Shown: positions 1 to 63,985 of the stretch, one piece after another
Numbering within the stretch: position 1 is the first letter of the stretch
How the letters are laid out: each line of letters begins with the position of its first letter
Source of the DNA: Octopus bimaculoides
Lineage: Eukaryota
Direction: 5' to 3'
Length of the DNA: 63,985 nucleotides
Assembly: GCF_001194135.2 (NCBI RefSeq)
Contig: NC_068983.1
Coordinates: forward strand, 35,496,928 to 35,560,912
Translations under genes and position numbers: made by a program
The notes under the pieces: model-generated
What the model saw: the letters and a program-made list of their open reading frames with translations, nothing else
Databases searched by the model: none
Told to the model about the DNA's origin: nothing

Positions 1-1
1 G

Positions 2-32
<31 letters not shown>

Positions 33-46
33 GTGTGTGTGTGTGT
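1..46. repeat. (TA)n/(TG)n microsatellite
   Basis: Direct reading of the dinucleotide runs. Confidence 0.95.
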
Positions 47-1270
47 ACTGAGATGGAACTTAGGACCTGTATTTTTCTTCAATGATATTTGACTTTGTGT
101 CTCAGAAGTAGTCCTGAATTGTACTCAACCTAGAAATACAATGTATGTAGAAATAGAATTTGTTAAGGGATTCATCAGAGAATAGGTAGATAAAAGGATA
201 ATTTAGAACAAAAAATACTGAAAAAACCCTGTAGACACAAAAAAAATCAAAGGCAACTTCTGACTTTTTCTATCCAAAAGGCTTTTTAACCTAATACTTA
301 CATGCTGTCATTTATAGCTTTATCTACTTCAAGTTCAATCATTAAAAACAAATTATTTCACATTTTCTTTAAGATTTTTACTTTGTATCATCATCATTTA
401 ACATACATTTTCCATACTGGCATGGGTTAGACAGTTTGACTGCACCAGGCTCCAATCATCTATTTTGGCTTAGTTTCTATGGCTGGATGCCCTTCCTAAT
501 GCCAACCACTTCACAGAGTGTACTGGGTGTCTTTTCCATGTCACTGGCACTGGTCACAACACAATTCACTTAGCTTGATTGATCTAATTTATGACTTTAA
601 ATATAAGTCAATCATTTGAAAATCTCAAACTGCTGAAAATTTAATGTCTACTTGTTTGAGATAACTTACTGCTAATAAGATATTTCCTTTTCCTTAATTA
701 GTGATCTCATATTTAGAGACAAAAATATATTTTGCTGTATTTACACCCACACTATATTTCAATAGGTTTTATCACCAATCACTATCTAATGTTTTGTTCT
801 TGAATTTACACAGCACCAGAGTGGATTTGGGTTAGGAAGCTTTATTTATAAACTATGAAAATAATAATATTTTTAGAATGTACCTTCACTGGTGACCAAA
901 TGTACAAGAATATTATTATTCTTAGGTTAGAAATAATGTTTCCTGAGTCAAATCTAGTCTGGGTCTTTGTACATATCCAGGAAAATTGATGATAATAAGA
1001 TATCAAACTGATTGAAACAGTATTGTCTTTTTGTATTTCATTCTGTGTACTGTGCATACATTTTTGGCAAGCATTGTTGTCTTTCTTTACTTAATTTATT
1101 GTTGCTTTCTGTTCCTCCTTTTTACCCTATTCCAATCAACTGTAGTGCACTTAAGCAATACATACAATAAACTTGTTAACATCTCTAATGATGAAGTTGA
1201 TAATCAGGAAAATTACCGTCTAATTCTCAAGTATCTTTCAATTACTAACTTGACTGTTATTATTATTCAG

Positions 1271-1563
1271 GAAAACCTGTTGATGACCCAGATCACATCG
1301 ATTATGTTCCAACAGTATTCAAAACAACATCACAAATGGCATCACATCCCAAAAAACGGAAGAAATTACCCGATTCTTACAGATCTATCAAAAAGTTTCA
1401 TCACAATATGGAAGCTGCTTATGAAGCTGCAGAAGCTCTTATAACTCTGGCAAAAACACAGAATACCCAAACATCTTTGAACTCTGCAAGTGACAATACA
1501 ACCCCAGTCAATTCTATTGAAAATCTTCCTTCAAACACATCAAATTTTTCTGATAGCAAATAG
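1271..1563 (+). CDS. Terminal coding exon of a THAP-type zinc-finger protein (upstream exons outside the window)
   Basis: Acceptor tattattcAG at 1269-1270, phase 1. It reads (G)KPVDDPDHIDYVPTVF, the GKP..D..DYVP.F C-terminal box of invertebrate THAP domains, then an NLS-like PKKRKK and EAAEALITL. Stop TAG at 1561-1563; ATTAAA at 1664-1669. Confidence 0.65.
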
Positions 1564-1805
1564 CTATGTCTACTCAACAATCCTCTACAACAAAAATGCA
1601 GCTCTTAACAAACTACATTTGTTTCATTATTATTATTATTTTTTAATTGTAAAATATTCCATGATTAAAGTCACTTCCTTTGAACTCTATCATTGTAAAT
1701 ACTCATAGACTAATCCCTTTCTTCGAAATTACTGGCCTTGTGTTTTATTATTATCATAATCATTGTTATTTACAATGGACAGACAGGTGTCCTCACCTTG
1801 TTGTT

Positions 1806-1851
1806 ACCACAATGTTTCAGCTGATGTACTCTCCAGCCTTCATCAGGTGTT
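1806..1851 (-). ncRNA. Degenerate minimal type I hammerhead ribozyme motif
   Basis: AACAC-CUGAUGA-A-GGCUGG(agaguaca)UCAGCU-GAAAC-AUU-GUGGU. Stem II pairs; stem III and stem I carry mismatches. Confidence 0.6.
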
Positions 1852-2191
1852 CTGGTGGAATTTTGAACCCAACCCTTTATTTGATAAATGGGACACTCTG
1901 TTCTCATTCCTAAGATATTCTTTTCTCGCTGATGTTATTTTTTCTGTTGGTATTATTTCCCAAGCCCCTGGGATTGAACTCAGAATCCGAGGGTTAGTAG
2001 CCCGTACAAGCATATAACATAGTGGATAAGAGCAAGGGCTACTAACCCTCGGATTCTAAGTTCAATCCCAGGCAGGAACTTGGGAAATAATATCAACAGA
2101 AAAAAATAACACCAGCAAAAAAGAATACCTTAGGAATGAGAGCAGTGTACCCCATTATTCAAATAAAGGGTCGGGTTCAAAATCCCACCAG

Positions 2192-2237
2192 AACACCTGA
2201 TGAAGGCTGGAGAGTACATCAGCTGAAACATTGTCGT
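2192..2237 (+). ncRNA. Degenerate minimal type I hammerhead ribozyme motif
   Basis: CTGATGA at 2197-2203, stem II GGCTGG/TCAGCT, GAAAC at 2225-2229; stem I is partly mismatched. Confidence 0.55.
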
Positions 2238-2331
2238 AACAACAAGGTGAGGACACCTGTCCATCCATGATAAATAATGTACATAATTCCTCATCTCAAA
2301 AATATAGAATGGTATCATCATCATTATTATT

Positions 2332-3400
2332 AAAGTGGGGAGCTGACATGATCATTAGTGCATCACATAAAATGCTTTATCGTATTTCTTTCAGCCCTTT
2401 ACATTCTGAGTTCAACTTTACTTTTATCCTTTTAGGGCCAATAAAATAGGTTCAAGTTGAGCACTGGGGTCAGTGTAATTGACTAACTCCCTTCCCATAA
2501 AATTTCAGGTCTTGTTAATAAAAAGAATTATTATTATTATTAAGGCAGTGAGCTGGCAGAATCATTAGCACACTGGGTGAAATGCTTAGCAGCATTTCAT
2601 CTGTCTTTACATTCTGAGTTCAAATTCCTCCAAGGTCAACTTTGTCTTTCATCCTTTCGGTGTCAATTAAGTACCAGTGAAATACTGGGGGTCGATGTAA
2701 TCGACTAATCCCCCTCCCACCAAATTCAGGCCATGTGCCTTTAGTAGAAAGGATTATTATTATTATAATTATAATATTATGTCGGTGAGCTGGCAGAATT
2801 GTTAGCACGCCAGGCAAAATGCTTAGCAGTATTTCATCTGTTGCTACATTCTAAGTTCGAATTCCGCCAAGGTTGACTTTGCCTTTCATCCTTTCGGAGT
2901 TGATTAAATAGGTATAAGTTATGCGCTGGGGTCGATGTAATCGACTTAATCCCATCCCCAAAATTTGAGGCCTTGTGCTTCTAGTAGAAAGGATTATTAT
3001 TATTATTATGGTGACGAGCTGGCAGAATCATTAGCACACCGGGCAAAATGCTGAGCAACATTTCGTCTGTTCTTATGTTCTGAGTTCAAATTTCGCCAAG
3101 GTCAACTTTGCCTTTCATCTTTTCAGGGTTGATAAATTACGTACCAGTTGCATGCTACAGTTAATCTAATCAACTGGCCCCCAAAATTTCAGGCTTTGTG
3201 CCTATAATAGAAAGGATGATTATTATTATTATTAAGGCAGTAAGCTGGCAGAATTGATAGCACATCAGGCAAAATGCTAAGCAGCATTTTGCCTGTCTTT
3301 ACATTCTGAGTTCAAATTCTGGACAAGTTGATACAGTTGACTTGCTGGCCTTGTGCCAAAATTTGAAACCAATATCATCATGATGAGAAGGGCAATGGGT
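2332..3400 (+). mobile_element. Five head-to-tail copies of a ~220-bp tRNA-derived SINE, separated by (ATT)n tails
   Basis: Units start near 2332, 2542, 2781, 3009 and 3233 with 'gagctggcagaat..ttagca', B-box 'gagttcaaattc' and a core 'ctttcatcctttcggg'. The fifth copy is internally deleted. Confidence 0.9.
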
Positions 3401-4094
3401 AATGGAATTAGTAGAACATCAAACAAGATGTTTGGAGCAATTATATTTTTAGATTCTGAGCTCAAATCCCACCAGAGTAAACCTTGTCTTTCACCCTTCA
3501 AGAAGTTAAAATAAATAGCAACTAAAAACCAAAATCAATTCAGTCAATGACGATCTTCACCAAAATGCATAACACTATGTCCATACTATAAATCATTGAA
3601 TACCTGAATGAAACTACATTTGTATTAGAACTCTACCGCAAAGTAATTTTTAATGGAAAAGCTACTTTATTTTGTGTTCCAGTTTTACTAACCAAAGTTT
3701 TTACAATTGTTTGAGATCCACTCATTACGTGGGTAGAAGAAAAGTTTTTCCTTCTTTAGATTTTTTTAATGCTTATGTATTTTTAGCAAATAGTCCTTTG
3801 TAATATTTACATGAATTGTAAAATGGAAAACATGTTACTGTTATGGAACACTGTCATGAGAGTGGCCGTAGCAGTAACTTCTACAATGTAAACAGCCTTC
3901 AAATTATTTTCAAATGGTAAAACAGAATTTAATAAAAAAAAGAGAACAATGAAAATTAAAAAAATAAAAGATATCAAACAGAGTAAGTTTAAACTGTCAT
4001 ACAATGGAGGGGGACACAAAAAAAAAAATTAATATTGTGGGAACCATTAATTTGAATAGAAATAATAAAACAGCAAGAACACCAACAACACAAA

Positions 4095-4351
4095 CATTAT
4101 TTACAATTGATGGATATTTGTCCTCATCTTGTTTGTTGTTAACACAATGTTTCAGCTGATATACCCTCCAGCCTTCATCAGGTGTCTTGGGGGAATTTCG
4201 AACCTGGGTTCTCATTCCTAAGGTATTTTTCGATGTTGTTATTATTATTATCATTCAGGTCACTGCCTGGAATTGAACTCGGAATCTTGGGGTTAGTAGC
4301 CCACACTCTTAACCACTACACTATATGGCGTAGTGGTTAAGAGCTACTAAC
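4095..4351 (-). mobile_element. Second copy of the tRNA-headed hammerhead element, with a short inverted duplicate of its head
   Basis: On the - strand: A-box TAGTGGTTAAG (4318-4308), B-box GTTCAATTCC (4278-4269) and hammerhead core at 4186-4141 with intact stem I GACAC/GTGTT. An inverted partial head lies at 4331-4351. Confidence 0.8.
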
Positions 4352-5590
4352 AACATTCCATCTTTTGTGTTGAGAGTCAAAATGAGTGACATGGACCAGC
4401 TGAGGAAAAAGGACAATGAATGAATGAGATGTGTTACCAAAGACAATACATTCTTGCCTGACAATTTTATCCAGAAAGGAGTGAGGATGAAGGTGATGTA
4501 CTACTATTTTTTATTAAAATAAAGAGAGTTCATGCATGCCCTTAGAAGGCCTGGTTAATGTGTATTCCACCAACTGGGGCAAAGCATAGAGAAGCATGTG
4601 TCCAGCCTTTAAGACTGAGAATCAGGAAAGAAGAGATAGAGCAGGTGCATCATGTACCTGGTCTCATCATACATGGATCTCAGGGATCATAGCCAGAGAT
4701 ATAGGGTTTGATGTTGACTTTTGGCTCATCATCATATTGGTACATTACAAAAATGTGGCGAGTATGGATTACCAATACTTTGTATCAATCTCCAGATACT
4801 GATGACTATAAGGCTATACTTTATAGTGGGAATGGGTCAGTACAGAAGAGGAAAAGCAAAAGGAAAAAGAAGTGGCAGAGATAATAGCAATAAAAATAGC
4901 AGATCCCAGAATTAAAGATTACAGCTGTTGCTATTTTGTTTCCAGAGTACTGCCTGTCATCTTGGCAACCTAAAGAAAGTCATATCCAACTTGAATTTCA
5001 ATAAAGCAGAATGGAAATCAATCCACAAATTTAATGTCCATCTTCCATGCCAGTCATCATCATCATCATCATCATTTAACGTCCGTTTTCCATGTTGGCA
5101 TGGGTTGGATGGTTTGACCGAAAGCTGGTAAGCCATGGAGCTGCAGCAGGTTCCAATCTGATTTGGCATGGTTTCTATAGCTGGATGCCCTACCTAATGC
5201 CAACCACTCCAAAAGCACTCACATCAGAACACACTAGCTTAACTGGTCAAAACTTCAAAGTCACTGTCAACAATATTCTTGTTAAAGAATGAAAAATTTG
5301 TACTCTACAAAAGTATAAAGTAACCATCAGATTAATGTAAAATTGTTTTTATTATAACTGAGCATAAAAACACACACACCCATGCAAATATAAAACGAAC
5401 AAAAATATTTCATTAAACAATCTTTTTATTTACTCCTATTTTTATATATCACAGTTATGAAAACATCACAAAATCAAATTTATTAAAAGGAAAAAGAAAC
5501 TTAACCAACTCCTCAGCCAGATCATTAAAATCACAATTTTTTTCATGTTAATCAGTTTCTGTAAAATGTGCTGAAATAAGCTGACATCCA

Positions 5591-5686
5591 TTAACTTTTA
5601 CCAGGTCCAGGTTTCTCTTTCTTGTATTTTTCTAATTCTACTTTGATTTTTTCATACAAATCCATTGGCCCAGGAATTTTTGGTAA
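5591..5686 (-). CDS. STMP1: STMP1-like microprotein, exon 3 (LPKIPGPMDLYEKIKVELEKYKKEKPGPGKS*)
   Basis: Acceptor ttttttttttacacttAG; only the phase-0 frame is open. TAA at 5593-5591; AATAAA on the - strand at 5484-5479 and 5430-5425. Confidence 0.8.
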   Translation of the reverse strand, partial: LPKIPGPMDLYEKIKVELEKYKKEKPGPGKS

Positions 5687-6529
5687 CTAAGTGTAAAAAA
5701 AAAAGGCATCAATGATGAAATAATTGAATCTTAAAGACACTACACACACATATATACCATCATCATCATTTTTTAACATCCAGTTTTCCATACCAGCATG
5801 AGTTGGATGGAGTTTACTGAAGCAGATTTTCTACAGCCGGTGCTCTACCTGTTGCCAACCCTCACCATCTACAAGCAAGGTAATGCCCAGACATGTTTTT
5901 GCAGAATATCATCATTGTTCAACATCCTCTTTCCATGCTGGCATGGGTTGGATGGTTTGTCAGGAGCTGGCCAGACAGAAGCCTGCACCAGACTTCTGTC
6001 TGTTTTGGCAGGGGTTTTACAGATGGATGCCCTTCTTAACACCAACCACTCAACAGAGTGGACTGAGTATGCCTGGAATTTTGGAGAGATGGTGGGAAAA
6101 TGCTAAGCATACTTACATGGGACGGGGATCAGAATATAAATGGGATGGTCGAATAAAAGAAGAGAGTGAAGGTGGCAAATGCTAGGGTATACCCTTGGGG
6201 TACGGAGGTCATAATATAAGTGATACAGTATTGCTAAAGGAGCATCAGCAGTGTGTGGGGGAGGAGAATGTAGTGATTGGTGAAAATTTGGGTATGTGGA
6301 GGTGGAGAGCTACTGGATAGCAATGATAGAGTGAACAGGGTCATGAGGACAGGATTGGGGAGTGAGAGATAAGCATAGTGCACGAAGGAGGAGATGTGAA
6401 GAAGAGATGTAATTTGGTTTGTTGGGGTAGGGTGTGTGAAAAGTTTTCTTATGTGTGGGTGGAACACAGTGATTCTAGAACTCAGTTTCATTGACGTAGG
6501 TGGGTCTTCTCAAGAACTTCGTTTTGCCA

Positions 6530-6745
6530 GACATCTCAATCTATTATCATTTCTTGTGTGAGGTCCAACATCCTTACCACTTCGTCCCAGGTCTTCTTGG
6601 GTCTCCTTCTTCCATGGGTACCCTCCACTTTCAGTGACTGGCACTTCTTTATGCAGCTGTCTTCATTCATATGCATCACATGTCCAAACCAATGTAGTCT
6701 TCTCACTCGCATGCTACATTTGATTCCTCTTATGCCACACACACA
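6530..6745 (-). mobile_element. RTE-clade LINE ORF C-terminal fragment
   Basis: RRLHWFGHVMHMNEDSCIKKC...GRRRPKKTWDEVV matches the larger copy at 14763-15185. Confidence 0.85.
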
Positions 6746-7400
6746 TACAATAGGCTTCTTTCAGTTTCCATCTACCAAATCCACTGTCTAGTCACTAGCT
6801 GGCCTGGGGCTACAGTAGATGCTTACACAAAGTATCCAAAACCATGTGGATGGGAAGCAAAATACTTAACTACAGTCATGCCTGTGCCAATATATATATA
6901 TAGTTTTATCGTTTAAGGCAAACACTTGTATGCTCAGGGTTCTGCTGTAACCTGTTTCCTAATGCAAAAGTTGCAGTCTCATTAGGCAATGAAATAGTTC
7001 TGTAAGAGTTTTGGCCCCTTCCACTGCAACACAGAGCTGCCCAGGACCACCCATTGATGTAACAAAAACTCCTATATAAAAAGCATCCAGTCCACACTCT
7101 AAAGTGGTTGGTTTTGGAAGGCTATTCCCACTTTAAAAACCATGCCAAAGCAGACAGTGGAGATAGGTGCAGTACTCTGGCTTGCCAGCTCCTATCAAAC
7201 CATTTAACCCATGCCAGCAGGGAAGACACACATTAAATGATGATCATATACATGTGTGTGTGTGTGTATAAATCCAACAATTTATACAAAACACATGGGT
7301 TCACAAAATAATCTAATACATATTAACATCAGGTAAAAGAAATATTAATTACATATTGCTAAATAACCATATGCAAAAAGGAAGAAATCTGAATACGTAC

Positions 7401-7454
7401 AGAATAATATTGGTCAGCATAGGCCCCCACATAAAATCCAACCGCAAAACTAAC
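7401..7454 (-). CDS. STMP1: STMP1-like microprotein, exon 2 (VSFAVGFYVGAYADQYYS), 54 nt
   Basis: Acceptor ttatattatccAG and donor GTACGT, phase 0/0. The GxYxxQxY transmembrane motif matches the STMP1/C7orf73 family. Confidence 0.8.
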
Positions 7455-7594
7455 CTGGATAATATAACATAAAAATAAAATGAATTTATATGTTAAAACA
7501 CAAGACAAGAAACATACATTTATACATTTTAACCCTTTTGATACCAACCAGCTTGAAACCACCTCTGCTGCTCTGACACAAAATCACTTATTTA

Positions 7595-7950
7595 TTACCT
7601 CTGCCTTAGTGCAGGCAGAGGTATTGTTTTCAGTTGCGTTTGTTTGTTTGTCTGTGGACAAGATATCTCAAGAACCGTTGAATGGATTCGGATGAAACTT
7701 TCAGGGATGTTTGGCCTCATGACTGGCACAAACTGATTATATTTTGGGATCAATCTGGTACCAGACAAGGATTCTGGATTATTTTTCCTGTTTCTTTAAT
7801 TGTTGAGAGCGATCAGGTTCATTTTTAGTATCCTCATTTGTGAGAACAGACAAGTTTATTTCAGATATTCTCATTTTAAAAATTATCTCTGGCTAATCAT
7901 TGAGAGGATGCTGGTGTTGCCTTGATGGAGGTTTGTGCTCTCTAAGTACT
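7595..7950 (+). mobile_element. Helentron/HINE-type non-autonomous element
   Basis: 5' ATTACCTCTGCC...GGCAGAGGT hairpin, internal GTTT/GTCT microsatellite and 3' CCTTGATGGAGGTTTGTGCTCT. A related copy is at 58885-59170. Confidence 0.6.
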
Positions 7951-8340
7951 CTTGTTTACATTAAAACTTTTCTAAATAATTTTCATCATCATCTAACATG
8001 GTTTACACACTGGTATAGGTTGGATGGTTTGACGGGCTGACCAAGCTCCATTTATCAGTTTTGGTATGGTTTCTATCACTGGATGCTCTTTCTAATTGCC
8101 AACCACTTTACAGAGTGTGTTGGGTGCTTCTTATGTAGCACCAACACTTATCATGGACATGCTGAAGCACTGCCTTGGAGGGTTTAGTCAATTAAATCGA
8201 CCTCAGTACTTATTTTTAAGTCAGGTACTTATTCTATTGGCCTCTTTTGCTGAACTGCTAAGTTAGTGGGACACAAACAAACCAATACCAATAGTCAGGC
8301 ATTAGGGCAGAGTAGACAAGCACAACAGAACTATATACAT

Positions 8341-8915
8341 GGCAATGATGTGGTGAGAATGAATGAGGATAGCTGCGTGAAAAAGTGCCACTCCCTAACA
8401 GTTGAGGGAACCCGTGGAAGAGGTAGGCCCAGGAAGACCTTCGAACATTGGGCCTCACCGAGGCGATGACTACTGACCGAGACCTTTGGAAATGTGCTGT
8501 GCGTGAGAAGACCAGGCAAGCCAAGTGAGATCGTTGCCAGGGCCCCTGGACTGGCTCTTGTGCAGGTGGCACATAAGATGTACCATCCTGAGCGTGACAG
8601 TTGCCAGTACCGCCTGACTGGCCTTCGTAGGGTTTTCGAGTGAGATCGTTGCCAGTGCCCCTGGACTGGCTCTTGTGCAGATGGCACATAAAAGACACCA
8701 TTTCGAGCGTGGCCGTTTTCGTGCGGGTGACACGTAAAAGCACCCAATACACTCTCTGAGTGGTTGGCGTTAGGAAGGGCATCCAGCTGTAGAAACTCTG
8801 CCAAATTAGATTGGAGCCTGGTGTAGCCATCCGGTTGCACCAGTCCTCAGTCAAATCGTCCAACCCATGCTAGCATGGAAAGTGGACGTTAAACGATGAT
8901 GATGATGATGATGAT
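8341..8915 (+). mobile_element. RTE LINE 3' end (ORF tail, 3' UTR and (GAT)n tail)
   Basis: VRMNEDSCVKKCHSLTVEGTRGRGRP followed by the shared 3' UTR and gatgatgat. Confidence 0.85.
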
Positions 8916-10144
8916 ACACACACACACAGAGGCAATGACAAATGACCAAGACTCTTGGCAATAAGTCATGCTTGAGAAGACCCATCAAGCCAAGTGAAAT
9001 TGTGGTAATGGCAGAAACTGGTGTCATACAATTGGCACTTGTGCTAGTGGCATGTAAAAGCACCCATTACACTCTTGGAGTGGTTGGCATTAAGAAGAGT
9101 ATCCAGCTGTAGAAACCATGCCAAATCAGACTGGAGTCTGGTGCAGCCCCTCAGCTTGCCAACCCTGGTCAAACCATCCAAGCCATGCCAGCACGGACAA
9201 CGGATGTTAAATGATGATGATGATAGACATACAGACATATATATATCATCATTATTTAATATCCACTTACCCATGCTCATAAGATATTGGGACTCATATA
9301 CAACTGTCACACAATGTCAAAAAAGGCCCAAAACACTCATTACGTGTATACATATATATGCATGTATTATATATCATCATCATCGTTTAACGGCCTCTTT
9401 CCATGCTGGCATGGGTTGGACAGTTTGACTGAGGGCTGGCGAGCCAGAAGGTTGCACCAGTCTCAAATATGATCTGGCAAAGCTTCTACAGCTGGATGCC
9501 TTTCCTAACGCCAACCACTCCGAGAGTGTAGTGGGTGCTTTTACGTGCCACCCCAGCACGAGGGCCAGTCAAGCGGTACTGGCATCAGCCACGCTCAAAT
9601 GGTGCTTTTTTATGTGCAACCTGCACGGGGAGCCAGTCCAGCGGCATATATTAGAAGACACTTGCCCAAGGTGCTATGCAGCAGGACTGAACCCAGGACT
9701 ATGTGATTGAGAAGCAAACTTCTTACCACACAAACACGCCTGTGCGTGTGTGTGTGTGTATACACACATACAATACGTATACAAATATTACAGTAGCAGG
9801 CAGAGGAAAGGCATTTTGGGAAGGAAAGGTCAAAAGAGAAGAAACCTTTAGAAAGACAGATCCAAATTCGAAGCATTTCATAGTGATTTTTGTTTTATAA
9901 CAATGCTTTACAATATCCACCTTTTGTTCACATTAAGGCCTTCATGAACAAGCCTCCCTCCTCCTCTACCATTGCACATCTCTTTTACTATCTCTTCTAT
10001 CACCTTTACGCTCTAGTTAATCTTTCAGCACTGTTCTGCTGTTGAACGAACGGAGATAACGCTGGGTAAAGAGTACTCTACGTTGTTGGCAGCTAAATCG
10101 TTACATATTTTTTTAGCAACCATCTGCTTGTAGAAGCGCGCGCG

Positions 10145-10154
<10 letters not shown>

Positions 10155-10212
<58 letters not shown>
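10155..10212. repeat. (TA)n(GA)n microsatellite
   Basis: Direct reading. Confidence 0.95.
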
Positions 10213-10213
<1 letters not shown>

Positions 10214-10798
10214 ATCTAAAGACATGTTGCTTCTGTTTGTTTTAAGTTTTTTTTTTTTCCCCTCAAAATATTATTTTCGTTTTAATCCGACACGAAAATA
10301 AGAATTAACCATATTTTCCTAAAATTATACAATATAAAAGGAAATATTTTTGTAAATACTATGTACATGAACATCTCAAGAAAGCCTTTGTTATTTACTG
10401 TAGAAGCAAACACAAAATTTTAAGAAGCACATGTCCTTTTCGCAGTGTATAATAAGTATTTTACAAAGTATAAACAAATCAAATTATTTTCTTATTTCCG
10501 TTTCGGTTTTTCATTTGACTTCAGAACGACCAGAGCAAAAAAAAGTAAACCAGAACATATAGTCGGTTGGAAACTGTAACCAACGGCGGTGTTGTTACAG
10601 ATCACACTATAAACAAAACAAATAGCCATAAACATTTTCAAGATCTGTAAGATCTATTTTAATATCACTAACTTTGTTTTAAAAAAAAAGACAAATGCAC
10701 TGATTCAATTATACACTTTCTTTCCTTCTGACATCAAGCTCGTTACAATGACAAGTCAAGCGACAAACTATGAAACAGCGTAGTAAAAAGAAATTATA

Positions 10799-10950
10799 TA
10801 CCGTATTAAAGCGTGTATAAGAAACCCCCTAATTTTGGGGGCTTAATATTTGGAAAGAAGATTTTGCAAGGGATTATAATACTATCCATGTATAAGAAAC
10901 CTGATTTTTGACAAAAAAAAAAAAGGTTCTTTATACACGTTAAAATACAG
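10799..10950. mobile_element. Short Tc1/mariner-type MITE
   Basis: Imperfect TIRs TACCGTATT..CGTGTATAA and TTATACACG..AATACAG. Confidence 0.5.
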
Positions 10951-11611
10951 AATATAAACAATGGTTATAGCACTAAAAGTAGCACATAACTAACGGCTTA
11001 ACAGATGTATACCCCATCCACCCTCATCATGCAGTGACGGCATAACTAGGGATATACATATGTAGTTATGCCTAAATGGCAAATAACTATATTAGAAAGT
11101 TAAGAAAATGTCTTACCAACTTGCCCAACATGATCCACGATGTTAATTAATTAATTGTTTTAAGACAACGAATCCAACATTGATTACCGTTCTAAGATGC
11201 ACATCGATATTTGTATCTCCTGTAATTAGAGATCGCACGCACATCGATATTTATCTCCCGTTTCACACGTTCAACAAGATTACACTCGGCTATCTAGGAA
11301 GAATCCACTATATAATGTCTCGGATCTTTTTTAAATCGGGGGCCACATTTTTCATTAATGTTTTACGTAGTGTTTTTGGTACCGAAAGACTTTCAAACTT
11401 CGTATACTTATCTATTTTGTGTTATAGAACAGAAAAATACTTTTGTATTCGAATTTATTTCATGTAAAAAATTGTCTTATTTCGATAATTTCAACCATTC
11501 ACTGACAAGTATTCAGTTGTTTACATTTACTCCTTTGGCTCATTAAGCGATGTAAAGCGTATTTAATCTCCATACCTTCGTTTTATTTGCTTTTTTCATT
11601 TTAAATTTGCT

Positions 11612-11645
11612 TTAACCCTAACCCTAAGGTTAGGGTTAGGGTTAA
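11612..11645. repeat. Perfect 16-bp inverted telomere-type repeat TTAACCCTAACCCTAA-GG-TTAGGGTTAGGGTTAA
   Basis: Direct reading. Confidence 0.9.
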
Positions 11646-11693
11646 TTGTTTCAGAATCGTTTGTTTATGTAGTCGGCACTTAATGTATATCGG

Positions 11694-12619
11694 NNNNNNN
11701 NNNNNNNNNNNNNNNNNNNNNNNNNNNNNNNNNNNNNNNNNNNNNNNNNNNNNNNNNNNNNNNNNNNNNNNNNNNNNNNNNNNNNNNNNNNNNNNNNNNN
11801 NNNNNNNNNNNNNNNNNNNNNNNNNNNNNNNNNNNNNNNNNNNNNNNNNNNNNNNNNNNNNNNNNNNNNNNNNNNNNNNNNNNNNNNNNNNNNNNNNNNN
11901 NNNNNNNNNNNNNNNNNNNNNNNNNNNNNNNNNNNNNNNNNNNNNNNNNNNNNNNNNNNNNNNNNNNNNNNNNNNNNNNNNNNNNNNNNNNNNNNNNNNN
12001 NNNNNNNNNNNNNNNNNNNNNNNNNNNNNNNNNNNNNNNNNNNNNNNNNNNNNNNNNNNNNNNNNNNNNNNNNNNNNNNNNNNNNNNNNNNNNNNNNNNN
12101 NNNNNNNNNNNNNNNNNNNNNNNNNNNNNNNNNNNNNNNNNNNNNNNNNNNNNNNNNNNNNNNNNNNNNNNNNNNNNNNNNNNNNNNNNNNNNNNNNNNN
12201 NNNNNNNNNNNNNNNNNNNNNNNNNNNNNNNNNNNNNNNNNNNNNNNNNNNNNNNNNNNNNNNNNNNNNNNNNNNNNNNNNNNNNNNNNNNNNNNNNNNN
12301 NNNNNNNNNNNNNNNNNNNNNNNNNNNNNNNNNNNNNNNNNNNNNNNNNNNNNNNNNNNNNNNNNNNNNNNNNNNNNNNNNNNNNNNNNNNNNNNNNNNN
12401 NNNNNNNNNNNNNNNNNNNNNNNNNNNNNNNNNNNNNNNNNNNNNNNNNNNNNNNNNNNNNNNNNNNNNNNNNNNNNNNNNNNNNNNNNNNNNNNNNNNN
12501 NNNNNNNNNNNNNNNNNNNNNNNNNNNNNNNNNNNNNNNNNNNNNNNNNNNNNNNNNNNNNNNNNNNNNNNNNNNNNNNNNNNNNNNNNNNNNNNNNNNN
12601 NNNNNNNNNNNNNNNNNNN
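11694..12619. other. Assembly gap (N)
   Basis: Run of N. Confidence 1.
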
Positions 12620-12710
12620 GGGGCGGAAGTCTTGCCCCGAATAGAATTCTTCACTAACAAACTCTGTGTCGTTCAAAATCACAAAAATGTAAATCTCTCG
12701 TCTGACGTAC

Positions 12711-12731
12711 GTTTTTGTATAAATAATTCAT
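12711..12731 (-). CDS. STMP1: STMP1-like microprotein, probable exon 1 coding part (MNYLYKN)
   Basis: gggaaaATG (A at -3), seven codons, then donor GTACGT at phase 0, in a CpG-retaining region. This is the best candidate but is not proven. Confidence 0.55.
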
Positions 12732-12934
12732 TTTCCCGAGGGAAGCAATAAAACGCCGAAGTGTAACTCCAGACAAGACGCATTAAGCCATAAATGAAAT
12801 ACATGGAAAACACACATTTGTGTATATTATTACTTTAGTATTTCGAGTCAATAGGGAGATTCTATGTGGTCGTTTGACCTGCTAAGAATAACAGCCGAAT
12901 TCCCTCAAATCAGACCCAACTAGCTTTACACAAT

Positions 12935-14080
12935 CATCATCATCGTTTAACGTCCGCTTTCCATGCTAGCATGGGTTGGACGATTTGACTGAGGACTGGT
13001 GCAACCGGATGGCTACACCAGGCTCCAATCTAATTTGGCAGAGTTTCTACAGCTGGATGCCCTTCCTAACGCCAACTACTCAGAGAGTGTAGTGGGTGCT
13101 TTTACGTGTCACCCGCACGAAAACGGCCACACTCGAAATGGTGTCTTTTATGTGCCACCCGCACAAGAGCCAGTTCAGGGGCACTGGCAACGATCCCGCT
13201 CGAAAATCCTACAAGGCCAGTCAGGCGGTACTGGCAACGGTCACGCTCAGGATNNNNNNNNNNNNNNNNNNNNNNNNNNNNNNNNNNNNNNNNNNNNNNN
13301 NNNNNNNNNNNNNNNNNNNNNNNNNNNNNNNNNNNNNNNNNNNNNNNNNNNNNNNNNNNNNNNNNNNNNNNNNNNNNNNNNNNNNNNNNNNNNNNNNNNN
13401 NNNNNNNNNNNNNNNNNNNNNNNNNNNNNNNNNNNNNNNNNNNNNNNNNNNNNNNNNNNNNNNNNNNNNNNNNNNNNNNNNNNNNNNNNNNNNNNNNNNN
13501 NNNNNNNNNNNNNNNNNNNNNNNNNNNNNNNNNNNNNNNNNNNNNNNNNNNNNNNNNNNNNNNNNNNNNNNNNNNNNNNNNNNNNNNNNNNNNNNNNNNN
13601 NNNNNNNNNNNNNNNNNNNNNNNNNNNNNNNNNNNNNNNNNNNNNNNNNNNNNNNNNNNNNNNNNNNNNNNNNNNNNNNNNNNNNNNNNNNNNNNNNNNN
13701 NNNNNNNNNNNNNNNNNNNNNNNNNNNNNNNNNNNNNNNNNNNNNNNNNNNNNNNNNNNNNNNNNNNNNNNNNNNNNNNNNNNNNNNNNNNNNNNNNNNN
13801 NNNNNNNNNNNNNNNNNNNNNNNNNNNNNNNNNNNNNNNNNNNNNNNNNNNNNGCAGTTACAGCCCATGTTTCACTGCCATGTAGCATGGCTGTTCGTAC
13901 ACATGCGTCATACAGTCTGCCTTTTACTCTGAGCGAGAGTCCCTTTGTCGCCAGCAGAGGTAAGAGCTCTCTAAACTTGGCCCAGGCTATTCTTATTCTA
14001 GCAGTTACACTTTCAGCGCACCCACCCCCACTACTAACTTGGTCACCCAGATAGCGGAAGCTATCGACTACCTCTAGTTT
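12935..14080 (-). mobile_element. 5'-truncated RTE LINE copy spanning a gap
   Basis: FRYLGDQVSSGGGC...HGSETWAVT at 14080-13854; 3' UTR and (GAT)n tail at 13253-12935. Confidence 0.85.
13254..13853. other. Assembly gap (N)
   Basis: Run of N. Confidence 1.
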
Positions 14081-14214
14081 TTCTCCCTGGATAAACAAAA
14101 TAGGTAGAAACCTTGCATGTCTCTCCTCCCATTTATGACCTTAAGAAAGTAAGATATAGCAGTACTCAGCATTTGAAACCCTGTCAGTTCAGTAATGGGC
14201 AAAGGCCACAGCAT

Positions 14215-16320
14215 ATCATCATCATCATCATCGCTTAACGTCCACTTTCCATGCTGGTATGAGTTGGGCGATTTGACCAAGGACTGGCGAACCAGATGGC
14301 TCCACCAGGCTCCAATCTGATCTGGCAGGGTTTCTACAGCTGGATGCCCTTCCTAATGCCAACCACTCTGAGAGTAAAGTGGGTGCTTTTATGCGCCACT
14401 GGCAAAAGGGCCAGTCAGACAGTACTGGCAACAGCCACACTCAAATGTTGCTCTTTACGTGCCACCTGCACAGGAGCCAGTACAGAGGCACTGGCAACAA
14501 CCTCGCTCGAATATTTTTCATGTGCCACTGGCACAAGTTCTAGTAAGGCAACACTGGTAACGATCATGCTCAAATGGTGCTTTTTACGTGCCACCAGCAC
14601 GGAAGCCAGTCAGCTGCTCTGGCAGCAATCACGCTCGGATGGTGCTATTAGCACTCCACTAGCACAGATGCCAGTCATGCAGTGCTGTCATCGAATTTGA
14701 TTTCGATTTCACTTGCCTCAACAGGTCTTCGCAAGCAGAGTTTAGTGGCCACGGTTATGGTCTCACTTTGTTTGCTGGGTTTTTTCAAGCACAGCATATT
14801 TCCAAAGGTCTCGGTCACTAGTCATTGCTTCGATGAGGTCTAATGTTCGAAGGTCACACTTCACCACCTCATCCCAGGTCTTCCAGGGTCTACCTCTTCC
14901 ACAGGTTCCCTCAACCGCTAGGGTGTAGCACTTTTTCACACAGCTGTCCTCATTCATTCGCAACACATGACCATACCAGTGCAATCGTCTCTCTTGCACA
15001 CCACATCTGATGCTTCTTAGGTCTAACTTTTCTCTCAAGGTACTTATACTCTGTCGAGTATGCACACTGTCAGTACACATCCATTGGAGCATACTGGCTT
15101 CATTCCTTGCAAGCTTACACATGTCCTCAGCAGTCACGGCCCATGTTTCACTGCCATGTTGCATGGCTGTTCGTACACGTGTCATACAGTCTACCTTTTA
15201 CTCTGAGCAAGAGGCCTTTGTCACCAGCAGAGGTAAGAGCTCTCAGAACTTTGCCCAGGCTTTCTTATTCTAGCAGTTACACTTTCAGAGCACCCATCCC
15301 CGCTACTGACTTGGTCACCTTGGTAATGGAAGCTATCAACTACTATTGCTGCACTTCTTATGTGTCCATAGCTTACACTGGGTACATCTTATAGAGTTTC
15401 TACCAACGCCTTTTCTACAAATCGAGCAGGCCCATCTACCTGAAGGGATTTGTGGTTTGTCTGCCTTCCTACTTATTAGGACTTTGGTTTTAGCTAGGTT
15501 GACTCTAAGACCCTTCGATTCTAGTCCTTGCTTCCACACCTGAAACTTCTCTAGTTCTGATAATGACTCAGCAATTATAGCAAGGTTATTAGCATAGAGG
15601 AGCTCCCAGGGGCATTCTGTCTTGAATTCCTCTGTTATTGCTTGGAGGACTTTGATAAATAGGAGGGGGCTGAGGACTGAACCTTGGTGGACCCCTACCT
15701 CTACTCGGAATTCTTCACTGTACTTGTTGCCGACACTCACCTTACTGACAGCGTCCCTGTACATGGCTTGCACAGCTCTCACTAACCATTCATCTATCCC
15801 TAGTTTCCTCATTGACCACCAAATAAGGGATCGGGGGACCCTGTTGAAGGCTTTCTCCATGTCAACGAAAGCCAGGTACAGAGGTTTATCTTTGGCTAGA
15901 TATTTCTCCTGCAGCTGTCTTACCAGAAATATAGCATCACTGGTGCTTTTCCCTGGCACAAACCCAAACTGCATCTCATCTAAACTGACTCTCTCCCTAA
16001 TTAGTTGGGCTGTGACCTTCAATACCTGATCCAACAACTTGATACTTCTGTAATTATTTGTATCTAAAGCGTCACCTTTACCTTTGTAGCAGTTGACTAT
16101 GGTGCTGCTACACCAGNNNNNNNNNNAAGCGTCACCTTTACCTTTGTAGCAGTTGACTATGGTGCTGCTACACCAGTCATTGGGTATGACTCCTTCGTGT
16201 ATCACCTGGTTAACTATATGAGTGACTAGGTGATAACCAACATCACCAGATATTTTGAGCATCTCTGCAGTGATTCCTGATAGGCCAGGGGCTTTCCCTG
16301 TCTTCATACTCTTAATTGCT
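14215..16320 (-). mobile_element. RTE-clade LINE, 5'-truncated and defective (RT domain, PHD-like Zn finger, C-terminus, 3' UTR)
   Basis: RT motifs KAPG, NYRSIKLL, QFGF, AFVDMEKAF and GVHQGSVLSPLLF; catalytic YADD reads YANN. CSIC..C..C..W.H..C finger; (GAT)n tail near 14215-14231. Confidence 0.92.
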
Positions 16321-17438
16321 TTATCTACAAAGGTACTGTCAATATCAAGTTTCCATATTTGATGTGTCCTTATCAGATTTTGGCTCATATTTCAGCCAAT
16401 TGTTGTTCAGGTACATTTATGTGGTGTCAAGATTAAGGGAAAATTCCACACAGTTTGTCCCAAATAATGGTTATAAATCAAAATGCACAGGAAATACAAA
16501 GCAGAGGATTCATAGAGGTTTTCTTGGTTAGCTGGTAGCTAATCCACCCTGTCCTCATGTTAAAAAGATCACCTCTTGCCAAGCACAAACAACATTTTCA
16601 ACTCTCGGCAAGCATACATTCTTACTAGCTACTAGTATTCAACATAACAGCTTTTTGTAAAGTAAACTTAAAACACCAATCTGTTATTAAACATGTTAAT
16701 AAAATTTAAATATTATGACTAGGAGCAGATCCCAGCAAAACAACCATAGAGCTTTTTGTAAAGCCAGATCTACTAGAGACCTATGTGACTCACCAGTAAG
16801 CTCTCAACCTCAAAAAATTTGGTAGAAGTATTGTTTTTGCTCTGACACCAGGAAAGCTTTTGCCTGCATCTGATAGGAATCTCCAGTCAAAACTATTAGC
16901 CTATGGGTGCCATCTGTCTCTCATTTGTCTTGAATCAGCAATTTCCTAAGACTACCCTATTGCTGATGGAGTTATGGTGCATATTCTATCAACTCTGGTT
17001 TGCATCAGAGTTCAGTTTTGTTTCTTACATTCTTCCTCCTGTACATCAACAATTTACTTGCTATCACCTCAAACAATGCCCATTCTTACGCAGATGATAC
17101 TATCCTTCATTCCTTTCTAACTTTCCAACCTACACTTCATCCACGTACAACCTAGATAACTCACACCATATCTACACACACTGAATCCATGGATAGAAAT
17201 CTAGGAAAAACATCTTCCAATGAGATTATGTCAAACTTCACCCATTTCAGCAGCAAAAAACAAAAATCAAGGCATGTACCAAGAAAATGTTACTGCATCC
17301 CTCCCCTAAAATGAGTGACATAGAATTAGAGCCCTTACAATCTCCTTATCACTGAGAATCTGTAGGGTGGTGGATTAGCAAGACTGTGTCAAAAAAAGTG
17401 CTTTGTTCCAGCTCCTTATATTCTGAGTTGTAATCCTG

Positions 17439-18728
17439 TTGAGGTCAAATTTGTCTTTCATCCTTTCAGTGGATAAAGTTTTAGAGGAGAAAAAGAGCTT
17501 TGCGAAAATAACAGAAGTTAAAACATGTGAAGTGGACCTAACGAAAATGTTGGATTATCAGAAAATGGCAACAAAAGTGGGTGAAGAAGTAAAGCTGTCG
17601 CCACCACAGAAAATAATGGAAAGAATGGAAAAGAGAACGATTACGTATAAAGTAATCGCAGCAGAAAAAAATAAAGTGGAACTCATGGAAATTGAAACAA
17701 TAGAAAAGGCATTAAGAATTGTAACGAAAGATGTAATATTCCTTTCACGAGGCAATAAATTCGGAACAATAGTAGCACAGTTCAAGTCGGAAGAGGTAGC
17801 AAGGAGGATGGCCATAAAAACGGTGAAGACAGATAAAGTAGTTCTTCTACCCATGTATCTTGGAAGGACATCCAGGGTCAGGGTAGAAAGAATACCACCT
17901 GATATGGAAGTAGCTTGGGTGGCGGTGGCTGTACTCCTTGGAAGTGAGGGAAAGGTGTCTGTTATCCAAGCCACGTCAACTGAAGACGGGACGTGGAAGG
18001 GGAAATCATTGGAGATGAACATTCAAAGTGAGAGAGAAACACTAGAAAAACTGGCAGAGATAATAACGATAGGTAACATAAGTCTGAGAGTGTGGGTGGA
18101 GGGCAGAATCCCTCGCTGTTATAAATGTGGCCTGAAGGGTCACATTAGAGCGAGTTGCCCTCCACCAAGCAAAGAAACTGAAGAAAGGCATACACAGGAG
18201 TTACTACAAGACAAACAACAGGAAAAAAACAGAGAATACAGAAGAGACAATACCGGCGGAAGAAGAAAATGAAGAAAGGAAGAATGTAGGCTTCTCACAT
18301 GCAGAATCCCGACCCACCCAATGTCCATCCACACCCTCTTCGTCCCACCCTCCCCCTGCAGACACTTTACCTACCCATTCCTCACCAACACGAAAACAAA
18401 AAAGGACACCACACACAATGTTTTAGAAACTTCCCCTCTCACTGATTGTTATGCATGTTTGGTTTATTTTGAGGCAGAGAAAGAACTGCATGAGATAGTG
18501 GAGAAATGGGAAGATACAGTCTATGTGGACGTTAACGACGACGAGTATGGAGAAATTACAGTGATGTTGATAACAGAAAAACATTTGAACAAAATTTTAA
18601 AATTCCATGATTTTGACGTATAGAAGGTTAATTATAATATGGACAAATTGCCGAAAGAAATAGGATACGAACAAGTAAAAACACGATATGGTATAGATAT
18701 TATGGAGAACAGGCGAAAAGGCAAATAA
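17439..18728 (+). mobile_element. Gag/ORF1-like element of L1/Tx1 type with a CCHC zinc knuckle, frameshifted; no ORF2 seen
   Basis: 277-aa ORF with CYKCGLKGHIRASC. An acidic then P/S-rich continuation lies in another frame (EEENEERK...PSTPSSSHPPP), followed by a hairpin and a T-rich tail. Confidence 0.7.
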
Positions 18729-18929
18729 GTGATGTTACTTGATGGGGCAGGTAACATCATTTCCATTTCTCATTTTTTTTCATTCTTACATATTACCATT
18801 CGTTATTTTAGTTTTTCTTCTGATTTCATCTTTTTGTATTTCTATTTCCCTGAGTTTGTGTTTGTCGCGTTTGTATTGTCTTTATGTGTTATAATGTTCG
18901 AGGGAAGATTCTTTGTTTCGCCTTTTATT

Positions 18930-19125
18930 TGTTGTTGTTGGCACTCCGTCGCTTACGACGACGAGGGTTCCAGTTGATCCGATCAACGGAATAGCCTGCT
19001 CGTGAAATTAACGTGCAAGTGGCTGAGCACTCCACAGACACGTGTACCCTTAACGTAGTTCTCGGGGATATTCAGCATGACACAGTGTGACAAGGCTGGC
19101 CCTTTGAATTACAGGCACAACAGAA
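18930..19125 (-). mobile_element. 3' part of a (CAA)n-tailed SINE
   Basis: Near-identical to 53125-53330. Confidence 0.85.
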
Positions 19126-19281
19126 ATCAATATCTATAAAACACAAGATGTTTGTGTGTGTGTGTGTGTGTGTGTACGTGAATGTGGGTTATGCACGTCC
19201 ACAAATTAGCACGCATGTCGCTCCAATTTTAAGAGGACATTGTTCATGACCCTAGCTGTGTTTTTGTCAACTTTTTCTCAC

Positions 19282-20030
19282 NNNNNNNNNNNNNNNNNNN
19301 NNNNNNNNNNNNNNNNNNNNNNNNNNNNNNNNNNNNNNNNNNNNNNNNNNNNNNNNNNNNNNNNNNNNNNNNNNNNNNNNNNNNNNNNNNNNNNNNNNNN
19401 NNNNNNNNNNNNNNNNNNNNNNNNNNNNNNNNNNNNNNNNNNNNNNNNNNNNNNNNNNNNNNNNNNNNNNNNNNNNNNNNNNNNNNNNNNNNNNNNNNNN
19501 NNNNNNNNNNNNNNNNNNNNNNNNNNNNNNNNNNNNNNNNNNNNNNNNNNNNNNNNNNNNNNNNNNNNNNNNNNNNNNNNNNNNNNNNNNNNNNNNNNNN
19601 NNNNNNNNNNNNNNNNNNNNNNNNNNNNNNNNNNNNNNNNNNNNNNNNNNNNNNNNNNNNNNNNNNNNNNNNNNNNNNNNNNNNNNNNNNNNNNNNNNNN
19701 NNNNNNNNNNNNNNNNNNNNNNNNNNNNNNNNNNNNNNNNNNNNNNNNNNNNNNNNNNNNNNNNNNNNNNNNNNNNNNNNNNNNNNNNNNNNNNNNNNNN
19801 NNNNNNNNNNNNNNNNNNNNNNNNNNNNNNNNNNNNNNNNNNNNNNNNNNNNNNNNNNNNNNNNNNNNNNNNNNNNNNNNNNNNNNNNNNNNNNNNNNNN
19901 NNNNNNNNNNNNNNNNNNNNNNNNNNNNNNNNNNNNNNNNNNNNNNNNNNNNNNNNNNNNNNNNNNNNNNNNNNNNNNNNNNNNNNNNNNNNNNNNNNNN
20001 NNNNNNNNNNNNNNNNNNNNNNNNNNNNNN
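19282..20030. other. Assembly gap (N)
   Basis: Run of N. Confidence 1.
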
Positions 20031-20386
20031 GATTTCCACTAGGGTGTTACGGTTAGGATTAGGATTAGTGTGTGTGTGTGTGTGTGTGCGTGCACGCGCA
20101 CGCGCGAAGCCAAACTAACAAGGAAGGAAGACGTCGATCAGCACTGGTTCAATACTAAAATCATTCACGATCTTTTAATTTATTTTTATGTCTTTCCCCC
20201 CTTAAAAACAATATAATAGGCTAAAAGTAAATACCTTTTTTTTTAAATTTTCACGGTTAAATATTTTGTTTCTTCACTCCGTTTTCGATGTTTCTGCGTT
20301 TTTATCTTCCTTTGCTGTTAATAAAGATGACACATTTGTTAAGGAGTCTCATTTAAGAGAAACTTCAACCATATATTATTAGACGA

Positions 20387-20830
20387 TTAAACACAGGTCA
20401 TTCGTTTAAATATTATGTGAAACATACTTTTTGGTTTGAAAGTGGCCCATTCCTTGTGTAGAGCAGTTGTGACAATGGATTGGAATGTAGGAAATAATAT
20501 CTGGTTGATTATATAACCATCAGGATCTTCGGGATATTCTTGTATATGAAGAGTCTTCATAGCTTCTACATACTGTTTCTGTGTGATGAAACCCTTTCTG
20601 GTCGGATCCATGATATGAAACAGAGATTCTATGTTACCTTTATCAAAAAGACTTACTGGCTTCTTTGGATTATTTTTCAATTCTTGAAGGTACTCAACCA
20701 TAAATTTCTTTGGTTCTGCAGGTCTAAAAAACACTAAAGAAGCTAACATTTTGTTAAATAGCGACTGAATTTTATGTTCCTTTAAATATTGATCTGCTAA
20801 CATCTCACGGGTCTCTTTATTTTCCTCCAT
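20387..20830 (-). CDS. EFCAB10: EF-hand calcium-binding domain protein 10 (RIIa/DPY30-like dimerisation N-terminus plus EF-hand)
   Basis: ADQYLKEHKI...LVFFRPAEPKKFMVEYL...NIESLFHIMDPTRKGFITQKQYVEAMKTL parallels vertebrate EFCAB10 (AAEYLEKHQI...LLFFRPEKPKEYL...NIVAMFEMMD..GRGTISFVQYKEALKTL). The last 13 codons could be intronic (GTATGT donor at 20427-20422). Confidence 0.9.
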   Translation of the reverse strand: MEENKETREMLADQYLKEHKIQSLFNKMLASLVFFRPAEPKKFMVEYLQELKNNPKKPVSLFDKGNIESLFHIMDPTRKGFITQKQYVEAMKTLHIQEYPEDPDGYIINQILFPTFQSIVTTALHKEWATFKPKSMFHIIFKRMTCV

Positions 20831-20855
20831 CTTTCAACAATAAACACTATTTTGC

Positions 20856-20869
20856 GTCTCTATGGAAAC
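20856..20869. promoter_or_regulatory. RFX X-box GTCTCTATGGAAAC
   Basis: Exact fit to the 14-bp consensus GTYNCYATRGNAAC, 26 bp upstream of the ATG of a ciliary gene. Confidence 0.7.
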
Positions 20870-20877
20870 CCACGTGG
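20870..20877. promoter_or_regulatory. Palindromic E-box CCACGTGG (MYC/MAX/USF type)
   Basis: Direct reading; it abuts the X-box within the EFCAB10-GART interval. Confidence 0.55.
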
Positions 20878-20879
20878 CA

Positions 20880-20964
20880 TGTTAATTATCTCCCTTATCC
20901 ATTAAGTCAGCGCATTCTGTTTTAAATTTATATATTTGTTACTTTGGAAATAAGAACCAAAAAA
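20880..20964 (+). other. GART: GART exon 1 (5' UTR plus the A of the start codon); 5' boundary unknown
   Basis: AAAAAA|GTAAGT donor at 20965-20970. Joining to the 25727 acceptor yields accaaaaaA|TGAAAACC. In-frame TAA at 20883-20885 with no ATG between. Confidence 0.65.
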
Positions 20965-22544
20965 GTAAGTAGAAATTCTCTAAAATTCGCAGTAAAGAAT
21001 AAGATAGGCATTCCGTATTGAGTAGAACAGAATTCTAGCACTTCGAACTGAAACTTTTGCTCGTCACTCTAATTTTATTTTCTAAATTCTAATAAATTAA
21101 GTCTCTTCCCTATTTTTGCGTTTCCTTTTGATGTTTACCCGTTTTATATTAGGTACAAACAGAAAAGAACAGAAATGATTAAAAAAGTAGTTATCGCATT
21201 CTTTTTCTCTAATATTCAAGAAAAGTTATTTTACACCGTCAACTGTTCCCAAGTATATGAAGTAGTTAAACGTGTCTTGTATGGCGGGCTTTTGATATTT
21301 GAAACTTAACCATACTATTGATATAGTTAATATATAATACAAAAGTTGTGAGTTTTTTCTTTATTGTTTTTAAAGAACCTGTCGTTAAATTATTAATATT
21401 TACATTTGCTGAATTTAATAAGTTACTGTAATATATATTTCTTACATTAAGCCCCAATCTTTTTTTTTTTGTCTTTTTCCTACGTAGGAAGAGGGTGTAA
21501 TCAAATGAATGTGTGTTAATTCATATAGCAGGATTTGAACTCGGAAAAAAAGTTATTGTTTAGCTCCGATGGAATAAATATGACCTAAGTCATTCCAAAT
21601 ACGATTGTTCTATCTTTTATTCAGATACTCTGTTAAAGGACTGTGTTATTTCCATTTTTTGTTAAGTGAGGAGGAATGAGTTGAGCGAGACTTGGTTATT
21701 TCTTGCAGATCAGGAACGTACATAAAAACTTTACGAAAAATAATAATCATCCTCAGTAATTACATAAATTAAAATGTAATTCCGAAAACTTGAAAAACTA
21801 CTTTCTCAATTCTTCAGTCTTTGGACACGTGTGCAAGTGTTTAAAAATGTATTGACAGTACGTTCCCAAAGACTAAAAGGTGAAGCGAAAAAAAATAAAT
21901 AAATTTTCAAAAATTATTTTTTTTCATAAAAAGATGCAAACACACACCTCCCTGTCTCCCATCATTTCGAAGGCCGCGGTGAAATAAAAATTGGAAATAT
22001 CCCTGTCAAAACGCAGAAAATCCAACTTATGTGGCTATTCTGATCCGAAACTCGGTTCAGATTCGCTTGTGCAATACCCTAGTACTAGTTTCTCTTCATC
22101 CACGCCATACATTAGCTGTATCTTACAATTTAAGGTCTTTTTCTTCATCTCAATGTGTTGTCGCCATGTCTCACAAAGGACTGTTTTTTTAACGTATCTG
22201 ACACACTTCAGCGAACCCTCCCTTATATAAACTAGCAGCTCGATTATTCCCGCTTTTACGATTTATTTCTAGTCATTTTTCACGTAGGACAAAATAATGT
22301 AATTCGAACTATAAATAATAAAATTGAAACAGTACTTTTGAAAAAGTACCGGTATAACTTCAATTTAGTACTCCACCTGTTTTGTTTCCTCACTATTTAA
22401 TGTTTTTCGTTTTTGTGTTAGTGCGCGCGCGAAATTTGACAGACTTGTAGATAACGACAATGTTGCTCTTTTAATCCTTTCTCTTTGACTGCTGTCATCC
22501 TGGGGCACTCGATCCCAGTTCTTTACTCTTCGAAGAGCGGAGAC

Positions 22545-22933
22545 GGACTATATGTAATCTGAACCTTTTCTCCCCTTATTTATTAATTTTTTTTACGGAA
22601 TCCCACGTTTTAGGCTATGGAGATTCCGATTCTGAAAAAAAATTGTTTGAAATATTTCAAACCAACCCCCACCACCACCACCACCAAGCAGGCTATTTAC
22701 ATGCTAGAAATAACAGTCAAATCTCACAAAACTAGTGTTAGGGTTAGGTTTAGGGTCAGGGTTACGGTTAGGGTTAGGGTTGGATCTATATAAAAACCGG
22801 GTGGGGGGATCGAAATTTTGAAATTGAGATGTTTGAAAAAAAATTTTCAGAATCGGAATCTCCATAGTCTAAAACGTGAGATTCCGTAAAAAATAAATAA
22901 TAAGGGGGGAAAGGTTCAGATTACATATAGTCC
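22545..22933. mobile_element. MITE with ~95-bp TIRs and internal degenerate (TTAGGG)n
   Basis: GGACTATATGTAATCTGAACC... (22545-22645) is the reverse complement of 22842-22933; TTAGGG-like repeats at 22738-22780. Confidence 0.8.
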
Positions 22934-23253
22934 ATCTGGACCTTCAATATTTCGGGGCTATGACCCTCATGAAAATGGGGTCGTAACCCCGAAATATTGT
23001 GATTTGCCTTGCATTTACTTTGCATTGTTCTGGCCTTACCCACGAACCTTTATACAATATATTTTACACAATGCTTCATAGTAACTATTCCATATATATA
23101 TATTCCCTTTTGCCGAACCGCTAAGTTACGGGGGACGTAAACGCACCAACATCGGTTGTCAAGCGATGGTGGGGGGGACAAACGCAGACACACAGTGGGA
23201 CTGAACCTGGAACCATGTGGTTAGGAAGCAAACTTCTTACCACACAGCCATTC

Positions 23254-23289
<36 letters not shown>

Positions 23290-25726
23290 GTAACTTAAGA
23301 GACCTATAAAACGTCCAACATATGTAAACAAGAAGATGGCATTGCTGCTTAACTACTGTAGCAAATGGACTGACTAGTGATGGCTTAAATACTTTTGATC
23401 ATAGGGTTGTTTGATCAGGTAAGTAAACCAATTATGCTAATGTCCAAATTCATGAAAACCAAAGCCGCTGTCACCCATGTTACCATGCAAGAATGTATCT
23501 TTAAAAAACAGTGTGAAGCAAGATTGTCCTAAGTTTAAAGTAGATTAAAACCCTTCAAATCAAAATCACCACCATCGATTTAGGCAAGTACATCATCATC
23601 ATCATCATCATTTAACGTCTGCTTTCCATGTGGGCATGGGTGAGACGGTTTGACAGGAGCTGGCCAGGCAGAAGCCTACACCAGACTTCTTTGGCTGGAT
23701 GCCCTTCCTAACACCAACCACCCAGCAGAGTGGGCTTAGTGCTTTTACGTGGCACGAGCACAGGCGAGGTCAGTTTTGGCAAGGTTTTTACAGCTGGATG
23801 CCCTTCCAAATGCCAACCACTTTACAGTGTTGACTCAATGCTTTTTAAGTGGCACCTGCACTGACAGGGGTCACCAAGTAATCTGCAAGACAAAAACCTT
23901 TTGAGAGGGGAGAGGGCATGGGAGGAGGTGATCTTGTGTCAGATGATGAAAGGTTATAGAGAGACAGAAACAGGTGTCTTGCTGTAGAGAAGGTACAAGG
24001 TTACCCAGCCAGAGAGAGAGAGATCAAGAACGAAGACAGAAACAGTTGTGCTGCTGCAAAGGAGATACATGGTTACCTAAAGGAGGTTCATGGTTACGCA
24101 ACCTGAGGGAAGTGCAGAAGAAGGGGAAAGAGAGACATTAGGATAGAGACAGTGGCAAAATGCCAGGTGTACAAGGGACAGGGATCAGAAAATAAATGGG
24201 ATGATTGAGTAAAGGCAGAAGAGGTTCAAAGGTCATAATATAAGTGACAGGATATTGCCAAAGAAATAGGATTAGAGAGTGGGGAGGAAAAATGAGTGAT
24301 GAAAACCTGGGTATATAGAGGCTACCAGATAATAATGATATAGTGAAACAGGGCCATGAAGACAGGATTGAGGAGTGAGAAGTACAAATAAGAAAAAATA
24401 TGAAAAAAGAAAATCCTATGGAAATAGCTAAACTATAAAAATTTTCTCATGCTACCATAAATACTTGTTTCTAATTTAGGCACAAGGCTAGCAATTGTAA
24501 GGGGAGGCAGTAGCTGTTTACGTCAACCACAGTACTTGACTGGTACTTTTTTTTTTAATGATTGAATGAAAAGCTCAAATAACATCAGCAGGATTTGAAC
24601 CCAGAACATAAAGAATCAGAAGAAATACCATAAGGTATTTTTTCCAACACTTATGATTCTGCTTGGTTACTACTATTATAATAATAATTTGGAAATTATG
24701 CACAAGGCCAGCAATTTTTGTGTGGAGGAGTTTAATTAATTAAATCAATCCCAGTATTTGAGTGATTTTGTTGACCCCTATAGATGAAAGCAAAAATTGA
24801 TTGTGGCAAGATAGCACCCAGTAGATTCTGTAAAGTGGTTGGCATTAGGAGGGACATCCAGCCATAGGAACCATGCCAAAACAGACAACTAGAACCTGAT
24901 GCAGCTCCTGTAAAACCGTTCAACCCATGCGGGCATGGAAAACGGGCATTAAATGATAATGAAAAAAAAAAAAAAAAAAGGATCCAGAACAAGGGCTACA
25001 AGGTCATTTATCTGACACTCTATAGATTCTGCCACATTAACCTCCTCAACCAATAGTAAATTCACACATATTAAGTATTTTTCTAAATCATGTAGTGATC
25101 ATTTAAAGACATAAGTAGCAAAACAATTATCTCTTCCATGTTTATATCCTACTTTTTGTAAACTAATGATTGGTTGTCATAAAGTTTTCAGTGGGACAAT
25201 CACTACTTCACTGCATTTCTAATATCCAGATTGACAAGAAATTGCCTGTGTATCCTTCAGAAAGGCTGATATTTTTGCTTGAAACTATCTACTCATTGGT
25301 TTGTTTGTTGTTGTTTTCTTATTTGCCAAAGTATACATCATTTACCAACGTATATCAGCGAACCATTCACAGTTATAACTAACTTTCACAATTTTAGTTG
25401 ACTAAATTTCAGCCAACAAATCATTTGTAAAAGACAGTGGCCAAATTTGCTGCACAGCAGGATCAAACGTAAGATCACAATGTTGTGATGCAAAATTCAT
25501 AACACAGTCATGCTGGCATCTATTCAATTATAACTGGCACTTGAGTTATGAATAATTTTCGAATTTATATATTCTTCAAAATGTAGAGCTTTAATAACAA
25601 AAAAACTGTTAAGATGCTAAGATTTTATTTAAAACTTTATTACTTCAGAATTATCTCCCTTGCTACTTATTTAACCGTTTAGTCTTGAGCTTAAACAAAA
25701 CAAAAATGCTGCTCTATTTTTTGCAG

Positions 25727-25873
25727 TGAAAACCCAGAAAATATTGATTCTTGGTGGTGGCGGTCGTGAACATGCGCTAGCCTGGAAGATTGCTCAATCT
25801 GACCAAGTTCTTAATGTGTACACCTCTCCAGGAAATGCAGGAACAGCGCAAAATGGCAAAATCACTAATGTTG
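25727..25873 (+). CDS. GART: GART exon 2, GARS N-terminus (A|TG KTQKILILGGGGREHALAWK...)
   Basis: ttgcAG acceptor, GTACGT donor; GGGGREHA motif. Confidence 0.95.
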
Positions 25874-27037
25874 GTACGTATATATTTGTCTTTCTTGTTG
25901 TCACTCAGTGTTATTAAGAGCCAAAGAGAGATCCTCCACATGATCATTCAACTTTGCTAGAAATATCAGTCAAATATCCTTCAAATTGCACCAGCCTATC
26001 TTTAAAGGGGTTGGGGTGCAAGAGCACATAATTTAATCTTCAATTTCCCTAAAATGACACTTTTAGTCAAAGTTGGAATCAAAAGTCTGCTGGATCACAG
26101 ATAACCTTGGGTTAAACAGGAACCGCATAGAGCAGAGAGATAACTTTTATATTGGCCATTGGACCTGTATCAGCTAAACTACCAGATAATATAAACCTGT
26201 TCATAAATAACATCCAGTTATTTCTTGATTGTGCCCTTCTTTTTCATCTTGACTGAATAAAGCAGTGAAATTGAGATGGTAAAGAAGTACATCTACTTGG
26301 AGCACAGTGAATACAGACTGAGACATGGAAGGCATTTACATCAATGACAATGTCCTGTATGAACTTTTATATGCAAGTGAGATATGGGCTGCTACAAAGA
26401 AGTTCCTGGCTTTAAGGGTATCGCAAAAGGCCCAACCTTCCAAGTTCTTTTACAGGGCTTAGACTGCTGCAATAGTGTGTGAATCTGAAAGGGGAATGTG
26501 TTGAATAAAACCATATTCAACTGATCCTCCTATATTTCCTTTTACCCAAAGTCAGGAACTTTTCAACCCCCCCCCCCCACACACACACACATTCACATCA
26601 CATTTCAGTTCACATATAAGTGAGAAAGTACACTATACACCGAGTTTATATCTCCATCTTTATTAAAAGCTAACAAAATACTCTTTTATTACCAGAATGA
26701 ATGCATAGAAGTGGAAATTTGGAGTAACGATAGTGAAATATCTTAACTGAATAACAAACTCTTATTCACTCTGCTGAGTGGTTGGTGTTAGGAAGGGCAT
26801 CCAGCCGTAAAAACCCTTCCAAAATAGACACAGAAGTCTGGTGCAGGCTTCTACCTGGTCGGATCCTGTCAACTGTCCAACCCATGCCAGCATGGAAGGC
26901 GGGCACTAAACAATGATAACAGTTACATATGTTGAGTACTTTTTCTCTCTTACATACTTGCATGCATGCGCACACACACTCACACACACATATATATATA
27001 AGGAGTATGTTTTTATTTATCCATTTTTTGCTTCCAG

Positions 27038-27160
27038 AACTCAAAGTTAAAGACTTCCCAGGAGTTGTCAGTTGGTGTAAAGAGAATTGTATAAATCTGG
27101 TGATTGTAGGACCAGAAGATCCCTTAGCTGCTGGAATTGCTGATTTTCTTCAGGAACATG
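27038..27160 (+). CDS. GART: GART exon 3 (ELKVKDF...VIVGPEDPLAAGIADFLQEH)
   Basis: AG/GT boundaries, phase 1/1; VGPE.PL motif. Confidence 0.95.
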
Positions 27161-28504
27161 GTTAGATTTTTGAAATTTTACAGCATGCTTGCAATAGCAT
27201 TATGTATGTATATAAATGATGTATAAGGTGTATAGAGTTTGTGTGCTCTTCTGCTGACTATAGACCAACATATCTTTTACATTTTATTTGTTTCAATCAT
27301 TTGACTGTGGCCATGAAGGGTTTTAATCAAATGAATCAATGCCGGTATTTAATTTTTATGTCTGGTATTTATTCTATCAGTCTTTTGTTGAACTACTATG
27401 TTATGGGGAATTAACCCTTTCATTACTGTATTTATTTTGAGATGCTCTGTGTTTCTTTCAGTTAGTTTTAGATATAACAAAGAATTTAGTAAAATAGCTT
27501 AGTTACCATTAAGCTAGTGTTAAGAACATAAATTGTGACTAAAGTTTGGCGGAAGATTTTAATTCAAAACTTAGGAAAGCAAGACATTTGTACTACAGAG
27601 CCAGAGGCTGTTTCAGCCAGGTTGGTATTGAAAGGGTTAAACAACAATTGTCAAGTGGTGATGGTGGGGGACAAGCACAAAGCAGGGCTAAGGAGTCAGT
27701 TGGAAACAATTAAGGAGTAGTTGGAGTCTGTACTGACTCCGACTCACAATATCTTTATTCTTTAATATAAACCAGTTATAACATATAGGCCTACTCAAAA
27801 TACAAGCGTATGCATATGCTTTATGAGATATGTAGTCCACAATCACTTAATTACATAAAGAGGAGTCGGAGGTACCAATAGCAAAGGAGTCACAGTCAAA
27901 GTTTTTAGTTTCAACCCCACAGCCCTGATACAAAGACACATTGAATGTAATATAAAAATCAAAATTTTTTATTTTTAATAAGAAAATAAGAAAATCAAAT
28001 GAAGACCCTATTATATGTCTGAGGTCAAATTATTCATGCATCAAAAGTATGGGAGTAATTGATAAAGCTGTTTTCGCATTGAAAGTGAATATGCACGCAT
28101 CTCTATTTTATATATTAGATATATATATATATATGGTATGGTGGACTCTCCCATCGAAGAATGACCTGCACAAAGGATTTGGTTATTGTGATCAAATGTT
28201 CATGTTACATATTAGCTTACTCTCACCATCAAATTGACATTGTCTAAACAGCTGCACAGTGTACCACGTTTCAGGTGTGAAAGGGATCATAGAGCAACGT
28301 GAGATCACCTAAATTGTGAGTGCAACACCCTGACTACTAAACCACACACCTTTATAATCTATACACACACACACACACATGACAGGCTTCTTTCAGCTTC
28401 CATCTACTATGTCCACTTTTGTCAGCCCAGGGCGTTTTGAAGATTATTTAATATATACCTAACATCAAAATTATAACAAGAAACAAAACATTTGCATATA
28501 TATA

Positions 28505-28883
28505 TATGGTGTCCCAGAAGTCACGCACCATTCTGGTTTTCATTAAAAATAATTGTCACAAGCAAAAGCGAAATCGTGATGGCACCTCGGAGCGGTTGGC
28601 GTTAGGAAAGGCATCCAGCTGTAGAAACTTTGCCAGATCAGATTGGAGCCTGGTGCAGCCATCTGGTTCATCAGTCCTCAGTCAAATCGTTCAACCCATG
28701 CTAGCATGGAAAGCGGACGTTTAAACGATGATGATGATTTTTTTTTTCCTAATTTATTTTATTGCAGAGGGTGCTGAATTTGAGCATTTGTTATGATTAA
28801 TTTCTATAAAGTGTTCTTGAAATCAATAAAGGTGTATTTTTCTTTAAAAAACCAGGATGGCATGCGACTTCTGAGAAACCCTG
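28505..28883. mobile_element. Tc1/mariner-type MITE with an RTE 3' tail inserted
   Basis: Imperfect TIRs GGTGTCCCAGAAGTCACGCACCATTCTGGTTTT and AAAACCAGGATGGCATGCGACTTCTGAGAAACC, TA-flanked; RTE tail at ~28578-28735. Confidence 0.65.
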
Positions 28884-29646
28884 TATATATGATAGTTGGG
28901 TTTTAAATTTTGTTCTTTCCAGTTTATCTGTCTTTTACTTGTTTCAATCATTTAACGTCCGCCATGATGGGGCTACACCTTGAAGGGTTTCTTGTTGGGC
29001 AGATCGATCCCAATACTTATTTTATCGGTTTTCTTTTGCTGAACCGCTAAATTGCAGGGATGTAAACAAACCAACACCACTTGTCAAACAGTGATAGATG
29101 ACAGATACATGCACATTTACACATACGATGGGCTTCTACACAGTTTCTGTCAAAAAATTCTGTCTGACCCATGCAAGCACGGAAAAGAGGATGTTAAGAT
29201 GATGTCATGCCATCCTAAATATGTTGATGCACTTAACCGGTGGGAGACAAGGAAAATAGTTGAAGTTTGATTATTGTGTATAATGCAATTGACTATTACT
29301 CAGTTTTAAAAAGATGAGAGAAAATTATGAGATGACATTATACACAAATAAATAAATAAATATGGAGAGTGTTTTCCTCCTATGACTCACTGGACTATGG
29401 GTTTAGTGATTACAATGCTTCAGGCATTTTCAACAAAATATTACACTACAACTGACTCAACATTAGTCATTGCAATATAAAAGGAGATAATGATATTTTG
29501 AAATATTTGTGTGTGTGTGTATATATATATATTTAACACCCAACATATATTTTTCTTATATTTCCCTTTATACTACTTATATCTTTCCCTTTCCAAAATA
29601 ACTTTTTATATTGAACTCTACTATTTCTTTCTATTTAACTCATAAC

Positions 29647-30050
29647 GTCTCTGATAATGGGGTATTTTTTGTATCCCTGAAACAGCTGTAAGACTACCTT
29701 TCTATTTATAAATGCCCTAGAAATATTACATTGCCTTGGCTTTATCTTATTTTATTTAACACACTCATACACACACAAAGTTAATGCTTTTTTGGGGCCT
29801 GCAATCGCCTATATTAATTCTGTTATCATTTTTTAAATGTTTCTGATAATGGGATATCTTTTGTGTCCCTGAAACAGCTGTAAGACTACCTTTTTCTTTA
29901 TAAAATGTCCTACAAATTTCACACTGCCTTGGATTTGTTGTCTCACTTTATTTAACACATACACACATATATATATACATGTGTGTGTGATGCTTATTTT
30001 GGGCCTGCAGTTGCCTATATTATTGATTCTGTTATTATCATTTTTAAATT
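29647..30050 (+). repeat. ~192-bp tandem repeat (two hammerhead-like motifs plus a third partial unit), retrozyme-like
   Basis: CTGATAA-stem II-GAAAC-AGCT-GTA-AGAC at 29651-29694 and 29843-29886. Confidence 0.7.
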
Positions 30051-30165
30051 GTTACACTAGATAATAACAGAGTCAATGGTATCTTCACAAATTATTTTTA
30101 CATGAATTTTTTTTTTCTCGTCAATTGTTTGTTCCATATTGATATATATCTTTTTTTTTCTGAAG

Positions 30166-30313
30166 GAATTAAATGTTTTGGCCCCAGTGCTAAAGCAGCT
30201 CAAATTGAAGCTAGCAAAGAATTTGCAAAGAATTTCATGATTCGTCATGATATTCCAACTGCTCGTTTCAAGACATTCACCAAGGCAGATGAGGCCTACG
30301 AACACATTAGAAG
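30166..30313 (+). CDS. GART: GART exon 4 (GIKCFGPSAKAAQIEASKEFAK...EHIR)
   Basis: AG/GT, phase 1/2. Confidence 0.95.
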
Positions 30314-30946
30314 GTGAGTTGCTCACTTTTCTCACCTGTATCCCATAGTTATCATTGATTTAATATTTATTTCTACTTACTGGTATGATGTTTCAGTAAG
30401 TCTTCTATTCATATATATCATGCTTGTTTTTTGTTTTTCTATTATCTACTTAGCTCTTTTCTGTCTTGCATGGATCCTCTGTGCCCATCATACGTCTGCA
30501 ATGGTGTAGTTATTTGAAATATATCACAGGAAAATCTGACATTGTTTGAGACGGACCCAACTGATTTATTTAAACATTTCTTAACCCTATAGAAGCCATT
30601 GTTGTGATGTATATCTGTCCGAATAATTCATACCCATATACACACACCTATTCTAAGCATAGTATTATATTTACATCATAAATATCAGTTTTACAGCCTG
30701 TATGACAATTCTCCTGACCAAAATATAAACAACTAAACAATTGGTCTGAAAGAAGATAAAACTGAGAATTGGTAGTCCAATAAAGTAATTGATTTGTAAT
30801 AAATGTATGGTTTCATACTTTACTAAATTTGTTTTTTCCACAAAATATACTTGTGAAATAGGGATGCATCTTATGTGCTGGCAAATACAGAATTTGATTT
30901 TACTGAATACACCAACATATAATTTGTTTTCCTTTGTTTACTCCAG

Positions 30947-31058
30947 TGCTCCATACAAAGCATTAGTGGTGAAAGCAAGTGGGTTGGCTGCTGGCAAAGG
31001 AGTGATCGTCGCTAGTTCAGTGGAAGAAGCTTGTCAATCAGTTAAAGATATTCTTGAG
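30947..31058 (+). CDS. GART: GART exon 5 (ALVVKASGLAAGKGVIVA...)
   Basis: AG/GT, phase 2/0; ATP-grasp motif. Confidence 0.95.
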
Positions 31059-31896
31059 GTAAAGTAGCCATATTTAACCGATCTAAAATTCCTCTAGTCT
31101 TTATCTCCACCATTCGTTACTTGCTACTATCAGCTATTTTTATATACTTCTGTTTTCTTCCGTAACTACCTGGTTACTTTACCTGTATATTTCTTCTCTT
31201 TGTGCTTCACCTGTTTCTCTTTTCCTCTCTCTAAGTTAGCAACTGGTTTTTTCCACTCACCCTTGCTACTGTATTTCCTAGCAAGCAAGTCAAATTTTTC
31301 AGACCAAACTTTACTACCAAAAATGTGAAGTCAGTTTATACACCAAGACAGCTTTGGCAGACTGGAAATTCCACGAGGACTGCAACAGAATTTGGAAAGA
31401 TAGTGATGCCTGAATGTTTTCACTACATGTTTACACTTTATCTACATTGGCATATATGCTGAAAAATGCAGTATTTGATTGTATACCTTTCTATATCTGC
31501 TCTTCCTCTCTCTTTTCACTTCACCCATCTCCATAATTCTTGTAACCTTCTTATCTCAAACTCATCCTCTGGTAGTCTCCATGTTTCTCATTGGTATTCT
31601 TTCTACTCTTCATACTTTACCAATTTCTGTTTCCCTCTAGTACTCTGCTTGTCTTCATAGCTCACTCCACCATCTGCCTATCTCAATGTTTCCTACTTAT
31701 ATACCAATCCTCTCTTCTGCAGTTATACTCTTTCCTCTCAACCACAGCTGTACTCTCTCCATTCAACTGCAATTGTACTCTCTCCTCTCCACTACAACTG
31801 TACTCTCTTCATCAAAACTGTACTTTCCTTTCTATTACAACAATAGTCCCCCCACCCCAATCCTATTCACTGAAGACTTTTCGCTATTTTGTTCAG

Positions 31897-31965
31897 GACA
31901 AGAAATTTGGTGCCGCTGGTGAGACTGTCATTATTGAAGAATTACTTGAAGGAGAAGAAGTGTCT
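31897..31965 (+). CDS. GART: GART exon 6 (DKKFGAAGETVIIEELLEGEEVS)
   Basis: AG/GT, phase 0/0. Confidence 0.95.
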
Positions 31966-33639
31966 GTAAGTCAACAATTTATTAATGTTCTGTGAATTTC
32001 GTATGAAGTTCAGTAATTAGGTGGCAAGTAATGCTGTTCAATGGGTTTCAAACCCCACAGAGGACATTGTTGTGATTTATATCTGTCTAAATGACAAAGA
32101 TACCCATATACACATGCACACAGTTATTCTAAACATAATATTGATTTCAAACTTTGGCACAAGGCCAGCAATTTGAGGGGAGGGGCTAAGTCTATTGAAT
32201 CAACCCTAGTGCTCAACTGGTACTTATTTTATTGACCCCCAAAGGATGAAAGGCAAAGTTGACCTCTGAAGAAAGACAGATGAAATGCCACTAGGCATTT
32301 TGTCCAGCATGATGACAATTCTGCCAGCTCAATGCCTTAATCCTAAACATAATATTGTTAAATGTTTCAAATAAACTAATGATTATAGCATGTCCTCTAG
32401 GATTTGACCCTATTCAGGAAGAGATCCTCTATGTGGTCACCCTTATCTGCTTGAAATATTTGTCATAATTCATGTCTCACCCTTTCTTAAAATAAGATGA
32501 ATGCCTTTGGTAATGATGATGATGTAGTTTGAGACGCTAATAGAAGATGAGATAGTGATTTCTGGTACAGAAGGGACCTTGGGCTAAATTGCAACGTTAT
32601 CATTGTCATTTTAATGTTCACTTTAGCATACCTGCATGGGTCAGATGAATTTTATTGAGGCAGTTTTCTGTGATTGGGTGTCCTTCCTGTTGCCAATCCT
32701 CACCTGTTTCCATGCAAGGTAATATTTTCCCATGGTCAGACATATTTTTCATGAAAGACTGGAAACAAACAACCTCACTTGGATATGATGGTAATGCTCA
32801 TTTACAACTATCACATGATATCAAAACAAGGGTATACACACACACAGCAGCCTTCTTTCAGTTTCCTTCTACCATATCCACCAACAACACTTTGGTCAGC
32901 ATGGGTCTACAGTAGAAGACACCTGTCCAAAGTGTCACACAGTGGGACTGAACTCAAGGTCACTTGGTTGGGAAGCAAACTCCTTAACCACATGGCCATG
33001 CTTGTGCCAACCCCAATTATTCACAGTACCCAGTCACGGGTTTAATGTTTTAAAAGACATTCAGCACTTAAGTTTTTGTTTCTTTACTCTCTAAAAGTGT
33101 CTTAAATTTGTAGAACTAGACAACCCACAATGAAATATTTCTTCATAAATACCAATCCTGTCTTTACTTTGCATGTGGTATCTGTTTAGGTGTCATCTAT
33201 CTATCGGTGTATGTATGCACATGCAAGGGTGTAGGTATTTGTGCTTCTTTGTCTCAACATCACATGATAGTTGTAAATGGACACCACTATCAAACAACCA
33301 GTGTCCTTCGTTTGCAAAACTTGCCTGGCCATGGAGAAATATTACCTTCCTTGAAAATATGTCTAAGTTGGTGACAAGAAGGGTATCTGAACATACAAAA
33401 TCTTCCTCGACAATCTGATCCACTTGTAAGAACGAACTTGTAGTGAATTGTCCTCTCGTAATTCCACCAGACACAGAGCATCAACTTGTATTCAAAATGG
33501 TCTTGTTTGGTGACAAGGTTTCAGAAGCTGGCCCTTGCTTAACCATTGCTTCTGCCCCTGAGATTGCAGAAAAATATCTCCCTCAGATTATTACGTGTTC
33601 TGATCCCTGACTCTCTTCTTGTGCTTGCGATGCTTCATC

Positions 33640-33777
33640 AATCATGTTGAGGTGGAAGCGTCAGTGAAGGAGTTCTTCACCTCAAAGGAGAAGAACTGGC
33701 ATTAGTATGCAATCAAAGAACTGAGAGAAAGGTGGCTTCAGACGGTACACCACGATAGCCTCTACTTTGAATACTAG
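33640..33777 (+). mobile_element. Mariner transposase C-terminal remnant
   Basis: VKEFFTSKEKNWH*YAIKELRERWLQTVHHDSLYFEY* resembles the mariner end FF..K...Y..GI..L.ERW......G.YFE. Confidence 0.6.
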
Positions 33778-33812
33778 GCTGCTTTTGTTGTAACTTGATG
33801 AATAAAGCATAT

Positions 33813-34230
33813 ATCATCATCATCATTGTTTAACGTCCGCTTTCCATGCTAGCATGGGTTGGATGATTTGACTGAGGACTGGTGAACCAGATGGCTACAC
33901 CAAGCTCCAATCTGATTTGGCAGAGTTTCTACAGCTGGATGCCCTTCCTAACGCCAACCACTCCAAGAGTATAGTGGGTGCTTTTACGTGCCACCGGCAC
34001 GAGAGCCAGTCAGGCAGTACTGGCAACGGCCACGCTCAAGATGGTGTATTTTATGTGCCACCTGCACAGTAGCCAGTCCAGCAGCACTGGCAACAATCTC
34101 GTTCGAATGTCTTTACACGTGCCACCGGCACAAGTGCCAGGAAGGCAACGCTGGGCACAGGTGCCATCACGATTTCGCTTTCACTTGCCCCAACAGGTCT
34201 TCGCAAGCCGAGTTTAGTGTCCAATGTTAC
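33813..34230 (-). mobile_element. RTE 3' UTR copy with (GAT)n tail. Similar copies lie near 5055, 9376, 23591, 35130, 37870(+), 39780, 53808, 60553 and 63742.
   Basis: Matches the 3' UTR of the LINE at 14215-14760. Confidence 0.85.
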
Positions 34231-34773
34231 CAAAATATTGCAAAACTTTTAACACAACACAATATATATATTTTTATTCATTTATACATAATTGACAAAT
34301 GCTTTATGATGAGATTTTGGGTAGAGGAAACCATAGAAAGGCGTGACATGTGTATGTATATTTGTTGAGTTGCGTCACTTTTTGTTATTGAGATATCTGA
34401 CTAAACATTCTTGAAAGTGGTGTGTCAGCATGGTCACAGTCCAATGACTGAAACCAGTGAAAGAGTAGTGAATATTAGACTTTCTTTTTGCAGTGCAAGG
34501 AGACAGTAGAAATGTAGTTGGACTCTCGTTTGAAACAGCAAGGCACCTTTATTTTTGTTACACAATAGGAACCTTCAACTAACAGCTGTTGCAATATTTT
34601 GCATCACTTATATGCTGATGTGAGTTTCCATACAAGTGATGTGACAAACAGCTGGGTTTACTTATATATTAATGTATACACATTGCTAGATATAATACTA
34701 CAATTTATACATATCTTGAATAATTATTTTGTGTTGAATGTATTATTTTCTTTCAAATCTCTTCTCTTTTTAG

Positions 34774-34965
<192 letters not shown>

Positions 34966-35851
34966 TAATGCTTATTTATTAATATTGCTTTCAATTAATC
35001 ATGCATTATCTCATCGCTTTGAGGTTTCAATGATGTGATTGTTTACTTTTAGAGTGACATTGTAGGGTAAGTGTGAGAAGCTGGATCTAGCTAGTTTGAA
35101 CATAAAGCAGGTAAAATATGTTGGCCAGATATCATCATTATCATCATCATCATTTAGCATCCATTGTCCATGCTGGCATGGGTTGGATGGTTTGACTGGG
35201 CTGGCACACTGGAAGACTGCACCAGACTCCAGTCTGAGTTGGCATGGTTTTCTACGGCTGGATGCCCTTCCTAACACCAACACTCTGAGAGTGTAATTGG
35301 TGCTTTTACATGCTACTGGCATGGGTGCCATTTGTGTGACACTGGGATGCATTTAAATGGCTGGTTTAAATGCTAAAGGGTTAGAAAAATGTGACATGAC
35401 TTTACTATTTGACAATTAAAACCAGTGGCAAAGGACAAAAGTGATGGTGCATGGTCTAATGGTTAAGGTGTTGCACTCTCAATCACAAGATTGTGATTTC
35501 AATTACCAGATCAGGCGGTGCATTGTGTTCTTGAGCAAAACACTTTGTTTCCCATTGCTCCAGTCCACTCAGCTGTAAGCGGATAACCTTGCAATGGACT
35601 GGCATCCCATTCTGGGCTTTGCAAACATTGTAAGCAACCTTGTGAGTCCTAGGACTCGAGAAGTAATGTCTGAGGGTTGATGATGATGAAAAGACAAAAC
35701 TAAAGTGATATTTGTTGTTATGGTGATCAAAATATTTCGATGATTATAAGATTTTAGATATTAAGTTGTTGTTTTTCTTTTGCATATGTTTATTTGAATT
35801 TTGGTGTTATTTGTTTCAAATCATCATTTATAATTTGTTTCAATGTATCAG

Positions 35852-35939
35852 ATTACAGATTCTGAACTGAAACTTGTTACAGAGACTGTTCTACAAAAAG
35901 CTGTTGATGGACTGAGATCAGAGGGAATGCCATTTGTAG
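35852..35939 (+). CDS. GART: GART exon 8 (ITDSELKLVTETVLQKAVDGLRSEGMPFV)
   Basis: AG/GT, phase 0/1. Confidence 0.93.
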
Positions 35940-37129
35940 GTAAGTAAATACCTGACAACTTACTCCCTGTAGCATTCAGATTATTCTGTCAGATGTAATA
36001 TTTATTCACATTGTTTTGAATCTGTCATGCATTATCTCATGGCATTGAGATTTCAAGGATAACATTATTTATTTTTAGACTGATATTGTAGGGTAGGTTT
36101 GAGAAGCCAGATCTAGCCAGTTTTATAACATAAAACAGGTAGAATATTTAGTTAGGCTGGATATGGCCAGTTTAAATGCTAAAGGGTTAATGTACCTTTT
36201 TGACAAAAACAAAAAAATTGAAATCTTTATAATAGATTCATATTAGCTGAGAGCTTCTGTTACTTAGGCAACCTAATTAGCAACAAGAAAAGGATATACT
36301 GAAAGCATAACAGCCAGAATTAAAACATGGTGGAGAAAGTTTGAGGAACTGTTATCCCTGATGGTGATAGGTGGTTTCTCTTTCCGGTCTATGAACTGCT
36401 GCATAGTAGTGAAAGAACTGAGAGAAAAAACTTGGTAAAAGAGGAAGCATCTGTGATGTGCAAGAGTGATGGCTATGTTAGTATGGACATGTAATAATGG
36501 GTGAAGAAGTGCTAGGAGATTCATGTAGAAAGATAGTAGAAGAGGAAGACTAAGGAGGACGTGGGCAGATGTGAAGGTCATTCAGGAAGCTGAATGTCTC
36601 AAACGAGAAAGAAAGACAAGTGGTAGGAAACTGTTGGAGGGACTCATCCAGCACATGCAAGTATAGAAAATCAAAAAGGAAAAAAACATGATGATTAGTT
36701 ATGTACTGGATCAGTAACCCAATGGTCTTGAGATCAAAACTTCTTTTTTACAGTATGACTTTTTCACTTAAATGAAAGCAACATGCCATTTTTGCCTGAT
36801 TGACAATACCAAATACTCAATCTTGTTTTAAAAATTTCTTTTTAATTACTGACATCCTACACACTGAATACATCAATGTGATGAGAGTAGTGAAATATAC
36901 CTTTTCTTTTTTTCTCAAGCTTATAAGTAAATGGAGCTTCTGGCTCAAATGCCAAGCAGTACAGCATGTCGTATCCAAATTTCTGACAGTGAATTGCGTC
37001 ATGGTGCTGTTTTTCTCACAGACGGTGTCCAACTGACCCTACTATACTGTGTAGTCGACAAAATCAAAAACAATGTATGCACAAAATTAAAAATATAAAA
37101 TGGTGACAATTTACCCATCACACCCTATG

Positions 37130-37164
<35 letters not shown>

Positions 37165-37394
37165 GCGCGCGCGCCCACATATATATATATACACTTGTCT
37201 ACATATATATATATTTCCATGGGTTTAAAATTATTAAAAACATTTTATTTTTTTATAATTTTATACTTTCATCCAGTATTGGACCATTATCATTCATATA
37301 TATATATATATATTCATACACACACTTTTTATATGCTTTTTCATGTGTTACACTCAGCAAACTAATGTAAGCACTCGTGTTTTTATCAGACTGA

Positions 37395-37637
<243 letters not shown>

Positions 37638-39148
37638 TAATAGGTTTAAATATGAGTTTCTTATGAAATCATCTTTTATCATTTCATGTTACTTGTTTCA
37701 GCCATGCTGGAGCGCCACTTTGAAGAATTTTAGTCAAACAAATTGACTTATGATCTTTTTGTAAAGCCTGGTACTTATTCTATCAATTTCTTTTGCAAAA
37801 ACACTAAGTTACAGGGATGTAAACACACCTACTCTGGTTGTCCAGTGGTGAGAGACAAACAATCACAAAGACGGCACCTAAAATACACCATTTTAAGCGT
37901 GGCCGTTGCCAGTACCGCCTGACTGGCCTTCGAGCGAGATCGTTGCCAGTGCCCCTGGGCTGGCTCTTGTGCAGGTGGCACCTAAAATACACTATTTTGA
38001 GTGTGGCCGTTGCCAGTACCGCCTGACTGGCCTTCGTGCCGGTGGCACATAAAAGCACCCACTACACTCTCGGAGTGGTTGGTGTTAGGAAGGGCATCTA
38101 GCTGTAGAAACTCTGCCAAATCAGATTGGAGCCTGGTGTAGCCATCTGGTTCACCAGTCCTCAGTCAAATCGTCCAACCCATGCTAGCATGGAAAGCAGA
38201 CGTTAAACGATGATGATATATGATGGGCTTCTTTCAGTTTCCCTCTACCAGATCCACTCACAAGGATTTGGTTGACCCAAATCTATAGTAGAAGACACTT
38301 GCCCAAATTGCCATGTAGCAAGACTGAACCAGAAACCATGTGGTTGGGATGCAGACTTCTTTCCACACAGCTATACCTGTGCCTATATTAATATTTACTG
38401 TAGTGTTTAATGTTCAGACACTGTTTATGAGCTTGTCATGTACGCTGGTGATGTGTGTGTGTGTATTGTATGTTTTTCCTTCCTAGCATAGGCTGAAGGG
38501 AATTCTTTGTGGCAGGAATTTACAGCCAGATGTGCTTCCTGTTGCCAACAATTACCCGTTTTTCAAATAAGGGGTACTTTTTGTTATTTCGCAGCTCCTA
38601 AAATCTACAGAGTGTAAACATTATATCATTGTTTCACCCAGATAGGACAAGCAAAGCCATAAAAGTTAAGTCACACAATCATATACACATATGCAACAGG
38701 TTTCTGTACAGTTTCTTCCTACCAAACTCACTCACTTTTATAGCCTAGGTCTATAAAAGATATTTGTCTAAGGAGCCTTGCTGAAGGACTGAGCCTGAAA
38801 CTATGTGGTTGTAGAGCAAGCAACCTTCTTAACCAAACAACCATAGGTATCTTCATATAAACATTTAACCCTTTAGCATTTAAACCAGCCATATCTGGCC
38901 CAAATATTCTACCTGTTTTGTGTTCAAAATGGTTAGATTTGGCCTCTTGTGCCTACCCTTTAATGTCATTCTAAAAATAAACATTCACATCATCAAAATC
39001 TTGAAGCTCTGACATAATACATCATTAATTCAAAACAATGTGAATAAATAAGCATAGCATTTGACAGAGAAATCTGAATGCTAAAGGGTTAAGAAAAAAC
39101 AATTATTTAAATTGAGATTGTTTTGAAAATGTTCTTCCATTTTTACAG

Positions 39149-39317
39149 TCCATCCTTCCTCTGCTCAAATCGGATCTTCTCACAGTCTGCACTGCCTGCG
39201 TCAACGGTACACTGCAACATACCATGCCAGAATTTGATGCTGCATCCAAAGTCCTTGGTGTTGTCGTCGTTAGTGGAGGCTATCCTGGTTCATATAAGAA
39301 AAATCTTCCACTCACAG
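39149..39317 (+). CDS. GART: GART exon 10 (SILPLLKSDL...SGGYPGSYKKNLPLT)
   Basis: AG/GT, phase 0/1. Confidence 0.95.
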
Positions 39318-41306
39318 GTAATGCTCTTTTTGTTCTTGTTAATGACTCATGTGGTGTGTATTCGAGTCCAGAGTCTGAATTACTATCTCATTACGATTTC
39401 AAGAGTCAACTCAAAAGCCTAATTATTTTCCCACTATGCAGTATAATTGTTATGTCATACCTAAACCACATTTAGAATTATAGACTATATTCAGTTTTTC
39501 TGTCTGATTGATAAATCATTCAACAAATAAACAAGGCATACTCTTTACCAGTGGTTCTTAACTAGGGTCCAGATGACCTTTGCGAGTCTAAGGTTTTGTT
39601 GTTAAAATTTATGTGCAATAAATTGGTTATACACAAAATATTTTAACAATTTTGTGACATAATTCCTATTAATGTTACTAAAAATGGTAGGATTTTTTAA
39701 ACATAGAATAGCTATGAGGGTCCAGTGGAGTAAATGGATAGAAAAAATCCTGAGTGAGGAACTGTAAAGATATGTAAATCATCATCATCATCGTTTAACG
39801 TCCACTTTCCATGCTGGCATGGGTTGGACGGTTTGACTGAGGGCTGGCGAGCCAGAAGGCTGCACCAGGCACCAATCTGATCTGGCAAGGTTTCTACAGC
39901 TGGATGCTCTTCCTAACGCCAACCACTCCGATAGTGTAGTGAGTGCTTTTGTGTGTCACCAGCACAAGGGCCAGTCAGGCGATACTGGCATCAACCACGC
40001 TCAAATGGTGCTTTTTACATGCCACCTGTACAGAAGCCAGTCCAGCTGCACTGGTAACAACTATGCTCGGATGGTGTTTTTTATGTGCCACCTACACAGG
40101 AGCCAGTCAGGTGACGCTGGCAACAATCACACTTGAGTGGCGCTGTTTACATGCCACTGGGCACGGGAGCCAGTCAGTGGTCCTGGCAACGATCATGCAC
40201 GAATGATGCTTTTAATGTTCCACTGGCACGGATGCCAATCAGGCGGTACTATCATCAGCCACAACAAAGATTTCACTTGTCTCAACAGGTCTTCGCAAGC
40301 ATAGTGTATTGTCCAATGATTGAAGGGTACTCTTAAATGGGCTGATTATACAGCACTGGCATAGGCCAGAGAATTATCATATGAGTTAACAAAATTAAGC
40401 AGAATCTGTTGCTCTTTAACATATAAATTCAAATTACAGGTAATTTAAATAAAAATAATGCATTTCATAAAATTAAACTATATGACTTTCCAATGCCTAT
40501 AATTATCTTTATGGCAAAGAATTTTTGAATTTCATCCAGGCATACAGAAGTGCATTATTTGTTGTCTTTTTTTCTTTGTTTATATTTTACAGAGCATTTA
40601 GTCTCTGCAGTTCTATTCACCTCAAAATGTCATCTGATTACCTCATCACCACTATATATCTCTTCTGCTACTAATTCATTTCTCATGCTCTCCTAAATGT
40701 GAGTAGCCATGTAGCTCCCCTATAAAAAGAACCTGCTGTCCCACTCCCTTCTCTCATACTTTAACTGTCACCTGCTAGTATAAAACCCCATCCACTGGGG
40801 TTTTGTAGGCTTGCAAGCTTTATGAAGGCCTCACTAGTGCCTGTGGCATAAAAGCTCCCAGTATACATTAATGTGGTCACTGTTACTAAATCTGAATAAT
40901 TTTACCTAAACTTTGAACCAGAGGAATGTGCCAAGCTCCTATGCCTACTTTGGCAAGGTTTTTATGACTGAATGCCTTTCCTAATGCCAACCACTTTATA
41001 GAGTCTACTGGGTGGTTTTTACATGACACTGGCTCCAGTGAGCTCACCAAGTAACTCAAGACAAATCTACTCAGATGGGAGGAGATGTAATATTGAGGGA
41101 GGTGGCTTTGTACCAGGTGATGAGAGGTTCAAGTATGGTAGACAGACAGATATAACAGATGTCTTGCTGTTGGGGAAAATACATGTTTATTTCATTTAGG
41201 AAAAAGGGAGATGATATGTTTTATGTCCATTTTCATTTAAATATTACGTTTTTGCATTTGTTTTGCAAGATTCTTGATGTGGAATCATGTGTTGAAACAT
41301 GTTTCA

Positions 41307-41703
41307 GGATGGTCTTCTTTTTTTTTTCTCCTTTTTTATGCCAAATAAATGCACACACTATATATGCGTCCTTCACTTCAGGTTTATTATTGCTTTTGTT
41401 TTAGTGTCCTTTGTCTGAAATCTTTCGTCACACATCCTGTGACCTCTTCAGTGACTCTCCATCTCAAGTGTCTCTTCCTGTCCTGTTTAGTCTGTTCTAA
41501 AAAAGGCGGAATGGACTAAACAGGATAGGAGGAGACATAAGGGAAGGAGAGTCACTGAAGAGGTCACAGGACATGTGACAAAAGATTTCAGACAAATGGC
41601 ACTAAAATAATAATAATAATAATAATAACAACAACAACAAAGCTGAAGTGAAGAATGAGTATATACTGAATGTGTTTATTTAACAAAAAAAAAATGACCA
41701 TCC
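41307..41703. mobile_element. ~400-bp foldback element with a hammerhead-like core in each arm
   Basis: The arms are imperfect reverse complements from GGATGGTC to GACCATCC; CTGAAGA cores at 41451-41445(-) and 41555-41561(+). Confidence 0.75.
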
Positions 41704-41807
41704 CAAAATAATATTCATTTAAATAGGAATTATTAAATTCAGTTTGACATTTCGGTAACAAAAAGGCTCATAAATTTTTTATACTTTTCTTTTTTTTTGT
41801 GTTTTAG

Positions 41808-42024
41808 GTCTTGAAGAAGCTGAGGCATCTGGAGTGACTGTTTTCCATGCTGGTACATCTCTCCAAGATGGACAATTAGTGACTTCAGGTGGTCGAGTTT
41901 TGGCAGTGGTGGCTAAAGAAAAAGATTTTCAGTCAGCTTCTGACAAAGCACAGAAGGGGGCATCTTTGATTAAGTTCACTGATGCATTTTATCGAAGGGA
42001 TATTGGACACAAGATTCTTTCAAG
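41808..42024 (+). CDS. GART: GART exon 11, end of the GARS domain (VFHAGT...GGRVLAV...FYRRDIGHKILS)
   Basis: AG/GT, phase 1/2. Confidence 0.97.
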
Positions 42025-43354
42025 GTAAATTGTCACTTCAGTGAATTTCTGATTTAACAGCTGCACTTTTGCTGCATCCACCTATGATTGCAGCAACAAC
42101 TACTACATAAACAAATGCATTATCTGAAAGATAAAAATTTTTTCCTATTAACATTTTTTTCTCTTTAATTTCTTTAGGTAAATAGATATTAACGTGAAAA
42201 TCATAACTTTTTAAAATAGACTGATTGGAATTAAATTTTTAATCAATATTCTACTGAATATTGGAAGAATAAGCATAATTTCATATGTATCCCTATGTAA
42301 GAGGTGAATTGACAGTCATAAGAGCATCTGACAAAATGTTTCGTGATATTTGTTTTGGTTCTTTGCACTCTAAGTTCAAATCTCGGTGAGGTTAATTTTC
42401 TTTCATCCTGTCAAGGTCTATAAAAAAATATACTGATCCAGCATGATGGATTGCCAGAACTGTAAGAATGCTAGACCAAATGTCTTTGTGGCTTTTAACC
42501 TTTCTTAGAAACCTTTATGAAAGTAGTGGGGAGTGATTCTATCATTAATGTATAATCATTAGCCTTGCAGTGAATATTGGAGTCTTTTCATTTTGTATCT
42601 CTTACTTAATTTGAAAGAGACAAATTACTTTGTATCTCTTACTTAATAGTTAACTTAGAAAAATAAATTAATAATAATACAAAACAGTAATTACTGTACT
42701 ATTAATTGTGACCAGATTTTGAGGGGGAAATATGAGGACTGTGTGATTCTTGATTCCAACCTAATTGTCATCATCGTCATTGTCTAATGAATCTAGAAAT
42801 TCAGCATAGCGTTTGCCTAAAGAGATATTTAGTTTTCTGATTCTTTTTGTTACAGATATATTTTATTACACGCATCTATTTAATTCATTACATATCCACA
42901 TATCTCTATAGTTCATCAAATATACCCACATATTTGTACAATAGTTTGTTTCATATCCACATATCGCTTTAGCTTGTTGCATATATATAGGCACAGGAGT
43001 AGCTGTGTGGTAAGTAGCTTGCTTACCAACCACATGGTTCTGAGTTTGGTTCCACTGCATGGCACTTGGGCAAGTGTCTTCTACTATATCCTCAGGCTGA
43101 CCAAAGCTTTGTGAGTGGATTTGGTAGATGGAAACATATATATATATATATGTGTGTGTCTGTGATTCTCCCCCCACCATCACTTGACAACTGATGTTGG
43201 TGTGTTTATGTCCCTGTAACTTGGTGGTTCAGCAAAAGAGACTGATAGAATAAGTACTAGGCTTACAAAGAATAAGTTCTGGGGTTGATTTGTTTGACTA
43301 AAGGCAGTGCTCCAGCATGGCCACAGTCAAATGACTAAAACAAATAAAAGAATG

Positions 43355-43915
43355 AAGGGGTTGGACAAAATAATGGAAGCACCTTAAAATTTCAAACAAA
43401 TTTATTTTGATTTGTGATGGGACTGCATTTGGCAGTAATTACAGCTTGAATTCTACAAGGTATGAACTCAAACAAAGTTTGAATTGTTTCCAAAGGAATT
43501 TTTGTCTATTCTTCAGCTAAAACAGTCTCCAGTTCTTGTAGTGATGATGGGGGAGGATATCGACTGCTTACTTTTTTTTGTTTCGATGAGGTGGTTTTTC
43601 CCTCTTTCTCAAAGGCTGTCATTACTATCAAGACAGTACTTCTTGATACACCAAACATTTTGGCTGTTTTCGTTACGTTAGCACCTGCCATACAAGCACC
43701 AATAATTTGACCTCTTTGAAAGTCTGATAGATATGTCATTTTAATGAATTTTAATTACCTTTTTCTGATATCTGAAAAGAAACAGCAATTTTAGCAAAAC
43801 ATTAAGCAACACTAGTAATAAATCAAAAAACATAAAAATAAACAAGCTTTTGATGGTTTTATAGATATCTAAAAATTATGATGCTAGATGTTTCCATTAT
43901 TTTGTCCAACTCCTG
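43355..43915 (-). mobile_element. Internally deleted Tc1 element (HTH fragment)
   Basis: LSDFQRGQIIGA..AGANVTKTAKMFGVSRSTV; TIRs GGGGTTGGACAAAATAATGGAA at both ends, with TA on the right. Confidence 0.85.
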
Positions 43916-46619
43916 TATATATACAAACACATGCATGTGCATATATATGCTGGTGCTTTTGAAGGTTGTAGGAAGTTTGGAATAAAGTTTTTATTGTCTT
44001 CCAGTTTTTCCATATATTGATTATGTTAGCATTCAGATCATATTAGATATTGTAAACACCTTGAGACAGAAAATGAGATTCTTGTTCTGAGACCTGTCAG
44101 TAGGCCTGTTGAACTCTTCCATTGTCAAATCGATTCATATAATGTATAATATCATTTACATTAAAATCTTAACTGCCAGTTTGCGTGTGTGTGTGCATGC
44201 TTTTAACTTTCTGATCACTGATTTTTCTCATTCACATAAGCTAGAATCTATTATCTTCTGTTTTCTTATTTGACATCACAGAAAGTTGCATTGTTTCTAC
44301 ATTGTTTTAACATCTCTTTGTCCATGATGCAGAGAAATACCATCATTCTCCTTTACCACATGTCACTTCACCTGTAAAACACATTTTCAAACCTGACCTA
44401 AACATCTTTTTCTTTTCCTCTCTCATGTCATTAGTCTTCTTTTGCCATGGATACCTTCTTCTCTTAATGCATGGCATTCAAAGTAGTTTTCACATTATAC
44501 TTGCATATCTAAATCATTTGTGTCCTATCTGTGATCCAGTAATTCTAGTTGCAAAATATGAGGTTATGATCTGATAAAATTATGACCAATCTATTATTGA
44601 TTGTTCATCGGCATGCTTTTCTCTCTGGTGTTTGTTTGTTATGTAACCTACCTGCTAAAACTGCAGATGCTTTGGTCTCGATCACAGGTAGCAAAGGATA
44701 TTTGTTATCTGTATTTAGTATTTTTATTTCAGTATTCTCCCAATGTCCCTTACTTCATTGAGTGAATGTACACCCAGCAATTCTTGCATAATAAGGTTAT
44801 TTAGGTACTTGTGAATGAATACATACATAACTAGAAATAGATGAATGTATGTATATGATGTAGTGCATGTATAAAATGAAAATTTATAGTTCATTAAAAT
44901 GTTACATAAAGTGAAAAATACTGACAATGACTGCTTGCAATTCCAAATCATTTCATCACTAGATATATCTATTTCTTTGTGAACAACTTCATTTAAAAAA
45001 TGAAATCTCCATAAGTTCATAGTAAATTAGGAGCAAATAAATTTCTGTATTAAAAGAATATTGTCTTTGTTTTCTTTTTCTTTGATTATCTAATATGATA
45101 AATGCAAAAACTAATTTCTGTGTGTCACACTTAGATCCCCCTCTCTCACTATTCAATGACACTCCTACTATTCCTCATAATGGGGGTGAGAGTAACAGTA
45201 GGCATAGAGACAGTGAGGGTGGTGATGAAGACAGACAGAAAGAGAGAGAAAGAAAAAGAAGGAGAGAAAGAGAGACAAAGAAATTTAGGAAGAGTTGATG
45301 TTTTATTAAAAGTAGTAGTGTTGATGGTGGCAGTGGGAAGTAAAAGAGAAAGAAAGAGGGAGATGATGTACAACTTTGTTTAACCATGTCTCTTTGACAA
45401 ATTCCTATGGGCAACATACTGAACACTGCCATTTTTGTTTTATTTTTTGCTTTCTTTAATACACACACACACGTACACATAAAATGCACTTTAATTGTTT
45501 CTCCAAAATTAAACATATCTAATATAATAAATGTGAATGTCAGTGTGTCACACTTTTTCAATTTTAATAAATTCTTTCTGCTAGAAGCACAAGGCCTCAA
45601 ATTTTGGGGGAAGAGATTAAGTCAATTCCATCAACACCAGTTCATAACTGGTACTAATTTTTATTGAACGTGAAAGGATGAAAAGCAAAGTCAACCTCAG
45701 CGGAATTCAAGCACAAAATCTAACAGCAGATGAAATACAGCTAAGCATTTTGCTCAGCATGCTAACAGTTCTGCCAGCTCACCGCCTTAATATAATAATA
45801 ATATCATAAATGTAAATGTCAGTGTGTCACACTTTTTCAACTTTACTCATGGAGGCTGCAGCCCAACATATTATACCATTTATGGTATGGTATGTCAGGC
45901 TGACTCCATGAGTAAATGAAAAACATTCCAAGCCGAATCCAGACTCCACAATCCTGAAGTTTTGGATTCCCAAGTTTTCATTACTGTAATTGTTTTCAGC
46001 AGTTTTCTTTTTTGGGGATTTTTGCAACAAATTCTTTTGTATGATAACAATTTTTATTATCTAAAGGCTAACTCTGTGAGTAAATTAAAAATAATCCGGA
46101 CCTGCAATCCTGAAATTTTGGATTCCCAAGTTTTCATTACTGTGATAGTTTTTGGCAATTTTTTTTACATGACTTTTTGTGACGAATATGATCATTAGGA
46201 AATTACACTGGAGGAAGCAATTGCAACAAATTCTTCAAAACAGATCTTTGCAGATCTTCCCATTCAGGGTCAGATGCTCAAAAGCTATATACTAGCTAAT
46301 ATGATATATGTGTGTGCATATTTAATATATTTCAGTGTTAAAGACCTTTGAACTACCTTCACACCCACATTCCATTATGTTACTGAGACATAACAGAAAC
46401 TTCATCTTTATTCACTGGGATACATTGGAATGGTTTTTACCATTTCCAAGCTAGTGGGTAGAGTTCATCACTATAATCTAACAAAGCTTCCAACTATTTA
46501 AAGTACAATATGCTAACTATTTATAGCTGGTACTCTGTCCATTACAATGATGAGCGTTCTAGTTGATCCAGTCAATGGAACATCCTGCTTGTGAAATTAA
46601 CGTGCAAGTGGCTGAGCAT

Positions 46620-46655
<36 letters not shown>

Positions 46656-47086
46656 TACTTTTAATGTAGTTCTCAGAGAAATTCAACGTGACCCAGAATA
46701 TCACAAGGCTGGCTCTTTGTGAATTACAGTTAAAACTTGTTTTTTGCCAGCTGAGTGGACTATAGCAATGTGAAATAAAGTATCTTTTTCAAGTACAACA
46801 ACACACAGCCAGGAATCAATACTTCCTTGTACTACCAGCAAGAGTTTAGTAACTTCTTTTTTGTTTTAGTGCAACACAGATGACTGAATGCAAACTATCA
46901 ATTTAGAAGCCACCTTGTTGACTCAGCTAACTGCTATTTTAAAACTTTTTAAAAACGTAAAACATTTTGACATCCAAGAGTACTGTAGTTCGCTTGAAGC
47001 ATTGTGTATTGTTTGTAAAATATAATGTGTCTTGAAAGGCACAGCATTAGACTATAATAGCTGTTATAATTTAATTATCCATAGTC

Positions 47087-47136
47087 TGATATAATAATAA
47101 TATTTCGGAATACAAAAATTCCTTCTTCAGATATCA
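47087..47136 (-). ncRNA. Type I hammerhead ribozyme with an intact catalytic core (antisense to GART)
   Basis: UGAUAU-CUGAAGA-A-GGAAU(uuuugu)AUUCC-GAA-AUA(uuau)UAU-U^AUAUCA; stems I, II and III all pair. Confidence 0.7.
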
Positions 47137-49379
47137 CTAGGAATTGTTCGAGTCAATTTCGGTGGAGGGAGTAAGTTGATTGCATTGACCCTTGTACCCA
47201 ACTGGCACTTAGTTTATCAACCCGGAAAGGATGAAATGCAAAGTCGTCTTTGGTGGAATCACAACTCAGAACTTAAAAATGGACGAAATGCCACTAAACA
47301 TTTTGTCCGGTGTGCCAACGATTCTGCCAGCTCTACTTTAATATTAGTTATATAATGAGGGAAATATAGTCCTTTGTTGTTATTATAGTGCATTATTGTA
47401 CCATTCAAGACCTATTATATTTTACTTTGACATCCATTTTTGCATTGAAAATGCTGGAGTGTAAAAGTAGTTGATGCTGCCAATGGAAGAGTTCAAAAAG
47501 GAATTTAGACCACTAAAAACTGGATTTTGCAAGATCTGTCATTAAGGAGTTTACTTTGCAACCACGGGGTTTCAGGTTCAGTCCCTTTGTGTGGCACCTT
47601 GGGCAAGTGTCTTCTACTACAATCATGAATTAACCCTTGTGAGTGAATTCAGTCGATGGAAACTATAGGAAGCCTGTGATGTGTGTGTGTTGCACGCACC
47701 TATGGAATTGTACCTGGATGCTGACATCTGGTTTTACTTGAGTGAAACAGTAATACGTTTACATTCCTTGTCGACATTATGACTGGTTGCTCTGCACCTT
47801 TCAAAGATCTGGCATACGAAATCCTTTACTTGAAAAACAGTTAAGGGTTGGTAACAGAAAGAGCATCCAGCTGTAAAAACCTGCCTCAAATACATTCCCA
47901 TTTAAACCTTTAAGCCATGCTAGCATAAAAAAAGCAGGTATTGAACAAATGAACATGAAGAATTATGATGTACTGTTTAAAGATTTGTTTAACTCATTCA
48001 TGCCAGTGTAGAAAAATGAAAAAGTATAAACTGACAATTTATATTGGGTAGATTTGAAAATTCAAATATTCTACTTGAAGCGTTGAAATTGCTTTAGAAT
48101 TCAATTCAATATTTGTATAAATTTCAATTACTCTGCTCTGAAATCGAAAAGGCTACTGAGTTTTCTCAGTTAGGTGAGGTAAGATGAGTAAAATAATGTT
48201 TCTTGCTTGTGAAAACATCAAGAGATAGGATTTCATAACTGTCAATTTTTGAAACCAATATTATTTGAAAATATTCAAGCTTTGGAAAATTTGGTGCGGT
48301 TCGCCATTATATTGCAATCATTTTCAAAATTGTTTAAAATTTTCATTTTATGCAACAAGCTTGTTTTTGTATTGCTTCATATAATGATATATATATTATA
48401 TTAACCACATAATATTAATTTATATTAATAGTGTGTGTCACGTTTGTTTATTTTTATTTTTTAAGTAAACATTGATTTCTTTCTTCATTAGCATCTGTAT
48501 AGAAAATGATATAAAGCAACATAAGGAAAGATGTTTCAACCTGAAAAAGCAAAGCCTTTTTGGTTTTTTGTTTGTTTTCAATGCCAAGATAATTTGAATA
48601 ATAGCGATTTTATTTGTATCTTAGAACAGAACTCATTGACACAGATCTTTCAGCAGTGAATTGAAGATTTTCCCTTTAGTATATTGCTGAGACTATGAAT
48701 ATGCTTTCTCTATTGACAATAATATTATTAATTGCTAAGTCTTGACTTGTAATCCATAAGGTCCTTTGGTTATACCTTAACTGGAGAAGGCAAAAAGAGA
48801 CCATTCAGGTGTTCTTTCTACTCTTTTAAGTTTTGTGATATGCACACATATTTTTGCAAAGGATTTGCTGATCACTGTCAATGGTATGATTTATATTATT
48901 TGTTGGCAATGAATGGGTGCTCTGTGCTTTTGAAGAACCATAGAATACAAAAGTACTCCTTGATAAAACACTTGCAGTTTGGTGTCAGGAAGAGGCTCTA
49001 GTCATAAAATCTTGCCTTGAATCAGTCTCTTCCATTCTGTGTTAGTGTTGAAAAACAAATATTAAACAAATGATTTTTCCCCAGTAATAAACATGTCTTG
49101 TGTTGAGTTCTTGTAAGTATGCAAATCTGGAAATGTTAGGATAATTTTAATTTATATTTCATGGGATCATAAACTTAGACATTATCTTTAATCATGAAGA
49201 TGCACTGTAAATTGGGCCTTTTGCTGCCATGAACCTACAAACTATATACTTGTTTAAAATGAATGCATAGTATGTGCAAGCATTGTATTACTCTGCCTTT
49301 CCTTTCACTATAAAAACATATTTCTCAGAAGTTTTTTAATGAAGAAGCTTAAAGGTTAAAACACATTGTTACGTTTCAG

Positions 49380-49605
49380 GGGTGTCCAGAACTTTAATAG
49401 TTTGTCCTATAAAGCAGCTGGTGTTGATATTACTGCTGGAAATTCTCTTGTTGAGTTAATCAAGCCATTAGCTAAGGCTACCCAAAGGGAAGGCTGTGAA
49501 GCTGCATTGGGCTCCTTTGGCGCTATATTCAACCTACATCAAGCAAAGTACACAGAGGAACCTTTACTTGTGTCAGCCACAGATGGTGTTGGGACAAAGC
49601 TCAAG
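49380..49605 (+). CDS. GART: GART exon 12, start of the AIRS (PurM) domain ([10 protein letters not shown]...[10 protein letters not shown])
   Basis: AG/GT, phase 2/0. Confidence 0.97.
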
Positions 49606-52600
49606 GTATGTCTACCTGTTTATTTTTGTACTTTTTCCTGCAAGTGAATTTCAAATGGCATTGGAGATATTACGAGTAGCATTGCAAAAGAACTAGAAGT
49701 TGTAATTTGGTTAGTATTGACATATTTAATGTAATGGGCATGACAACTCTAACTCACAATACTTATGTTGTGAGGCAAAGACATTCATTCAATGTCTAAT
49801 ACTATTAGCAAATGCAGAGCTAGAAGAGAATTCTGAACATGTTTTGATTTTATTAAAACGCTTCAGTGAACCTTAGACATCACCATACTTGTTAAAATAT
49901 TAATGTGAGAATCACTAGTTGCATTTACAATATTGTACATGCAAAGGGATAAAAAATTTGCATATTCCAAAAGAAAACTGAGATTAGCTTTAAAATGTTA
50001 ATCCTAGCTTAACTCTTGGTTTTCATGCTTATGGTGTTTCTGAGTAATTAACCTCAGTGGGTGGGTTTTTTTTTTTTTTTCAGGAATCTGCTGTAGCCTT
50101 GAAATTTGTATTTCTACTAAGCAGTATGTGCACATGAGTTTTATACATATCTATATACATTTAGCCTTGTGTAAATAGACAACATGGTAAGATAACAGTC
50201 CTCAATGGAATCTAAGCAAAGGAGGCATAGACAATTTTAGGTCCAACACTCTTTAAACACACAGTTTAAGATTTAATATGATGTTCAAAAAACGATTAGC
50301 ATCTGTTGTTAGTAATGCAATGGGAGATGTAAATCTATCCATGACATCCTCCACTCGTGTAAATACATCATAAAGTGGATCGGGAGTAGTTCTAACTTAA
50401 GTGGAATGAGATCAGTTTACATCAATTTTAAACTTTCAGTGGGTGCAACCATCATTACTAAATGGCTATTTTAAGTAGGGCTAGTTTCAGTCCCTTTTTC
50501 AGAAGCTGAATTGCTTCAACGTACAATGATATTTATTTGAGAGACAAACTAAGCAGCTATTTATTGGAACAAGTTCATGTTATGTGCAGGTTGTGATGCT
50601 GAACCATGTCACCATCATCGTCATTTAACGTCCACTCTTCATGCTGGCATGGGTTGAACGGTTAGACAGGGAACTGTCCAGACTCCACCTGCCTGTTGTA
50701 ACATGGTTTTTATGGCTGAATGCCCTTTCTAACACCAACCACTTAACAGTTTATACAACACAGGTACTTTTTAAGTGGCACCAGCACCTGAAAAAAACAA
50801 GCTTGTATGTGTGGAAGACTGATTTTACTTAACTTAATGTGGCTTATCATGTACAGCAAATCGCCAATCTCTCAGTCCCATATCTGCATACTTAAATGTC
50901 ACAGTCATGGTATTGGACACATCAAAAATCAAAGTGATCCACTCCATACTGGATGAATTCAAGGAAATAAAGGGAGTATACATTAATCAGAACATGGAAG
51001 GGTAGGTCAATGCTGGTCAGTAGCTTGGGTTCAAACTGGAGCTCTGAGTGGAGAAAATTTTGGGAGCAGTCATGAATATGGTGACCAGTCTCACTCAGAG
51101 CTAGGTTGAAAACAAGCTGCCCTTAAAATATTGGACAGAAGTGGTTAACACCTACCACATGGCCATCATGCTTTGCCCCACAGATCCTCTGACCACCCCA
51201 GAATGTCTGGTCTTTCATTTCTTGTTGAAGAGACAGTTTTTGCTAGTTGGGAGATCCTTCTGCTGCTAACAAAGGATGTGCAATCTTAGGATCCTGTAGC
51301 TGATGATTCACAGTCACTTACTGATGCTGATTCCTAAATGATGGTGAATAGATGTGGTCTCCCGTTTATGCATCATATCATTCTGTAGCTTCTCTCTTTG
51401 ACCAAAGTGCAAAGCAAAGTTTAATGTTTGGCACCTAACATGTTGCATGACACTCGCTGCACTCTACTACCTAAACAGCATAGACTAGTCTCAGTGTTTG
51501 ACCCCTTGTTGCAACCCATTGTCATTTGGCGCAGACAAAATCATCATCATGTTGATATGGTTTTTATATATGAATTACCCTTCCTGCCACTAACTGGGTT
51601 ATGACATGGACTGAGTGCAGTTTATCATGCCACCAGCGCTAGGGATGATACCTACAACAAAACTAAAGAATTTCTTCTTCCGTGTCTTATTTGGAATTAC
51701 TGCTCCTCCACTTCCTAGAAGAGTTGCTTATAGTGCAGTAATTGACAAAATCAGCATCGTTTGCTAATTGCACATTTCAAATAACATTCTTCATTCATAA
51801 ATAATCTGTATGACTGTTTTCCTAATATTACTGAACTTTGTTGTTTAATACCCTAATCTGTTTGGGCTTGTGAGTGCTGGTGCCACGTAAAAAACACCCG
51901 TGTTGGTGTCATGTAAGAAGCACCCATTTAGGGCCATGTAAAAACCACTCCTGCTAGTGTCACATGTGACACCTGTACCGATGCCACAGGAAAAGCACCC
52001 ATGCTGATGCCTTATAAAGTGGTTGGCATTAAGAAGGACATGCCAAAACAGACAATTGAAGCTTGAGCAGTTGGCCAGCTCTTATCAAACTATCCAACCC
52101 ATGCCAGCATGGAAAAACAGACGTTGAATGATGATTATATTCACTCCACTCTGTCTCAAAAAACCCCATTAGTTCTAATTCTTAATCTATTTGGTTTGTA
52201 GACCATGATTTAGACTCATTGATTGATATTCACTCCAGTCTTAAACATGGTTGTAGCTATCTTCTGACCACAGTTGCTAAATTATTGTAGCCATCCACAA
52301 TGACAGAGATGCTGTGACTATTTACTAACCACAGAAACAGTCACTATACCTATTTACTGACCACAAACTGGAACCTGGTGCAGGTCCCCAGCTTACCAGT
52401 TCCAGTCAAACCATCTAACCCATGCCAGCATGGAAAACGGATGCTAACAGTTGATGATGAATTGCAAAGTTGTTGTGATTATTTACTGGCTACAACTATC
52501 ACAGCTACCCTTTGTCTGACACAATCTAATTTACGATGTTTCTTCCATTCGATTCAAGTCTTTACAATGCATCTAGGATTCTGTAATGTCTTCTCTTTTG

Positions 52601-53124
52601 TGTATACATTTAATAGTGATTTCTCAAAATCACATAAAGCCACATCTATATAAAAAGTGTACTCACTTGACCTAAAACCTATTTACTGACTATAAAGACT
52701 CTCCTGCATCTCATGTGAACTTGCTGACTCTGCTGTTATCAGATAATGGCACTCAATGAATCCTGATTGCCTAATTTCTATTACCTGAATTTTATTGCTC
52801 ACATGCTTTTTCTAACTTTACCTGTTTGATTTTTTCTTTTATTTTCCTGAAATTCCCTCCCATATGTATTCAACTCATTTTTCACTTTACTTTCCACTCT
52901 TTTACTTGTTTCATTCACTGGATTACGACCATGTTGGAGCACTGCAACAAAGGTTTAGTTGATTAAATTGATCTCAGTATGTATTTCAAGTTTTTAAGAC
53001 TGCAAGCTGGCAGAATCATTAGAACACTGGGTAAAAAGCTTAGCAGCATTTCATCCATCTTCACATTGTGTTCAAATTCTGCCAGGGTTATCTTTGCTTT
53101 TCATCCTTTTGGGGTCAATAAAAT

Positions 53125-53513
53125 TGTTGTTGTTGTTGTTGGCACTCCGTCGCTTACGACGTCGAGAGTTCCAGTTGATCCGATCAACAGAACAGCCTGC
53201 TCGCGAAATTAACGTGCAAGTGGCTGAGCACTCCACAGACAAGTGTACCCTTAACGTAGTTCTCCAGGATATTGAACGTGACACAGTGTGACAAGGCTGA
53301 CCCTTTGAATTACAGGCACAACAGAAATAGGAAGTAAGAGAAAGTTGTGGTGAAAGAGTACAGCAAGGTTCGCCACCATCCCCTGCGGGAGCCTTGTGGA
53401 GATTTAAGTGTTTTTGCTCAATAAGCACTCACAACGCCCGGTCTGGGAATCGAAACCGCGATCCTATGACCGCAAGTCCACTGCCCTAACCACTGGGCCA
53501 TTGCGCCTCCACT
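53125..53513 (-). mobile_element. Full-length tRNA-headed SINE with (CAA)n tail, nested in another SINE
   Basis: A-box TGGCCCAGTGG and B-box GGTTTCGATTCC on the - strand; 12-bp TSD GGTCAATAAAAT at 53113-53124 and 53514-53525. Confidence 0.9.
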
Positions 53514-54255
53514 GGTCAATAAAATACTGGGGTCGATGTAATTGACTTACCCCCTCCCCCGAAATTCCTGGCCTTGTGCTAAAAATTTGATAACCAGTAT
53601 GTACTTTAAGTTTGGTACTTATTTAATCAGTCTCTATTTGGCCAAATCACTAAGTTATGTTGATGTAAACAAATCAACACTGATGGTCAGGTGGTAAGAG
53701 ACAAATGCAGACACAGGTGCACATACAGGAGGGTGTCATAGCCGACAAATGGTGTAACAGTTCTATAGTCAACTGTTACAAGGGAAATGGAAATACCTTC
53801 ATCATCATTGTTTTTACGTCCGCTTTCCATGCTGGCATGGGTTGGACGGTTTGACTGAGGACTGGTGAGCCAGAGACTGCACCAGGCTCAATCTGATCTG
53901 GCAAGGTTTCTACAGCTGGATACCCTTCCTAATGCCAACCACTCCGAGAATGTAGTGGATGCTTTTTACATGCCACCAGCACAGGAGCCAGTCAGGCAGC
54001 ACTGACATCGGCCACGCTCAAATGGTGCTTTTTATGTGCCATCGGCATGAGTGCCGGTAAGGCGGTACTGGCATCAGTCATGCTCGAATGATGCTTTTTA
54101 CATGCCAGTCAGGCAGCACTGGCATTGGCCACACTCTTAAAAATGGGGTTAATTGTCTCAAAAATTATGAAATCAGAAGCAACTGGAGGTTTTCATATGG
54201 GGCTCATTATAAGGGATCATTTTCAATTGAAACTGTTATTTTTTAATTCTATCAG

Positions 54256-54454
54256 GTTGCACAGAACGTTGGCTTTCATAAATCTGTTGGGATCGATCTT
54301 GTTGCTATGGTGGTCAATGATATTTTGGCTCATGGTGCTGAACCTCTTTTCTTTTTGGACTATTTTGCTTGTGCCAAGCTTGATGTGTTGCAAGCTAGAG
54401 ATGTGATTGAAGGAATTGCTGAAGGTTGTAAATTATCTGGATGTGCGTTAGTGG
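54256..54454 (+). CDS. GART: GART exon 13 ([26 protein letters not shown]...)
   Basis: AG/GT, phase 0/1. Confidence 0.97.
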
Positions 54455-54741
54455 GTAAGTAGTTAATTAATTTACTATTTTTTGTCAAGCCTCTGTCAGA
54501 GGAGGAAGGGTGACCCTCATGACTTTATAAGACCACCAAACTTCGTATGGGGAAACAGTGGAGTAATCTTCAGACTAGAGTCTAGGCCCAAATGCTAACA
54601 AAGAAAAGATTCTACTAAAGATACCCAAAAATCAGAGGATTGTGTTAAACCAGTTGATAGATTAAGAACTGCTACAGTCCATATTATGGGCATTCACAGT
54701 CTGTTTATTCAATTTCACTTACAAGTTAATGGATCAGTCAA

Positions 54742-54862
54742 AGAGATAATGTCATTGGATTGGCATTGAATGGAATTCACAGCAATGGGTTCAAGTTTGG
54801 AAAATTGTTGACGTAAACCAACTCTCATATGACATGTGTTCTCAAGGAAGACTTTAGGTATA
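54742..54862 (+). pseudogene. GART: Decayed partial duplicate of the 3' half of GART exon 14
   Basis: DNVIGLALNGIHSNGF versus [16 protein letters not shown]; deletions, an in-frame stop and a retained GT donor at 54858. Confidence 0.85.
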
Positions 54863-55427
54863 TGTGGAAGATATTTACCCAAAGTGCCACACAGTGGAAT
54901 CAACCCTAGACCACATGATTCTGAAACAACTTTTTGACCACATAGCCATTGCTGAGCCAATGTACTCAAGGGTGTTGTGTTGTCTTGTTTGCAAGACATC
55001 ATTCTAGTTCTCAGTCACATAGTTATGTATGTTTCCTTAAATCTCTGTAAAATTTCCACTATGGTTTCAATAGATTATGGGGACAGTATTTACTGTAGCC
55101 TCACTCAGCCATATCTTGGTCTTGCACACTACATGGAGATCTCACTAGTGCTGATAGCATGGAAAAAAGCTCCTCATATACTCTGTAAAGTGACTGGTGT
55201 TAGGAAGGACATTCAGCCATAGAAACCATGCCAAAGCAGACATTGGAGTACAATGCAATCTTCAGACTCATTGGATCCTGTCAAACCATTCAACTCATGC
55301 CAACATAGAACATAAATATTAAAAGAGAATGATGATGGTGTGGGGGTGGGGGTAATGATGATGATGATGATGACTTACTGCAGAAAATAACAATTTCTTT
55401 TTTTTTTTATCCTCATAAATATTTCAG

Positions 55428-55676
55428 GTGGGGAAACTGCTGAGATGCCTGGTATGTACCAGAAAGGGGACTATGATTTAGCAGGTTTTGCTGTTGGTGC
55501 TGTTAAAGCCAAACAATTATTACCTCGACTTGCTGACATTACAGTAGGAGATACTGTCATTGGATTGGCATCAAGTGGAATCCACAGCAATGGGTTCAGT
55601 TTAGTTCGGAAGATCATTGAAGTAAACCAACTCTCATATGATATGCATTCTCCCATCTCATCAGGAAAGACTTTGG
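55428..55676 (+). CDS. GART: GART exon 14 ([11 protein letters not shown]...[14 protein letters not shown]...)
   Basis: AG/GT, phase 1/1. Confidence 0.97.
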
Positions 55677-57495
55677 GTAACATAAAATTTAATTATAATT
55701 TTTTTTTACTTTTGCTTTGAATGTTTTATACTTTTTCATATTGAACAATTTGACAATTTTCTGAGGAATCTTAAGATTGTTGTTAAAAATATTACAAGTT
55801 ATTCACACCACTCCTGCCATGTTCATTTTGCCTGAAAAAGCATATCTTTGTGTTGTCTAGGTCACATAATTTCCCCACATTAGCAAAGAGTTTGGGGGTT
55901 TATTTTTTATTGTTCTTATGTATAACCAAAAACCTGCAGCTGTTTGAATTTTTTTTTCTGCTATTCAAAAAACATTCCTACAGTATTTAAAGAAGTTGTG
56001 TTCATAATTGTTAGCATGTGTTAAGCTAGGGGAAGAAAAGCTCAGCCTAATTAGGGCATGTTTTCTTCCCATGAAGATGACTTCAAAGATTTAAATAGAC
56101 AAACCTGTTTAGCTTGATATTATTAAATTTCCTGTCTGTATATTCTAGAAACATATTTGTTGACATGTAAGACACAAATTTAGAATCATCAGAAAAGACA
56201 TGAATAAGTCTCAAAGCAAATTCAACTTTAAATAATAGCATATAACACATTGGGTTAAAAACCCCTTGAATGGAAAAGAAACAGAAACCTGCATGTGAGA
56301 CATGAACCTTTCATCTTTTGTAACCCAGACAGACATGCTACCAATCATACTGAAGCAACCTTCTATCTTTCTTCCATCTAATTTTTAAAAATGGGTTACT
56401 GTAGATGTATGGTTCAAATACTGCAAGCAGCTTTCTGCCATTTTTTAACTCCAATGAGTTTTTAATCCAATGAGTTATAAGCTATTATTTGTATCATTTA
56501 TAAAGATTTAATTTCATATTTCATGATACTTCTACATGTGTGTTCTAAATGTGAACAAACTTTCTCATAAGATTAAGATATTTAATTTGATGGCAGAAAG
56601 ACAAAAGGCTGCTTCAGTGTAACTGGTAACACACTTGTCTGGGTTACAGAGATGTGTTCCCAATGGTTTGTGTTCTACAACCAACATTATACCGCTCCCA
56701 CCCCTCCAATCGAAGATGGTTTTTCATCTGATGTATTACAATCTATTATTGGTGATATTTCAGAAGAAAATGTGGAGAGAGAAGCCAGGTGAAACATGAA
56801 TGTTGCTTCTATGTACCAAAGCTATCTAGATTACTTGCATATTAGCATTTTCAAACTTCAGTATATGAAAAGCATTTTTTAAAAATTTTATAAATCCATG
56901 AAAGGAAAATAGATAAAACATAAACTAGTCTTGATAATGTTCTGTGTACCATGCATGCAGTTTTGGCTTTCATTGCTCTCTTCCTTTACATGACTTACTA
57001 CTGCTTTCTGTGCCCTCTTTTACCATTTTCCAACTAGATGTGGTGCACCTGAATGCTGTATATATATAATAAAGTCATCATTATTATTATTTAGTAAAAA
57101 ACATTCCAGTCTATAGAAGACTAAATGTTTAGAATGAATAAGTGTTCTATGCAGTTCAACATATTTCTTAGCACAGTTTGGTTAGATCAGTGGTTCTCAA
57201 CAGGGTTCCATATGATCTAAGGAGGTCCAAATAAGATTTTGTTCTTAAAATCAGTTATACTTCTACAATACACCAAATATTTTAATAATTTTCTTGTACG
57301 ATTCCCAATAATGTTTAATTATAAAAATGTTATAGAGTTTTTCTAAACATTGAATGGTTGTGAGGGTTCATCTAAGTAAAATAAGAATCAAAGGTAAAAA
57401 ATGGTTGAGATCCATTGGGTTAGATTCATTACTATTTTATATATTATTGAATGATTCTTCACAAATGTTATTTATGTTCCAAATTTCTGTTGCAG

Positions 57496-57698
57496 GGGAA
57501 GAGTTATTGTGTCCAACTAAGATTTATGTGAGATCTGTTTTACCTCTCATGAGACAAAATCTTGTTAAAGCGTTTGCACATATTACTGGTGGAGGCCTCG
57601 TTGAAAACATTCCAAGAGTTCTCCCTAGAGATTTAGCTGTTCAACTTGATGCTATGACCTGGAATGTTCCTCCAATTTTTGGGTGGCTTCAAATGAAA
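57496..57698 (+). CDS. GART: GART exon 15 (LLCPTKIY...AHITGGGLVENIPRVLP...WLQMK)
   Basis: AG/GT, phase 1/0. Confidence 0.97.
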
Positions 57699-58174
57699 GT
57701 AAAATCATATTTCAGTTTCTTCACTTATTTTTTCATTATTTTTTTCATTTCTTTTTAATGCATATTTTGTATGTAGGCCATACTACCAATGAACTGTAGT
57801 GGAATTACAGCAAGATTATATTAAATCATTACTTTCTATAATTAACAATACAAACAGCAAAATTTAGATTTTAACCTGCTTTCAATAGGAAATCCCAGTT
57901 GACAATTTCTTGCTGCCTTTCACTGTAAATCCACTCTAAGATTAAAATCTGCATAATTCAAGATCAAATGTCTGACAAAAGACTGTTAGTTAAAAAAGTA
58001 GATCTTAACTATAGATTATTCAAATTTTTGAATAATCTGTTACAACATTTCATCTAAATTTTAATCTGTCTAGAAAGATTGAATTTTAAGAATTTGAATA
58101 ATAAAGATGATAATTTTATAGTCGAAAGTATCTGCATTTATGAATACTGAAGAGATGAAAGTGAAATGAGATAA

Positions 58175-58878
58175 TAATGACTGATTATTTCGATATTGTC
58201 AAGAAGGTCAAGGGTGTCTTGGCATCACTCAGCAAGATCTTTGTCAGCCGCTCTTCAGCTGTCTATTTAAGGTTGTATATGGCTATGGTGTGGGCACACT
58301 TGGAATTTGCTTCACCAGTCTGGAACCCCTATCTTTCTCAGGACATTGACCTCCTGGAAACTGTTCAATAACGTGCAACCAAGCGAATACCCTTCATCAG
58401 GTATCTACCATACTCTGAACACCTTGCTTCCCTGGGCATAGATACATTAAAGCTCCATCTGGCAACTGACTTGGTAAACACCCACAAAATTATTAGCCAT
58501 CATGCCAACAACCACCTTGAGCACCTCTTTGAGCTCCATGTGTCTAACACACGTGGGCATGCCTACAAAGTCAGAAAACAGCACAGCTCCCATGACTTTC
58601 GGAAACATATTTTCACACTCAGAGTTACTGAAGCATGGAACAAACTACCTGCATCAGTTGTTAGCTGCTGAGGCATTGCATCCTTTAAAACCTCCATGCT
58701 TCCTGAAATTTGCCAACACTACACCTGATATCCCCCTTCCATACGCATGCACACATTATATCATAACTCATACACTGTTCACTTTCCTGACTTTTGTACA
58801 TAATTCTATACACTGTACATGCACCTTTGATAAGTTTGTAGTTCACCTGAGCACTATACACAATAATTTCATTATTAT
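58175..58878 (+). mobile_element. CR1-clade LINE 3' fragment
   Basis: LY..MV..HLEFASPVWNPY...LETVQ*RATK and TRGH..K......F.LRV..AWNKLP; (ATT)n tail. Confidence 0.85.
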
Positions 58879-58884
58879 CATATA

Positions 58885-59170
58885 TGATTACCTCCACCTT
58901 CACTAAGGCGGAGGTATTGTTTTCAGTCGTGTTTGTTTGTCCGTAACAAGATATCTCAAGAACTGCTGGAATATTTTGGATGAAACTTTCAGGGATGTTT
59001 GGCCTCATGACTAGCACAAACTGATTAGATTTTGGGATTGATCCAGTACCAGACAAGGATTCTGGATTTTTTTCCTGTTGTTTTTACTTAATTTTTGAGA
59101 GCAGTCAGGTTCATTTTTAGTATGCTCGTTTGTGAGAGCAGATATTCTCATTTTAAAAATTATCTCTGGC
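58885..59170 (+). mobile_element. Helentron/HINE-type element (second copy, 3'-incomplete)
   Basis: Similar to 7595-7900; it ends ~50 bp before the exon 16 acceptor. Confidence 0.6.
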
Positions 59171-59222
59171 TAATCCTAGCTCTAATCCTTATTGCTGAGA
59201 TTTATTTGGTTTTTTTAAACAG

Positions 59223-59376
59223 GGAAAGGTTTCTGAAAGTGAGATGGCAAGGACCTACAATTGTGGAATTGGTGCTATACTTATTGTTGAAAACCAGCAA
59301 GCAAACTTTGTTAGGAAAAGTTTAGAAAATTCTGGAGAAAAATCTTGGATTATTGGGTCAGTTGTTAAACAACAAG
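59223..59376 (+). CDS. GART: GART exon 16 (GKVSESEMARTYNCGIGAILIV...WIIGSVVKQQ)
   Basis: AG/GT, phase 0/1. Confidence 0.95.
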
Positions 59377-61756
59377 GTAGGCTTTTGTTCCTTTCTCACA
59401 CCAATCCTTAATTTGTTTGATAATGATTTAAACATCTTGCACCAACAGTGAATTTTGTTGCTTCTTGATGGCATTTTGGTAAATACTAATGAAAGTATTA
59501 ATTGCTGGTGTGGATAGACACCAAATTTTGTTATGCAACCATGATATATTACTAAGTAATTAAAGGTTTATAAGTCAATACTGTGTCCTAGCTGTGTTAG
59601 CAGTGCAATTCATTCATGCTTTTTCTTTTAAGTTATCTCTGCAGACTTTCTATAGAAATTATAGCCAGCATTGAAAGTTACAACATATCATATACGAATA
59701 CATCTATGTAAACAATGCAATGAAAGACAGAAAAATAGGCAACAGGTGTATCAAGGGTTGAATAGAAAGAATACAACAAGGAGAAAAGTTGCACGAAAGC
59801 AGAGTAAACAGGAAATAGACAAAAACTAAATGGATGGGAAATTAGACAACAACAAAATACACAGAATATTCAGAGCTGAGTTTTCCTCTTCAGTCAAAGA
59901 TGCAAAATATCATAACAATTTCACGCCAATTACCTTTGATACTGTTCAATTTTGCAGGTGCCAGTACATTTATTAAGCTACTGGGAAAAAGCTAGTGAAT
60001 GTATGCTATGACAGAAAGAAACAAGACATTATATAAATACAACAGACAACGAATTATGCATATATAACAGCACAAAGCCTTACAGCTATATGCACACAAA
60101 GAAAAAATAGTAATAATTATACATATACCATAAATACAACAGAAAGAGCTTTGCAGCTGTCAAACGAACTATGTGGGGTTGTGCAAAGAGGGAACAGAGT
60201 TAAGTCCTAGAGGACTGAACAGATGTAGCAAGAGCCTGATGAGTCTGGTCAAAGGTAGGGTGAAAAAGAACATTGCTTTCACCGGGCACAGATCAAGTGG
60301 TATGGAAGAGGAAGTGTTGAGAGAGGGAAAAAGGGGTGACATATTGAGAGAGAACAGGAATTATGTTCCTTCTTCAGTACCACATCCAAACCATCAACCA
60401 TCTGTGAACACATTGCTTAAATAGTTACTTATAGTATGCATATACACCCATTACCTATTTTTGCGATCACATTGTTTACATAGATGTATTTGTATATGAA
60501 ACCTTGTTACTTTCGGTGCAGGCTATAATTTCTATAGAAAATCTGTCGAAATCATCATCGTCGTCGTTTAACGTCCGCTTTCCATGCTAGCATGGGTTGG
60601 ACGATTTGACTGAGGACTGGTGAAACCAGATGGCTACACCAGGCTCCAATCTGATTTGGCAGAGTTTCTACGGCTGGATGCCCTTCCTAACACCAACCAC
60701 TCAGAGAGTGTAGTGGGTGCTTTTACGTGTCACCCACACGAAGGCCAGTCAGGAGGTACTGGCAACGGCCACGCTCAAGATGGTGTATTTTATGTGCCAC
60801 CTGCACAAGAGCCAGTCCAGGAACACTGGCAACGATCTCACTCGAAAATCCTACGAAGGCCAGTCAGGCGATACTGGCAACGGCCACGCTCAAAATGGTG
60901 TATTTTATGTGCCACCTGCACAAACTTTTTAAAAAGGAACAAAAGTATGTATCACCTCTGGCTCACAATTTGCAATATTTATCAGTTGTCGTTAATGAGA
61001 CAAATTATAGTGTACTGAAAATTATCTCAGTTTTCAAAATACTAAGCAGTTGAAATTAATGTTTTGCTGTGGGTGTGCATGGAAATTCGGTTATGTTCAA
61101 ATTTTATCTTGAAAACCTTGTGTGCATATTTCTGTTTTGTTTGTGTAGTAAAGTGTATGTGCATGTGCATGCAGAAGCACACAGAGGAAATCATCATCAT
61201 CATTCAACGTCTGTTTTCCATGCTGACATGAGTCGAACAATGATGGTTGAAATATTCTCCTTTTGAACAGAAACTCAATCAGCTGCCATTCTTGTGATAT
61301 TTGTAATAGAATCCCGTTTCGATGATCAATTTTCAGTCGCTCAACAGAACTTCATTTGTATATTAATATAACACTCACTAATGAAGAAGTTCCTATGTGA
61401 TTGCTCAATCTGCTAAATATACCAGCAAAATCGCTCTTAAATAACAATCATTATAAAAAACAAAATGAGGACATCTTGAATAATGTAAACTTAGACATAC
61501 TTTTCCTGTAAACAGGATGGAATGTCATGACTGAAAGACATTTATGAAATAAACAACAGGACACATAAGGTATAATAGTTGTCATATAATCCCAGAGAAG
61601 ATATGGTGATGGATCAGACTTATCCTGTAATCAAAGCCATTCAAGTAAAAGTCATATTTTGTTTCATTAATGTATTTAGGACTTTTTTTGTTTTATACTT
61701 GGTTTGCAAGATTCTTGATGTGAACTCATGTTGAAGTATATATTGTATTTCAGTAA

Positions 61757-62130
61757 GGTCATTATGCCAATAATTAACACATGCATTGGTTCTATTTTAC
61801 TTCTTTTATTTATATATTAACCAATTGATTGTTTCATTAATCATTTAGTCAGTCAATCACTTAGTTATTCCAAATTACTTTCATTGTCATTTGTGATCTC
61901 ATCCATAACTTGCCCTCTATGCTCCAGGTTAGTCTGTTGTCTCCAGTTGTGACCTCATTTGATGAGATCACAAATAGCAATGAAAGGACTTTGACAAACT
62001 TAGCTGGTTGATTGATTGACCAAATGATTAATCGAACAATTGATCGGCTAAATGGTTAACCAACTGACAAACAAAAAAATAAAGAAGTGAAACAGAACCA
62101 GTGTGTGTGTTCATTATTGGCATAATGACC
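61757..62130. mobile_element. ~370-bp foldback element
   Basis: Arms ~61757-61904 and ~61961-62130 are imperfect reverse complements. Confidence 0.75.
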
Positions 62131-62437
62131 CTCCTGAAGTTAGGACTATTATCCACTGCTCTTCCTCTAAAACCATGAAATGAGGCTGCTATTCCCAGCA
62201 GGTTGATCAGCTACATAAAGGAATGTTGTTGGTGTGTATGGTTATTAAAAGTACGGAAATTATGAAATATTTAGAAAAAAATCTTGTAGAACATATGTAG
62301 CTCATCCTGAATACACATTCCTAGGAGGAAATGTTCAACAGAAATTATATATGGACTGAAGCCAACTAGAATCTTTTTATTTTGATATCTTTATATATTT
62401 TCACTAAAATGAAATCCCCAACAACTTCTATTTCCAG

Positions 62438-62548
62438 ATAACCTGAGTGTTAATTTGATGAATTTGGCTCCAGCATTGCAGGGCAGTTGTATTTCAAAGT
62501 TAAAAAATGACCAGAAGAAAAAAGTTGCTGTACTCATATCTGGCTCAG
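62438..62548 (+). CDS. GART: GART exon 17, linker and start of the GAR transformylase domain (...KKKVAVLISGS)
   Basis: AG/GT, phase 1/1. Confidence 0.93.
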
Positions 62549-62929
62549 GTAATACATATATTTTCATTACCATCAGGCATGGCTGAATGGTTAAGAAGCT
62601 TACTTCCCATCATGTGAGTCTTGGGTTCAGTTCTACTGCACAGCACCTTGGGAAAATGTCTTTCTCTTAGCCTCAGGATGACCAAAGTCTAGTGAGTAGA
62701 TTTGGTAAACGGAAGCTGAAAGAAACTTGTTGCGTGTCTGTCTGTGTGTACTTTTGTCTAGACATCACATGACGGTTGTAAATGAGCATTGTCATCCATA
62801 AATAAAATGTTTAGCTATGAGAAGATATTACCTTGCTTGTAAAGCTGATTACATTAGCAGTTGTAAAGAGAGTTTCTGTTTTGTAATGATTAAGCAGAAA
62901 TTATTTTTTGCTAATTTATCTTATTCCAG

Positions 62930-63066
62930 GGACGAATCTCCAATCACTGATAAATTTTACCCAAAATCCACAGAACAATAGCTCAGCTGAGATTGCCCTG
63001 GTGATTTCAAACAAGCCAAATGTCGAAGGTCTTAATCGTGCTCAACGTGCCAATATTCCTACCATG
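62930..63066 (+). CDS. GART: GART exon 18 (GTNLQSLI...LVISNKPNVEGLNRAQRANIPTM); the gene continues beyond the window
   Basis: AG/GT, phase 1/0; PurN motif ISGSGTNLQ. Confidence 0.95.
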
Positions 63067-63369
63067 GTTTGTACTGCTATGATCTTTTCTTTATCTAAAC
63101 ATCAACAAATACATTTTTCCATTAGTGCCTTGGCTTTAAGAAATCCAAGCATTTGATTCCTTTGTTGTTTAGATGATTTGAGAATTAAAACAATGAATGT
63201 GCAACATTGCATAAAAAGTGAGTGAATTCGATATCGACAAAAAATAATTGGTTTTATTTCCATTTCACAATTGATCAGTCAGTATTAGGAAGGGCATCTA
63301 ATTTAAATATATTTTCTCCAGCAGTAAGAAAATATCTAAATTCTCAATGATGACTAATATTACAGTATT

Positions 63370-63600
63370 GACCAGACCATCAGATGCTGTTAGACACTGC
63401 CGGTCAGAATGTGCTTCCAATTCTGTCTTGATTGCACCATTCTTTTCCATTGTGACCCAAATTGTCTTCTCATCATTGTGGAGGCTTTCCAAATGGCTCT
63501 TTCCAATCTCTTGAATACCACTCAGCAACTGTATGGGTCCACCTGTTGTCTGTGAACCTTGTGACATGTCTGGCCCAACGGAACTTGTGCTTTCAGTATT
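63370..63600 (-). mobile_element. Older RTE-1-type LINE C-terminal remnant
   Basis: The - strand reads KFRWARHVTRFTDNRWTHTVAEWYSRDWKEPFGKPPQ**. Confidence 0.65.
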
Positions 63601-63985
63601 CTGTGACCACATTGTTCACTCTGCTCTGTTGTCAAATTATCTCATTTTGATTATCTTCTCATAAGGCTATTCCTAATATATTCATGGAAAATTCATGTTT
63701 TTATAACATAATACAAAAAGGGCAGATGTCTTTCCTATCATTCATCATCATCATCATCATCATCGTTTAACGTCCGCTTTCCATGCTAGCATGGGTTGGA
63801 CGATTTGACTGAGGACTGGTGAAACCGGATGGCAACACCAGGCTCCAGTCTGATTTGGCAGAGTTTCTACAGCTGGATGCCCTTCCTAACGCCAACCACT
63901 CAGAGAGTGTAGTGGGTGCTTTTACGTGTCACCCGCACGAAAACGGCCACGCTCGAAATGGTGTCTTTTATGTGCCACCCGCACA

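What the first reader, a model, noticed from the sequence alone, without database searches (positions are those of the whole stretch)
5591..12731. Unlisted 56-aa STMP1-like mitochondrial microprotein gene spread over 7.1 kb
Seen: three tiny - strand exons (21, 54 and 96 nt) with canonical splice sites give MNYLYKN-VSFAVGFYVGAYADQYYS-LPKIPGPMDLYEKIKVELEKYKKEKPGPGKS*, with AATAAA signals 110-165 nt past the stop. Known (recalled): human STMP1/C7orf73 is a 47-aa, three-exon inner-membrane peptide with G.Y.AQ.Y..P followed by a basic tail. Inference: an orthologue with the same exon layout, below the ORF-track cutoff and easily missed by annotation. A GCGGAAGT ETS/GABP-like site lies at 12622-12629.
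Basis: partly seen in the sequence, partly recalled or inferred. Interest (0 to 1): 0.75.

Follow-up and report, generated by a model that had tools for sequence, protein, structure and literature searches.

The report
Unannotated STMP1 microprotein gene, first exon revised

Summary
Exons 2 (7401-7454) and 3 (5591-5686) on the - strand are real and far beyond chance. A family profile built without this window ranks them as the two best of 3,314 six-frame fragments. They are also the two best blastn matches in the window to cuttlefish (Sepia esculenta) mRNA contigs encoding a 67%-identical protein. Both introns sit at the same phase-0 positions as in the fish and acorn-worm STMP1 genes (coding exons 15/54/72 and 15/54/102 nt). 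Differences from Sepia show purifying selection (pN 0.19, pS 0.79).

It lies on a 634-bp island between two assembly gaps, adds nothing to the Pfam score, and ranks last of 164 possible first mini-exons.

A 15-nt exon at 11117-11131 (MLGKL|GTAAGA) ranks first and has the conserved length. It lies on the same contig as exon 2, directly downstream of the window's strongest CpG peak, and lifts the Pfam DUF4535 score over threshold. The favoured product is 54 aa, and the gene then avoids the gap.

No transcript from this species was available, so exon 1 stays inferred (about 0.7). This is a new member of a known family; interest is low.

The parts
5591..5686 (-). Coding exon 3 (96 nt including the TAA stop at 5591-5593): LPKIPGPMDLYEKIKVELEKYKKEKPGPGKS*
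   Evidence: Acceptor tttttttttacacttag|. Second-best six-frame fragment of the window against the family HMM. Best blastn match in the window to Sepia mRNA, 74% over 88 nt, E 2e-7.
5425..5484 (-). Two AATAAA poly(A) signals (5479-5484 and 5425-5430), 107 and 161 nt past the stop; a third lies at 5348-5353
   Evidence: Consensus match only; usage was not tested.
5687..7400 (-). Intron 2 (1,714 nt, phase 0), containing interspersed repeats
   Evidence: GT at 7400-7399, AG at 5688-5687. Repeat copies at 5750-6068 and 7072-7257. Homologous intron position in fish and Saccoglossus.
7401..7454 (-). Coding exon 2 (54 nt, phase 0 on both sides): VSFAVGFYVGAYADQYYS, the membrane-helix core with the GxxxG, Y, Q and Y residues
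   Evidence: Best six-frame fragment of the window against the family HMM, E 4e-4 of 3,314. 72% nt identity to Sepia mRNA, ending at the exon borders. Exactly 54 nt, as in fish and acorn worm.
7455..11116 (-). Intron 1 in the revised model (3,662 nt, phase 0), with no N run inside it
   Evidence: Donor GTAAGA at 11116-11111, acceptor at 7456-7455, N runs listed. Repeats at 7613-10205.
11117..11131 (-). Favoured coding exon 1 (15 nt): ATG TTG GGC AAG TTG = MLGKL, with A at -3 and an in-frame TAA at 11149-11147
   Evidence: Rank 1 of 164 candidate first mini-exons by family HMM, with or without Sepia in the model. Raises Pfam DUF4535 to 29.2 bits against a cut-off of 28.3. Same 15-nt length as fish and Saccoglossus exon 1. 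Inferred; no transcript evidence.
11132..11693 (-). Putative 5'UTR and promoter: unique, CpG-undepleted sequence with a 13-bp direct repeat AATATCGATGTGC at 11199-11211 and 11239-11251
   Evidence: The 300-bp window 11201-11500 has CpG o/e 1.82, the highest in the window (window mean 0.36). The repeat occurs twice against 0.01 expected. No other copy of this region in the window. The promoter role is inferred.
11694..12619 (.).
12711..12731 (-).
   Evidence: Adds 0 bits to the Pfam score. Rank 165 of 165, below 'no exon 1'. Lies on a 634-bp island between two gaps.
12623..12630 (+). GCGGAAGT ETS/GABP-like octamer at the gap edge
   Evidence: Single copy; 0.26 expected; 24 of 100 shuffles have at least one. 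Not significant.

Best explanation

The favoured coding exons are 11131-11117, 7454-7401 and 5686-5591 (15/54/96 nt, both introns phase 0). The product is the 54-aa protein MLGKLVSFAVGFYVGAYADQYYSLPKIPGPMDLYEKIKVELEKYKKEKPGPGKS.

The first ~20 residues form one hydrophobic helix carrying the family's invariant G-x3-G-x-Y-x2-Q-x-Y-x2-P signature. The GxxxG within it is a helix-packing motif. The rest is a Lys/Glu-rich, partly amphipathic tail ending in a Pro/Gly-rich tip.

By inference from vertebrate STMP1, the peptide inserts into the inner mitochondrial membrane through its N-terminal helix. There it associates with respiratory-chain complexes, tuning complex IV activity and, downstream, DRP1-dependent fission.

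Shown here: the sequence, family membership, the conserved exon layout, conservation under purifying selection, and transcription of the orthologue in Sepia.
Inferred: which first exon is used, expression in this species, localisation and biochemical role.

Confidence that this is a genuine STMP1-family gene with exons 2 and 3 as given is about 0.93. Confidence that 11117-11131 is the coding first exon is about 0.7. The figure given below is for the whole statement.
For: Family membership:
- A family HMM built without the window or Sepia scores exons 2+3 at 41.8 bits and the 54-aa model at 48.8 bits.
- In a six-frame scan of 3,314 fragments, exon 2 (E 4e-4) and exon 3 (E 0.01) are the top two, colinear on one strand; the next best scores 5 bits.
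- All six invariant columns of an 18-sequence family alignment (G, G, Y, Q, Y, P) are present.

Gene structure:
- Etheostoma STMP1 has coding exons of 15/54/72 nt and Saccoglossus STMP1-like has 15/54/102 nt. All introns are phase 0 and lie at the same alignment columns as here.

Cephalopod orthologue:
- An exhaustive profile search found P0209/P0250, 36/54 residues identical to the 54-aa model and sharing its 3-residue insertion.
- It is encoded without introns on RNA-seq contigs from three runs. One run, SRR19578112, is Sepia esculenta (PMC10141105).
- These mRNAs' best two blastn matches in the 64-kb window are exons 3 and 2, ending at the exon borders.

Selection:
- pN 0.19 against pS 0.79; differences by codon position are 13/9/30.

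First exon at 11117-11131:
- Rank 1 of 164 by family HMM, GTAAGA donor, in-frame stop 18 nt upstream, same contig as exon 2.
- It lies next to the window's highest CpG o/e peak and a duplicated 13-mer.

Function of vertebrate STMP1: PMC11837024, PMC12455275 and PMC9932084.
Against: - No transcript, junction read or peptide from the window's own species could be consulted.
- Neither the 54-aa nor the 56-aa product is in the 15-billion-protein collection.
- The peptide evidence for exon 1 is only moderate. Over the whole window and both strands, 4 of 1,604 mini-exons reach MLGKL's HMM score. That is about 0.3 expected by chance in the 13 kb upstream of exon 2, before counting donor quality and position.
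- The Pfam gain is only 1.5 bits.
- Sepia mRNA has an upstream in-frame ATG (MSDVMFSRL), so first-exon coding length may not be fixed at 15 nt in cephalopods.
- A first exon hidden in the 926-N gap cannot be excluded.
- Localisation and function are extrapolated from vertebrates at about 33% identity.
Confidence: 0.7

Rival explanations
1. The first coding exon is 12711-12731 (MNYLYKN) across the assembly gap, giving a 56-aa STMP1 orthologue spread over 7.1 kb.
For: ATG in an AAAATG context, a gtacgt donor identical to that of exon 2, and CpG-undepleted surroundings (o/e 1.3-1.44 at 12501-12900). The orientation of the island in the scaffold agrees with the gene.
Against: Adds 0 bits to the Pfam score (27.7 with or without it). 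Scores last of 165 options, below the mean of random mini-exons (40.9 against 42.85 bits). It is 21 nt where fish and acorn worm have 15. It lowers N-terminal hydrophobicity. It sits on a 634-bp island between two gaps, half of it a repeat. Its donor ranks only 10th of 164.
Confidence: 0.1
2. Exons 2 and 3 are right, but the true first exon is neither candidate. It lies in the unread 926-N gap or is another mini-exon upstream.
For: 164 phase-0 ATG...GT mini-exons exist upstream. Scores as high as MLGKL's occur by chance at about 0.3 per 13 kb. The CpG-undepleted domain runs into both edges of the gap.
Against: MLGKL combines the top family score, the conserved 15-nt length, a consensus donor, an upstream in-frame stop and the position beside the CpG peak. 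No other candidate combines these.
Confidence: 0.14
3. The locus is a decaying or silent copy (a pseudogene), and the functional gene lies elsewhere in the genome.
For: There is no expression evidence for this species, and the product is absent from protein collections.
Against: The introns are retained at ancestral positions, so it is not a processed copy. The frame, stop and all four exon 2/3 splice sites are intact. Substitutions against Sepia are concentrated at third codon positions, with pN/pS about 0.24. All invariant family residues are kept.
Confidence: 0.05
4. The match is a chance juxtaposition of short ORFs with splice-like dinucleotides; there is no gene.
For: The exons are tiny and were chosen by eye; a vertebrate-only HMM scores each exon at noise level.
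Against: Exons 2 and 3 are the top two of 3,314 fragments with a broad family HMM and the top two blastn matches to Sepia mRNA. Both intron positions match two distant species exactly.
Confidence: 0.01

Closest known systems
Vertebrate STMP1 (C7orf73; mouse 1810058I24Rik/Mm47; zebrafish stmp1), Pfam PF15054 DUF4535
   Same: Both have a single N-terminal hydrophobic helix with G-x3-G-x-Y-x2-Q-x-Y-x2-P followed by a Lys/Glu-rich tail with a Pro-rich end. Both have three coding exons with phase-0 introns at identical positions, a 54-nt middle exon and (in the favoured model) a 15-nt first exon.
   Different: Identity to human is only 33%. The tail is longer (96-nt against 72-nt last exon) with a 3-residue insertion (PGPMDLY region). 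It has DQYY where vertebrates have AQNY. It scores only just above the Pfam threshold. The vertebrate functions (complex IV, DRP1 fission, NLRP3) have not been tested in any mollusc.
Sepia esculenta STMP1-like transcript product (P0209/P0250; Logan contigs from SRR19578112, SRR8281664, SRR29271485)
   Same: Closest relative found: 36/54 residues identical, with the same 3-residue insertion and the same ...NPGP/KPGP tail. The mRNA is contiguous across both positions where this window has introns.
   Different: Sepia has an extra upstream in-frame ATG (MSDV-MFSRL...) and a two-residue longer C-terminus. Synonymous sites are saturated (pS 0.79), so the two species are deeply diverged. UTRs show no nucleotide similarity.
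Saccoglossus kowalevskii 'short transmembrane mitochondrial protein 1-like' (XP_077864576.1, P0223)
   Same: An annotated invertebrate member with the same 15/54/~100-nt exon plan and multi-kb introns; the gene spans 10.4 kb for 56 aa.
   Different: It is a deuterostome, has AQNYEVPNI like vertebrates, and lacks the 3-residue insertion.
Other inner-membrane mitochondrial microproteins (mitoregulin/MTLN, BRAWNIN/UQCC6, MOCCI)
   Same: Same general kind: a nuclear-encoded single-pass peptide under 100 aa acting on respiratory complexes (PMC12455275).
   Different: They are unrelated in sequence. The only Pfam match of the window peptide is DUF4535.

Membership tests
STMP1 / Pfam PF15054 (DUF4535) | Match to the family profile at or above Pfam's gathering score (28.3 bits) | tested here: met
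29.2 bits, E 7.5e-7 for the 54-aa model with exon 11117-11131. An independent family HMM gives 41.8-48.8 bits.
STMP1 / Pfam PF15054 (DUF4535) | Invariant signature G-x3-G-x-Y-x2-Q-x-Y-x2-P | tested here: met
   G, G, Y, Q, Y and P are the only invariant columns in an 18-sequence alignment spanning vertebrates, acorn worm, slime mould and unnamed metagenomic or RNA-seq members; all are present.
STMP1 / Pfam PF15054 (DUF4535) | Peptide of about 43-60 aa with one N-terminal hydrophobic segment and a charged, Lys-rich C-terminal tail | tested here: met
   54 aa. Best 15-residue mean hydropathy is 1.49, starting at residue 1 (human 1.63, Sepia 1.55). 9 K+R and 6 D+E, all after residue 18 except K4. 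This is a hydropathy calculation only, not a membrane-topology predictor.
STMP1 / Pfam PF15054 (DUF4535) | Three coding exons, phase-0 introns at conserved positions, 54-nt middle exon, 15-nt first exon | tested here: met
   Fish 15/54/72 and Saccoglossus 15/54/102; window 15/54/96 in the favoured model. The middle exon and both intron positions are met whichever first exon is used. The 15-nt first exon is met only by 11117-11131.
STMP1 / Pfam PF15054 (DUF4535) | Transcribed, spliced and translated | not testable with these tools
   No reads from the window's species were available. The Sepia orthologue is present as spliced mRNA in three RNA-seq runs.
STMP1 / Pfam PF15054 (DUF4535) | Localisation in the inner mitochondrial membrane; effect on complex IV and fission | not testable with these tools
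   Known for human and mouse only (PMC11837024, PMC9932084).
STMP1 / Pfam PF15054 (DUF4535) | One-to-one orthology (single copy, conserved neighbours) | tested here: inconclusive
   There is only one DUF4535-like locus in the window. The neighbours differ from fish: EFCAB10-like and GART here, a dynamin-family gene in Etheostoma. The rest of the genome could not be searched.

The most novel reading that the evidence does not exclude
The gene has two alternative first exons, 11117-11131 (MLGKL) and 12711-12731 (MNYLYKN). Both lie within one CpG-undepleted domain that spans the gap. They would give isoforms whose N-terminal membrane helix differs in hydrophobicity and perhaps in membrane targeting. 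The proximal promoter would be driven by a duplicated ATCGAT-core (DRE-like) 13-mer, serving as a cephalopod housekeeping or mitochondrial-gene promoter element.
Probability: 0.07. Interest if true: 0.3.

Novelty: new member of a known kind. Interest (0 to 1): 0.2.

Why it matters
It adds a missing cephalopod member to a microprotein family already reported as conserved 'from human to nematode' (PMC9932084). It is also a concrete example of what gene annotation misses: a 165-nt coding sequence split into 15/54/96-nt exons across 5.5 kb. The practical value lies in genome annotation and in comparative work on mitochondrial microproteins. The case also shows that a 5-codon first exon cannot be chosen by splice-site appearance alone; conserved exon length and a family profile gave a different answer from the eye. 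It does not open a new biological question.

Tried and rejected
- Word-index homologue search with the 56-aa peptide found nothing, even though a 67%-identical Sepia protein is in the collection. That negative result was therefore not informative.
I used vertebrate sequences plus the two exon translations as separate alignment rows instead.
- A vertebrate-only HMM is too narrow: each exon scores about 4 bits, at noise level. I replaced it with a broad family HMM.
- The third homologue search, with a mixed alignment, was swamped by vertebrates in the 120 rows shown and revealed no named mollusc member. Including vertebrates in that query was a mistake.
- Exact look-ups found nothing for the 56-aa and 54-aa models and fragments, nor for two window ORFs meant to identify the organism and its annotation. 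The species of the window remains undetermined. 'Cephalopod' is inferred from the closest relative being Sepia.
- blastn of the Sepia 5'UTR against the window found no similarity, so exon 1 could not be located by nucleotide homology.
- A literature search for the family in molluscs was badly framed and returned nothing useful.
- An Rfam scan of the whole window found no RNA family.
- I considered and rejected three readings: a processed pseudogene (the introns are present), a chance ORF, and the ETS site as promoter evidence.
- Structure prediction was not run. The tool does not accept the spliced peptide, and a single helix would not discriminate between the models.

Full report
**What is in the sequence**

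On the - strand, 12731-12711, 7454-7401 and 5686-5591 read ATGAATTATTTATACAAAAAC|gtacgt, ccag|GTTAGT...TATTCT|gtacgt and cacttag|TTACCA...AGTTAA. AATAAA lies 107, 161 and 238 nt past the stop. With 0.26 copies expected by chance and 24 of 100 shuffles holding at least one, it carries no weight.

**The gap, tested first**

The window has N runs at 11694-12619, 13254-13853, 16117-16126 and 19282-20030.

The distal half of that island (12933-13253) is a high-copy interspersed repeat, 96% identical to 8585-8906 within the gene's own intron. Only scaffolding connects that exon to exons 2 and 3. Everything from 5300 to 11693 is one uninterrupted contig.

**Exons 2 and 3 are real and belong to the STMP1 family**

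- The spliced peptide hits Pfam PF15054 (DUF4535) at 27.7 bits, E 2.2e-6. That is just under the 28.3-bit gathering score, with residues 8-48 covering profile positions 3-44 of 45.
- BLASTP against human STMP1, recalled from memory, gives 33% identity. The recalled sequence was confirmed when it retrieved 241 proteins named 'short transmembrane mitochondrial protein 1'.
- An exhaustive profile search of 1.84 billion representatives returned diverse non-vertebrate members.
- From 18 such sequences, excluding the window and its closest relative, I built a family HMM. I then scanned all 3,314 stop-to-stop six-frame fragments of the window.
- The two best fragments are the one containing exon 2 (E 4e-4, HMM positions 6-24) and exon 3 (E 0.01, HMM positions 24-47). 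They are colinear on one strand, 1.7 kb apart, and the next best fragment scores 5 bits.
- In an 18-sequence alignment the only invariant columns are G, G, Y, Q, Y and P (G-x3-G-x-Y-x2-Q-x-Y-x2-P). The window peptide has all six.

**A transcribed cephalopod orthologue**

- The profile search found P0209/P0250: (MSDV)MFSRLVSFALGIYAGIYLDQYYSLPKIVGPMDLYDKIKDEMEKHRKNNPGPSKDDS.
- It is encoded without interruption on assembled RNA-seq contigs from three runs. One of them, SRR19578112, is a Sepia esculenta transcriptome (PMC10141105).
- It shares the window peptide's 3-residue insertion relative to other members.
- By blastn, these mRNAs' two best matches anywhere in the 64-kb window are exon 3 (5683-5597, 74%, E 2e-7) and exon 2 (7455-7402, 72%). 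The matches stop at the exon borders, and the matched segments are adjacent in the mRNA. This supports the exon 2-exon 3 junction.
- Against Sepia, pN is 0.19 and pS is 0.79 (saturated). Differences by codon position are 13, 9 and 30 of 54. That is the pattern of a protein under purifying selection.

**The exon plan is ancient**

I mapped two annotated genes onto their genomic DNA. Etheostoma STMP1 has coding exons of 15, 54 and 72 nt. Saccoglossus STMP1-like has 15, 54 and 102 nt spread over 10.4 kb. Both introns are phase 0 and fall at exactly the alignment columns where the window has its introns. The middle exon is 54 nt in all three species.

**Exon 1**

On the - strand between exon 2 and the next gene upstream (7455-20386) there are 164 phase-0 ATG...GT mini-exons of 1-14 codons.

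I joined each of the 164 candidates to exons 2+3 and scored the result against the family HMM:

| First exon | Score (bits) | Rank |
|---|---|---|
| 11131-11117, MLGKL\|gtaaga | 48.8 | 1 (with or without Sepia in the model) |
| none | 41.8 | 118 |
| 12731-12711, MNYLYKN (reader) | 40.9 | 165 (last) |

Pfam agrees.

Further points in favour of MLGKL:
- It is 15 nt, the conserved length.
- It resembles Sepia MFSRL and vertebrate MLQFL.
- It has A at -3 and an in-frame TAA 18 nt upstream.
- It is on the same contig as exon 2.

It also lies immediately downstream of 11201-11500. That interval has the highest CpG observed/expected ratio of any 300-bp window (1.82, against 0.36 for the whole window). 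The stretch is unique within the window. It holds a 13-bp direct repeat, AATATCGATGTGC, at 11199-11211 and 11239-11251, with 0.01 copies expected by chance.

The caveat is an empirical null. Over the whole window and both strands, 4 of 1,604 mini-exons reach 48.8 bits. That is roughly 0.3 expected by chance in 13 kb, before requiring a consensus donor and the promoter-like position. Sepia also has an upstream in-frame ATG. I therefore treat 11117-11131 as favoured (about 0.7), not proven.

**Resulting model**

The coding sequence is 11131-11117 + 7454-7401 + 5686-5591 = 165 nt. It encodes MLGKLVSFAVGFYVGAYADQYYSLPKIPGPMDLYEKIKVELEKYKKEKPGPGKS (54 aa). The introns are 3,662 and 1,714 nt, and no assembly gap lies inside the gene.

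**How it probably works**

The anatomy has three parts:
- an N-terminal hydrophobic helix with a GxxxG packing motif and conserved Tyr/Gln;
- a Pro hinge;
- a Lys/Glu-rich tail.

In vertebrates STMP1 fractionates with the inner mitochondrial membrane and associates with UQCRC2. It enhances complex IV activity, promotes DRP1-dependent fission and is needed for NLRP3 activation (PMC11837024, PMC12455275, PMC9932084). For this locus those steps are inferred. The immune and cancer phenotypes are vertebrate-specific read-outs. The conserved core role is more likely the respiratory-chain association.

**Known or new**

The family is reported as conserved 'from human to nematode' (PMC9932084). NCBI already names an acorn-worm member. 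Members also turned up in a slime mould. So a cephalopod orthologue is expected. What is new is only that this copy appears unannotated: neither model is in the 15-billion-protein collection. I could not inspect the genome's own annotation or identify the species.

**Verdict**

This is a genuine, ordinary STMP1 orthologue. The first exon, product length and gene span should be revised. It is a new member of a known kind, of low interest.

Noticed in passing
window 11612-11645: A perfect 34-bp palindrome of telomere-type repeats, TTAACCCTAACCCTAA-GG-TTAGGGTTAGGGTTAA, lies about 50 bp from the gap edge and about 480 bp upstream of the favoured ATG. Another (TTAGGG)2 is at 22768-22779.
   Followed up: partly
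window 11199-11211 and 11239-11251 (- strand): The 13-bp direct repeat AATATCGATGTGC contains the only two TATCGAT (Drosophila DRE-like) cores in the window, 68-120 bp upstream of the favoured start codon. It may be a promoter element; this was not tested in other cephalopod promoters.
   Followed up: partly
window 8585-8906, 12933-13253, 60551-60923, 63744-63985 and more than 15 further copies: A high-copy interspersed repeat of about 150-370 bp occurs in both orientations, and some copies are 96-97% identical. The edge of the gap at 13254 falls inside a copy, which probably explains why the assembly broke there.
   Followed up: partly
window 16117-16126 and flanks: The 10-N gap is flanked by the same ~50 nt on both sides (the last 40 nt before it recur from 16137). 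This duplicates WCSSTIVNCYKGKGDA in a LINE reverse-transcriptase ORF. It looks like an unmerged-overlap assembly artefact.
   Followed up: yes
window 20390-20830 (- strand): An uninterrupted 147-aa ORF carries an EFCAB10 C-terminal EF-hand domain (Pfam PF24548, E 2e-14). It is the next gene upstream on the same strand. Its exact product is not in the gene-position collection.
   Followed up: partly
window about 31.6-57.8 kb (+ strand): Exons of the trifunctional purine-synthesis gene GART are present: a GARS ATP-grasp piece at 31591-31992 and an AIR synthase C-terminal piece at 57354-57755.
   Followed up: no
window 14.7-18.3 kb: Retroelement debris: a reverse-transcriptase ORF at 15339-16388 (-), its continuation at 14766-15185 (-), and a zinc-knuckle gag-like ORF at 17439-18269 (+).
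   Followed up: no
L003 1-1685 (Logan contig, SRR19578112): The Sepia contig joins an unrelated long ORF (it looks like argininosuccinate synthase, judged by eye and not checked) to the STMP1-like mRNA through an A-run at about 1396-1415. L004 and L005 show a different 5'UTR up to the same A-run, so L003 is an assembly chimera and not a bicistronic mRNA.
   Followed up: yes
P0234, P0217: DUF4535-like proteins are recorded in the slime mould Heterostelium album and, as a tandemly duplicated 105-aa product, in a Brassica cretica assembly. The family may be older than animals. The Brassica record could be contamination or misannotation.
   Followed up: no
L007-L009 (Tara Oceans metagenome contigs, PRJEB4352): The relative that shares the 3-residue insertion (P0251) is encoded without introns, immediately upstream of a RecQ-type helicase gene, on 3-kb marine contigs from an unidentified eukaryote with a compact genome.
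   Followed up: no
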